A DNA stretch of 64,000 nt from Paramoeba atlantica (lineage: Eukaryota > Protista > Discosea). Every line of letters starts with the position of its first letter. Positions within the stretch are counted from its first letter, which is position 1. The notes below the pieces were generated by a model. The model was not told the origin of the DNA. It did not search any database and saw only the letters and a program-made list of their open reading frames with translations. The position numbers and the translations under genes are program-made. The stretch covers positions 1 to 64,000 of the forward strand of contig CDRNVI010000196.1 of NCBI GenBank assembly GCA_977017575.1, read 5' to 3'. Of this stretch, positions 1-64,000 are shown piece by piece.

Positions 1-2951
1 TTTATTTTACTTTATTTTATTTAATTTAATAACCTTTTTATTTTATTGTATTTACCTTTGGTTTATTGAACAGTACAATCCCTGATTGCAAGGGGCACAA
101 TCAGACATCAATTACATTTGAGAATGATCCAAGTTTAGGTGAGCTGACACTCCAACATGTTGAGGTAATAATTTTATTATTTAAAATTTTATTATTTTTT
201 TTTAAATTTATTTTTTGTTCTTGAATTGAAAAATCCAAAACAAAAAAATAAAATTAAAAATTATTTTATTCAATTATTTTGATAGGTTTCGGTTCATATC
301 CGACATCGAAAACCAGGTTATTTTTCTTTCTCTTCTCTCTCTTCTCTCTCTTTTTCTCTCTCTTTCTCTTCTCTTTTGAAACCTCAAATTCAAAAAAAGG
401 GCATATGGAAATTGTTTTAATCTCTCCTGATGGAACAAGAGCAACTTTATTGACGGTTTTTTTCTTTTTATTTCTTTTTCTTTTCTTTTTCTTTTGAAAT
501 CATTTTTAATTTAATTTTTCCTTTCTTTCTTTCTCTTTCTTTTCGATGATAGCCAAGGGCAGCAACGTATAAACCCTCCTCGAAAATCACAGTTTGTTTT
601 TCACTTTATTTTCACAATCTTTTGATTTTGTTTCTAAAAGTTATTTTTTGTATTTAGGTTGATAGTGTGTTGGTTCTTGAGACACAATATTCTCAGCAAG
701 AGGAGGAAGAGGTCTTTTTTTTTTTTGGAATTTCTTTTTCACAATTTTTTATTTTTTTATTTTTTATTTTTATTCTTTATTTTAATTCTCAACAAAAATC
801 AATATGATTAAGATTAATGAGATGAATTTTAAAAAAAAGATTCCAATTTATTGTCTTTTCTTTTTAGATGAAATTTGAAAATGTGGTATTTGTGGATGCT
901 CCGCGTTGTTGTCCTGCTGAAAAGTTTTCTTTTCTTTCTTTTCCTCTTTCCTATTCTTGTTTTTTCTCTTTTCCTTTCGTTTATTTTTAATCTTTTTTCA
1001 GTTGTGAATTCCCATTATTTGAGAATACTGCTGTTGTTGTTGAACCAACACCAATTTGTTCACTGGATCAACAAGTTTTTTCTCTCTTTCTCTTTCTGAT
1101 TTGAATTGAATTAATCTCTAACCTTTTATTTTCTTTCCTCTCTCTTTCCTCTCTTTCCTCTCTCTTTCCTCTCTTTCCTCTCTCTTTCCTCTCTTTCCTC
1201 TCTCTTTCCTCTCTTTTCCTCTCTCTTTCTTCTCACTCAAAAAAAGATAACAAAAATCATCGATCAGTTCGATCAATCAGAAGAAGAAGGAAATCTTGCA
1301 ATGATAATTTTCAAAAGAGTGGATGAACACGCCGAACAAAAAAAATTAGATCCTTATTCTGTTCCTGTTTTGGCTGTTTCTTTGGACGTCTTTCGGATAT
1401 CTTTGGAGAATTTGGTGGAAAATCAACAATCTCATGGTTTGTGTTTTTTTAAATTGCTTTAAATTTGTTTGTTGGAAGAAAAGAAGACTCTCTCTTTTGG
1501 TTTTTGGTTTTTCTAATTTATTTTCTTTCTCCCTTTTTCAGATGTCTTATTATCTCCAGACATAAAATCCCGCCCACAAGATGGAGAAGAACATGTATGC
1601 ATTCTAAATCTTCCAAACAAAAAAGCACAATCTTCAAATCATCTCTGATTTCCCTTTTTTTTTATAGTTGACATGGAAGTTTACCAGCACTTTCTTTTGG
1701 GGTACAGATCCAGAGGTAAAGACTCATCCTCACTTTTTTAGTTACAATCTTGATTTTTTTGACAGAGAAGAGAATTGATCATTTCTATTTCCAGGGAGAG
1801 TGGAGTCTCATGATGTCGGATATGTACTGTTATTATGCCGTATCCTCTCTCCTTCCTTTTTCACTTTCTTTTCTCTCTGGAGAGACATCTCCAAAATTTC
1901 TGTTTTTCTCATTTTTTTTTCAGGGGAAATTGCTCGATGGGCAGATTAATTTCTTCTTTGGTCCCAAAATGGTTCCTGTGCCAAGCCCAAGTCCAAGTCC
2001 ATCTCCATCTCCAACTCCAACTCCAACTCCAACTCCTACTCCTACTCCCACTCCAACTCCAACACCAACACCACCCCCAACTCCTTCTCCTTCTCCTGTT
2101 CCATTCCCATCACCAACACCAACTCCTTCTCCAACACCAACACCAACACCAACTCCTTCTCCAACACCAACACCAACTCCAACACCAACACCAATTCCTT
2201 CTCCTTCTCCAACTCCAACTCCAACGCCAACTCCAACTCCAACGCCAACTCCAACTGAGGTTGTCTTTGCTTCTCCTTGTCGTGCTGAGCGGGAATATTG
2301 TCAAACTTGTTCTCAGGTTGTTTTCTTTTTTCTTATTTTATAAATAAATTTTTCTTTATTTCTTTATTATTTTTTTTTTTTTGGTGTTTTTGAGAGTTTT
2401 ATTTTTTGTTTTCATTCTCGTATGATTCACTTTTTTTCTAGTGCTGTGAAGATTTATTTCCCTTTGAGGTTTATTTTCTCTTTCTTTATTCTTTCTTTCA
2501 ATTGATTTTAATAATTACCTTTTAAAAGTGTGGAGTTTGTATTGAAACAAAATGTGCACAACCAGAGCAAAAACATACATTCCGAAATACATTCTTTGGT
2601 TCCTTTCTTCCCTCTCTCTTTTTCTCCTTTTTTTTTTTTTTCAATTTCTCATTTTTGTTTTAAAAAAAAAGCTTTTCTTCTTGTCTTTGTTCTTGTGGTG
2701 ATTGGGATTCTCCTTTATGGTTTTTTTTTACTTTCTTTCTCTCCATATTTCTTTCTCTCCACATATTCTTTCTCTCCATATTTCTTTCTCTCCATATTTC
2801 TTTCTCTCCATATTTCTTTCTCTCCACATATTCTTTCTCTCCACATATTCTTTCTCTCCACATATTCTTTCTCTCCACATTTTCTTTCACCACATTTCAT
2901 TTCTCTCCACATTTCATTTCTCCAGACCAAAAAACTAAATCATAAAAATCT

Positions 2952-2983
<32 letters not shown>

Positions 2984-3096
2984 AAATAGCAAATTACTAT
3001 GGAATTCCAAATTTCCTTCTTCAAATTCGAGCCACCCAAAATGAATATCGAAATGCACTATCTTCCCCAGAAACTGTTTTAGGAGAAGAAGAATAA
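1..3096 (+). CDS. 3' part of a kexin/furin-like (proprotein convertase) type I membrane protein: P domain with PA-like insert, Pro/Thr stalk, Cys-rich segment, TM, short tail; 5' end outside window
   Basis: Spliced exons read QHVE|[11 protein letters not shown]|[18 protein letters not shown]|PR...[16 protein letters not shown]|GEWSLMMSD (furin P-domain pattern HVxVxxxIxHxxxGDLxIxLxSPxGT...WxFxSTxFWGExPxGxWxL). These are followed by SPSP/TPTP repeats (1975-2260), [13 protein letters not shown]|CCEDLFPFE|[27 protein letters not shown] and a last exon 2990-3096 ending LGEEE*. Confidence 0.8.
2740..2920. repeat. Intronic minisatellite (~18-19-bp ctctccacatattcttt-type units)
   Basis: About nine degenerate copies inside the intron after the TM exon of the first gene. 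Confidence 0.7.
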
Positions 3097-3384
3097 AATG
3101 ATTGTTTTCAAAAATAAAATTTTTTGTTTTCTTTCTTTTTGTTTTGTTGCGAAATTTTTGTTTTTTGTTGTTGGGGTCTTCTCTTTTGCCAAAATCTTCT
3201 CTCTCTCTCTCTCTCTCTCTCAATTTTGAACAAAATTTCAAACGTTTTTGTTTTCAAAAAAGTTTTTTTTTTTGGTTTTCCTTTTTGGTTATTTTTCGGT
3301 TTTTTTGGGGATTCGCCTTTCTTCCTCTTCTTCTCTCTTCTTTTCTTCTCTTCTTTTCTCTTCTCTTTCTTTCTTTTTGAGAAT

Positions 3385-3761
3385 GGACATGTTCGATTTG
3401 GAAGCAAGTCACAAAGATATTAAATTTGAGGGAGATGGGAAGCTCAAAATTTCCTTTCCCATGGGTCCTGCCAATCTTTATTTCTCTCCTCTCTTCTCTC
3501 CTTCTGAGGTTTTGAAAAAGAAAAAGAAAAGGAAAAGGAAATGAGAAAGAAAAGGAAAAGAAAAGGAAAAGGAAAGAAAAGAAATGAAAAAGGAAAGAGA
3601 AAGAAAAAGGGGAAAGAAAGAAAAAAGAGTAGAAAGAGAGAGAGAGAGAGAGACAAGTCATAACTTTTATCACAAAAAAAAGGGGTGTGGAAATGAGTCT
3701 TTTTCTTTCACAATCCAGCACAACAATTGCGTTGTTGTAGGTAATTTGGTTTTTTTTCTTC

Positions 3762-3794
<33 letters not shown>

Positions 3795-4030
3795 TCTCTC
3801 TCTCTCTTTCTTTCTCTCTCTCTCTCTCCTCTCCTCTCTCTCTCTCTTCTCTCTCTTTTGATCTCAGCTTTTGATTTGTTTTTCTTTATTTTGAAAAATG
3901 TTTGGAAGAGAGAATGGTTGTGGAGTACTCCAGAGAGTACTTCTCTTCCTTTCTTCTCTTCCTCTCTTTCTGTCATTGAATCGAGTTTTGCGGATCTCTC
4001 TCCAGAAAAGAGATACTTCCTTCTCTCTCT

Positions 4031-4062
<32 letters not shown>

Positions 4063-4862
4063 TCTCTCTCTTCTCTAATCTTCTTTCATTCCAGGAGCAG
4101 TACCAAAATCTTATCTATCAGAGAAGAGATACCTCTTCAAAGAATCGAGAGTGGCGATGAAGTCTTCTTGTATTGCGGGAGGGAGAGATGATATTCTCTT
4201 TTTTGATTCTGAGAAGAGAGAGTCTTTGAACCATGTTTCTGTTTTTGTTGATAGTGTTGCACAGTTAATTCTCTTTTTCATTCTCTCTCTTTCTCTCTTT
4301 CTCTCTCTTTTTCCTCTGTTCTTTTCTGTGAGAGTGGCAATGAAGTGCTCTTGTATTGCTGTTTCTTTTTCTCTGATTTGGGTTGAGAGGAAGAGGAAGA
4401 GTGAAAAGGAATTTCAAAATTTTTATTTTAATTTCAAAGAAAAGAGATTTTCCCTTTTTCTTTTGTATTCTCTTTTTGATTTTGTTTTTTGGGTGACAGA
4501 ACTCTTGAATTTATTGTCAATGGAGAGACTATTGGAACAACTTCTTATCAAGGTGATTATTTTAAAATTTGAAAAAGAAAAGGAAAGAGAAGAAAAATAT
4601 TTTTGTAATTAGAAAAAGAAAATTTCTCAATTTCTTTTTTTTTCTTCTTCTCATACCTTTCAAATTATACTGAATGATTTTATTTCTCTTTATTGATTTT
4701 ATTTTATTTATTTATTTATTTATTTTTCTTATTTTAGGACAATTCAAAGAAGGATTCAAAGTTGGAATTTGTGGTAACTGGCTCACTGAAGTTGAAATAG
4801 TAATTTCTCTCTCTCTTTTTTTCTTTTCTTATTTTTTTTTGTGAATAATCTTATTGGAAAAT
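3385..4862 (+). CDS. Multi-exon hypothetical protein, possibly SPRY/B30.2-like beta-sandwich; exon structure uncertain
   Basis: Plus-strand GT..AG introns (3742-3868, 4554-4737). Exon peptides are FSFTIQHNNCVVVG, ESGDEVFLYC and GDRTLEFIVNGETIGTTSYQ|GQFKEGFKVGICGNW, resembling the SPRY GDxIGxxxD...TLxFxxNG pattern. In-frame TGA at 3542-3544 lies in a purine-rich stretch that is probably an intron. Confidence 0.3.
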
Positions 4863-5177
4863 AGGAACCGAATTTGTGTCCCAATGTCAAACCTGCGAAA
4901 AGAGATTGAATTAAAATATTGAGAAAAAACCTTTTTTTTTTGTGAAAACAACTCTTTCTTTTGTAACATAAAAATGTGACCAAAAAAAAAAGGAAAAAAG
5001 ATTTGGATAATTTTCATTAAAAATAATTTTTTATTATTGATTAATTAATTTCAGAAGGAAAAAAAATAGAATAAAATCAAAAAAAAAGATTCTTTTCTCT
5101 TTTTCCTTTTCTCATTCTCTTTTTCCTTTCTCTTTCTCTTTTTCCCTTTCTCTTTTCCCTTTCTCTTTTTCCCTTTT

Positions 5178-5431
5178 CTAATATGGAACACGAGAGGGAG
5201 GAGAAAGAATCACTTTACTTTGAGGGAAAAAAGTCGCCCAAATCAAATAAATAAGAAGAGAGAGAGAGAGAATAAGAAAGGTTGTTGGGAGGAGAGAGGG
5301 AGAAGAAGAAGAAGAAGAGAAGAGAGGGTGTGTGAGTTTGGAGGTGTAGAGAGATTTTTGGATTTCTCGGAGTTGTTGGTTTTCTTTGAGTGATTTTTCG
5401 TACTGGAAAAAGAAAATGAAATTTAGTAATG

Positions 5432-5468
<37 letters not shown>

Positions 5469-8400
5469 GTTGGAAAAAAATTGCAGAAAAGAAAAATTTT
5501 CATAAATAAAAAATAAAAAAAAAATAAAAATAAAAAATAAAAAAAATAAAAAAATAAATACCTTAACTAACAAATATTGATAATCAACATTCTCTTCCTC
5601 TTCTCTCTTCCTCTCTCTCTTTATCTCTCTCTCCATCTCTCCTCTCTCCCCCTCTCTCTCTTTCCTCTCTCTCTCCCTCTCCTTCTCTCTCTCTTCTCTC
5701 TCTCTCTCCCTCTCTTTCAATAAAAATTCATTCTCTCTCTTTTCTCTTCTTATCTCTTCCTCCAATTTCTCTCTCTCTTCTATCATTTCTCTCTTTCTCT
5801 CTTCCCATTTCTCTCTCTCTCTCTCTCTCCCTTCCTGAGCAACTCTGAGAACTGTTTCTACTTCTCTCTTATCTCTCTCTTCTCTATCTCTCTCTATTCC
5901 TCTCTCTCCTTTCTCTCTCTCTTTCTCAAAAATCCAATCTAATTTCTTTCTCTCCATCTCTTCTTGTTGTTCTCTTCTCTCTGTTTCTCTCTCTCTTTCT
6001 AATTTACTTAACATTTCCTTTAATTCTCTCGATTTCTCTCTTAAATCTTCTTTTATTCTCTCTTCTCCTCCTTTCTCTTTCTCTCTCTCTTCTCTTCTTC
6101 TTTTCTTCTCTTCTTCTTGTAGTTTTTCTCTTTCTTGAAGAAGTTGAATTTCATTTAAAAGTTCTTCTTCTCTTCTCTTCTTCTCTTCTTCTCTTCTTTG
6201 TCTCTCTTTGTCTCTCTCTTCTCTCTCTCTTTCTAATTCTCTCTCTGTTTCTTCTCTCCTTTCTTTTTCTTCTTGAGCTCGTTTCTCTTCTCTTCTCTTC
6301 TCTTCTTCTCTCTTCTCTCTTTCTATTTGCGCTTCTCTTCTCTCTTTCTCCAATTCTCCTCTCACTTCTCCAATCTCTTTCTCTTTCTCTCTTCTCTCCA
6401 TCTCTCTCTCTCCTCTCTCTTTCTCTCTCCCTCTCTTTCTTTCTTCCTCTCTCTCTTTCTCTTGTTCCTCTCTCTCTCTTGTCTCTCTCTCTATTCTGTG
6501 GAGTTCATCCACAAGTTTCTTAACCTTCTCATCTCTCTCTCCTCTCTCTCTCTCTCTCATCCTCTCTCTCTCTTCTTCAATTTTTCTCCTCTCTTCTTCA
6601 ATTTCTCTCTCTTTCTCTCTCTTCTCTTCTTCAATTCTCTCTCTCTCTTCTTGTGTCTTTCTCATCTCTTCTTCTACTCTCCCTTTCTCTTCTTCCATTC
6701 TCTCTTTCTCTCCTTTCATTCTCTCTTTCTCTTCCTCCATTCCTTTCTGAATCCTTTCAATTTCTCCTCTCTCTCTCTCCCTCTCTCCCTCTCTTCTCTT
6801 CTTCTCTTCTTCCATCTCTTTCTTCTCCTCTTCTACCTTCTTTACTTCTTCTTCTTTCTCTTTCTTCTCTCCTTCTAATTTCTCTCTCTCCTCTCTCAAG
6901 ATCCTCTTCTCTTCTTCTCTCTCTTTCTCTTTCTCTCTCTCCTCTGACAAAATTCTCTCTCTCTCCTCTTTCAATCTTATTTCTTTCTCTTTAATCTCTT
7001 TTCTGAGTCTCTCTCTCTCTTCATCGATTTCTTTTCTCTCTTCTTCTCTTCTCTCTCTCTCTTCTCCTCTTTCAACTTGGCTCTCTCTCTTCTCTTCTGC
7101 AATTCTATTTCTCTCTTCTTCCATCTCTCTCTCTCTTTCTTCTTTCTCTTTTCGAACTTCATTCTCTCTCTCTTCTTTCTCTTTTTTCCACTCTTCCTCT
7201 CTCTTTTCTTTCTCTTCTCTCATTCTCTCTTTTTCTCTTTCTGTCTCTTTTCTTCTTTCCTCAATCTCTCTTTCTCTCTCTTCAAATTCTCTCTCTTTCA
7301 CTTCTAATTCTCTCTCTCTCTCTTCTCTCATCCTATTCCTCTCTTCCACTTCTCTCTTTCTCTTTTCCTCTTCTCTCTCTCTTTCCTCCCTTTCCTCTCT
7401 CAATTTCCTCTCTTCTTCTTCACTTTCTTTCTTCTTCTCTCTCAGAATTCTCTCTTCTTCAGCAATTCCATTCTTCTCTTCTCCAACTCTCTCTCTCTCT
7501 CTCTCCATCTCTTCTCTCTCTCTCTCATATCTCTCTTTCTCTTCCTTCATTCCATCTCTTTCAATTCGTATTCCCTCTCTCTCTCTCTCTATTTCTTCCT
7601 TTTCGCTCTCTACAATCTCTCTCTCTTTCTCCACAGCCAAAATAACTTTTTGCATCTCTCCATAATCTTCTCTTCTCTCTCTCTCTTTTCTCTCTCTCTC
7701 TCTTTCTTCTTCTTTCTTCATCTCCTCTTCATCTTTTTGCAAAGACAATAATACATTTAAATAATTTTCTTGTTCTCTTCTCCTAAGCTCTCTCTCTTCT
7801 TCAATATTTCTCTCTTTTTCTTCTATCACTCTTTCTCTCTCTTCAATTTCTCTTTTCAATCCTTCATTTTCTTCCAAGAGTCGTTTTTTCTCCTTTTCCT
7901 TCTCTTCTTTCTCTCTCTCCTCTCTCTCTCCCTCTTCTTCAAAATCGAGTTGTCTTTTCGCTAACGAGGTAGGTTGTGAGAGAGATCTTTGAATAATAGG
8001 CTCTCCCGCTTCCTAGGATGGGAAGAAGAAAGTCAGAAGAGAGAAACAAGAAAGAGAAAAGAAATATATTTAAAAAATCTCTGAAAGAAAATAAAAAGAA
8101 AAAGAAAAAAAAATAATCACAAAAAAAATAAAAAAAAATAAAAATAAAAAAATAAAAAATAAAAAATAAAAAAAAAATAAAAAAAAAATAAAAAAAATAA
8201 AAAAAATAAATAAATAAAAAATAAAAAATAAAAAATAAAAAATACATAAGTTCTTTGGCGATTAGCAGTATCAAGAAAATGTTCAGAAGCATAAAGAGGA
8301 ACAATAATCTGGCAATTGAGAGGTTGTTTCTTTATATCAACATATGCTTCTCCAATTTTGTCATCGAGTATTGTGTCTGCGTCGAAACACTGTTGTTGAA

Positions 8401-10140
8401 GAGAAAGGAATAGAGAAGAGAGAGAGAGAGAGAGAGAATTGAGAAGAGAGAGAGAGAATTGAGAAGGAGATTGATAATAAGGATAATAAATAATAAAGAA
8501 TAAAGAATAAAGAATAAAAATAAAGAATAAAGAATAAATAAAAGAATAAATAATATAAAAAAAAGAAAGAAAAAAAGACCTGAAAATGAAGTTCAGTATC
8601 ATTTTTAGAAGGATCAAGAGAAACAAGAAAATCTTGATTAAAAATAGGATTCAAAGTTTTGTAACATGTCTATCAAAAAAAAAAGGTGTTATTTCTTTAA
8701 TTTTTATTTCTTTTTTCTGGGGAGAGAGAATATCTCTTCAAAGAGAGAGAAAGAAACAAGAAAGAGGGAGAAGGAGAGAAGGAGAGAAGGTGAGAAAGGA
8801 AAAGAGAGAAAGGGAAAGAGAGAGAAGAGAGAAAGAGAAGAGAGAACCTTTGTTTTATGAACAGGATTTTTTCCTTGATCAGAAATAGTAACATAAGGAT
8901 CATTTTACCACTCAAACGAGAGAACAAGGAAAGAGAGAAGAAAAGGAGAAGAGAGAGAGAGAGAGAGAGAAAAGAACCTTTGTTTTATGAACAGGATTTT
9001 TTCCTTGATAAGAAATAGTAACATGAGGATCACTTTTACCATTCAAATGAGAGGATAAAGAAAGAGAGAAGAGAGAGAGGGAGAGAGGGAGAGAGGGAGA
9101 GAGGGAGAGAGGGAGAGAGGAGAAGGAGAGAGAGAGAGAGAAGAGAGAAGAGAGAAGAGAGAGAAAGAGAGAAGAGAAGAAAACCTTTGTTTTATGAACA
9201 GGATTTTTTCCTTGATAAGAAATAGTAACATAAGGATCACTTTTACCATTCAAATCCATTGCTGCAAGATTGGATCCTTTTACAATATATAAAGCGTAAT
9301 GGTTGCATTGCTCTGTTTCCATTTTTTCTGTTTTAAAAATAATTAAGTAATTAATTATTTTTAAAAAGAATTAATTTTTATTATTTTTATTTTTAAATAC
9401 TAATTCATTTATCTTATTTCTTATTTATTGCTGCAAGATTGGATCCTTTTACAATATATAAAGCGTATTGGTCGCATTGCTCTGTTTCCATTTTTTCTGT
9501 TTTAAAAATAATTAATATATTCAAAAAGAATTAATTTTTATTATTTTTACTTTTATATACTAATTCATTTATCTTCTTTCTTATTTATTGCTGCAAGATT
9601 GGATCCTTTTACAATATATAAAGCGTAGTGGTCGCATTGCTCTGTTTCTATTTTTTTCTGTTTTAAAAAGAATTAAAATATTAATTATTTTTAAAAAGAA
9701 TTAATTTTTATTATATTTTTTTAAATACTCATTCATTTTATCTTATTTCTTATTTATTGCTGCAAAGTTGGATCCTTTTACAATATATTAATACATATTG
9801 CTCTGTATTGCTCTGTTTCCTTTTTTTCTGTTTATTTAATTAATTAATTCATTATTTCTTTATTAATTTCTTTCATTCTTATTATTATTCTTTCTTTACA
9901 ATTTTTTCTTCTTATTGATTCATGACAAGGTTTTTTTTCTTGAAAATTTACAATCTTTTCAAAACAATTTAAAAATAATTAATCATCATCAAACAATATG
10001 ATATTCTTTTCACAATTTTCTTTTTTGTTTTTTTTTGTTTTTCAAAATTGAAAAAAGAAACCATAATCTTTCCCGGCTTGATCTTTCGCGACGACTGGCA
10101 CCAACGCAACATAAAGAAAACCTTTTGACGACTCCGCCAT
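5178..10140 (-). CDS. C2-domain protein with very long E/R/K coiled coil and C-terminal hydrophobic anchor
   Basis: Exon 9327-9185 reads YALYIVKGSNLAAMDLNGKSDPYVTISYQGKNPVHKTK, then TCYKTLNPIFNQDF...LHFQ|CFDADTILDDKIGEAYVDI (canonical C2 with Ca-binding Asp residues). The next exon EAGEPIIQRSL runs into the ORF 7877-5178 coiled coil, with terminal TM PTTFLILSLSLLIYLIWATFF and stop TAG at 5178. The first exon MAESSKGFLY (10140) is tentative. Confidence 0.7.
8846..9830. repeat. Tandem partial duplications of the C2 exon boundaries (3 extra acceptor-side copies, 2 extra donor-side copies)
   Basis: The unit ttattgctgcaagattggatccttttacaatatataaagcg...ctctgtttccattttttctg recurs at ~9427-9499, 9587-9660 and 9756-9830. 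The unit acctttgttttatgaacaggatttttt...cattcaaa recurs at ~8976-9047 and 8846-8917. Copies differ by substitutions and indels. Confidence 0.9.
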
Positions 10141-10515
10141 TTGAAAATTAAACAAAGAAGAAGAACAACAAAGAGAAGAAAGAGAGAGAAAGAGAAAAGA
10201 GAGAGAAAGAGAGAGAAAGAAAGTTTTGAACTTCCCCAAAAAGTTTCTTCTAAAAAAACAAAAAAGGAGGTTCCAAAAACGGTCACTTTTCCGAAAACCA
10301 AAATATACTTTTTTTGGAAATTTTTGTGTCATTTTTACTTTTTTTGGATAATTATGGTTTCTTTTCCATTTTGTGATTTACTATATTTGGATGAAGATTT
10401 TTATTTTTTGTTTTCTTTTTCTTTCTTTTTCTTTCTTTCTCTCTCTTTCTCTCTCTTTCTCTCTCTTTCTCTCTCTTTCTCTCTCTTTCTCTTTCATGAT
10501 GAAAAAAGAGCTTTC

Positions 10516-12500
10516 ATGATGAGTCTTTTTTTATGGAATTTTTTGCTCCTTTGTCTCTCGCTCTCTTTCTTTTCTTCTCTTTCTTCTTCGTCGTTGTTTG
10601 CTGAGGGCAAGAAACTCTCTTCTTCTTCTTCTCTTCCTTCTCTTCTTCGACGAGAAAGAGAAAGAGAAAGAGAAGAAGAAGAAGAAGAAGAAGGATGTAG
10701 AATAAAGCCAGAACCAAAAAGTGTAATGTATATTCGAATTGGGAAGGCTGGTTCTTCTGCTCTTTTTTCTTGGCTTCGCAGGTTTTGTTTTTGTTTTTGT
10801 TTTTTTGTTTTTTTTTGTTTTTTTTTGTTTTTTGTTTTGTTTTTTGTTTTTCCTTTTTTTTTTTCTTTTCTTCTTTCTTCTCTTTTTTGAAATTCTCTTC
10901 TCTCTTCTCCCTCTCTCTTCTCCCTCTCTCTTCTCTTCTCTTCCCCTCTCTCTCTTCTCTCTCTTCCAGAACTCAATTCTCGAGTTCTCTCCTCGTCGGA
11001 AGAGGACAAGACGCAGAAAAAGTCCTCAATTTCGAACAAGAAAACCAATTCATCCAAGATCTTTTCAAAAAGAGAAATTTGAAAAGAGAGGAGAAAGAGA
11101 GAAGGAGAGAGAGAAGAGAGGGAGGGAGAAGAGAGAGGAGGTTTGATGGAGAGGGGGAGGAGGAGGATCGCCCTGTTATTTATGGGGGGGTTCATTCTTT
11201 TTATTTGAATTTTACTCGCCATTCTTTGGAACAGGTTTTTCTTTTTTTCTTTTTTTTTTGTAGATTTAAGAATTATTTTAGAGAAAGGAGAGAGAGAGAG
11301 AGAAGAGAAGAAAGAGATTTTAGTAAAAAAAAAAATGGATTATTAATTATTAATTATTAATTATTAATTATTTTGATTTAATAATTATTTTGATTTAATA
11401 ATTATTTTGATTTATTAATTATTTTGATTTAATAATTATTTTGATTTAATAATTATTCTAATTTATTCTCAACAAAACAACAACAATAGCCGAGTATGTT
11501 TACAATGATGAGAAAACCAGATATTCGATATGTTTCGCAATATGAATTTTGGAGAACTCTCAAATAGAGAGATAGAGATGAGAAGAGAAAGGGAGAAAGA
11601 GATTTGAGTAAAAAAAAAACAATGAATTATTAATTATTAACAATTTTGATTTAATAATTATTTTGATTTATTAATTATTTTGATTTAATAATTATTTTAA
11701 TTTAATTTATTCTCAACAAAACAACAACAATAGCCGAGTATGTTTACAATGATGAGAAAACCAGATATTCGATATGTTTCGCAATATGAATTTTGGAGAA
11801 CTCTTGAAGATGATTTTGGGAAAAGTGTTCAAAATGAAGGACATTCTCTTGAACAATGTCTTCTTCCGGAAAATCAGCGAGGTTTTTTTTTCTTCTTCTT
11901 TTTCTTCTCTTTTTCTTTCTTTTTCTCTTTTCTTTTCCTATTTCGTTTTGAATATATTTTTTTTTCTCTTTCACCAAACAATATCATCTATAAAATTCTG
12001 ATTTTAATAATAATTTTACAAGAATTAATTTTTTTGGAGATGCTCACCAAATTACCAAACATCATATTTATGTGGACATGGGGCTCCCTGTGTTCAACTA
12101 ATTTAAAATTAAAAAATTTCTTATTTTACATCAAATATTTTCTAATTATTTTTTATTTTTTTTATTTATTTATTAATATATTTAAAATTAACAATTTTAT
12201 TTGACTAGAAATACCACTGGGATGTCCACTCCCAAATTATCAAACATCATATTTATGTGGACATGGGGCTCCCTGTGTTCAACTAATTTTATACTAAAAA
12301 ATTGATAATTTTACATTAAATATTTTCTAATTATTTTGATTATTTATTTATTTATTTTATATTAACAATTTTATTTACTAGAAATACCGCTGGGATGTCC
12401 ACCACCAAATTATCAAACATCATATTTATGTGGACATGGGCTTCCCTGTGTTCAACTAATTTTATACTAAAAAATTGCATTAAAATATTTTCTAATTTTT

Positions 12501-12585
<85 letters not shown>

Positions 12586-13685
12586 TTTGTTAACAATTTT
12601 ATTTACTAGAAATACCACTGGGATGTCCACCACCAAATTATCAAACATCATATTTATGTGGACATGGGGCTCCCTGTGTTCAACCTCCTGATGAACCAAC
12701 TTTCTTGCAAGCCAAACGCCATTTACGTTCATTCTTTTTTCTCTTTCTTTCTTTCTTTTTTTTTCTTTCTTTCTTTTTCTTTCTTTTTTCTCTTTCTTTT
12801 CTTTTCCTCCTTTTCTTTCTTTTTCTCTTCTGAAAAAGACTCAGTTTTTCAAAAAAAGGATCATTAGATGTTGTAGGAGTTGTTGAGAAATTTCTTGGAA
12901 TGCAATCTCTTCTGATATCTCGTTATCCATCTTATTTTCAGTTCTTTTTTTCTTTTCCTTTCTTTACTCCTTTTTCTTTGAATCAATTTTTGATTTATTT
13001 TTAGATCGATCTTGAAAGCAGTTTTCGCAAACAAAACAAAGAAAAAGGTCTTTTTTTTTTGATTTTTTTCAAGATAATTTAAATCAATTTATGATTTCAA
13101 AATAATCAAAAAATTTCTTGTCTTTTGATATCAAAAAATAATATCTTTTGATATCAAATAAAATTTATCAAATAAATTTAAAAATGAACTCTTTCAAAAT
13201 AGGGACTTCGTGAGCTGTTGAATGAGACAATTTGGGAGCAAATTAACAACAATCATTATTATGACAATGTTCTTTATCAAATGGCAATCGAAAAAATGAA
13301 TTCTTTGGCAGGTTTTTTTTTCTTTTTATTTTTTGAGGAAAATATTATTTAAAGAGAAGAAGAAAAGAGAAAAAGTAAAAATGAAAAAAGAATAAAATTA
13401 TTAGTAATTTAGAAAAATTAATTTTGTTCTTTTTCAGAAAAATGTAATTTGAATTTTGAGCAAATAGAGAAAGACAATGCAGAAAAAAAGAAACCATCTA
13501 TCCAATTTTATAAAAATAGTGGTCAAAAAGAAAGAATCAGAATGAGAGATGAACGTCGAAAACAGTTTCGGGAAAGAAAAGAAAGGAGAGAAAGAAAGGG
13601 AGAAAAGAGAGATGTGGAGAATGAATTTTCTCGAAATTTGAGGAGGAGAATAGAGAGTCATTATTCTCGAGAGAGGAAAAAATGA
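10516..13685 (+). CDS. Golgi-type carbohydrate sulfotransferase, heparan sulfate 2-O/uronyl 2-O-sulfotransferase-like (Sulfotransfer_2)
   Basis: N-terminal signal/anchor MMSLFLWNFLLLCL. 5'-PAPS loop YIRIGKAGSSAL (HS2ST YNRVPKTAST). YGGVHSFYLNF, 3'-PB motif PSMFTMMRKPDIRYVSQYEFWR (HS2ST [22 protein letters not shown]), YQTSYLCGH...LQAKRHL, VVGVVEKF and YDNVLYQMA all line up with HS2ST blocks. Confidence 0.8.
11335..11460. repeat. Intronic AT-rich minisatellite (aataattattttgattt)n
   Basis: Repeated 17-bp unit, recurring at ~11640-11700 as part of the duplicated acceptor block. Confidence 0.7.
11490..12690. repeat. Tandem acceptor-plus-exon-start duplications inside the sulfotransferase gene
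   Basis: ccgagtatgtttacaatgatgagaaaaccag... occurs at 11490 (truncated) and 11734 (true exon). tag|aaataccactgggatgtcc...ccctgtgttcaac occurs at 12209, 12382 (both truncated, stops follow) and 12610 (true exon), with a partial copy at ~12037-12097. Confidence 0.9.
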
Positions 13686-13989
13686 GATGAAAAGAGAGGA
13701 GAGGAATGAAGAAAGAGAGAGAGAAAGTTTTAAAAATATTTGTTTAATTTATTTAATTTTTAAAAAACAAGAATAAAATGTTATCACAAAAAAAAATCTC
13801 TCCTTTTTTAATTATTATTTTCTTATTATTTCTTTATTATTTTTAGATAGGAGGGGAAATCCCCAATTCATGCATTAATTTCAAGGTTTTTACACAAGAA
13901 AAAATGTTTTCAGGAGAATGAACGAGTGATAAAAGAACAAGACAGAGAGAAAGAGAAAAAGAAAGAGAGAGAAAAAGAGAAAGAATATA

Positions 13990-16618
13990 TCAAGAATAAA
14001 GAAAACTATTACACATAGAATAACAAACAGCCATAAAAAAGAAAGTTTGCCCCAAAAAAAGAGAGACCATGACCCGTGGCGATTTTTCCATCATTTGAGA
14101 GAAAAGATTTTGAAATGCTTCAAATTCTCCTTCTTCTTCTTCTTCTTCTTCTTCTTCATCATCTTCTGATATTTCTTCTGTGTATTCTTCTTCTGTGTAT
14201 TCTTCTTCTGTGTATTCTTCTTCTGTGTACTCTTCTTCTGTATATTCGTCTTCTTCTTCTTCTTCTGTGTACTCTTCTTCCTCTGTGATTTCTTCTATGA
14301 TTTCTTCTGAGAATTCTTCTTCTTCTCCTTTTTCTTCTTTCATTTGCGATGTTTCCTCCCCTTTCAATTCCTCTTTGTCTCTCTCCTCTTCCCCTTTCTC
14401 TTCTCTTTTCAATTCCCCTTTTTCTTTCTCCTCTTCTCCTTTTTCTCTTTCTTCTTTCTTTTCTTCCAGTTTCCCTATTCTTTCATTTTCTGGTCCAACT
14501 TTTCCAGAGATGAATTTCTCTTTCCCTTTCATCTTACTTACAACAACACCTTCTTCATCATCATCATCTTCTTCTTCTGATTCTTCTTCAATAACTTCAA
14601 ATTTTTCTTCTTTTCCCAATCTTAATGTCAATCCATATTTGATCACTAAAAATTTTGTGAGAAGAGAAAAGAAGAGAAAGAAAAAAGGGAAAGAGGAGAA
14701 AGGAGAGAAGAAAAAATCGAACCATAGTACCAAATAGTGATTTGCGCAAATATTATCATCATAGCAAAAGTAACTAAAACCAAAAAAAAAATCAACCAAA
14801 AAGAAAAAAGAGAGAAAGAGAAAGAGAAAGAGAAAGAGAAAGAAAAAAGAGAAAGAAAAAAGAAAAAAAGAAAACAAACCAACAAAACCATTCAATTTTT
14901 TGTCTTTAACAGGACACCTCTCTTTTATACAACCCATACACTAAAAATAAAACATTTTGTTAGCTTTTTTTAAAACCTTTTTTTTTTGTTTATTTCTTAC
15001 AATTTGAAGAAATGGAAAATAAAAAATTGGATTGGGAAAAAGAGAGAAATGAAAAAACAAAACTTGATCGAATGGAATATTAAAGCAACACTGTCAAAAG
15101 AACGATCAAATGAGAATTGAACAATCAAAAGAAAATTAAATTAGAAAAAATATTAAAAAATAATTAAAAAATAGTAATAAAATAAATAATAAAATTGAAC
15201 ATGTTCACAAGTTTGACAAGTTTCCCCGACTTGGCAAGGACCATCATAAAGAATGGGAGTAGGAGAAGGAGAAGGAGAAGAGAGAGGAGAGGGAGAAGGG
15301 GAAGAGAGAAAGAGAGGAGAGGGAGAAGGGGAAGAGAGAGGAGAGGGAGAGGGGGAAGGGAGAGGAGAGGGGGAAAGAGAGGGGAAGGGAGAGGGAGAGA
15401 GAGAGGGGAGAGGAGAGGGGGAGTGAGAGGGAGAGGGGAGAGGAGAGGGAGAGGGGAAAGGAGAGGGAGAGGGGAGGGGGGAAGGAGAGGGGGAAGAGAG
15501 AGGAGAGGGGGATGGAATTGGAGAGGGGAATGGGGAAGGGGCTCCCCATGTTGGAGTTGGGGTTGGAAGAGGAAAGGGAGAGGGAGAAGAAGAAGGAAAG
15601 GGGAATGGAGAGGGGATTGGAGAGGGGAGAGAGGGGAGAGAGGGAGAGGGGAAGGGGGATGGAGATGGAAAGGGTGAGGGATGGGGGGAGGGGGAGGGGG
15701 AAGGAGAAGGTTCTGTTTTTAGTTTTGCTCCTAGGAATAGTTTGAGTTCTATTCGGGTTACTTGTCCCTGTTTTGTTTGGTTTTTTTTTTTAGAAGGAGA
15801 GAGGGAGAAGAGAGAGGGGAGAAAGAGAGAGGGGAAAAGAGAAAAAGGAAGGAAAGAAACATACCGAATCTTGACACAAAGTATCAGTGACTGTGACAAC
15901 CCAATTTCCCTAAAAAAGAAAAAGGAACTTAACAAAAGAAGAGAGAAGAGAGAGGGAGGAGAAAGAAAAGAGAAAGAATTACCACAAAACGTTCACCCCA
16001 AAAGAATGGGGTTGTGAATTTTGGTTTCCACTAAAAGAAAAAAAAATATTATTCTTTTATTCTTAATAATTTTTGAATCATAAAAAATATCAATTATTCT
16101 TAAATAAATTCTTTTTTTTTGTGTGTGTTTCAAAAAGAAAAGAAATCATAAATTATGATTCCAAAAAATAATAAAAAAATGGCATACTGAATTGGAGTCT
16201 AGTTTATGTTTGAGTGGAAATTTTCCTTCTGGTGTTAATTTCACATCTGTTCCAATAATTAAATAATAATTAAATGAAAATCAAAGATAAATTTTGAAGA
16301 AAAATAAAAGCCTAAAAAGAATAAAAGAATAAAAACAAAACAAAATAATAAAATAAAAAATTAAAAATTTAAAAAAACCATGTGTCTGAACATCACCAAC
16401 CAAATTCCTCAAAATAATTCGAAAAATCTCAGAATTAATCCCCAAAATAGGAAAAGAATAGAGCTCTAAATCCTTAAATTTTGGATGACTTTTAAAAGAT
16501 GGAAAAATTATCATTTTGAGATCATTTTCTCTTTTTGTATTGGTGAAAGATTTTGTGACTGTTGTGATCTGTGAAAGAAAAGAAAGAAAAATTAAAATTG
16601 CACTCAATAAAAATAAAT

Positions 16619-16680
<62 letters not shown>

Positions 16681-17077
16681 TAAAAATAAAAATAAACTTG
16701 TTCATCAAGATCACAATCCTCAGTGGGATTTATGACAACAGCAACAGCCCCTTCTATCATTGTCAAACATCTACAAAAAAAAAATGAGAAAGAAAAAGAG
16801 AAGAAAAAGAAAAAAACTAAAGAAAAATGAAAAAAAAACAAAACAAATAAAGAAGAAAAAAAGAAATAATAATAAGAAAAAAAAAAAATCAAAACTCTCC
16901 ATCTCTTTTCTCTCTCTCTCTTCTCTCTTTCCTATCTTCAGAAGGTGGTTCTTCATTCACATTTTCAACCATTTCTGGTTCTGGTTCAAGTTCTGATTCT
17001 GATTCTGGTTCTGGTTCTGATCCAGAACAACAAGGAGAAGAGATAAAGACAAATCGAACTCCATTAAAATCAACCTT

Positions 17078-17108
<31 letters not shown>

Positions 17109-19504
17109 GGAAGAGAAAAAAGAGTGAATCAAAAAAATTAAAGAATAAACATTTCAAAAAAACAATTTAATAAATAAATAAATAAAAAAAAAAATATCAG
17201 GAAACTGTTTGTTGTGGAAGACGAGAATATTGTGTATCCAATACCAATGATTCATCAACCTAATAAATAATTCAATAAAAAATAAAATAAATAATTCATT
17301 AAAAAATAAAATAAATAATTCATTAAAAAAATAAAATAACTAATTCATTAAAAAAATAAAATAAACTATTCATAAAAAATAAAATAAATCCATTAAAATA
17401 AAATAAATAATTCATTCATAATAATTAATTGATAAGAAAAGAGAAAGCAAAACCGTAATTCTGGTAGTTTGAGAAAATTGTTCTCCTCTTGGCTATTCTT
17501 TCCCATTAAAAAAGACAAAGAAAAAAGAGAAAAGAAGAAAAGAGAAAGAAAAGAGAAAGAGAAAAGAAACTGTCATCAAAACGACTTTTGTTCCAGAAGG
17601 AGATGTCAAAGAAATTTCCAATTCATCTTTATGAGGAAAAAATAAAATAATAAAAAAATTAAATTTATTATTTTTAATGACTCAAATATTTTTTTGAAAT
17701 ATTGAAAATGTTTTAAATTTTTTAAAGTTGATTTTTTTTCAAAAGGAAAGAGAAAGAGAAAGAGACCAGGAGCAGAATGGCGAATGTCAAATGACACCTA
17801 ATAATCAAATAATCTTAGAAAATAATAATACAACTTATTTTATTCAACAACATGAAAAACAAGAAGAAAAGAACAAAAATAAGAATAAAAAAATAGGTTT
17901 CAAAATAAAAAAAAAAATAATTTCATTGAAAAATTAAATCATTAAATAAAACAAAAAAAAGAACAAAATTTGAACAAAAAAAATTAAATTAAAAAAACCT
18001 CAATTTGCTGAAGTTCTAAAGCTTGGTGCTGATTTTGATTGATTTTCAGTGTAGACTCCATTTTTCCTGTACAATCTGGAATATTTCTACAAAAACAAAT
18101 GAATAAAATTCTGAACATTGACTTAGATTATTCTTCAGAAAAAGGAAGAGAGAGAGAGAGAGAAGAGAAATGAAAAAAGAAAAAAGAAAAAAGAAAAAAA
18201 GAAAAGAAAAAGAAAAAAGAAAAGAAAACTTTCTTGAAGAAGAACGAACAACTTGACTTGCAGGAGCATGAGAAATCGGAGAATGATATTTTATTAAATG
18301 GATCGCTTTTGTTGGATTGACTAATCCATATCTATTTTTTTTTATTATTTATTTTTTTTTATTTATTTTATCATTTTTAATATTATTGATGACCTTATTT
18401 TTTTTCTTTGTTATGATTTTTTATTAGATTGAATTTTATTTTTATTATTCTTATTATTTATTATGAAATATTTAAGATGATAAAAAAAGAAAAAGAGAAA
18501 ATAAAAAAAATAACCCAAAATCGTGACTGAACATCCGACCAACACCATTTTGTTGCCAGCCACCTCCTCCAGGTTGTTCAATTACTATTCAATTATATTA
18601 TTATTTCTTTTTATTTTATTTATTGCTTCATTTTTTCCATATTTTTATTTCATTTTCTTATTTTTAGTAATTTAGATAAAAATAACCTTCCGCAGTAGAC
18701 AAGAGAGCGAAAAAAACATCAGCTGCCTTCAAATCCCCGTTTTGCTTCAAAATCAAAATCAAAATCAATTCATTTTAGATAATTTTTCTTTTTTTTCATT
18801 TAAAAAATAATTGTGCAACACACAAAATTAAAAATCAAATTAAAAATAAAAATAAATAAATGAATTTAAAACCTCAAGGAGAAGCGCAGAAACCCCAGCA
18901 ACAACGGCAGCACTTGCCTAAAAAAAAAATGAATAATGAATAATTATGAATGATTTGTTCTCTTTTTCAAAAAATAAATATTGAAAAATAAAAAGAGATT
19001 TCTTTTTTGGAATTGTTTTTTAACAATTCAAAATAAAATAAAACCTGAGAGCCATCCAAACTTAAATCAGAGCACATTCGATCAAATGTTGTTTTCAGCT
19101 TTCAAAAAACAAATTTCAGAAAGAGAAAAGAGAGGTAATTAAGTAAGAAAAAAGAAAAAGAAATAGAAAAAAAGAGAAGGGAGAGAAGAAGAAGAAAAAC
19201 CTGAGTTGGTGCAGAAACGAGATAGCTTGCACAAAAAGGAGAAGAACCAACTTTTCCGTCTCTTGTTACTTGACTGATACTCATTATCTATTTTTTGGAA
19301 GAAGAGAAAAAGAAATAAATCATTTTGAAAAAATATAAAAATAATAATAAATATCGAGCTATTTTGAATCATAATAACAACAACAATAATAATACAATCT
19401 AAAAAATAAGAAAGAAAACAAAATAAGAACATCACGCTGAGCATTCAACGTCTGAGTCTAACAATTGCCCATCATCTCTCTATCATCATTAACAGAACAA
19501 CAAC

Positions 19505-19549
<45 letters not shown>

Positions 19550-19658
19550 CTAATCTAAAAAAAAAAGAAAAAGAATAATACATCACGCTGAGCATTCAAA
19601 GTCTGAGTCTAACAATTGCCCATCATCTCTCTATCATCATTAACAGAACAACAACAAC

Positions 19659-19700
<42 letters not shown>

Positions 19701-22700
19701 CTAATCTAAAAAAAAAAGAAAAAGAATAATACATCACGCTGAGCATTCAACGTCTGAGTCTGACAATTGCCCATGATATCTCTATCATCATTAACAGAAG
19801 AAATAGCGACAATTCCTTTTCGATGTCTTCCATCTTTCATATGATGGTCGTATGAATTTTCGGTTAGTGGTGATACTGCTCCGAATGTATATAAATGGAT
19901 GTCAATTTGCTGGGAGTTTGGGGGAGAGAGAGGAGAGAGAAGAGAGAGAGAGGAGAGAGGAGAGAGAGAAGGAGAGAGAGGCCGAGGAGAGAGGATGAGA
20001 AAGAAAATATTTTTTTTTGATTTTTTTGAGAGAAAAAGAAAAGAGAAGAGAAAAAGAAAAGAAAAGAAAGAAAACAGATGTTTGGGCAAAGAGGAGAGAA
20101 TCCGTCTTCTCAGGGCGATCCAGACTCTCAGCTTCCAATATCAGTAACCTTGCTGAAAAGAGAGAAAGAAAAGAGAGGAGAAAAAAATGTGAATCAAGAA
20201 GAGAAAGAGAGAGAGAGAGAGAGAGAACCTTCATTTGCAACCCCAACAGAACAAAAATTATTATTTCCAGTCCCAACAACCAAAGACGCCACTATTTTTC
20301 ATAAAAAGAGAGAAGAGAAAAGAAAAGAAAGAGAGAAAAAGATAAGAATTTCCTTCTCCTTTTCTCATTTCCCCTTCTCTTTTCTCTTTCTGTATTTTTT
20401 CCTTCTTTTCTTTTCTCTCTCTCTTTCTTCTTCTCTCTCTTACCTGCGGTTCCAAAGGGACGAGAAGAATCAAATTCTGAATTTTGTCCAAGATGAGAAT
20501 TCGTCTTATCCAAACGGCCAGTCAAGTCTTCGGAAAGAGAAAGAAAGTGAATAAAAAGAGAAGAAAAGAGAGAAGAGAGAAGAAAAGAGAGAAAAGAGAG
20601 AAGAGAAAACCTCGATTGCCTTCGTCTGCTGCAAGAACATTAACTGCAATTCGAACACCTATTTTGAAAAGAGAAGAAGAAGAAGAGAAGAGAAAAAGAG
20701 TTTAGAGTTTTGATATTTTTCTTTCATATTAAGCAATTAAAATACCATTGCCACTCAATCCTTCTTCATATTTCCCCTTTTAAAAGAAAGAGTTAATTGC
20801 AAAGAAAAATAATAAACAAAAGATTCAACAATTAAAAGAAAAGAAAAGAGATCTTGATATTATTTGATGAAAAAAATTCTTTTCTATTCAAAAAACAATA
20901 AAAAAAAATAACAACAATAAAAAAACAAACAATTTTTTCAACATACAAAAAAACCAACCTTCAAGTCAAGACCAAACTTTTCACCACTGTGCAAATGCCA
21001 CTGTTCAGAATAACGAGGATCATAATAATTAAAGTATGCCAAAGAACCGCTTGGTTTATCGGATGGTTTCATAAAAGAACCTAGAGAAAATCTTATTTCT
21101 GCTGATTTTAAAATTCCCTGTTTTTTTTGTTTTAGAGGAGAGAGAGAGAAGAAAGGGATTTGAGAGGAAAGAGAGGGATTTTTTTTTGAGATTCAATTGT
21201 GTGAAAGTGGTAAAAGAAACGGAAGAGAAAGAAAGAGAAGGAGAAAGAGAGAACTCCATCTCCGCATAATGTATCACGAATGGATAATTTCCAAATTCCC
21301 TATTCAAAAAAAAAATTAAAAATCAAGAGAAAGAGAGAAAGAGAGAAAAGAAGAAGAAAAAAAGAAACAAAGAAGAAAATAACCTTTCTGGCTTCTCCCA
21401 AAAAGAAGTGACTCCCCATGACCCAATTTGTCATCTTTTGAAGAAATAAATTCAAAAATTAATTCCAAAAAAATTCGAATATCAATTTAATGAAATATTC
21501 CAAAAAAAAATCAAATCGAAATACAAAAAATATTTCAATTTTTTAACAAAAAAAAAACAGAGAATGATTCCAAAAAAAAAAGATAATTATTCTAAAAAAC
21601 AAAAAGAAAAAACAATACAGGAGGAAAAGAAGATTTGATAGGTCGAGTACCATCAGAAACCACTTTCACATCTATTAATATTAAAAAAATAAATAATAAT
21701 AATTATTATTCTCTTTTCTTTTCTCTTCTCTTCTTTTCTTTATTTTAAAAACCTTCTCAAATTTCCTGGAAAACAAATCAACCAATTTTTTTAAAAGAAA
21801 TTTATAAATTAAAATCAAAAAAAAAAAAAGAAAAAAAACCAAAAATCCGAGAACGAAACTGACTCAAAACCAATTCCGGAAAAAAAGAACAAGAACCAAA
21901 AACAGGAATTTCAAGAGAAAGAGAAGAGATCTCATCTTCTCTTTTGTTATCTGGTAAAAGAAATATGAAAAATAAGAGAGAGGAATTTGGGTCTGCTTTT
22001 TTCTTTTCAATGATGATGTTGACCTATGAGGAAAAGAGAGAGAGAGAGAGGAGAAAAGAGAAAGAAGAGAAATGGAGTGAAGAATGAGAAAGAGAAAAAG
22101 TTACTTTGCCAAAAAAATGAAAATGAAAAAATTCAAAAAAAAATAAATTCCTTCTGAAATAAATCAAAAGAAAAAAAGAAAAAAAAAGAAAAAAAAGAAA
22201 AAAAAATAAATTTGTAACTTGAGTCCCAAGAGAACAATATGAAGGTCTCAAAAGAACTCCTGTTTTTTCACGAAATTTTATTTTACAACTAAAAAAAAAG
22301 GATTCTTAGAAAAAAGAAGAGAGAGAGAGAGAGAAAGAAAGAAAGAAAGAAAAAAGACAAAACTCTCTCATTCGACAACAAGATAACTGAGCTTCAGAAA
22401 AATAAACACCCTTCCAATTTTGCTAAAAATAAGAATAAAAAAACAAATTAATATTAATATTTTAAAAATATTAATATATCAATAATTTAATAAGAAATAA
22501 TTATTATTCAAGATTAAGAAATCTATAAAAATAATAAAATTTGTGAAGTGAAAATTTCTTTTTAAAAGTTCATTTTTAAAATATTTTCAAGAAAAAAATA
22601 AAATAATTTTTGAAAAAGAAAGAAAAATACAGCTTTTTCTCGCATTTTCCAATTAATAAACCAGAAATTTAATATTGTTTTCTCCCCAATCTGTCATCAG

Positions 22701-25700
22701 AAAAGAGTTTAAAAAGAGTTTAAAAAAAGAAAAGAGGGAAAAAAAGAGAAATAAAAACAATTAAACGAGGTGAGTCTGAAGGGAGAGCTCCTCTTTGCTA
22801 TTTGAAGAATTGAGAAAAAGAGACAAGAGAAAGAGACAAAAAAGAGAGAAAGAAAAGAAAGAAAGAGAGAGAAAATACGGTCATTAAAATAGATTCAGTC
22901 CCAGAAGGAGAAGTTAACTTCACTTCCAAGTCACCTTGAAAGAAAAAGAAGAGAAAACTTTCGAGTTATTATCTTTCTATTTTCTCTCTCTCTCTTTTGT
23001 GCTTCTTTTTTCTTTCTTTTCTCTCTTATCAATGAAAATACCTGGTGACGGATGCTCAATATCTACACTCACCTAAAGTGAAAAATGAATTCATCAAAAG
23101 AAATAAATGGGAGAGAGAGAGAGAAGAGGGGGGAGAGAGAGGAGAGGAGAGAGAGAAGAACCTCAACATATTGAATAGGGTCAGGACTCGAGGTTCTCAT
23201 CTCAACAGTTGACAATGCGGTTTTTCCCACACAATCTAATATTTCGCTATTTTTGATTTTGTTATTATTATGTTATTATTATTATTGAAAAAGAAACTCA
23301 AATATCCTTTTCTCTTTTCATTTTTTCATTTTTTTTTCAACCAAAAAGTAATTTTTCCTTTTTTTAGATCTCAAATAACAAAAAAAAAAAAAGCTCTTCA
23401 AACCAAGATGGAAAAAATGCCTTGACATGTTTGACACTCCCAGAAATAGTCTCAGTATTTTCATCAACAAATTCTAGCGCTTTAGTCACGTTTACTGCCC
23501 CAAAACTAGATTTGATTTTTAAAAAATGATTTTGTTAATGAAAGAATTATCAGAAAAACTGAAACAATTTATCAAAAATCAGAAAAGAGAAAGAAAAGGA
23601 AAGAAAAAGAAAAGAAAAAGAAACCCAAAAAGATGGCTAATAGAAAAACCAGCTGCATTTCGTTGCCAATCTCCTTCTTTTATCTTTGTTGCGGTTGATG
23701 CAAATATATATTGTATGTCAAACCATGCTAATGCTGGTTTTTTCTGTTTGGTTGAAGAAAGAGAGAGAGAGAAAAGAGAGAAGGAGAAGGGAAAAGGGAA
23801 AGGGAAAGAGAAAGAGAAAAGAAGAAAAAAAACAAATTATGAGAAAATGAGCAAGAGAAGAGAGAAAAGAAAGAGAGAAACTTCAAGAAGAAGAGCAGTA
23901 GCCCCTGAAACAAGAGCAGAAGCAGCCTTTTTAAAAAAAAGAATAAGAAAAATATACTTTGTTCTCTTTTCTCTTTTCCTTTTCCCCTCTTTGAATCTCT
24001 CTTCTTCTTCTCTCTCCTTTTCTCTCTCCTCCATTCTCCTCTCTCTCTCTCTTCTCTCTTTCTTCTTCTCTCCAAAACCTGATTTCCTGGGAAATCCATC
24101 CGAGCACACTCAGCATTAAAAGTTGTTTTAACATTTGTTGGAGCAGAAACAAGATATTTTGAACAAATTGAACTTGGGACGCCTTGCTCTGTTATGTGAC
24201 TCACAAGTATCACCTTTAGAGAGAGAAAAGAGAAAGAGAGAAGAGAGAGAAGAGAGAGAAGAAGAGAAGGGGGAGAGAGAAGCAAGAGAAATTGATTTCA
24301 AATGAATCAATCAATTGAATCAGAAGAATACAAGAATAAAAAATAAAGAATAAATAAGAATCAAATTAACCTCTGGAAGAACATTAAAAGCATCTTGGTT
24401 ACAATTTGGAGAGGCATAAATATCATCAGAAATTGATCCAAAAACCACAATTCCTTTTCCCTATTTTATTTATTTTTATTTGGTGAATATTTTATTAATT
24501 ATTTTTAGTCTTGAATTTCATAAAAGATTTTTTTTCTTTTTCTTTTATTTACTTCAAATTAAATAATTTTTAAATCAAAAATAGGTTTGATGAATCAAAA
24601 GAAAAAGTGAAAGTGAAAAAGAAAGAAAGAAAACATCTCTTCCAGAGTGTAGATCATGCTCCAACTTTCTCTTCACATCACTCTAAAAAAAGGAAACAAA
24701 AAACAAAGAATGAGAAAAACAAATCAAAAAGAGAGAAAAAGAGAAAAGAGATAACTGAAAGAAGAAATCCATCATGAGAAAGCCCATGAGAAAACCAATA
24801 AATATCAACAACCTAGTCCAAAAGAAAAGAAAAAAGATGATTTTTAGGAGTGAAAAGAGAGAAGAGAAAGAGAAAGAAAATTTCGCCAATCTCCAAAAAA
24901 AAAAAATAATAAAAATAATAAATAATAAAAAAATTACATTATTAGCCACTTCAAACAAAAGAAAATCTTCATGAGGAGATTGTTCCCAACCAGTTATTAA
25001 CACTAAATTTGCTGTTACTTGTTAATCAGCTTCATTTTTTTGAAAGAGAGAAAGAGAGAGAGAAGAGAGAAAGAAAAGAGAGAGAGAGAAGAGAGAGAAG
25101 AGAAGAGAGAGAAAGAGAAAGAGAAAGAGAGAGACCTTGTGGCGCAACACCCAAAGAACAAAAATGGTTATTACTTGCAAGAATCAAAGATGCAGCTATC
25201 AAAAAAGAAAAGAGAAGAAGAAAAGAGATGAAAAAGAGAAGAGAAGTGAGTTTTTTTCTTGCAAATCTTCTTCTCAAGAATTTTCTCTGTATTTTCTCAA
25301 AAAACTTTCGAGAAAGAGAGAAAGGAGAAAGAGAAAGAGAAAAACAAACCAGCAGTTCCTCTTTCCAAGGCAAAAATATTATCAGAAACTGCATCAAGTG
25401 AAGAATGTTCTTTATCTAATCTCCCCACAAGATCTAAGAGAATAATAAATGAAAGAAAGAAAGGAAAGGAGGAAAAGAGAAATCTCTCTCTTTGCTCTCT
25501 CTCTCTTTCCCTTTTTAAATTCAACTCAAGCTCAAGAAATTAAAAGAAATGAAAGTTTTAAAATTGAATGAATAAAGAATCAAAAAATCAACCATGATAA
25601 AATTCAATTCATTCTCGAAAAAAGAAAAAGAAAAAGAAAGAAAAAAAACCAGGATTTGTGACATTTGCAATGGGAACAGAAACACCAACTGAAACACCTC

Positions 25701-26214
25701 GACCAAAATATCCAACATTCCATGCCCCCTTTTTTTGAAAAAGAGAAGAGATTGAGAAAGAGAAGAAAGAGAAAAGAGAGAGAGAAGAGAGGGAGAAAGA
25801 AGAGAGAGAAGAGAGGGAGAAAGAAGAGAGAGAAAGAAAATAGAAGAGAGGAAAGAGGAGAAGAGAAGAAAAAGAAAAAAGCAAAACTTGAAGTTGAAGA
25901 GAATTTGGTTGGTCATGAAATTGCCATTGCAAAGGGAAAAGAGGATCACTAAATCTCTTCTTTTCAGCTCTCTTTTCCACATTTCTTTTCTTTTCTTCTT
26001 CTTCTTCTCTTTCTTTTCTTTTCTTCTCTTTTCTTTCTTTTCTATTTTCTTCTCTCTTTATTTGCTCTCGATCCTGACTGTCAAGAATTTCTTTTGAAGA
26101 AGAAGAAGAAGAAGAAGAAGAAGAAGAAGAAGAAAAACTCTTCATACAAAAGAAAAGAAAGAGAGAATAAACTACCACAACAAAAAAGAAAACAAACTTT
26201 TTCTTCATCCCCAT
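13990..26214 (-). CDS. Large kexin/furin-like pseudoprotease with two tandem S8+P(PA-insert) modules, Pro/Ser stalk, Cys-rich region, TM and acidic tail
   Basis: Signal-like start at 26214 and a KKR|[13 protein letters not shown] maturation-site pattern. Module 1: [50 protein letters not shown] domain [23 protein letters not shown]. Module 2 starts in exon 21117-20959 ([12 protein letters not shown]) and continues [53 protein letters not shown]. The stalk spans 15240-15710, the TM is [17 protein letters not shown] and the acidic tail ends at 13990. Confidence 0.8.
19431..19800. repeat. Triplicated ~151-bp unit spanning an exon 3' end and splice donor of the pseudo-convertase
   Basis: catcacgctgagcattcaa.gtctgagtct.acaattgcccat... 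occurs at 19733 (true exon end), 19582 and 19431, separated by (AAT)n tracts. Both extra copies carry CAG->TAG. Confidence 0.9.
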
Positions 26215-26872
26215 TTCAAAAAATCAAAAAAATAAATTAATTCTCAAAAAATTGACTTTGTCAAGAAGAAAAAAGATTTTTGGTGACCCTTTTTTGTGAA
26301 GGAAATTGAGAGAGGAAAAAGACGTGCGGCTGTTGCGAGCGTCCCAAAGTGACCACTGCGGAGAAGGTGATTGGTTTTTGTGACTCTTTTCTGAGAGAAA
26401 GAGAGAGAGAGGAAAGACGTTGCGAAGCGATCACAAAAGATTGAGCACTTCCGCAAAGTCAAAAATAAGGAAACAAGGTTTCAAAAATCTGGAGGTGGTG
26501 AGATAAACTTTGTTTGAAGATGGGAGAGGTTAAGGTTGGAAAACGAAGAGGGAAGAGAAGAGGTGGTTCTGTTTTTGGTTCGGTTTCTTTCCTTCTCTTT
26601 TCCTTCTCAATTCTCCTCTCTCGTTCACACCACGCAAAAAAGATAACTCCAACATCCGACCGATATTACTTATTTAGTAAATATTTAGGTCACTATTTTT
26701 GGCCATCTTATTGTTTTGGTTTTGCCCACTGGACGAAGAAAGAGAGGAAACCAAAGAAGAAGAAAGAGAGAGGAAGAAACCGAGAAGAGAGTACTGTTTG
26801 GTCCAAAACTAAAAAGGCAACTGCCCCTTTTTGTTCAAAGAGAGTGTTTCAGAGAGGAGAGAAGAGAGAAAA

Positions 26873-28511
26873 ATGGAAGAGAAGAAAACCGAACCAAGCA
26901 CGGAGGAGGACGCAGAGCTCGTTGCTGCAATTGAAAAGGGAGATGAAGAACTTGTGAAAGAGATTCTCCAAAAAGAAGAAATTGATGTTAACTTCAAAGA
27001 CAAGGTTTCACAAAAAATTGTTATTCAGAAGAGTTGAGTCTTTCAAAAGCTGGACTGGATTTTTGTTTCTTTTTTTGATTAATTGTTTTTTTTAAGGATG
27101 GAATGACCCCTCTTCACTGGGCTGCTCAGAATGATTTTGAGAAAGGTGTGAAGATTTTGATTGAAAAAGGAGCGAATGTTGATCTTCAAAACGAAGTTTT
27201 TTTGATTTTTGATTTCTTTTTTTTTTATGTGTTTTTTGATGTTTTTCTTCTGATTTGGTTGTTTGGTTTCTCAAAAACAAGAATTAACTCTTGTTGATTT
27301 GTTGATGTTTTGATGTTCTTTTTGTTAAAGGACGGAAAGACCCCTCTCCACTGTGCTGCTGAGAATTATTCAGAAGAAGTGATGAAAATTCTGGTTGATC
27401 ATGGGGCCAATCCTGATATTCGAGATGCAGTTTTGATTTTATCTTTTTTTTTTTGGTCTTTTTGTTTGTTGATTGTTCTCTTTTTGTTCAAGGTTGGATG
27501 GTCCCCTCTTCTCTGTGCTATTTCTGACGATTCAGATGAAGTTGCGAAATTTCTTGTCGAACATGGAGCTGATGTTAATCTTCAAGACTCCAATGAAAGG
27601 GTTCAAAAAAAAAACAAATTTCATGAAAACAAACTTCATCTTTTTTAAACAAATTTCATTTTAACTTCATTTTTCTTTTTTCTCAGGTGGGATTTGCTCC
27701 TCTTCATTTTGCTGCAATTTCTGAGAACCAAACAATTTTAACAAATCTTCTTGAACATGGAGCTGATGTTGATCTTCAAGACGATGTTTTGATTTTTTTC
27801 TTTTTTTGTTTGTTTTTGAGGAACAGAGAGAGCAATCCAATTGTGTTGAAAAATAATTTTAATTTTAATTTTGTTGATTTGTTCATTAGAAAGGATTTTC
27901 CCCTCTTCATGTGGCTGCTGACAATTGCTTTGAAGGAATTGTGGAAATTTTGGTTGAACACGGAGCTAAGATTGATCTTCAAAACAAAGTATTTTGTTTT
28001 TATCTAATTGATGTTATTTTGATGTTCTATTTTTGTTTTGTTCATCAAAAAACTAACTTTTTTTTTGTTAATTTTGTTTGTGTGATTTACAGGGTGGAAA
28101 TACCCCTCTTCATTTGGCTGCTAGGCAGAGTTTTCAAGAAGGTGCAAAAATTCTTGTTGAAAATGGAGCAAAGATTGATCTTCAAAACAAAGTTTTTTTT
28201 TTGTCTCCTTTTTTGAAAGAGAGAGAGATGACGATGTTTATTTTTGGAGTGTTTCGAATGCTTGAATTGATTAACACCAATTCCTTGACCGAATTTTTTT
28301 GAACTCTTTTTTTTCTTAGGATGGGAAAACAGTCTTTGATGTTGCAAGAGATCATCGAATTGTTCAACTAATCAACCAATTGATGGTTTGATTTTTTTCT
28401 TTTCTTTTTACAATTTTCAATTTTTGATTTTTGATTTTTGATTTTTGATTTTTGTAGGAGAAAAATATCAAGCCAGCAAGAAAAAAACGAAAGCTAACTC
28501 CAAAGGGATGA
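26873..28511 (+). CDS. Ankyrin-repeat protein, one repeat per exon, C-terminal basic NLS-like tail
   Basis: MEEKK...ELVAAIEKGDEELVKEIL, followed by exons DGMTPLHWAAQ, DGKTPLHCAAE, VGWSPLLCAIS, VGFAPLHFAAI, FSPLHVAAD and GGNTPLHLAAR. Ends EKNIKPARKKRKLTPKG*. Confidence 0.85.
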
Positions 28512-29290
28512 GAACAAAAAAAAAAGAAGACCAAAAAAAAAATTCTTTTTCTCTTGAATGTCAAAAGTGAAAGTTCTTCTCTGTTCCTTTCCTTCTCTTG
28601 GAACCAAGACAGTTCCTTCTCTTTCAATTATGATGTCCCTCTGAAGAGGACACCACAATCTGTGACAGATTTCTCTGCCAGATTGGTTTGATTTGATTTG
28701 ACCAACTTCGAAGTTTTTCAGTTGGGGAGGCATTTCTTTTTCGGTTTGGCTCTGGATTCTTTCTTCTGTTGGAGAGGATTCTTTATTCCGTTTTTCGTTT
28801 TCGGTTCCTCGTTCAACATTCCGAAAAACGAATTCAAAGTTCTTCGAAAATTCAAAGTCGGGAAATCACAAAATTCTCAGAGATGATGAAATTCATTTGG
28901 ATCAAATCTCTGATTTGACAAATGACACACAGAAAGCTGAAAAACAATTGGTTGAGGATATTTCTTCTTTTTTAAAAACCCGAACGGATATCGGTAAGGA
29001 AGATTGACATATTTGGACAGACAAATTTGGATTTTTGGGGAGAAGCGGTGTTCCCTTCAAAAGTACCTGACGAAAAGGGTAAAAATGGGGTTGCGGCGAC
29101 CTCCACAATCAAAAAATTCCAAAATCTTGGGGAACTTTGGGGGTCCCTGTTCTTGATTGCCGGCCTCTTTGGCCTCTCCATACCCTCCATTCAAATTAAC
29201 TATGAGAAAGTTCCATCAGGGTGTCACAGCCAAAAAAAATTCAAACCAGAAAAAAAATTGAAAGGAAAAATTCCGAATTCCAAAATTCCA

Positions 29291-31089
29291 ATGACGCGGA
29301 TCGTTCTTTGCCTTCTCTTCTTTTTCTCGTCTCTCTCTCTCCACGTCCTGGGTTCGTCTCATTCTGAAGCACCCGGAACTGCCAAAATTCCAAGCGCCGA
29401 TGCTGTTGATTTCTACATGTTTCGATCCTACGAGGATGACCGAGAGGATTACACAACTTTTATCTTGAATGCCTATCCACTCCAGGACCCGTTTGCTGGG
29501 CCAAACTATTTCGCGTTGAGTGACCAACACTTTTATCAATTCCACATCGACAATGACGGTGATGCAGTCTCGGATATCGACATTTCTTTTTACTTTGGGG
29601 CTCAGTTGGGAGGAGAGGAGTATCAAACACCCTTCGACCCGGAGTTCTGTGATTGCAATTCTGGTACCGTACCAGATGAAACCAAACACCATGGACTTAC
29701 CGTTGATATTTTGGATGCTGATGGTGTGTCTATCAATCATCCCCAATTTGTCCCATTGAAGTTTATTGGGCCAGTGAGCGGACCAGACGATGCAACCCTC
29801 AACTTCAAAGAGACTTTCCAAATCCGATGGACGCAAGGTGGTGTGGATACTGAGATCGAAAATCCGAGTGGAGGCTTCTCTTTCCCAAAGCCATTTGACT
29901 ACGCTGGAGAGAAAACTTTTGGGGATGCTGAAACTTATGAATCGTATGCTCGTTCGTTCATCCAGAGCTTTTCGATTCCTAATTGCGCAGAACAAGGAAA
30001 AGTATTTGTGGGTCAGAGAAAAGAGCCATTCCATATCAATCTCGGGAAAATCTTTGATTTGGTTAACTTTATCCCAATTCAAGACTTTATTGAGCAGAGC
30101 GATAATAATAATGATCTCAGATTTATTAGTACCACTTCTCTTGTCATCGAGTTGCCAACCTCGTGTGTTTTGGGTGCCTCAGACGTTATTGGAGCTTGGA
30201 CAACGGTTAACCAACTTTGTCATGCGGGTGCGGATCATGTTGTTGGAGAGCAGTTCTCTCGATTGGGTAATCCTCTTGTCAATGAGTTGGTGATTGGTTT
30301 GGAAAAGAAAAAGGACTTCAATCAACAACCTCCAACAGACGATGCAGCCTCTTTCTTGGACTTTGTTCAATTCCCCTCCTTCCCAGCGATTTTGGATTTG
30401 TTGTTCAGAGATGCGGTCAATGATGCAATGGGCACTGATATTAGCAATCTTGCTCCTAACAACTTACCAAGGAATGATTTGGTCACTGTCTTCCTCACCG
30501 GAATTGCAGGGCTCAACATGCCTCCTGATCCAAACTTTATGGCTTCCGAAATGATGCGATTGAACACAACTGTCCCTCCAACAAAGAGGCAAAATCAAGA
30601 ACATTTGGGTATGTTATTTTCTTTTTTTTTCTTTCTTTTTTGCTTGTTTTGAGATATTTTTCTTGATTTTTTGCTTCAAATGAAAATTTTTCCTCCTCCT
30701 TCCTTGTTGGGTGCTGATTTTTCGAAAATTGAATAGGTTTGATTGGTGGAGATAGTGCTGGATTCCCGAATGGACGTCGACCTGGAGATGATGTGGTCGA
30801 TATTGTGTTGCGAGTGGCAATGGGAGTTCTTTGTTATTTAACTGATTTATGTGAAGAAGGCAATGCGCCTGTAGGAAATGTCCTGTTTACGGATGGAGCC
30901 CCTCTGACAGCGAGCGATTTTGATGATGAATTCCCTTATTTAAGGACACCAGTTCCAGGGTCCCCTTTCCCTGGGAGTGGGACTCCGTCTCCGTCTCCAT
31001 CCTCTTCCAGTGCAAATCTGTTGTCAGTCTCGACAAGCCTCTTTCTTGTTGCTCCTCTTTTGGCGATTTTGAATTTGTTCTGGTTTTAA
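29291..31089 (+). CDS. DUF4331 family secreted protein with probable GPI-anchor signal; one intron (30609-30736)
   Basis: Signal peptide followed by SSHSEAP...DAVDFYMFRS (DUF4331 SSHREAP..D.TD.YAFRS). Also YQFHIDNDGD, VFVGQRKEPF, QFSRLGNPLVNE and GFPNGRRPGDDVVDI, ending in a Ser-rich spacer plus hydrophobic tail LLSVSTSLFLVAPLLAILNLFWF*. Confidence 0.85.
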
Positions 31090-31443
31090 AGAATCAAAAT
31101 TTTTTTTGGATTGAATAAACCTGCTGGCGATAAAACCTGTCTGAAAAAATCATTTTTTTCTTTTTTGGTGACCAGAACACATCCTCTCTGTGCATCAACA
31201 CTCAATAGAGATTCTAGAGAAGTTTGCAAACAAAAATACAAAAAGAAGATCATGAAATGACAAAAAATTCTTTTTTTTCTTTTTTTCTTTCTCAAAGTGA
31301 TTTTTTGAATGTCCTGATTTTAAAAAATTCCCTTTTTTTTTTCAAAATTGTTGGGTCTGTTCTCCGAAATTTTTGGGTTTTTTGAAAAAGCCAAAAAAAA
31401 GACCTCAGAGGTTCAACTCAGAGGTTGAGGGTGGTGAAGCTCC

Positions 31444-32589
31444 TCATTTTCTTGCTGGTTTGATATATTTCCCCTAATAAGAATAATAATAAAATGAATT
31501 AGATTCACAAAGAAAAGAATATTGACACACAAAAAAAAAGAAAAATAAAACCATCAATTTGTTGAGCAGTTCAAGAATTTCTTCATCATCTGTCATGTCA
31601 AAGACTGTATTCCCATCCTAACACAAAAAAGAAAAAGAGGTTCCACAAAATCAATTCAATTGAATATTCAAATTCAGACTCAAACCTCAATAAAAAAAGA
31701 TAAAAATCAAAATACTTTGTTTTGAATATCAACATTGGCTCCGCATTCAACCAAAATTTCTACAACATCTTTATGAAAATTGGTCACAGCAGAGTGAAGA
31801 GGGGTCCATCCCTCCTAACAACAAGTCAATAAAATCAAACAAAGAAAAGAAAATGAGATTATATTTGATATCCAACAGCCCCCCTCCTTTGATCTTTTAC
31901 ACACCCCAATCTCAAAAAATAAAACACAAAATAGAACATCAAAAAGAAGGACAGAGCAATAAAAAAATAAAAAAAAAAATAAAAAATAAAAAATACATTG
32001 TTTTGGATATCAATCTTTGCTCCCTGTTCAACAAGAAAGTTCACAATTTCTTTAAAACCATTGTTCGCAGCAAAGTCAAGAGGGGTATCTCCATCCTAAC
32101 AAAAAAAAAACTCAAAACATACCAAAATAGAAATCAAATATCAAAAATAAGGTCAAAAAAAAAAAGATAAAATCAAATTACATCATTTTGAAGATTAATC
32201 TCAGGTCCATGTCTGACCAAATTTTTCACAATTTCTTCAGAACCCCCCCAAACAGCACAATGAAGAAGGGAATCTCCAACCTAACAACAAATTAACAAAA
32301 TCAATAAATCAAACACAAAAGAAAAGAAAAAGAAGATTTCCTCCTCCTTTGATATTTTTCGAAAACAATATTGGAAAAAAAAAAGAAGAAACTTCAAAAA
32401 AACAAGAATTTCATTTTTTGAAACAAAAAAAACATCAAAAAACAAAAGAGAGATTCTAAATACAATTATAAAAATAACCTTATCTTTGCAGTTAATATCA
32501 ATTTTTTGGGTTTGGAGAATCTCTTGTACAAGTTCTTTATCTTCTTTTTCAATCGCTTCAAAAAGCCTGTTTTCTGAGTCATCCGCCAT
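31444..32589 (-). CDS. Ankyrin-repeat protein (tandem array copy A)
   Basis: MADDSENRLFEAIEKEDKELV, then 99-nt exons VGDSLLHCAVW, DGDTPLDFAAN and EGWTPLHSAVT, then DGNTVFDM. Ends GKYIKPARK*. Confidence 0.8.
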
Positions 32590-33038
32590 CTCTTCTTCTT
32601 TTTGGGAGATAAATATTTTTGGGGTTTGATTTTTGATTTGAGTGATTGGTGATTTGTTCTCTCTTTCCTTTCAATTCATTCACTTGTTTGGAGAAGGATT
32701 TTAAGAGAAAGAGAGAAAGAGAAAGAGAAACAAGAAAACAATTTTCTAAAAATAGGGAGCTAAAAGTTCAAAACTCTTCTTCATTTTCATGAAACAATGG
32801 CAATCGACTCTTCTTCATTTTCTCTCTCCATTTCTTCTTTTTTAAAAAGATGTGGAAATTGAATAGAGCCATTCTCTAAAGCAAGAATTTCCTCTTCAAA
32901 GTATTCCTCAAAACTGACAATTTTTTCCTTTTTTCGAAAGCTTTTCTTCAAAACAGAAACACATTCAAAAAATCACTTTTAAAAGAAATATTTTTTTGAT
33001 CTTCTTTTGTCTCTTTGTTTGCATATTTCCTCACTCTT

Positions 33039-34636
33039 TCATTCTCTTGGATTTAGTTTTCTTTTTTTTCTTGCTGGCTTGATATTTTTCCCCTAAAATA
33101 GTAAAATGAATTAGTTTCACTAAAAGAAAATTGGAACAAAAAAGAGTAAAGGAAAATTAAAACAATTGATTTGTTGAATAGTTCAATAATTTCTTCATCA
33201 TCTGTCATGTCAAAGACTGTATCCCCATCCTGTTCAACACAAAAAAGAAAAAGAAGTTCAAAAAAGAAATATCCGCCCCTCAAAATCATTCAATCAATTG
33301 AACATTCAAATTAGAACTCAAAAACATCAATAAAAAAAGATAAAAATACTTCGTTTTGAATACCAATCTGAGCTCCATGTTCAACCAATATTTCCACAAC
33401 TTCTTTCTCTTTACTGGAAACAGCAGAGTGAAGAGGCGTACATCCATCCTAACACAAATCAATAAAATCAAACAAAGAAAAGAAAGATTATATTTCCTTT
33501 GATGGCAACCCCCCCAATTCAAAACAAAAACAGAACATCAAAATAAGGATGTTAATAAAAAAAGATAAAAAATACCTTGTTTTGGATATCAATCTTTGCT
33601 CCATGTTCAACAAGAAATTTCAATATTTCTTCAAAACCATTGGTCGCAGCAAAGTGAAGAGGGGTATTTCCAGCCTAACAAAAAGTTAAAATAAACCAAA
33701 AGAGAAATTAAACATCAAAAATAAGACCAAAAAAAAAGATAAAATCAAAACTTCATTTTGAAGATTAACACTAGCTCCACATTTCACAAGAAATTTCACA
33801 ATTTCACTCAAATCCTCCCAAACAGCAAAATGAAGAGGGGTATCTCCGTCCTAACAAAAAATCAAAACAAACCAAAATAGAAATCAAACATCAAAAAGAA
33901 GATAAAAAAAAAGATAAAATCAAAACTTCATTTGGAAGATCAATCTTAGCTCCATGTTCAACAAGAAATTCCACAATTTCTTTAAAACTGTTATCCTTTC
34001 CAGCAGCTAAGTGAAGAGGGGTATTTCCAAGCTAACAAAAAAAACAATATCAAAATAGATAATAAAAAAAAGATAAAAAAAACAAATAAAAATTTTAAAT
34101 AAAATCAAAAATACTCTGTTTTGAAGATCAATCTCAGCTCCATGTTCAACCAATATTTTCACAACTCTCTCAAACCCCTCCCAAGCAGCCCAATGAAGAG
34201 GGGTATTTCCATTCTAACAAAATCAACCAAAATCAAACAAAGAAAAGAAAAAGAAGATCAAATTTGAAATTCATCAAAACAATCTCCTCTCCTTGATCTT
34301 TTTGTAAAAAAAGAATTCACAAAAGAGATAACCGGATCTTTGCAATTAAACTCGATTTCTTGTGTTTGGAGAATCTCTTGTACAACTTCTTCATCTTTAT
34401 GTTCAATCACATCAAAAAGCTTCTTTTTTGAGTCCTCACCCATCTCTTCTTTTTTTGAGAGAGCAATCTTTTGGGACTCATTATTTGAATGAAAAAGAAA
34501 CAAACAAAAACTATTTTGTGAAAACCTTGTCTTGGCAGTTAAGATTGGTTTCTTGTGTTTGGAGAATCTCTTGTACAACTTCTTCATCTTTATGTTCAAT
34601 CACATCAAAAAGCTTCTTTTCTGAGTCATCCGCCAT
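33039..34636 (-). CDS. Ankyrin-repeat protein (copy B) with duplicated first exon (ATG at 34636 or 34443)
   Basis: Two first-exon copies, MADDSEKKLFDVIEHKDEE (34636-34526) and MGEDSKKKLFDVIEHKDEE (34443). Five internal xGxTPLH exons. Ends GKNIKPARKKRKLNPRE*. Confidence 0.8.
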
Positions 34637-35055
34637 CTCTTCTTCTTTTTGGGAGATAAATATTTTGGGGTTTGATTTTTGATTTGAGGATTGATCCTTG
34701 TTCTCTCTTTCCTTTCAATTCATTCACTTGTTTGGAGAAGGATTTTAAGAGAAAGAGAGAAAGAGAAGAGAAACAAGAAAAAGAAAACAATTTTCTAAAA
34801 ATAGGGAGCTAAAAGTTCAAAACTCTTCTTCGTTTTCTCTCCATTTCTTCTTTTTTTAAAAAAGATGTGGAAATTGAATAGAGCCATTCTCTAAAGCAAG
34901 AATTTCCTCTTCAAAAGTATTCCTCAAAACTGACAATTTTTCCCTTATTTCGAAAAGGTTTTCTTCAAAACAGAAACACATTCAAAAAATCACTTTTAAA
35001 AGAAATATTTTTTTGATCTTCTTTTGTCTCTTTGTTTGCATATTTCCTCACTCTT

Positions 35056-36588
35056 TCATTCTCTTGGATTTAGTTTTCTTTTTTTTCTTGCTGGCTTGAT
35101 ATTTTTCCCCTAAAATAGTAAAATGAATTAGTTTCACAAAAAGAAAATTGGAACAAAAAAGAGTAAAGGAAAATTTAAACAATTGATTTGTTGAATAATT
35201 CAATAATTTCTTCATCATCTGTCATGTCAAAGACTGTATCCCCATCCTGTTCAACACAAAAAAGAAAAAGAAGTTCAAAAAAGAAATATCCACCGCTCAA
35301 AATCATTCAATCAATTGAACATTCAAATTAGAACTCAAAAATATCAATAAAAAAAAGATAAAAATACTTCGTTTTGAATACCAATCTGAGCTCCATGTTC
35401 AACCAATATTTCCACAACTTCTTTCTCTTTACTGGAAACAGCAGAGTGAAGAGGCGTACATCCATCCTAACACAAATCAATAAAATCAAACAAAGAAAAG
35501 AAAGATTATATTTCCTTTGATGGCAACCCCCCCAATTCAAAACAAAAACAGAACATCAAAATAAGGATGTTAATAAAAAAAGATAAAAAATACCTTGTTT
35601 TGGATATCAATCTTTGCTCCATGTTCAACAAGAAATTTCAATACTTCTTCAAAACCATTGGTCGCAGCAAAGTGAAGAGGGGTATTTCCAGCCTAACAAA
35701 AAGTTAAAATAAACCAAAATAGAAATTAAACATCAAAAATAAGATTAAAAAAAAAGATAAAATCAAAACTTCATTTTGAAGATTAACACTAGCTCCACAT
35801 TTCACAAGAAATTTCACAATTTCACTCAAATCCTCCCAAACAGCAAAATGAAGAGGGGTATCTCCGTCCTAACAAAAAATCAAAACAAACCAAAATAGAA
35901 ATCAAACATCAAAAAGAAGACAAAAAAAAAAGATAAAATCAAAACTTCATTTTGAAGATTAACACTAGCTCCACATTTCACAAAAAATTTCACAATTTCT
36001 TCACAACCATTGGTCGCAGCAAAGTGAAGAGGGGTATTTCCAGCCTAACAAAAAGTCAAAACAAACCAAAATAGAAATCAAACATCAAAAAGAAGACCAA
36101 AAAAAAAAAGATAAAATCAAAACTTCATTTGGAAGATCAATCTTAGCTCCATGTGCAACAAGAAATTCCACAATTCCTTTCAAACTGGTATCCTTTCGAG
36201 CAGCGAAGTGAAGAGGGGTATTTCCAAGCTAACAAAAAAAACAAAATAGATAATAAAAAAAAGATAAAAAAAACAAATAAAAATTTTAAATAAAATCAAA
36301 AATACTCTGTTTTGAAGATCAATCTCAGCTCCATGTTCAACCAATATTTTCACAACTCTCTCAAACCCTCCCAAGCAGCCCAATGAAGAGGGGTATTTTC
36401 ACCCTAACAAAATCAACCAAAATCAAACAAAGAAAAGAAAAAGAAGAGATCTTTTTGTAATTCACAAAAGAGATAACCGCATCTTTGCAATTAAAATCGA
36501 TTTCTTGTGTTTGGAGAATCTCTTTCACAACTTCTTCATCTCCATGTTCAATTGCATCAAAAAGCTTCTTTTCTGAGCCATCCGCCAT
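35056..36588 (-). CDS. Ankyrin-repeat protein (copy C), near-identical to copy B plus one extra repeat exon
   Basis: MADGSEKKLFDAIEHGDEE, six internal TPLH exons, and the same terminal exons as copy B. Confidence 0.8.
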
Positions 36589-37082
36589 CTCTTCTTTTTG
36601 AGAGATCAATATTTTTGGGGTCTGATTTTTGATTTGGGCAATTGACCGTTCTCTTCTCTTTCCTTTCAATCCATTCACTTGTTTGGAGAAGGACAACGAG
36701 CGTGGTGAAAAAAGAGAGAAACAAGAAGAAAAAAAGGGGAGAGAGAAATAAAGAAACAAGAAAAACAAGAAATTAGCACCTTTCTCCAAAAATAAGGTGC
36801 TAAAAAACCGGAAAGAGAAGAGATTTCCATTGAAACAAAAAATTGAGAGAAATGAGAAATGAGAATCTCATTTGGAATTTACTTGTGTTTGAGTCTCTTT
36901 TTCAAAAATGTGAGAATTATGTTCGTGTGTTTTTCCAAAAGATGGATAACTTTTATGATTACCAATGACGAAATTATTTTTGATGATTCATCACAACTCA
37001 AAAAAAAAAACTCTTTAAAAAAACAAATTTATTAAACAAAAAAAAAAAAACAATCGAAATAAATAAAAAAAAACTTCCAATC

Positions 37083-40000
37083 TCAACAACAAAAGCATTT
37101 TTTCTCCCTTCGATAAGAGATAACCAACTCTGGATAACCTTGACAATTATCATAGACAATATATTCTCGATATTTATCGACATCTGCAATTACCGAATCT
37201 AATAAACGGTCTCCTGATTTTGGTGGTCTTCTCTGAAAGGGAGAGAAAGATTGTTAAAAACAAGAAAAGAGAAAAGAGAAAAAGAAAAAGAAAAAGAAAA
37301 AAGGAAATAAAAGAGAAAAAAAAAAAAAAAACAAAAAACAAAAAACAAAAAAACAAAAAAACAAAAAAACAAAAAAACAAAAAAACAAAAAAAAAAAACA
37401 AAACTTGATTTCGAAGATAACGATTAGTAAGACAAGGAGAACCAACAACAACACGAGAAAAGATAACATGACGGAGACCTTCACGATCATCATCACAATA
37501 TTTATCACTCTTTTCTATATCATCTGTAAAGTAAATTCCTGATCCGTATTTTCCATCTAGTGATGATACTCGACAATCAAACCCCTTTTTTAATAAGAGA
37601 AGAGAGAGAGAAAGGGAGAGAAAGAGGAGAGAAAAAGAAAAGAAAAAGAAAATCAATCTAAGAATGTTTTCTGTTTTAAATAATAATAAAAATAATTGAA
37701 CCGAAATAATAAGAATAAAAATAATAATCATTTAAAAAAGAGAAAAAAAAACTCTCAACAATAAATAAATAAATAAATAAAATAAAATAAAATAAAATAA
37801 AATAAAATAAAAAATAATACTTCACGATAAACAAGAGGAGCAGCACGAGCACTCGTACCATGAAGTAACATAACTTCTCGAATTCCACGATCTAATTCAA
37901 ACTCTTTGTTCATCCAATCTGCCATTGTTTTCACATCTATTGGTTTCTGAAAAAAATGAAAAAGAAAAAAAAAAAAATTATTAATTTGTGGAAAAAAGTT
38001 AGGGAGGAAAAATGTTGATTCTTAAATCGTTTTTTTTGTTGATTCTTAAATCGTTTCTTTGTTAATTTTAAAAAATGTAATACCCCTCCCCCACCCCCCT
38101 ATCTATTTTAAAAAGAAAAATAAAGAAATAATAATTAAAAAAAACCGCTAAATGACGCTTCTGAGCAATCAACTCTCTTGTCAAATGATATCTCCTCCAA
38201 AGATCAGGATTTTCAACTCGATGAATCATCACAATCTCTCCACCAACTCCTTCCACAATCCAAGACAATCGATCAATAAAATCATCTGTCACATCAATCA
38301 ACTGGAACGTGACCGATTCTTCTTCTTGTTCAAGTTCCCAATAAACAGGGAGAGGGACTGCAGTGAGAACAGAGCTTGTCCTCACAACCTCTCTCTTCTC
38401 TTCATGTTGGATAAGAGGGAGCCCTTCAACCATCATTTCATCTTCATCTCGCAAATAATCAAGAGTACGAGGTCGTTCTTTCTTTGTACAGCAGGCACAA
38501 CATCCACAACATGCTGCACAGAATGTTCCAAGGACAGCGAATTTCTCTGCAAAGACACAAACAAGAATTGAAGCAATGACAAGAACGAGAACACCAGCTG
38601 CTGTTGCCCCAACAACAACTGGGTCTGTGTAGAACTTCTCTGGAGGAGAAGGAGAAGGAGAAGGAGAAGGGAAAGGAGAAGGAGAAGGAGAAGGAATTGG
38701 AGAAGAAGTAGGACTTGGTACAGGAGATGGTGAAGGGATGGGGGATGGTGAGGAAGAGGGGGATGGTGAGGGAGAAGGAATAGGAGAAGGAGAAGGAGTT
38801 GGGGTTGGAGTGGGGGTTGGTGTAGGGGTTGGAGTAGGAGTTGGAGTTGGAGTTGGAGTTGGAGTTGGAGTGGGGGTCGGGGTGGGAGTTGGAGTTGGAG
38901 TTGGAGTTGGAGTGGGAGTGGGAGTGGGAGTAGGAGTCAAAGTCGGAGTAGGAGTAGGAGTTGGAGTTGGAGTTGGGGTAGGGGTAGGGGATGGTGAGGG
39001 AGAACCACCAATGCAAGGGAGGCACAAAGAATTTTCTTCCGCAGAACAACAAGGAGGAACAGGACAAGAAAAATCATTGTCCCGAAGATCATAGTCTGTG
39101 ATGCTACAAATCCAAGACCCAATGAGACCAGTCAAGGAGTTATCTTTCAAATATCTAAAAAAGAGAAAAGAAGAAAGTATGAGCGGAGACACAAAAAATA
39201 AAAATCAAGAAAGCAATCTTACAATTTTGTCAAAGAATTTGGTCCATTCCATGGTAAATCTCCTATGAGATGATTCTGATCCAAATTTCTAAAAAAAAAA
39301 AAAAAGAGAGAATATAAACAAAAAAGAAAAGATTCAAAAAAAAAAGGAGATGAAAAAAATCAAACAGCGAAGTTAGGCTTTGAAGAGTTGAATAAGATTT
39401 GGGAATGGCACCACTAAACCGGTTCGAACTGAGATCCCTGTTCATCCACAAAACCATTCAGGTATATTTTTTAAAGGAAGGAAAAAAGAAAGGAAGGAAA
39501 TGAATACACAGTTCGAACTGAAAGGAAACTAAGATCAGGAAGAGTGTTTTGGAAACTATTGCTGTGCAGATCACTACAAACAAGAAGAGAAATTAATAAA
39601 TAAAACAAAAGAGAAAAAAGAAAAGAAAGAATCCCAGACAGGGTCTCAAGCTCACGGAGATTCCCCAATTGAAAATTAAAGGATCCAAAAATTGAATTCT
39701 TGTGCAAATCACTATTTTTTTTTTTGAACTTTGAATTTTCTGGCATGAGAAAGAAAAAGAAAAAGAAAGAAAAAAAGGGACATGATGGTGGCATGGCTCA
39801 AATACGCGAGAGATGGTTGGATAACTCCTGACAACCGATTGTCGGAGAGTTGTCTGCACAATTGGAGAAATTACAAACAAGAAAGAAAAAGAAAAAAGAA
39901 AAGAAAAAAACTGACAATTGTTTCACAACAGGGTTCCTAGAGTTGGTACAAGTGACGCCATGCCAACCACTTGCACATGGTTCGCCTACAAAAGAAAGAA

Positions 40001-40463
40001 AAGAAAGAAAAGAAAGAAAGAAAAGAAAGAAAGAGTCAAAAAAGATGATGGGGCAAAGCTGGGGAATCGAACCCGCGCACCTTTTTCCCTTTTCTCTGAT
40101 AAAAAACAAACAGAAAAAAATGACATTCAAAGTTAAAAATCCAAAACCTGACATCCAATTTCTCTTATTCTTCCAACTTGCTCCATTTGTAGATGTGTAG
40201 AGATCCGTCAAGGCTTTTTTGATTGAAAAGTCAAAAAGAAAAAATCTCTTCCAGAGAAAAAAAAAAAAGGGAAATATAAAAGTAAAAAATTATGAAAAGA
40301 GAAAAAAAAGAAACCTGTCTTTTCATCACTAGATTGGGCAAGCACCACTGGGAAACAAAGTGAGAAAATCAAAAAAGAGAGAGAAAGAAAAAGAAAAAGA
40401 AAAAGAAAAACCAGAACCGCCCAAAAAAAGAAGAAAAAAGAGGGACCGAACGAGAGAGAACAT
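37083..40463 (-). CDS. LRR receptor-like PARP: signal, plant-type LRRNT cap, LRRs, Pro/Thr stalk, TM, Cys cluster, cytoplasmic PARP catalytic domain (start codon uncertain, ~40463-40483)
   Basis: [23 protein letters not shown]|[12 protein letters not shown]; LRR exons [51 protein letters not shown]. The same large exon carries the stalk, [26 protein letters not shown] and [13 protein letters not shown]. Then [63 protein letters not shown], ending REKKCFCC*. Confidence 0.85.
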
Positions 40464-41018
40464 CGACAAAAACAAAAAACCAATCAACAAAAAAAAAAAC
40501 CAAATCAACAAAACTCCCCTTTTTGTCCCCTTTCTTTTGTTTCAAAGTTTTCTTTTTTGTTGGTTTTTTTTGAGAGGGCGTGAAAGTTTTGGGTGTATTG
40601 AACGAAACAAAAAGAAGAAAAAGAAAATGGAAAATTTTTCAATCAAAAAGAAACAAGAAAAAAACGATTTTGAGACGATTTGAGGGCAGAAAAGTTTCTT
40701 TTTTTTGTTCGGAGAATGTTCGATCCCTTTTCCCTTTATTTTATTTTCTTTCTTTTTGATTCAAAAGTGGTTGTCCTTCTTTCATATTCTCTTTCCAAAG
40801 AGAGAGGTTCTCTTTCAAAGACCACCCTTTTTTTGGGGGGGGGATGAAGAGGTTGTGGTTCTTTTCTTCTTTTTCGAAAAATTCAAAATTCCCCTCGCTC
40901 AAAAAAAACCAAAACCACCGGGTCTCCACCTTAAAAGAAGAAGAAGAAGAAGATTCAGGAAACAAAACTCCCCAAAGAGGCGATGGTCTTCCCCAAAAAG
41001 TTTTTTCTTTTTTCGTTC

Positions 41019-44000
41019 TCAACCAAATAATCTTGCTCTTGCAACTTCAACAATTATTTTCTCTCTCAAATAAGGCATATGTTTTTGTCGAAAGGTAAAA
41101 GGAGCGTCTCGACTGCAAAAATCTGCAAACATACAAGCAAAGATGCCACAATCATATCCATTCTTAAAGGAACGAGTCAGATAAGAAAAAACTCACACAA
41201 AGAGGAAAGGAAAGAGAAAAAGGAAAGAGAAAAAGGAAAAAGAAGAAAGACCTCTTGTTTGGGGATATCTTGAGGTTGATACTCAGTCCAGCCAGTAATA
41301 TCAAACACGCCTTTCTTTTTGTCTTTGTATTCTTCTTCCAAATATTTTCTCATCAACTACAAAAAAAAAAGAATCGAGAAAAAAGATTGTAAGATAAGAT
41401 CGGACCAAATAAAAAACAAAAATATAATCAGATAAAATAAGAGAAAAAATAAAAAGAGAAAAAAAAAGTAAATAATAAATAATAATAATAAAGAGATAAA
41501 AAATGATCAATAAAAATAAAACATTCTGAGAATTAAAAACAATCAGACCTGAATACATTTATAATTAGGACTTCCCATTGAATCATAATATTCAAATTTT
41601 TTATCTCGCAAATTAATGACCGCAGTACACCAATGATTCCCCAAATGAACAGGAAAAATAACTTTGTCCATTTCAAATATATCCACATTTGCCTGTTCAA
41701 GAGATTTTGAGAAGAAAGAAAGAAAGAAAGAGAAAAGAGAAAAGAAAGAGAGAAAGAGAAAGAGAAAAGATTTATGATAAAGAAGAAAGAGAAAAGAAGA
41801 GAAAAATGACGAAATTGTAAAGAAGAGAACGACCTTTGTTGACCATCTCCGAACCCGAGCATAACCTTTCTGATACAAAGTATAAAAGAAAGAGTTATAA
41901 AAGAGACACTTTGTCGTTGAATTTGTGCTCCTCTCTTTTAGCATTGAGAGATAAAAGTTGATCACCTGAGAAAAAGATCAGAAAGAGAAGAAAAGAAAAG
42001 AGAGGGAATGAATATTCGATCGGAATAACTTTTTGACAAAAAACGACAAAAAGAGGTGAAAAGAAAAAAAAAAAGAGCAAGAGAGAAGAAAGAGAAAGAA
42101 AGAGAAAGAAAGAGAAAGAAAGAGAAAGAAAGAGAAAGAAAGAGAATGAAAGAGAATGAAAGAGAAGAAAAGAGAAGAAAAAAAAACTGACCTCATCATT
42201 CAACCATTCATAACCAGAAAGACGTTGAACATCCGAAACTGTCAATTCAATATCCCCATGATTTGAGACAATTTCATGTTCTGCTCTTCTAAGAGTCCGT
42301 TGAACAAGATTTTGTTCTTCATCTATTATTATTATTTGAGTGAGAAGGGAAAGAGAGAGAGAGAGAGAGGAAAGAGAGAAATGAGATGTTAGAGGAGGAA
42401 CAAAAAAAAGAAAAGAGACAAAAAAAAGGAAACCACTGAGAATGGGAAATTGCGGTCCAAAAAGGCCAGCGAGAGCTCTTCTCTTCTTCTCTTCTGCTTC
42501 TCTCTTTTTTCTTTCTTCTTCCACCTGGGGAGGGATCAAAGTTAGTTCTTCATTTTTCCTCTTCTTATTTTCTCTCTCTTTTTCTCTCTCTTTTTCTCTT
42601 TTGAACAAAAAAAAAAGTTACGATTAATCTTCGAGCAAGATTTCTCTCCAGAGCTCTTTTCTCGGACTGTAAAAAGAAAAATAAGAAAATGAGAAAAGAG
42701 ACAGAGAAAGAGAAAAAAATAAGGAGGGGAAGAAACAAAGAAAAGAGAAGAAAAGAGAAAAATTAAAAAAATTTTAAAAAAAACCTCTTTCGAGATCTCC
42801 TTGACAGTCTTCATAGCACTTAATTCTCTCTTCATTCTCTCGAGTTCTTCTCTTCTCTCATCTCTTTTCCTTTGAAGAGGAGTAAAAGTTCTCTCAAAAG
42901 CACCAATTTTCTCTTCCCTGGAAAAACAAAGAAATAGTTAAAATCACAAAGAGAAAAGCGCAAAAGAAAAGAGAGAGAGAAAAAGGAAAAAAGAAAAGAA
43001 GAGAGAGTGTGAACCAATCTTCTAGGACAACAGGACGACGATATTCTTCTTCTTCAAAGAGAAGAGGGGCCAATGGAACACGAGAGGTAGAAGAAGAAGA
43101 ATTTGTCTCTTTTCGTTGTTGTGGTCTTGTTGAAGAAGAGAAATTTGCCTCTTTTCGTTGTTGTGGTCTTGTTGAAGAAGAGGTAGAAGAGAGAGAAGAA
43201 GAGGAGGAGGAAACAGAAGATTGAGAGGAAAGAAGAGTGGAAAAAGGAGAAGCTTTTCTCTTTCTTTTCTGAATTGAGAGAGGATCAGGAAGAGAGAGTG
43301 GAGATCGTTGATAAGAGAGAGAAGAAGAGAGAGAAGAAGAATGAAGATAAGTTTGTTGAGGAGAAGAGGAGGAGGAGGGAGGCTGAGAAGGTGGGGAGAG
43401 AAAAGGAGATGGAGAAGAAGAAGAAGGAGATTGCGAAGATGGAGAGAGAAAAGGGAGACCGTTTTGTGTGGGAGGAGAAGAGGGAGGAGAAAAAGGAGAA
43501 GAGATAGAAGAAGAAGAAGGAGAGAGAGAGGGAGAGGAAGAAGGAGAGGGAGAAGGAGAGCGAGGGGGAGAGAAACAAAGCAAACGACTTGGATCAACTA
43601 AGGAGAAAGTAGAAGAAGGAGCTTTTCTTCGAGAAGAGAGAGAAGAGACAGAAGAGACAGGAATAGAAGGGATTGTTGAAGAAGGAGAAGAATGATGATA
43701 GGAAAGAGAGAGAGGAGAAGGAGAGGAAATTAGAGGAGAAGCAAGAGGAGAGAATAGTTTTTGTTGAGAGGCAGAGAGATTATAAAGAGAAGACGTTCTA
43801 TGAGAAGAAGAAAAGGGAGAGGGAGAGAAGGAAGGAGAAGGAGAGAAAGAAGAAGGAGGAAGAAGAGAAGAAGAAGAAGAAGAGAGAGGATGACGACGAG
43901 AAGGAAGATGAGAAGAAGAAGAAGAAGAAGAAGAAGGAATATCAAAATTCATCGGACAATTAAATTCTCTTTCCATTTTTTGATCAAATGCGATTTTTCC

Positions 44001-44751
44001 TTTTTGTTGAACAATAGTTTGCAATAATCGCGATTGTCCTCTCTCTCTTCTTTCTTCTCCTCCTCTCTTTCCAAGATGATTACTCTCTGGTGTTGTCATA
44101 ATTCTTTTTCCCTTGTCTTCTTGTCTTCTCTCTCTTCTTTTCATCTCCATTCTTCTCTTCTTTTTCCCTGTGTTTGTTTCTTCTCGTTTCCTTCCAATAC
44201 TAAACACACGAATTTCTTTCTCATTTTTCTTATGTTTTTCTTGTTGTTGTTGTTGTTGTTGTTGTTGTTCACTTTGATCTTCGTCTTCTTCAAGTAGAAC
44301 AGGGGTTGAAGCACGTTCTGAGATAAAAAAAAAAGAAATTTAATCATTTTTTTTCGAAGGGAAGAAAAAGAGAGAAGAATCCAAAAATTTGTTTTGGTGT
44401 GTAAAAATTTCTTCTCTTCTCAGAACAAAAACAAAAACAAAAACGCAAACCAAAAGAGCTCTTTGGAGAATCAACAGCACCTCTCTTCCTCTTTCTCTTT
44501 GAACGCCGCCATCCCAGATCTTCCTCTCTTTCATCATCTCCACTTTCATCTTCTTTTCTACTCTCTTCCTCTTCTTCTTCTCCTCTTTTCCACAAAGAAC
44601 TCACAAATTTGACAGGAGTCAAAACAAGACTTGATAACCATCCTCCCTCCTCTTTCTTTCCTTCTTCTGAAAGACCATTCCCTTCTTCTACACGACCATT
44701 CCCTTCTGAAAGACGGATCCGCTTGAATGGGGGTGTTGCAAGGACCTCCAT
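41019..44751 (-). CDS. ULP1: SUMO-specific protease, Ulp1/SENP1 family (peptidase C48) with long disordered N-terminus
   Basis: LSGYEWLNDE|VINFYL, FYNSFFY, RVRRWSTK, IFPVHLGNHWC, EYYDSMG and PKQE|NGYDCGIFAC give an intact His-Asp-Cys triad. Stop at 41019. Confidence 0.9.
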
Positions 44752-45068
44752 TTTCGAGAGAAAGAGATGACTTTCTTATTTTTTTTTTCTCTTTCTCTCT
44801 CTTCTCTCCCCGTCTTTCCTCGCAGATCGTCTCTCTCTCACTTTTGTTTCCGTTTTTTTCCAATCTTTCCGAAAAAGAAAAAAGAAAAAAACGAAAAATT
44901 CAAAAACTCGAAGAAAAAAGGGGTTGATTTTATCTTTTTCATTGACAGAAAGAATCACTTTCTCCAAAAATCAAAAAGGACACAATACTTTCGGAGAGGA
45001 AGGGAACAAAACGTGTTTTTTCTTTGTCTTCCTTTCCTTCGGAGAACTTACTATTTGAGAACTCACTC

Positions 45069-45562
45069 ATGGCTGACAATTTTGAAAAAGGTTTTCCCTC
45101 TCTTTGTTTCAATTTTCTCGCTGTTTTTCTTTTGTTTTCCAAAATCCTCTTGATCACTCTTCGTTTCTCACGTTTTTCTTTTTTCATCAACAGCTGTTTA
45201 CTTCGTTCGCAACAGCGCAGGAAATCCTTCTGCCTCCAATGAAGACAAGTTGAAAGTCTATGCTCTCTACAAACAGGTTCCCCGCCACCTTTTTATCTTC
45301 CTCTCTTTTGAGAGAGAGTTTTCCTTTTGTTTTTGCGTGGAGTTATTTAAACACAAAATGTAAAAATTAATAGGCTACCACTGGAGATGTTGAGGGTTCT
45401 CAACCTTGGGCTGTTCAATTGGAAGCTCGTGCCAAGTGGGATGCATGGGATGCATTGAAGGGAAAGAGCAAGGAAGATGCCAAGAAGGACTACATTGCTG
45501 AAGTCGCTCGTCAAACTCCAAACTGGGAAAGTGATGCTATTCTCGAGAACTATGGCAAATAA
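45069..45562 (+). CDS. ACBP: Acyl-CoA-binding protein (3 exons)
   Basis: MADNFEK|AVYFVRN..SNEDKLKVYALYKQ|ATTGDV..PWAVQLEARAKWDAWDALKGKSKEDAKKDYI matches ACBP YxxYKQAT..G..KWDAW..KG.S...A...Y. Confidence 0.92.
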
Positions 45563-45787
45563 ATAATCAATTTTTTTGTTGAATTTTCTTGTTCAAATTT
45601 TTTTTGGACTCAAAAAAAACGAAGTAAAACATAAAAAACGAGAGAAAAAAAGAAAAGGGAAGAAAAAAAAAGAGAAAAAATCAGTTTTTGAAACAAAGTC
45701 TTTTTTGAAAGAACTTTTATTTTATCATAATTTAACAAAAAATATTATTTTTCGAATATTTCGAAAAAAAACACACTCAAAATTCTA

Positions 45788-48505
<2,718 letters not shown>

Positions 48506-48689
48506 AAAAAAAACATAGATATCATTTTTTAAAAGAGACGAGGGAGAGAGAGAGAAGAAATCAGAAAGTCTGATTTGAATTATCTTCTTTAGAGTAAAAC
48601 ATTAATTCCAAAAACAAAAAAATTGACAAAAACCCAAACATTTCAACAAATTTTTTCGACTTTTTTTTTTTTTTTTCTTTTTCCTTTTT

Positions 48690-48851
48690 TTTTCGCGACT
48701 CGCGAAAAGCCCTCCTCCTTTTTGTCCAATTTTTTCCACCGATTTTGGACGCCGAAAATAACTTTTTTCACCTTTTTTTTTGAAGCGTTGATTTCCCTCA
48801 TCTTTTCTTATTTCACCAATAATTAAATTCGGTCCTTTTCATTGCCACGTG
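48690..48851. promoter_or_regulatory. Candidate CDC48 promoter elements: CGCG dyad and G-box
   Basis: Perfect inverted repeat TTTTCGCGA-C-TCGCGAAAA at 48690-48708 and CACGTG at 48846-48851, upstream of ATG 48968 in otherwise CpG-poor DNA. Confidence 0.45.
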
Positions 48852-48967
48852 TGAAGGAGCAAAGGCTTTTCTCGCTTTTTTTTCTTTTTCTTTTTTTCAT
48901 TCACGGGTTTCGGTGAACCAACCCCAAAACGACAAAGAAGAAGGAAGAAAGTAAGGGACAGGAACAA

Positions 48968-53192
<4,225 letters not shown>

Positions 53193-53466
53193 AAATGTTT
53201 TGAATGGCTGCTGAGTTTTGAGATTATCAACAATAATTATTGTTGTGGTTTTGGGACAATTTTCCTGTTGTGAATTATTCACACTCTGGAAAATCGTGAT
53301 TATTCACCATCTTTCTTTTTATTTGAAAACATCAATAAATAGAAAAAGAGTTTTTTGTTAACCAAAAAAAAAAAAAAATCTGATCTCGATGTTTGCTTTT
53401 AATCCAAATCTCTCTCTCTCTCCCCAATTTGTTTTTACAGATTTTTTTATTATTCCAAAAAATTAT

Positions 53467-54246
53467 TTATTTCTTGGAGATCTCACAAAAGACACTCGAA
53501 TCATCCACTGTTAAAGTCTTGACATCAATTCCCTCAATCCCCTGACAAAGAGAGAGAAACTGATCAGGACCAACAGTTGTCGCAGTAAATCCATCTTTAC
53601 AAACAATGAGACCATTTTTTGTCTTTTCTTTATCGATTTCTCCCAAGAGGCCAGCGGAAGATTGGGCGTAAAACCATTCAAGTCTTGCATCCCAAATCTT
53701 TTCAGAATAAGAAGAAAAGAGAGCAATTCCTCCTCTTTTTGAAGAGAGGACGCGGAGGGATTCTTTTATGAGTGATTTTTGATCTATGTGAAAGGCAGAG
53801 ATCCCGTTTTGAATACAAACAACGATATCGAATGTTTCATCTTCAAAAGAGAGATGGAGAGCGTTCATTTCTTGGTATTCAATATTGGAGGGGAAATCTT
53901 TCTCTTTTTGTTGGATTTCTTTTGCCAATGCGATGTTGTAGGGAGAGATATCAATTCCAACGACAAAACTTGATTCTCGTGCGATTGGTGGAACTTCTCG
54001 GCCATACCCACAACCCAGCACAAGGACTCGAGGACCCTCATCATCATCACCATCTTTCTTTCCTTTCTCTTTCTTTCCTTTCTCTTTCTCTTTTTCTCTC
54101 CACCTTTTGGCAATACTGACAACATGTTGAATCTCTTCATCAAGAAATTGTTGTATTCTTGGGTTTGCAACAGCATAGCATTGTTGCAATCGATCAGCAG
54201 AAAGTTTTTTCGTATAGTACTCTTCTTCTTTCTGAACGTTGCTCAT
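53467..54246 (-). CDS. Class I SAM-dependent methyltransferase, intronless
   Basis: Motif I VLVLGCGYGR, VVGIDIS, MNALHLSFEDETFDIVVCIQNG. Single open frame from ATG 54246. Confidence 0.85.
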   Translation of the reverse strand: MSNVQKEEEYYTKKLSADRLQQCYAVANPRIQQFLDEEIQHVVSIAKRWREKEKEKGKKEKGKKDGDDDEGPRVLVLGCGYGREVPPIARESSFVVGIDISPYNIALAKEIQQKEKDFPSNIEYQEMNALHLSFEDETFDIVVCIQNGISAFHIDQKSLIKESLRVLSSKRGGIALFSSYSEKIWDARLEWFYAQSSAGLLGEIDKEKTKNGLIVCKDGFTATTVGPDQFLSLCQGIEGIDVKTLTVDDSSVFCEISKK

Positions 54247-54458
54247 CAAACCAAGAATTCTTCTCAAGAGAGAGGAGTGTTGAACATGAACAACTCAACA
54301 AATTGGTTAAAAGCAAACAAATAAATTATTTCTAAAAAAGGAGAAAGAAAGTTTTTCAAAAATCGGCGAAGCCAAAAAACACGCCTTTTCTTTTTTTCAG
54401 TTTTGTGTTTTGTGTTTCAGTTCTCTTTTCTTTGTTTTTCCTTGTTCTTTGTTGGTTG

Positions 54459-56882
54459 ATGGGACATATGGAGAGAAAGAGCATTTCTCTTTTTATTCTC
54501 TTTTGTTGTTTCTTTTCTTTTCTCCTTGCTGGTCTGGAGGAGGTGGAGAGATGTGAGGAAGGTTGGGTGGGAGTTGATTGTAGTCTCTATGCTCCGCTCG
54601 CAGAGCCAGACAATATCTACACCGGATCGTTGTCGAGAAACCGATGGAGGTACTTTAACATCAAGATCTTAGGTTTCTTTCTTTCTTTTCTTTTCTTTCT
54701 TTCTTCTTTGATTCTTTTTCTCTCTGATTTTCTTTCATTCTTTTTCAGAGCCTTCTGTGAAAGTCGTTGTGACTTTAACTCAAGGAGAATCTTGTGATGG
54801 ATTAGACTTGTATGTGAGAGAATTGACACTTCCAACATTTGGTGGGTTTATCAGTCGAAATCTTTCGGATTTCACTGAAAAATCCTTAGAATTTGAAGCT
54901 CCTGGTTTGCTCTTTTCTCACTTCTTGTCTTTTTTCGAGATGTGTGAGTGTGGAGATTTTGCTTTCTGACCACAAATTTCAAGAGGGGTTTTATTACTTT
55001 GGTATTTTTGGGTTCCGAGACTGCGGTGAGTTTACCCTCAGTTACACTGTATTATCAGCATGCGATTGTGCAACCCCTCAGAGTGGTGAATGTCTTGCGG
55101 GATCAAATAAATGTACTTGCGCTGCGGGCTATGTAGGTCCTAAGTGTTCTCTTGAATATACACCTTCTCCTTCTGGTCAACAAAACGCTCGAAGTAACTT
55201 TGAAGGGTGGTCTTACTATGCAATTGAAGTCGATGAACAACCTCGCCAATTACGATTTGAGCTCCGAAAAGGAGGAGATGAAGATACCACCGATTTTCTT
55301 GATATGTATGTTGCTGCGAATCGTCCTCCTTTTATTCATGACTATGATTATCGAACTATTGGTCGTAGTGATCAAACTTTGGAGAGAATCCTTCTTTCTC
55401 AGGTTTCTTGTTTTTATTCCTATACTATTTTCTCAATATTGAGCCGGACAATGAATAATTTATTTTCAAAAAAAAAAACAAGCCTGATGCAAACACGGTG
55501 TACTTTTTTGCAGTCCATGCAATTCAAATATCCACCTTCCATGTGATTGCAGAACTCTCACCTTTGGGCGATGAGTGTCTGAACCAATGCTCAAACCATG
55601 GTAAGCCCCCATTTCTCTTTTCAATTTTTTAAAACAAAGAGAACATGACAAAAGAAAAAAAAATGGATGGATAGGTCCCTGTGCTAATGGAATTTGTCGA
55701 TGTAACCCTGGTTTTTCTGGGCCCTCATGTGAACATATGGATAATGGTCTCTCTTTGGGAGATTCTCAAACTGGGTCTCTTTTATCTTTAAATGTGATTT
55801 TTAATTAATTTTTTTTTTAACTTTTAATTTGAATCAGATATGCCGATCAGGGTGCTTGGAACTATTATTGGATTGATGTTGATACTGCAACCAATGCTGT
55901 GGTCCATATGGAACAAGTTAATTTTTGATTGGATCAGAAGAAAGAACTTTCTTGAAAGAAAGAGAAACTGATTTTTTGAAATTATTTTTCAGCCACCAGA
56001 CCGGGCAGATTGTGATTTGTATCTTAAAAGGGGGGGAGTTCCCAATTTCTTCAATTATGATCTTGCTGAATTCTCTACTGAATCATATTTTCCACTTGCC
56101 ATTCCAAATCCTGGTGGAATCTGGTTTTTTTTTCTTTTTCTCCACTTTCCCCTCTCTCCTTTCATCTTTTGTCTTTCCATTTTTGTTTCATTTTTTTTTT
56201 AAAAAAAATTGATTTGTGTGTTCTTTGAAAAAAGGCATATTGGAGTTTTTGGATTCCTGGAATGTGAATATACCATGTCAGTTCACATTGAGGTGGATTG
56301 CAACTGTGCTGTCAATGGTCATGGGATGTGTCAACCTGGCCAAACTGAATGTATTTGTAGTCAAGGGTGGGGCGGTTTTGACTGCAATGTTCCTGTGGCT
56401 CCTCTTCAAATGTTTTTTTTTTTTTTTAAACAATTATTTAACAATGTTTTTTTTTGTCAAGTTTTTCAATTTTTAATCAAATTTTTTTTTAGAAATGTTC
56501 CAATGAAAGACCAGGCAGTTTCTATCCACAGCTGGACTTTTTACTCTTTTGAAGTTCCAGCCAAGTGCAGTGGTGTGACTGTGGCAATCCGTGAGACAAA
56601 TACAGCTGGAAGTTTATGGCTCTATGTCAATGCAAAAGAAGCTCCAACTTTAATTTCTTTTGATTATACAGAACAATCAACTACATCTGCTCTCCATCAA
56701 ATTGATTTTATTCCTGATTTTATTTCTGGTTTTTTTTTTTTTCCTTCTCTCTTTTTCTTAGTTTGTGAAAGCTGACCACTCTTTCTCAAGAAAATGTTCT
56801 AATCATTGGTGTGTTTGCGAATCCATATGCGTCACAAAACCTAGTAATTTTTGATCTTGTTGCTTGGCATACTCCTTTTTAA
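54459..56882 (+). CDS. Secreted protein of alternating EGF-like and PPC (pre-peptidase C-terminal-like) domains
   Basis: Signal peptide; EGF motifs CEEGWVGVDC, CTCAAGYVGPKC, CRCNPGFSGPSC, CICSQGWGGFDC. Each is followed by a WxYY/F...DxDLYV..G..P...YD beta-domain (e.g. DCDLYLKRGGVPNFFNYD). Ends AWHTPF*. Confidence 0.75.
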
Positions 56883-57239
56883 GATTCGAATAAATTCTTG
56901 GTTTGTAATTCCGATTTCAGAAAATCGAACCAAAAACTTTTTGGAAACATTTGATTTTTAAAAAAATATCAAATAAAAGAACAAAAGAAAAGTTTCCTTC
57001 TTGCCCGTTTCTCGCTCCATCCCGAAAGTCATATTGTGCGGGGAAAAGGGATCCTTTTTTAAACTTTCAAACTGCTGACTTTAATTTTTGGTGCTGTTTT
57101 GAAATGTTCCCAATTTTTGGTTTCAACTCACCGTTTATTTTCACTTTTCTTGGACGAAAGACCAATCTCAGAGAGACAAAGACAAAAAGACAAAAAGACA
57201 AAGACGCGGACAAAGACAAGATAAGACACACCCCAAAAC

Positions 57240-59756
57240 ATGATTCACTTTTTGCTGGTCTCTTCTCTTTTCTTTTTTTCTTTTTTGGTGTTGAATGGTG
57301 ACCAAACAAATAGTTTTCTCTTTTGTTTGTTTTTTGTCCAGTACACGGAGCTTCAAGTGCTGAGACACAAGGTTTTCTCTCTTTCTCTCTCTCTCTTTTT
57401 CTCCCTCTCTCCTTTCCTTTCTCTCTTCCCCTTTTCTCTCTCTCTTTCTCATAATCTTTTGAAAAGCTTTGACCAATTTTTACACTTCAACAAATGGCGC
57501 AAATTGGACATTCAACAAAGGATGGTTGAGTGGTGATCCTTGTTCTGGTAATTGGCTTGGTGTTGGATGTAGTCAAAACTCCAATGTTATCTTTTTGTAT
57601 GTTCCTTTTTTTCTTTTTTCTTTTTTGATATTTTCTTTTTTTTTCTTTTGGTTTTTTGTTCAAAGTGTTTTTTTGTTCTCTTTTTTCTCTCTCTTGTTCT
57701 CATTTTTTATTCAATTTTTCAAAAGGAGTTTGAGACAAAACAATTTAGTTGGAACAATTCCCTCTGATTTTGGATCTCTGTCAAATTTGACCCGCTTGTA
57801 TGCGTTTTTTCTTTTTTTTCTTCCTTTTTTTCTTGATTCTTTTTCATTTTATTATTTCAAATTATGTTTTTATCAATATATTGATTCCTATAAAAAATTG
57901 ATCCTTTTTTATAGGAATTTGGAGGACAATTCTTTGTATGGCGACGTTCCTTCTTCTTTTTCCCAACTTACAAACTTGGAGAATTTGTATTTTTTTTTTT
58001 TTTAAAAACAATTTATTTCGATAATCTAAATTATCTTCCTTTTGGTTCTGTGAATAATTCTTGTTTTTTCTTTTCTTTTCTTTATTCTTTCTTTTTGATA
58101 GGGTTCTTACTTCAAATTCATTGAGTGGAGAAATTTTTGAAATTCTTGGATCAACAACTCAATTGGGTCTCATGTATATTTTTCTTTTTCTTTTTCTTTT
58201 CTTTTTCTCTTTCTTTTGTGATTCATTAAAAATGAAAAAAAAAGATTTTTCGCCCACAACAAGTTTACAGGAACGATCCCCACTCAAATCGGGAACACAT
58301 TTCTTTTTGACTTGTAAGATTTTTCATTTCTTTTATTTATTCTTCATTTTTTTCTGTTCTTTTTTTCAAGTGATTTTCATTGTTTTGTCTTCTTTCCTCC
58401 TTTCTCATTTTTCTCTTCAAATCATTTTAGGTATTTGGAGCATAACTCTTTCTCTGGATCAGTTCCGACTACACTTGGAACATTAGGAAATGGAGGACTT
58501 TTCGATATGTTTGTTATTTGTTATTTTTGTTTTTATATTTGTTTCTAAAACTAAATGGGCTCAATTATCTTTCTTTTCTGCTTTCTCTTTTTCTTTGTTT
58601 CTCCCTTTTTTCTTTTCTTTTCTTTTAGTTACCTCAATCATAACCAATTGTCGGGATCACTCCCAACTGAAATAGGGCTCCTTACAAATGCTTTTGATCT
58701 GTTATTTTTTCTCTTTTATTATAAAGCTATTTTTAAGTTTTAATTTTTCACTAATGTCTTTTTTCTTTTCTTTTCTTTTAGTTACCTCAATGATAACCAA
58801 TTATCAGGATCACTTCCAACTGAAATAGGGAATTGGCAGAATATTTTTCAAGTGTATTTCTTTCTTTCAGTTATTCTTGTTGTTGTTTTTGTTTTAATAC
58901 AAAAAGAGAGAAAAAAAGCAATAGAAGAAAAGAGAAATTTGAAGAGAAATTTTTTTTTGTTTGATTTTTTTTTTTCATTCTTTCTCTCTTTTCTTTTTTT
59001 ATAGACGTTTGCATAACAACCAATTCTCTGGCTCACTTCCAACTGAAATTGCAAATATTAGTCCTTTTGAAATGTACAATTTTCATTCTTTTCTCCCTCT
59101 TTCTTCTCATTTCTTTATTAACTTATTCTTTTTTAGGAGTCTCAATAACAACGCATTTGAAGGAGATATTCCTGCAATGAGTTCACCTTTTAGATTGTAT
59201 GATATTTCTTTCAAATTTCTCTCTCTAACCGCTTTTTTTTTTTGTTCTCTTATGATTTTTTCTTTCTTTCTGATCTTTCTTTTAGATTTATGCAACACAA
59301 CAAATTTACAGGAACATTTCCACAATCTCTCTTCGATACTTTTACTTTGTATAATTTTTTTTTTTTAAATTTAATTATTTTCTTTTATGTCTTCTTTTTC
59401 AATTTAAAATTTCCTTTCCCTTGTTCTTCTCTTTCCTCTTTTCTTTTGCTTAGGGATCTTTCTCATAATTCACTGAAAGGAACAATTCCATCAAGCCAGT
59501 TTGGTCCTGTAAATTTGTAATTTCCTTTTTAAACTTTTTTTACAATTCCTTCAACATCCTAAAAAAAAATGTGATCAGGCGAGCAGCAAATAATTTTTTC
59601 AGTGGTTCAATTGAAAATGCTGATTGGCTTTGTGAAGTTGAATATCTTGATCTGAGTGGCAATTTCATTGAATGTCCCCTTCTATCTTGTTGTTCTGAAA
59701 AGGGGAATGGTGGTTGTGTTATGAGTCCTGATCTCCCATGCTATCCTTCTTCATAG
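57240..59756 (+). CDS. Secreted plant-type LRR protein (LRRNT cap, ~12 LRR exons, Cys C-cap, no TM)
   Basis: ALTNFYTSTNGANWTFNKGWLSGDPCSGNWLGVGC. Exons such as 57726-57797 (72 nt, SLRQNNLVGTIPSDFGSLSNLTRL), YLNHNQLSGSLPTEIG and DLSHNSLKGTIP. Ends LDLSGNFIECPLLSCC...PCYPSS. Confidence 0.85.
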
Positions 59757-60302
59757 TTTTTTCTTCTTTTTTCCTTTTTTTTGAATAAAATTGACTGTTA
59801 TCTTTCATGTGATTAGTTCCAAATCTTCTGGACAATCTCATTTCCATTCGAGAAAATGAAAAATGAGAACTTCACTCTAAAACGAAGGCGCTAAAAGTTC
59901 TGTTGCTTTTTTATTTTCGGAGGAAACGGGAAGAAAAAAGGAGAAGAAGAACAAGAGGAGGAGGGGATTGTGTCGAAGATCTATCAAAGTTTAGATGACT
60001 TATTGGCTTGTCGTATCCTGGCAACAGACTGGCGACAATTTGGGATATGTGACATTCACTTTGCGATAACCAGCAACTTGCGACAACGAGTCCGTTTGAT
60101 TGAAAATAATACAAAGGAGGTTCCTATTTTTGGGATAAGGAGGATCCTTTTCTCAGTTTCTGTCACCCGTTTTCTGAACTTTTATTTGTCTGTTTTCGTC
60201 TCTCTCTCCTATTTGGATTGGTTCAACGGTTTGTGTATTCTTCCAGAGGGAATTAAGAAGATCAACTTCACCAAATCAAAAAACTCTCTTTCAAGAAAAG
60301 GC

Positions 60303-61540
60303 ATGACTGACGTTTCGCAAAATCTTTTTGCTGCGATTGGTGAGGGAGATGAACGACTTGTGAAAGATCTTCTTCAAAAACAAGAAAGCATTCTGAACTT
60401 TCAAACTGAGGTTTTTTTCTTTTTGTTTCTTTCTTTCTTTCGAGTTTGTTTGATTGGTTGCTGTGATAGTCCGGATTTTCCCCTTTTCATCAAGCTGCTT
60501 TGGTCGGTAGAGAAGAAATTGCGAAAATTTTGGTTCAATATGGCGCTAAGATTGATATTCAAAAAGAAGTTTTGATTCTTTTTTTTTCTTGACATTCTCT
60601 TTTGTTTTGAAATGGGTGTTGTTAATTGTTGATTCCTTTTTTTTGTGAAGGATGGGGTGGTTCCTCTCCACCTCGCTGCTGAATTGCGCAGAGAAGAAAT
60701 GGTGAAATTTTTGATTGAGGATGGAGCAAAGATTGATATTCAAGACAATGTTTTGATTCTTTTTTTTTCTTGTCCTTCTCTTTTGTTGAAAACAAAAGAA
60801 CCAAAGGAGTGTTGTTTTGTTTGTTTGTCGGTCTAATCTCATTTTCTTTTCTTTGTTTTTGCTGGTTTGTGTTAGGAAGGATTTACCCCTCTCCACTATG
60901 CTGCGCTTGAAGGTTTTGAAGACATCACGGAAATTTTGGTTAAACATGGAGCTAATCTTGATCTTCAAGATCAAGTTTTTATTTTTTATCTTTTTTTATT
61001 GATGTTCTATTTTGTATTCACACAAACAACAAACAACACTCCATCTTTTGATCTTTTCTGTTGACACTCCCCCAATTCAAAACAATCTCAAATATTGTCT
61101 CATTTTCTTTTCTTTTCTTAATTTTATTGATTTGGAATTTAGAATAAAGCTACCCCTCTTCATTATGCTGCTGAAGAAGGTTTTGAAGAAATTGTGGAAC
61201 TTTTGGTTTCACATGGAGCAAAGATTGATATTCAAAATGAAGTATTTTGATTTTATCTTTGTTGACATTATTTGAAAGTGTTTTTAATGTTTGGATTGAT
61301 TGGTTGATTGATTTGTAGTGTGAGGATGGAGTGTGGATATTTTTTTTTAAAACTCTTATTAGGATTATCAAACAGTCTTTGAGATTGCAAAAAATCAACA
61401 AATTGTTGAATTGATCAACGCATTAAACGTTTGATTTTCCCTTTTTATTTTCTTTTCACATTTTTTGAATTTTAATCTTCATTTTTTTTTGATCACAGAG
61501 GAAAAATATCAAACCAGCAAAAATTGCTGGTTTGAACTGA
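60303..61540 (+). CDS. Ankyrin-repeat protein (subtelomeric paralog of the same family)
   Basis: MTDVSQNLFAAIGEGDERLVKDLL, exons SGFSPFHQAA, DGVVPLHLAAE, FTPLHYAAL, KATPLHYAAE, DYQTVFEIAK. Ends RKNIKPAKIAGLN*. Confidence 0.8.
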
Positions 61541-61594
61541 AAAGTTTAAATAAATCAAAAGGTTTCCTCTTAAAATTTTGGATCAAAATTGATA

Positions 61595-62362
61595 TCAACC
61601 ATTTTTCTCTTCAAAACCCTCCTTTTTCAGGAACAAGTATTGCGGGAACCCAGTTGACGTGAAAGAAATAGAACATGAGACCAAACTGGCTGTGGCATCA
61701 TCACTCACACGCTCATTACTCCAAACAGAAAGTGATGCAACAAATCCGAGTTCCAGAGTTCCAAGAAAATACCAGAAGATTGGAACCCAAGGTTGAGAGA
61801 AAAAATAATTCAAGACCATCAGAATAAAGATAGCAAAAGAAGAGATGATTCCAACAACCAACACAATTAATCGAGTTGATGTGGGCCTGTGAGCATATGG
61901 TTCTGGGAGATTGTCTTCATCACTGTTAGGAAGACAATGAAACTAAGGAAGTTGTTGAAACTTGTTCATAACTCCAGGATCGTCAAATTGATATGAATGA
62001 AGCTCTGAATCCTCCCAAAAGAAGTCAAGAAATTGATCTTCTCCAAATTGGATGGCTCCTCTTTTTTGAGTCGGAACACTTTTGCAAGGAAGGAAAATTA
62101 CTTTGTCTGATGAAGTGAGATCAAGAAGGAAGATTTTACCAGATAACCCAATCCCAGTAGCTGGTATAAGTGAATAAATCACTACTTCTTGAGTTCCAAA
62201 AGTGATGAGGTTGAGAGATTGAGAACAAACAAGTGGGATTGCGAAAGATTTTTCAGGCTTGAAAGAGGGGGTGCGGGCAATAGTTGGGAGGAACCCATTC
62301 ATGAAGAAGAACCCAAACATGATGTAATACCAATAGAATTGAAAGGTCTGCAGACAAAACAT
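61595..62362 (-). pseudogene. Intronless putative membrane-protein ORF interrupted by one in-frame TAG
   Basis: ORFs 62362-61943 and 61864-61595 share one frame, separated only by TAG at 61943-61945. Hydrophobic segments lie at both ends. No family recognised. Confidence 0.35.
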
Positions 62363-62416
62363 GTAGAGTAGTAAAGGAGTTTTTATTGCCTTTTTATCAA
62401 AATCTTAGTTGATTAT

Positions 62417-63267
62417 TGCACACGAGCAATGTGCGCTACTCTGAAGACACTTGGCTCTATTCGTTTGATCCGACTCTTGATCTTCTCCAAGTCAATTCCC
62501 AATCTCCTTCAAGTTGACCCTTGGTCTCCTCCAAGTCGACCTTCTGTGAATCTAAATAAAGAACACCATTGATGATGTCATCAGGAAGTTTCTCGCTTTT
62601 TCGTGAGACTTCTGAGGACTGCTCTTCAGTTGTCCATTCAACATATTTCTGACACGCCTTCTTTAGTCTGTACCAAAGTAGACGTGTTCATTGGTGATGC
62701 CGGTTTTGATTTTCGGAACTCACACTCACTTTCGATACTGAGATTGAACATTTGTTCTTTGAATTGAAACAACAACAGTGCCTTGTTTTCGCGAACAAAC
62801 ATTCTGGTGAAGTTTTTTCCTGGAGGCCAGGTTTCCTCTGCACACGAGCAATGTGCGCTACTCTGAAGACACTTGGCTCTCTGCTCTATTCGTTTGATCC
62901 GACTCTTGATCTTCTCCAAGTCAATTCCCAATCTCCTTCAAGTCGACCCTTGGTCTCCTCCAAGTCGATCTTCTGTGAATCTAAATAAAGAACACCATTG
63001 ATGATGTCATCAGGAAGTTTCTCGCTTTTTCGTGAGACTTCTGAGGACCGCTCTTCAGTTGTCCATTCAACATATTTCTGACACGCCTCCTTTAGTCTGT
63101 ACCAAAGTAGACGTGTTCATTGGCGACGCCGGTTTTGATTTTCGGAACTCACGCTCACTTTCGATACCGAGATTGAACATTTGTTCTTTAAATTGAAACA
63201 ACAACAGTGCCTTGTTTTCGCGAACAAACATTCTGGTGAGGTTTTCTCCTGGAGGCCAGGTTTCCTC
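62417..63267. repeat. Two tandem copies of a ~425-bp subtelomeric repeat
   Basis: tgcacacgagcaatgtgcgctactctgaagac... starts at 62417 and 62839. Copies differ by scattered substitutions and a 7-bp indel (ctgctct). Confidence 0.92.
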
Positions 63268-63444
63268 ACAACAACCGATCTTCTACTTTCGATCGTTTAT
63301 CTTCTTTTTGAGTCGGCTATTTTTCCACCAATTGGTTTTTTGAGCGAGCGACTTTTCTTTTTTTTTAACTTTAAGCACCAGTTTTCCCATTGGGTTTTTC
63401 TACTGCTCTGAGCCCATTGTATTGTATTCTTCGATTTCATCTAA

Positions 63445-64000
63445 TTAGGGTTTAGGGTTTAGGGTTTAGGGTTTAGGGTTTAGGGTTTTAGGGTTTAGGG
63501 TTTAGGGTTTAGGGTTTAGGGTTTAGGGTTTAGGGTTTAGGGTTTAGGGTTTAGGGTTTAGGGTTTAGGGTTTAGGGTTTAGGGTTTAGGGTTTAGGGTT
63601 TAGGGTTTAGGGTTTAGGGTTTAGGGTTTAGGGTTTAGGGTTTAGGGTTTAGGGTTTAGGGTTTAGGGTTTAGGGTTTAGGGTTTAGGGTTTAGGGTTTA
63701 GGGTTTAGGGTTTAGGGTTTAGGGTTTAGGGTTTAGGGTTTAGGGTTTAGGGTTTAGGGTTTAGGGTTTAGGGTTTAGGGTTTAGGGTTTAGGGTTTAGG
63801 GTTTAGGGTTTAGGGTTTAGGGTTTAGGGTTTAGGGTTTAGGGTTTAGGGTTTAGGGTTTAGGGTTTAGGGTTTAGGGTTTAGGGTTTAGGGTTTAGGGT
63901 TTAGGGTTTAGGGTTTAGGGTTTAGGGTTTAGGGTTTAGGGTTTAGGGTTTAGGGTTTAGGGTTTAGGGTTTAGGGTTTAGGGTTTAGGGTTTAGGGTTT
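63445..64000 (+). repeat. Telomere (TTTAGGG)n, G-rich strand toward the chromosome end
   Basis: Continuous TTTAGGG array to the window end. First unit is TTAGGG, with one TTTTAGGG variant at ~63486. Confidence 0.99.

What the first reader, a model, noticed from the sequence alone, without database searches (positions are those of the whole stretch)
13990..26214. Double-headed kexin/furin pseudoprotease: two S8 modules in one chain, catalytic triad lost in both
Seen: exon 21117-20959 carries the last P-domain strand of module 1 ([13 protein letters not shown]) straight into the start of module 2 ([12 protein letters not shown]), so both modules are one ORF. Against furin, the Asp motif SILDDG becomes GVSVPI and AVNVLA. 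The His motif RHGT becomes ERGT (25360-25362) and PFGT (20454-20456). The Ser motif GTSASAP becomes GNQAASA (24079-24081) and GSQASAA (19045-19047). Established: S8 catalysis needs Asp-His-Ser. Inference: the shared Ser->Gln in diverged modules with intact frames and structural motifs points to a selected non-catalytic function, such as a receptor, scaffold or substrate trap for dibasic peptides. The KKR maturation site would need cleavage in trans.
Basis: partly seen in the sequence, partly recalled or inferred. Interest (0 to 1): 0.75.

Follow-up and report, generated by a model that had tools for sequence, protein, structure and literature searches.

The report
Two-headed dead kexin membrane protein
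An amoeba gene of about 52 small exons encodes one membrane-anchored protein with two furin/kexin-like heads, both lacking the residues needed to cut; it is one of at least 25 inactive kexin relatives in a genome where only one working kexin was found.

Summary
On the minus strand, 26214-13990, a chain of GT..AG introns in consistent phase gives one open reading frame with two kexin-like units, each a catalytic-type domain plus a P domain. They are joined inside one exon (21117-20959).

The acid, base, oxyanion and nucleophile positions read Val/Arg/Asp/Gln in head 1 and Val/Phe/Asp/Gln in head 2. Three of the four replacements are shared and use the same codons, so inactivation most likely came before the internal duplication. 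Codon positions between the heads differ in the order 2 < 1 < 3, the pattern of selection on the protein.

I corrected the gene model. Each P domain carries five more exons, an insert of 142 and 185 residues, giving 52 exons and 1742 codons.

The protein has a signal peptide, no recognisable prodomain, a Pro/Ser stalk, a Cys-rich piece, a membrane helix and an acidic tail. The acidic pockets that bind basic residues are gone, so a dibasic-peptide trap is unlikely.

The same genome holds a second two-headed dead kexin and an array of about 20 single-headed ones. The scan had already noted a dead kexin beside the live one on another contig.

There is no transcript evidence. The joined model was not searched or folded.

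The parts
13990..26214 (-). Whole gene: 52 predicted exons, 5229 coding bases, 1742 codons plus stop
   Evidence: Script check of splice sites, phases and open frame. Introns are 68-216 nt (median 129), with one of 445 nt.
25888..26214 (-). Exon 1: hydrophobic signal-like N-terminus, Ser run, Lys/Glu-rich low-complexity segment, then the start of catalytic-type domain 1
   Evidence: Maximum Kyte-Doolittle 19-residue mean is 2.45 at residue 6. Pfam gives only sub-threshold, low-complexity-type hits.
25954..25962 (-). Lys-Lys-Arg just before the conserved start of head 1, at the place where the active paralog has its multibasic propeptide junction
   Evidence: Cleavage was not tested.
23625..25728 (-). 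Head 1, catalytic-type domain (exons 2-11)
   Evidence: Alignment to the active kexin of contig C139. The exon at 23743-23625 hits only kexin (E 0.024) and furin in the PDB.
21079..23505 (-). Head 1, end of the catalytic-type domain and P domain (exons 12-23 plus the first 13 codons of exon 24)
   Evidence: PF01483 hit at 22876-22938. Hits to family loci at E 7e-5.
21619..22690 (-). Insert 1: five exons (426 nt, 142 codons) inside P domain 1
   Evidence: Same order and phases as insert 2. With these exons the 1.3-kb 'intron' disappears.
20959..21117 (-). Bridging exon 24: end of P domain 1, an 18-residue linker, and the start of catalytic-type domain 2 in one open frame
   Evidence: Its second part matches the start of the active kexin at E 0.001-0.01.
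18515..21024 (-). Head 2, catalytic-type domain (second part of exon 24 to exon 35)
   Evidence: Exon sizes and phases match head 1.
15729..18331 (-). Head 2, end of the catalytic-type domain and P domain (exons 36-47 plus the first 13 codons of exon 48)
   Evidence: PF01483 hit at 17571-17636. Hits to family loci at E 9e-5.
16188..17259 (-). Insert 2: five exons (555 nt, 185 codons) inside P domain 2, including an acidic low-complexity expansion
   Evidence: Pfam finds no family.
25675..25677 (-). Head 1, catalytic Asp position is Val; the next residue (furin Asp154) is Pro
20636..20638 (-). Head 2, catalytic Asp position is Val in the ungapped alignment; an Asp-Glu-Gly follows at 20626-20618
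25360..25362 (-). Head 1, catalytic His position is Arg
20454..20456 (-). Head 2, catalytic His position is Phe
24425..24427 (-). Head 1, oxyanion-hole Asn position is Asp
19787..19789 (-). Head 2, oxyanion-hole Asn position is Asp
   Evidence: Ungapped alignment to head 1.
24079..24081 (-). Head 1, nucleophile Ser position is Gln, last codon of exon 9
19045..19047 (-). Head 2, nucleophile Ser position is Gln, last codon of exon 32
15273..15713 (-). Stalk: 147 residues, 79% Pro+Ser+Thr
14889..15260 (-). Cys-rich piece: 8 Cys spread over the end of exon 48 and exons 49-50
14723..14773 (-). Predicted membrane helix (exon 51 plus the first two residues of exon 52)
   Evidence: Hydropathy and reading.
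13990..14645 (-). Acidic tail: 53% Asp+Glu with repeated Tyr-Thr-Glu-Glu-Glu units. The last 45 residues are hydrophobic, so the true 3' end is uncertain.
19367..19799 (.). 151-bp tandem repeat, 2.8 copies, that duplicates the 3' end of exon 30 together with the start of its intron. The extra copies carry TAG where the exon has CAG.

Best explanation
This is one intact, intron-rich gene for a type-I membrane glycoprotein. Its extracellular or lumenal part consists of two kexin-derived heads, each a subtilase-type domain plus a P domain with a family-specific insert. The heads sit on a Pro/Ser-rich stalk, followed by a small Cys-rich piece, one membrane helix and a very acidic cytoplasmic tail. 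Neither head can work as a serine protease: the base and the nucleophile are replaced in both, the oxyanion Asn is Asp in both, and the acid is Val in both on the ungapped alignment. The shared Val, Asp and Gln use the same codons, so the ancestor was probably already inactive when the unit was duplicated in tandem, and both copies were then kept under selection on the protein. Shown: the gene structure, the replacements, the constraint pattern, and membership of a large family of dead kexins. Inferred: the heads act as non-catalytic binding modules held away from the membrane, as a receptor, adhesin or cargo-binding protein of the cell surface or the secretory/endosomal route. Also inferred: the acidic tail directs trafficking, as acidic clusters do in furin.
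For: All 51 introns are GT..AG and in phase, and the frame is open over 1742 codons. Exon lengths and phases are the same in both heads: 84, 45, 102, 31, 56, 39 and 45 nt pairs, and 79 = 31+48. Catalytic positions are documented. Between the heads, amino-acid identity is 44% and nucleotide identity at codon positions 1/2/3 is 55/66/42%, against 26/27/34% expected from composition, while the introns are near shuffle level. Kexin kinship rests. For topology: signal-like N-terminus, stalk of 79% P+S+T, hydrophobic exon 51, tail of 53% D+E. For family context: the active kexin on C139 has Asp, His, Asn and Ser intact and one intron. A second two-headed dead gene lies on C176; there the P-domain end (PF01483 positions 53-85, E 0.013) and the start of a catalytic-type domain (E 1.6e-7 to the active kexin) lie in one uninterrupted 173-codon frame. 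About 20 single-headed copies lie on C156. In the three read in full the base and nucleophile positions are replaced; the other copies could not be scored at Asp, His or Ser.
Against: There is no transcript, protein or ortholog evidence. The exon model is mine, built by hand and checked only for internal consistency. Searches with single exons are weak: Pfam found nothing exon by exon, and three more exons found nothing in the PDB. The insert exons are only 23% identical between the heads and could be an optional cassette, since both sums are multiples of three. The 3' end is uncertain. The proposed binding role has no direct support.
Confidence: 0.6

Rival explanations
1. It regulates or partners the single live kexin. 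The dead heads would bind the active enzyme or its prodomain, or escort it, as many pseudoenzymes control their active paralogs and as CspA and CspC control CspB in Clostridioides difficile.
For: Only one locus with an intact triad was found in the genome. Csp pseudoproteases regulate an active subtilase and one of them is fused to it (PMC7200643; PMC12880746). The membrane anchor and acidic tail are those expected of a protein sharing the kexin/furin compartment.
Against: At least 25 dead copies for one enzyme is more than a regulator needs. The copies are highly diverged from one another. The window gene is not linked to the live kexin. No interaction data exist.
Confidence: 0.15
2. One reading: a non-cleaving trap or receptor for peptides with dibasic sites, using the preserved substrate groove.
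For: The overall fold-defining motifs are kept, and one acidic pocket residue (the furin Asp306 equivalent) survives in head 1.
Against: Of four acidic pocket residues (furin Asp154, Asp191, Asp258, Asp306; PMC2820236), head 1 keeps one and head 2 keeps none. The S4-side acid is also replaced in head 1.
Confidence: 0.07
3. It is a decaying or unexpressed pseudogene, open only because the model was built to avoid stops.
For: All catalytic residues are lost. There is no expression evidence. Only a 44-residue genomic ORF fragment of this locus exists in the 1.84-billion-protein library. A tandem duplication with stop codons sits in one intron.
Against: The DNA is about 30% G+C, where stops are frequent, yet 52 exons keep frame, canonical splice sites and matched phases in two copies whose third codon positions are almost saturated. 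Second positions are the best conserved.
Confidence: 0.07
4. It is two neighbouring genes, or an assembly join, rather than one chain.
For: There is an ATG inside the bridging exon (the 44-codon ORF at 21072-20938).
Against: The bridging exon is open across the junction. Head 1 has no stop before it. Head 2 would have no signal peptide. The C176 paralog shows the same junction in one long frame. The locus lies inside a 120-kb contig.
Confidence: 0.03

Closest known systems
Kexin/furin proprotein convertases (MEROPS subfamily S8B), e.g. yeast Kex2 and human furin
   Same: A subtilase-type domain followed by a P domain. Type-I membrane layout with a Ser/Thr/Pro-rich or Cys-rich spacer and an acidic cytoplasmic tail. 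A basic site just before the conserved start of the catalytic-type domain.
   Different: The base, the nucleophile and the oxyanion Asn are replaced in both heads, and the acid as well on the ungapped alignment. The acidic specificity pockets are dismantled. There is no recognisable prodomain. The unit is present twice in one chain. Each P domain holds an insert of 142-185 residues.
CspBA / CspC subtilisin-like pseudoproteases of Clostridioides difficile (PMC7200643, PMC12880746)
   Same: Two S8 domains encoded in one reading frame. Subtilase domains with replaced triad residues kept for a non-catalytic role in signal sensing and regulation.
   Different: Csp proteins are bacterial subtilisin-type proteins without a P domain. 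One head (CspB) is active. Prodomains are retained. The proteins are soluble spore proteins. Here both heads are dead, are of kexin type, and are membrane-anchored in a eukaryote.
PCSK9
   Same: A convertase relative whose physiological action on its target is binding, not cleavage.
   Different: From my own knowledge: PCSK9 keeps an intact triad and prodomain and cleaves itself once; it has a single head and no P domain of the kexin type.
Dead kexin paralogs of the same genome (C176 two-headed gene; C156 array; C139 neighbour noted earlier by the scan)
   Same: Kexin-type domain plus P domain with an insert, Pro/Thr/Ser-rich stalk and Cys-rich piece, and catalytic residues replaced.
   Different: They carry other replacements (for example Ser to Ala, Thr or Tyr). 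The C176 gene and the live C139 kexin have far fewer introns. There is no close similarity to the window gene. The C156 copies are single-headed.

Membership tests
Peptidase S8, subfamily S8B (kexin/furin) | Sequence homology of the subtilase-type domain | tested here: met
   Summed exon scores against the genome's active kexin are z 6.1 and 5.5. The significant exons map collinearly. One exon finds only kexin and furin in the PDB. Pfam exon by exon found nothing. The joined model was not searched.
Peptidase S8, subfamily S8B (kexin/furin) | P domain directly after the catalytic domain | tested here: met
   PF01483 hits both heads below its cut-off (19.7 and 17 bits; E 0.033 and 0.23). The same exons match P-domain exons of paralogs at E 7e-5 and 9e-5.
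Peptidase S8, subfamily S8B (kexin/furin) | Catalytic Asp-His-Ser and oxyanion Asn | tested here: not met
   Head 1 reads Val/Arg/Gln and Asp; head 2 reads Val/Phe/Gln and Asp. It is a homologue but not a peptidase. Caveat: head 2 has an Asp-x-Gly four residues downstream.
Peptidase S8, subfamily S8B (kexin/furin) | N-terminal prodomain acting as folding chaperone, removed at a basic site | tested here: inconclusive
   A basic site is present, but the roughly 60 residues before it are low-complexity Ser/Lys/Glu. Pfam gives only a sub-threshold hit to Peptidase_S8_N (22.4 bits against 30.5). Head 2 has only an 18-residue linker.
Peptidase S8, subfamily S8B (kexin/furin) | Acidic S1/S2 pockets for basic residues | tested here: not met
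   The equivalents of furin Asp154/191/258/306 (PMC2820236) are Pro/Ala/His/Asp in head 1 and Leu/Ser/Ser/Gln in head 2. The mapping is by motif and spacing, not by structure.
Csp-type fused subtilase pseudoproteases | Two S8 domains in one reading frame with at least one inactive | tested here: met
   Bridging exon 21117-20959.
Csp-type fused subtilase pseudoproteases | An active head fused to the dead one; prodomains kept; bacterial spore context | tested here: not met
   Both heads are dead, no prodomains are seen, and this is a eukaryotic spliced gene. The resemblance is in working principle only.
PA (protease-associated) domain, considered for the P-domain insert | Match to the Pfam PA model | tested here: not met
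   No Pfam family for the insert exons of the window or for the corresponding frames of the C176 and C156 paralogs. The ESM Atlas gave no usable hit. The resemblance was by eye only.

The most novel reading that the evidence does not exclude
This amoeba lineage has turned the proprotein-convertase fold into a large family of non-catalytic surface or secretory-pathway binding proteins: at least 25 genes against one live kexin found. Two-headed members, each on a mucin-like stalk, either arose more than once or were homogenised within each gene. This would be a class of eukaryotic receptor or adhesin not described so far.
Probability: 0.3. Interest if true: 0.75.

Novelty: new variant of a known kind. 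Interest (0 to 1): 0.6.

Why it matters
Pseudoenzymes are known to take on binding and regulatory roles, and the best-studied dead subtilases are bacterial. I found no paper describing dead kexin-type proteins, tandem kexin units, or their expansion in any eukaryote.

If these genes are expressed, they show that the kexin catalytic-plus-P-domain unit can be kept for long periods without catalysis and without a recognisable prodomain. That raises a testable question about how such a domain folds.

They would also give a candidate family of surface molecules in an amoeba group that the scan's earlier notes place near Paramoeba, whose members infect fish and sea urchins. I did not verify the organism myself.

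Tried and rejected
- Pfam on 20 single exons by reference found no subtilase or P-domain hit because the exons are too short.
- PDB sequence search on five exons: one found kexin and furin only, four found nothing.
- The large protein search with the 53-residue bridging exon returned only the locus's own 44-residue ORF fragment and three unrelated repeat proteins. So there is no annotated spliced protein, no transcript-derived protein and no ortholog in that library.
- The ORF fragment occurs on one ENA contig only, and the ENA accession appears in no paper.
- Genome-wide search with two exons found no close paralog or second haplotype.
- Rfam on the whole window found nothing.
- The idea that the P-domain insert is a PA domain was not supported.
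- A sedolisin-like mechanism was rejected. The oxyanion Asn is Asp, as in sedolisins (from my own knowledge), but there is no Ser nucleophile and no Glu at the base position.
- Alternative splicing that restores the triad was rejected. The Asp and His positions lie inside exons, and no GT exists upstream of either Gln codon.
- I could not decide whether the two-headed layout of the window gene and of the C176 gene has one origin. The comparable blocks are too short and give mixed signals.
- My first 42-exon model, with two introns of 1.3-1.4 kb, was replaced by the 52-exon model.
All later scripts used coordinates only.
Full report
WHAT IS THERE. The window is AT-rich eukaryotic DNA of about 30% G+C, with many short exons separated by short, low-complexity introns. 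The scan's earlier notes call the organism a Paramoeba-type amoeba; I did not verify this. The contig comes from ENA assembly ERZ24900291, contig ctg3967l, 120,878 bp.

Reading the minus strand, I built an exon chain and checked it by script. The final model has 52 exons, 5229 coding bases and 1742 codons. All 51 introns are GT..AG, all phases are consistent, and there is no internal stop. Introns are 68-216 nt (median 129), except one of 445 nt.

Exons, minus strand, high to low coordinate:
- 1-10: 26214-25888, 25728-25650, 25433-25350, 25195-25136, 25017-24938, 24812-24756, 24682-24635, 24460-24371, 24213-24079, 23926-23882
- 11-20: 23743-23625, 23505-23404, 23246-23162, 23072-23042, 22934-22879, 22797-22759, 22690-22631, 22422-22364, 22288-22219, 22023-21840
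- 21-30: 21671-21619, 21434-21384, 21299-21255, 21117-20959, 20776-20746, 20658-20611, 20527-20444, 20291-20229, 20152-20076, 19909-19733
- 31-40: 19287-19201, 19098-19045, 18917-18873, 18744-18687, 18584-18515, 18331-18230, 18086-17999, 17797-17767, 17626-17571, 17492-17454
- 41-52: 17259-17206, 17074-16896, 16770-16698, 16568-16379, 16246-16188, 16030-15983, 15909-15865, 15767-15201, 15090-15064, 14940-14889, 14773-14723, 14645-13990

Searches use the numbering of my first 42-exon model, so I cite coordinates here.

ONE CHAIN, TWO HEADS. It is a single open 53-codon exon. Its first 13 codons are the last P-domain strand of head 1, the next 18 are a linker, and the last 22 are the conserved start of a second catalytic-type domain. 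That second part matches the start of the genome's active kexin at E 0.001-0.01.

The two heads have the same exon plan. Exon pairs of 84, 45, 102, 31, 56, 39 and 45 nt have identical phases, and one 79-nt exon of head 1 equals 31+48 nt in head 2. This is what a tandem duplication of a multi-exon unit leaves behind.

KINSHIP WITH KEXIN. Single exons are too short for Pfam, so I used the genome's own kexins as yardsticks. Contig C139 carries a normal kexin with signal peptide, prodomain, a multibasic junction, intact Asp, His, Asn and Ser, a P domain and a single intron.
- Aligning each window exon to it gives summed scores 6.1 SD (head 1) and 5.5 SD (head 2) above shuffled exons. The individually significant exons fall at the expected, collinear positions.
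- Nine exons hit kexin-family loci of this genome at E<0.05.
- The Pfam P-domain model hits both heads.
- The exon at 23743-23625 finds only kexin (E 0.024) and furin in the PDB.

CATALYTIC POSITIONS. Alignment to the active kexin, ungapped alignment between the heads and a codon check give the following.

| Position | Head 1 | Head 2 |
|---|---|---|
| Acid (first Asp of the Asp-Asp-Gly motif) | Val | Val |
| Base (His) | Arg | Phe |
| Oxyanion Asn | Asp | Asp |
| Nucleophile (Ser) | Gln | Gln |

The shared Val, Asp and Gln use the same codons (GTT, GAT, CAG). Each Gln is the last codon of its exon, and no upstream GT could splice in a Ser codon. The other positions are internal to exons, so alternative splicing cannot restore a triad.

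One caveat applies. In head 2 an Asp-Glu-Gly lies four residues downstream of the aligned acid position (20626-20618). A shifted alignment would keep an acid there. The base and the nucleophile are missing either way.

SELECTION. Over 131 ungapped codons the heads are 44% identical in protein. Nucleotide identity is 55%, 66% and 42% at codon positions 1, 2 and 3, against 26%, 27% and 34% expected from composition. Homologous introns are near shuffle level. Third positions are almost saturated while second positions are kept, so the protein has been under constraint since the duplication. Because three of the four replaced catalytic residues are shared, the simplest history is inactivation first, duplication second, and long maintenance afterwards.

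CORRECTION TO THE MODEL. My first model left one intron of 1.3-1.4 kb in each P domain. Both contain five further exons in the same order and with the same phase pattern (0>0, 0>2, 2>0, 0>1, 1>0). They total 426 and 555 nt, both multiples of three. Pairwise alignment z-scores are 3.3, 3.1, 4.7, 1.7 and 3.8. Including them makes the intron lengths uniform.

The insert sits in the loop between the strand ending the first half of the P domain and the Trp-rich strand that follows. The active kexin has no such insert, but the dead paralogs do. I could not name its fold: Pfam and the ESM Atlas gave nothing, and a PA-domain resemblance was by eye only.

THE REST OF THE PROTEIN.
- The N-terminus is hydrophobic and signal-like.
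- About 60 residues of Ser/Lys/Glu low-complexity sequence follow, so there is no recognisable prodomain. Lys-Lys-Arg then precedes head 1.
- After head 2 come 147 residues that are 79% Pro+Ser+Thr, then 8 Cys in a short stretch, then a hydrophobic exon that fits one membrane helix.
- The tail is 53% Asp+Glu, with repeated Tyr-Thr-Glu-Glu-Glu units.
- The last 45 residues are hydrophobic, so the 3' end may be mis-set.

WHAT IT PROBABLY DOES. It cannot be a serine protease. Four acidic furin pocket residues recalled from the furin literature, all among the contacts listed in PMC2820236, are almost all replaced: head 1 keeps one of four and head 2 keeps none.

The layout is two globular heads on a glycosylation-type stalk, a membrane anchor and an acidic tail. 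It belongs to a large and diverged family. Both facts fit a binding protein of the cell surface or the secretory/endosomal route best. A role as partner of the single live kexin is the main rival.

FAMILY CONTEXT.
- C176 carries a second two-headed dead kexin. There the P-domain end and the start of a catalytic-type domain lie in one uninterrupted 173-codon frame. Its second head reads Thr, Pro, Asp and Ala at the four positions.
- C156 carries about 20 single-headed copies between 134 and 281 kb. In the three copies read in full the His and Ser positions are replaced; the oxyanion Asn is kept in most copies, and the rest could not be scored at Asp, His or Ser.
- Further hits lie on C139 (next to the live kexin, as the scan noted before), C169, C175, C155 and C209, and at 375-455 of this window.
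- No close paralog of the window gene exists.

WHAT IS KNOWN. The closest described system is C. difficile CspBA and CspC. These are subtilisin-type pseudoproteases, one of them fused in frame to an active protease, and they act as germinant sensors and regulators (PMC7200643; PMC12880746). Searches for kexin with pseudoprotease, for subtilisin-like pseudoenzymes with P domains, and for kexin in Amoebozoa found no description of dead or tandem kexin-type proteins.

LIMITS.
- There is no expression evidence. The 1.84-billion-protein library holds only a 44-residue genomic ORF fragment of this locus.
- The joined protein was neither searched nor folded.

Noticed in passing
window 19367-19799: A 151-bp unit repeated 2.8 times (93% matches) copies the 3' end of exon 30 together with the start of its intron. 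The two extra copies have TAG where the exon has CAG, so they cannot be read through. This agrees with another first-stage note on 'exon-edge echoes'.
   Followed up: partly
G000 contig C176, about 22000-28300, minus strand (L021, L042): A second two-headed dead kexin gene with far fewer introns. Its two heads resemble each other more than they resemble the window's heads, so tandem duplication happened twice or the heads are homogenised within each gene.
   Followed up: partly
G000 contig C156, about 134000-281000 (L005-L015, L024-L041): An array of about 20 kexin-like genes about 4 kb apart in both orientations, each with a P domain, a Pro/Thr stalk and a Cys-rich end. In the three copies read in full the His and Ser positions are replaced (Ser to Thr or Tyr). 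The oxyanion Asn is kept in most copies; the others could not be scored at Asp, His or Ser.
   Followed up: partly
window 375-455 (+) and about 1668-1720 (+): A weak P-domain hit (E 0.10) and, further on, a frame resembling the Trp-rich P-domain strand. This is possibly the 3' part of another kexin-like gene cut by the contig start.
   Followed up: no
window 28976-30649 (+): A single open frame of 558 codons without introns matches DUF4331 at E 1.4e-85. From my own knowledge this domain is mostly bacterial, so this is a candidate for gene transfer into the amoeba, or a foreign insert.
   Followed up: partly
window 27298-28300 (+) and about 31862-32095 (-): Ankyrin-repeat gene fragments flank the region upstream of the kexin-like gene (Ank at E 6e-19 for 27298-27645).
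   Followed up: partly
G000 contig C139, 231052-232870 (+) (L001): This is the only kexin locus found with an intact triad. It has one intron, against 51 in the window gene, a striking contrast in intron density between paralogs of one genome.
   Followed up: partly

Follow-up and report, generated by a model that had tools for sequence, protein, structure and literature searches.

A 13-exon gene lies on the minus strand at positions 40463-37083 of the window, the whole 64,000-nucleotide stretch of Paramoeba atlantica DNA that was analyzed. Its 12 introns (62 to 236 nt) are all of the GT-AG type, and translation of the spliced model (2034 coding nt), from an ATG in exon 1 (40463-40461) to a TGA in exon 13 (37085-37083), gives a product of 677 amino acids with no internal stop. 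The first three introns are in phase 1, the six LRR introns in phase 2, and the last three in phase 0, the PARP exons being joined in phase 0 as the earlier note on this DNA had proposed. That note had also read a series of domains from the in-frame splice, namely, a signal peptide, a plant-type LRRNT cap, LRR exons, a Cys cap, a Pro/Thr stalk, a transmembrane (TM) helix, a juxtamembrane Cys cluster, and a PARP domain; the stop-free model reproduces the series with every part in its place.

Exon 1 (40412 to 40463) carries the initiator ATG and the hydrophobic core of the signal peptide and is followed by a GT donor, while exon 2 (40315 to 40347), bounded by an AG acceptor and a GT donor and in phase 1 on both sides, completes the signal peptide and probably contains its cleavage region. 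The spliced N terminus resembles a signal peptide ending in VVLAQ. The N-terminal LRR cap is divided between exon 3 (40148 to 40213; first half, with an NW motif) and exon 4 (39916 to 39985; second half, with the Cys pair C54 and C63 in W.GVTC). Exons 5 to 9 (39853-39782, 39711-39640, 39573-39508, 39437-39366, and 39288-39223) each encode one LRR in 66 to 72 nt. Exon 10 (39154-38146; 1009 nt), within a 374-codon open reading frame (39192-38068), runs in a single frame from the last LRRs through the Cys cap and stalk to the TM helix, and on through the Cys cluster and an acidic linker into the N-terminal strands of the PARP domain. The stalk, TM helix, and N-terminal PARP segment thus share an exon, as had been claimed, and the LRR-TM-PARP fusion does not depend on splice prediction, because the join sits inside exon 10 alone. 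The rest of the PARP domain follows in exon 11 (37821 to 37946), with the catalytic His in LLHGT; exon 12 (37405 to 37584), the PARP core, with G.GIYF and, in K-S-D-K-Y, the Ser and second Tyr of the pocket; and exon 13 (37083 to 37232), which holds the catalytic Glu in YREYIVY together with a YPE motif, the conserved KK-C..C tail, and the stop. The gene is intact and encodes a predicted type I membrane protein of 677 amino acids with LRRs outside and a PARP domain inside.

A second LRR gene begins at 57240 on the plus strand. Its first exon is similar to exon 1 of the PARP gene, and its cap (57466-57594) is 49% identical to amino acids 29 to 71 (exons 3 and 4). This paralogue stops directly after the cap and lacks a PARP domain, which suggests that LRR ectodomains in this genome also work without an output domain. 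An ankyrin gene lies just downstream of the PARP gene. A single tankyrase-like gene comprising both was considered and rejected, since between the two lie a stop codon, a spacer of ∼500 nt, an AATAAA, and another ATG; moreover, the same ankyrin gene also follows the PARP-less LRR paralogue, which argues against its being joined to the PARP gene.

Ectodomain, stalk, and membrane segment

The LRR array consists of about seven repeats of 22 to 24 residues, in register with the exons and of the plant-specific type, and exons 5 to 9 each follow the pattern L.L..N.(L/F).G.(I)P...L..L. Scored as single exons or pieces, single repeats gave 12 to 16 bits against Pfam LRR_1, below the cut-off of 20.6, with 13 bits for a repeat from exons 5 to 9. 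For the cap, the Cys-pair motif of the plant type can be read in the sequence, but scores against PF08263 (LRRNT_2) stay below its cut-off of 20.7, at 12.8 bits for exon 4 as a single exon (profile positions 32 to 41) and 13.4 bits for the paralogue's uninterrupted cap. The low LRRNT_2 score is due in part to the scoring of single exons alone.

Beyond the array lies a C-terminal LRR cap (39013 to 39093, minus strand; amino acids 211 to 237) with six Cys residues. Its pattern, CP.P.CC...C.PC, is found upstream of the stalk in this gene and in two homologues, L001 and L004, represented by transcript contigs in JGI 3300017225. The stalk itself (38641 to 39003; amino acids 241 to 361) is mucin- or extensin-like, with 58 Pro, 33 Thr, and 24 Ser in 121 residues, and Ser/Pro stalks occupy the equivalent place in L001 and L004. 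The TM helix (38551 to 38622; amino acids 368 to 391) reaches a Kyte-Doolittle value of 2.74 over 19 residues, the hydropathy maximum of the protein. The PARP domain is predicted to be cytoplasmic because basic residues (KKERPR) flank the helix on its C-terminal side. A juxtamembrane cluster of 7 Cys in 11 residues (38488 to 38520; amino acids 402 to 412), present at the equivalent place in L001, L004, and a third homologue, P0007, is probably a site of S-acylation. A linker of ∼45 amino acids, acidic and poorly conserved, separates the membrane side from the PARP domain. No N-glycosylation sequon was found in the ectodomain; this is unusual for a surface receptor and counts against a receptor function.

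PARP domain and its family

The N-terminal part of the PARP domain (38146 to 38352) reads LP.YW ... IDVT ... HRVEN..LW..Y, and these columns are invariant across five relatives. The N-terminal strand lines up with that of PARP12 and PARP15, and the Pfam PARP match in P0007 (profile positions 24 to 197) starts at the equivalent VHRVEN strand. The catalytic residues are H555 (37862-37860), in the same column as 24 other PARP rows; Y586 (37533-37531), in G.GIYF; and E651 (37166-37164), in YREYIVY. The His and Glu codons, read directly off the sequence, are those previously assigned. Together with S594 and Y597, the three residues align with the columns of 20 or more H-Y-E PARPs, and the domain retains all the NAD+-pocket residues checked (His, Tyr, Ser, Tyr, and Glu).

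Profile and structure searches agree on the class of the domain. Exon 12 alone scored 27.6 bits against PF00644, above the gathering score of 26.7 (E, 2.4e-6), which bears out the PARP assignment, and homologues scored 46.9 and 50.1 bits. Against the PDB, exon 12 aligned to ZAP, tankyrase-2, RCD1, and PARP4, -12, -14, and -1, while exons 12 and 13 were colinear on tankyrase-1 (about positions 93 to 122 and 185 to 207 of the same chains), the catalytic Glu falling opposite that of tankyrase-1; exon 11 alone gave no PDB match. AlphaFold was run on P0007, which is 41 to 52% identical to the exons of the window gene, with a 32-row alignment (an earlier 11-row alignment gave a pLDDT of 50). Over most of the PARP part the model has a pLDDT of 84 to 95. 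It matches PARP12 best (TM score, 0.85; rmsd, 2.8 Å), the PARP12/14/15/10 group at 0.77 to 0.85, and tankyrase at 0.70 to 0.73, with E values of about 1e-14 for both groups. An ART/PARP fold is therefore predicted by proxy of this homologue's model, rather than of a model of the window's own protein, and the likeness to tankyrase suspected earlier holds at the level of fold within the same limit.

What the active site says about the product is less specific than had been supposed. The earlier note took the H-Y-E triad as that of poly-ADP-ribosylating PARPs, which is an overstatement: PARP3 and PARP4 are H-Y-E enzymes and yet mono-transferases, and in one paralogue Gln replaces the catalytic Glu. 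The product may be mono- or poly-ADP-ribose, and, given the Gln paralogue, the family members need not all be active alike.

An exhaustive HMMER scan returned five genuine matches, including the window's own open reading frame, and none of the five bears the name of a PARP or LRR protein. In L004, a 1795-nt transcript contig with one intron retained, spliced LRRs are followed by cap and stalk, then by the TM helix and Cys cluster, and finally by an H-Y-E PARP domain; L001 carries the cap, stalk, TM helix, Cys cluster, and complete PARP domain on one contig. An environmental relative, L003, bears a different ectodomain of 700 amino acids, possibly beta-helical, atop the same stalk, TM helix, and PARP N terminus. 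The four PARP exons of the window gene tile the intronless transcript homologues, continuously across the last two junctions (YRE|GF and ...Q|RR); the first PARP junction falls in a variable linker. The C-terminal KK-C..C motif is common to the window gene, L001, L004, and P0007. In a tree, the four family members group together with 100/97 support, and the ANK-SAM-PARP rows make up a clade of their own (100/100). These relatives constitute a small, divergent PARP clade in which all members lie behind a predicted stalk and TM helix, and at least one of them has, by its sequence, exchanged the LRRs for another ectodomain. Other searches added little. A homologous-protein search with the large exon found nothing within a length range of 208 to 661 amino acids, outside which the 677-amino-acid product falls; a search for related loci with the family alignment confirmed nothing in a collection that evidently does not hold the sample of L001 and L004; and an Atlas search returned generic PARP clusters only (score, 0.67).

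Comparison with known receptors and ADP-ribosyltransferases

In its outer part the protein resembles plant LRR-RLKs and RLPs (e.g., FLS2 and BRI1). Type I topology with a single TM helix is common to both, as are the signal peptide, the Cys-pair cap at the N terminus, the 24-residue L..L.L..N.LSG.IP repeats, and a second Cys cap after the repeats. The protein differs in having only about seven repeats, a sub-threshold LRRNT_2 match, and a 121-amino-acid Pro/Thr/Ser stalk between cap and membrane. Plant ectodomains of this type are coupled to kinases in LRR-RLKs, whereas the cytoplasmic part here is neither a kinase, to which no match was found, nor a short tail but a PARP domain. Toll-like receptors (LRR-TM-TIR) likewise place LRRs outside the cell and, beyond one TM helix, a cytoplasmic domain belonging to a superfamily that handles NAD+, but their LRRs are of another class and the fold and chemistry of TIR and ART domains are unrelated.

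PARP16 (ARTD15), which to our knowledge is the sole animal PARP reported to span a membrane, likewise uses a single TM helix to keep its catalytic domain on the cytoplasmic side. PARP16 is tail anchored, with the TM helix after the catalytic domain, almost no lumenal part, an ARTD15_N helical domain, and no catalytic Glu. In the window protein, by contrast, the TM helix (amino acids 368 to 391) precedes the PARP domain, the ectodomain comprises ∼360 amino acids, H-Y-E is intact, and PF18084 (ARTD15_N) found no match in the window exons or the homologue. The protein is also unlike the ecto-ARTs (ARTC), which have an R-S-E active site and extracellular catalysis; this class was rejected, since the active site is H-Y-E and the domain lies C terminal to the TM helix, on the side of the basic residues.

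The label “tankyrase/PARP12 type” in the earlier note applies only loosely; the domain has no helical regulatory domain, is equally distant from PARP12/14/15/10 and from tankyrase, and belongs to its own clade. Tankyrases (PARP5a/b) also combine an H-Y-E PARP domain with the absence of a helical regulatory domain, but the window protein has no ankyrin clusters and no SAM (neither ANK nor SAM was found by Pfam in the large exon), it falls in a separate clade from ANK-SAM-PARP sequences, and its PARP domain lacks the zinc-binding insertion of the tankyrase-like and WWE-PARP rows. PARP12/14/15/10 provide the family's best sequence (37 bits) and fold matches and have in common with it the LP..W ... 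R.EN..LW strand-helix. Unlike the window protein, however, they have Ile or Leu for the catalytic Glu, are soluble, and carry zinc-finger, WWE, or macro domains, and identity to their catalytic domains is only about 20 to 24%.

In agreement with the earlier note, which knew of no characterized LRR-TM-PARP, no description of this architecture was found in the literature searched. The only co-occurrence of LRR and PARP found there is in plant NLRs with an integrated PARP domain. Such NB-LRR proteins are cytoplasmic and lack both a signal peptide and a TM helix, and the PARP domain in them is seen as a decoy of inactive PARPs of the RCD1 type (Sarris et al. 2016, PMC4759884).

Proposed signaling by ADP-ribosylation

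By analogy with receptor kinases and tankyrase, we propose, with a probability of roughly 0.6, that the protein is a receptor in which ligand-driven clustering turns on the PARP domain, so that the signal would cross the membrane by ADP-ribosylation. The stalk would hold the LRR array off the surface, and acylation of the Cys cluster, and perhaps of the C-terminal KK-C..C, would keep the catalytic domain at the inner face of the membrane. An extracellular ligand bound to the LRRs would gather receptors, whose PARP domains could then modify one another and nearby proteins, using NAD+. Such switching by proximity would follow the principle of receptor kinases and tankyrase, with ADP-ribosylation in place of phosphorylation as the transmembrane signal. 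Tankyrase activity depends on polymerization, and this proximity or polymerization control is a plausible model for activation here.

Alternatively, the protein could be a constitutive membrane-anchored ADP-ribosyltransferase, in which the TM helix and the acylated Cys residues do no more than position the enzyme, like the tail anchor of PARP16 at the ER, and the LRRs and stalk serve adhesion, surface structure, or sorting, with no signal passed. Exchange of the ectodomain within the family (LRRs in L001 and L004 but another in L003) and the LRR-only paralogue in the same window are consistent with this, as are the long mucin-like stalk and variable acidic linker, which offer no obvious rigid coupling. 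We nevertheless consider it unlikely: single-pass receptors generally signal by clustering, for which, as established for receptor kinases, rigid coupling is not needed, and receptor families likewise swap ectodomains on a constant output module.

A surface-triggered NAD+ consumer is less probable still. Such a protein would mainly hydrolyze or deplete NAD+ near the membrane as a defense or cell death switch, comparable to TIR-domain NADases (SARM1 and plant TIR receptors). The NAD+ pocket is complete and the LRR-TM-catalytic layout parallels that of Toll-like receptors, but it is established that H-Y-E PARP family enzymes transfer ADP-ribose to acceptors, pure NADase activity not being a known mode, and no evidence ties the gene to infection. 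That the gene is unexpressed, decaying, or misjoined, its LRR and PARP exons not being used together in the organism, is very improbable: an exact 24-mer from exon 10 had no match in a metagenome and transcriptome contig collection and only 22% of sampled words were present in one probable RNA run, but the coding sequence is free of stops over 13 exons with canonical splice sites throughout, the key join lies within one exon, the catalytic residues are all retained, and homologues are transcribed with the same layout.

Clustering-driven ADP-ribosylation is the preferred reading. Of the characterized eukaryotic PARPs known to us, PARP16 is tail anchored and the others are soluble, and none has an extracellular sensing domain; likewise, we know of surface receptors with kinase, phosphatase, guanylate cyclase, or TIR output but of none with an ADP-ribosyltransferase. 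More tentatively, the protein could be the first receptor-type ADP-ribosyltransferase, one of a family of single-pass receptors in which exchangeable ectodomains (LRR and possibly beta-helix) are joined to a clustering-activated H-Y-E PARP that signals via ADP-ribosylation or local use of NAD+.

If the domain is active and controlled by the ectodomain, ADP-ribosylation would join the short list of direct receptor chemistries, and the protein would offer a natural and genetically simple system (one chain and one TM helix) for PARP switching by proximity. The gene also shows that separate eukaryotic lineages have joined LRR ectodomains of the plant-specific type to very unlike outputs. Even if read conservatively, the family represents a PARP clade that is both new and divergent, with a predicted architecture that is new as well.

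Gene structure and predicted topology

Reading of the minus strand, with exons joined at canonical sites, gives a PARP gene of 13 exons, with a coding sequence of 2034 nt (ATG at 40463 to TGA at 37085-37083) that has no internal stops and encodes 677 amino acids. All 12 introns (62 to 236 nt each) are GT-AG. Introns at the locus are 74% pyrimidine on the sense strand, with a GC content of 0.24 versus 0.43 in exons; the window as a whole (GC, 0.22 to 0.42) is that of an AT-rich eukaryotic genome.

As read from the sequence, the product begins with a hydrophobic signal peptide and an N-terminal cap with a Cys pair, followed by an array of about seven LRRs of 22 to 24 residues (L.L..N.(L/F)SG.IP...L..L) and a six-Cys cap. 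A stalk of 121 residues, 95% of them Pro, Thr, or Ser, leads to a transmembrane helix (amino acids 368 to 391), the only strongly hydrophobic helix. Beyond it lie a Cys cluster (7 Cys in 11 residues), basic residues, an acidic linker, and a PARP domain that extends to the C terminus. Five LRRs occupy one exon apiece (66 to 72 nt, phase-2 introns), and this uniformity of size and phase makes a chance origin of the pattern hard to sustain. The earlier note held that the fusion of LRRs to PARP does not depend on splicing, and this is borne out by exon 10 (39154-38146, minus strand). Contained in a 374-codon open frame, it alone encodes, in a single frame, the last LRRs, cap, stalk, transmembrane helix, Cys cluster, and the PARP start, LP.YW...IDVT...HRVEN..LW..Y. 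Three features determine the predicted topology, with LRRs and stalk outside the cell and the PARP domain inside, where NAD+ is: a signal peptide, capped LRRs, and basic residues C-terminal to the helix.

Directly upstream of the PARP gene (41543-42608, minus strand) are exons that by eye resemble a Ulp1/SENP-type cysteine protease (...HW...IN...).

Identity and fold of the PARP domain

Several lines of evidence identify the catalytic domain. First, the LP.YW...HRVEN..LW..Y segment of exon 10 is part of it: in P0007, the protein of the homologous transcript-like contig L006, the Pfam PARP profile (positions 24 to 197 of 199) starts precisely at the strand equivalent to ...VHRVEN, PARP12 and PARP15 align in register with the segment, and its columns are invariant in five relatives. 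Second, exon 12 alone scores 27.6 bits against PF00644 (E = 2.4e-6), above the gathering score, and aligns to ZAP, tankyrase-2, RCD1, and PARP4/12/14/1 in a search of solved structures. Exon 13 aligns to tankyrase-1 residues 185 to 207, its Glu matched to the catalytic one, and exon 12 to about residues 93 to 122 of the same chains, so that exon order is kept along tankyrase-1. Third, a 32-row alignment puts the His, Tyr, Ser, Tyr, and Glu of the window exons in columns shared with >20 H-Y-E PARPs. The catalytic His (37862-37860) and Glu (37166-37164) codons lie where the earlier note had placed them, with the Tyr at 37533-37531 (all minus strand). The H-Y-E triad is necessary but not sufficient for ADP-ribose chain elongation, and the product could therefore be either mono- or poly-ADP-ribose.

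P0007, with the 32-row alignment, served as a proxy for the window's own spliced domain in AlphaFold modeling, and pLDDT was 84 to 95 across most of the PARP part. Foldseek matches were exclusively PARP catalytic domains (all E about 1e-14); the tankyrase match suggested in the earlier note was obtained (TM, 0.70 to 0.73), with higher values for PARP14/15/10 (0.77 to 0.82) and PARP12 (0.85; rmsd, 2.8 Å). Sequence scores place the family at an equal distance from PARP12/15/14 (37 bits) and from tankyrase (34 bits), and it lacks the zinc-binding insertion that is present in tankyrase-like and WWE-PARP rows. In a maximum-likelihood tree, the window domain and three transcript homologues form a clade (support, 100/97) on a long stem, separate from ANK-SAM-PARP, WWE-PARP, and rotifer zinc-finger PARP sequences.

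Homologues and transcript searches

The piece from the transmembrane helix to the PARP start, run exhaustively with HMMER against 1.84 billion representative proteins, gave six matches: the window's own genomic open reading frame, a repeat protein (E = 2.9e-5; five short repeat stretches) that was discounted, and four real relatives. All four are singleton clusters, one with an unrelated automatic name (pentapeptide repeats) and the rest unnamed, and three derive from transcript-like contigs of a single JGI sample (3300017225). L004 (1795 nt) encodes in one frame two spliced LRRs, Cys cap, Ser/Pro stalk, transmembrane helix, Cys cluster, and PARP domain, interrupted solely by a retained GT-AG, CT-rich intron, beyond which the reading frame continues with LLHG, GIYF, and YNEYVVYD. 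The intron-free L001 (1557 nt) encodes LRR cap, stalk, helix, Cys cluster, and a complete PARP domain (Pfam PARP, 46.9 bits) with an H-Y-Q triad. L006 covers the end of the helix, the Cys cluster, and an H-Y-E PARP domain. Exon GC (0.41 to 0.44) and intron style in the three contigs are as in the window; their source is probably the same organism or a relative of it.

Aligned to P0007 and L001, the four PARP exons of the window follow one another end to end, without gap or overlap at the last two splice junctions; the first falls in a variable linker. This tiling independently validates the last three introns. Among sequencing runs, one that is probably RNA contained 22% of the words sampled, and four others, of unknown kind, contained 42 to 87%; in the metagenome collection, neither an exact exon word of the gene nor the family pattern had a match, and no transcript of the gene itself came up there. 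A silent or decaying locus is unlikely.

Proposed mechanism and modularity

The membrane-adjacent Cys cluster is a motif of the S-acylated kind and may be acylated. A C-terminal KK-C..C (37083-37100, minus strand), within the last eight residues and common to all four family members (this gene, L001, L004, and L006), could be an acylation site or half of a metal site. If both were S-acylated, they would hold both ends of the catalytic domain on the bilayer. Most likely, ligand-driven clustering would activate the enzyme, followed by auto- and trans-ADP-ribosylation. Alternatively, the protein could be a constitutive, membrane-anchored transferase whose ectodomain serves adhesion or sorting, or an NAD+ consumer triggered at the cell surface. 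We assign the whole package, architecture plus clustering-activated ADP-ribosylation receptor, a probability of about 0.6; the LRR-stalk-helix-PARP architecture itself is much more certain.

A second LRR gene (about 57240-59756, plus strand) has the same cap type (49% identical) and one repeat per exon (about 10 single-LRR exons). Its C-terminal Cys cap is followed immediately by a stop codon, apparently making it a secreted paralogue that lacks an output domain. Just downstream of each LRR gene is an ankyrin-repeat gene with one repeat per exon (35176-36585, minus strand, and about 60304-61300, plus strand; 65 to 79% nucleotide identity between repeats), so that the window holds an inverted duplicated pair, in which just one LRR gene carries the stalk-helix-PARP extension. 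Additional Pro/Thr/Ser stalk-like tracts of at least 100 residues, followed by C...C..C (1750-2343, plus strand, and 15153-15935, minus strand), suggest that surface proteins of this genome commonly use mucin-like stalks as a module. Elsewhere in the window are exons of the highly conserved S-adenosylhomocysteine hydrolase, recognized by eye (about 47024-48100, plus strand), a single-helix-like charged repeat of almost exclusively Glu, Arg, and Lys in an 899-codon frame (5178-7877, minus strand), and an intronless 541-codon frame amid intron-rich genes (29027-30652, plus strand). The last appears to resemble a family of secreted proteins of bacterial type (DUF4331-like) and could have been acquired by gene transfer.

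Full-text literature searches (PARP with LRR, receptor, ectodomain, or transmembrane), short of a systematic architecture query, found no LRR-TM-PARP protein, in agreement with the earlier note, which knew of no characterized example. A 2010 survey of PARP families across eukaryotes (PMC2964712) makes no mention of LRRs, signal peptides, or extracellular regions, and the sole co-occurrence of LRR and PARP found was the integrated PARP domain that certain cytoplasmic plant NLRs carry (PMC4759884). Profile searches turned up PARP relatives of the WWE, zinc-finger, and ANK-SAM types, none with LRRs, and in the Atlas the nearest clusters are plain PARP ones. As far as these searches go, the protein appears to join two known kinds, LRR receptor and PARP enzyme, in a new combination, and is not categorically new.

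The fourth relative from the HMMER scan, on a 4-kb environmental contig (L003; JGI sample 3300073655), has a different ectodomain of about 700 amino acids, then a Pro/Thr stalk, transmembrane helix, and the same PARP N terminus. Its intron-free 863-codon exon (1354-3942, plus strand) encodes a repetitive, N-glycosylation-rich ectodomain that matched no Pfam family; Atlas gave only weak leads, to right-handed beta-helix proteins. This other ectodomain on the same stalk-helix-PARP start indicates that the output module is constant and the ectodomain exchangeable.
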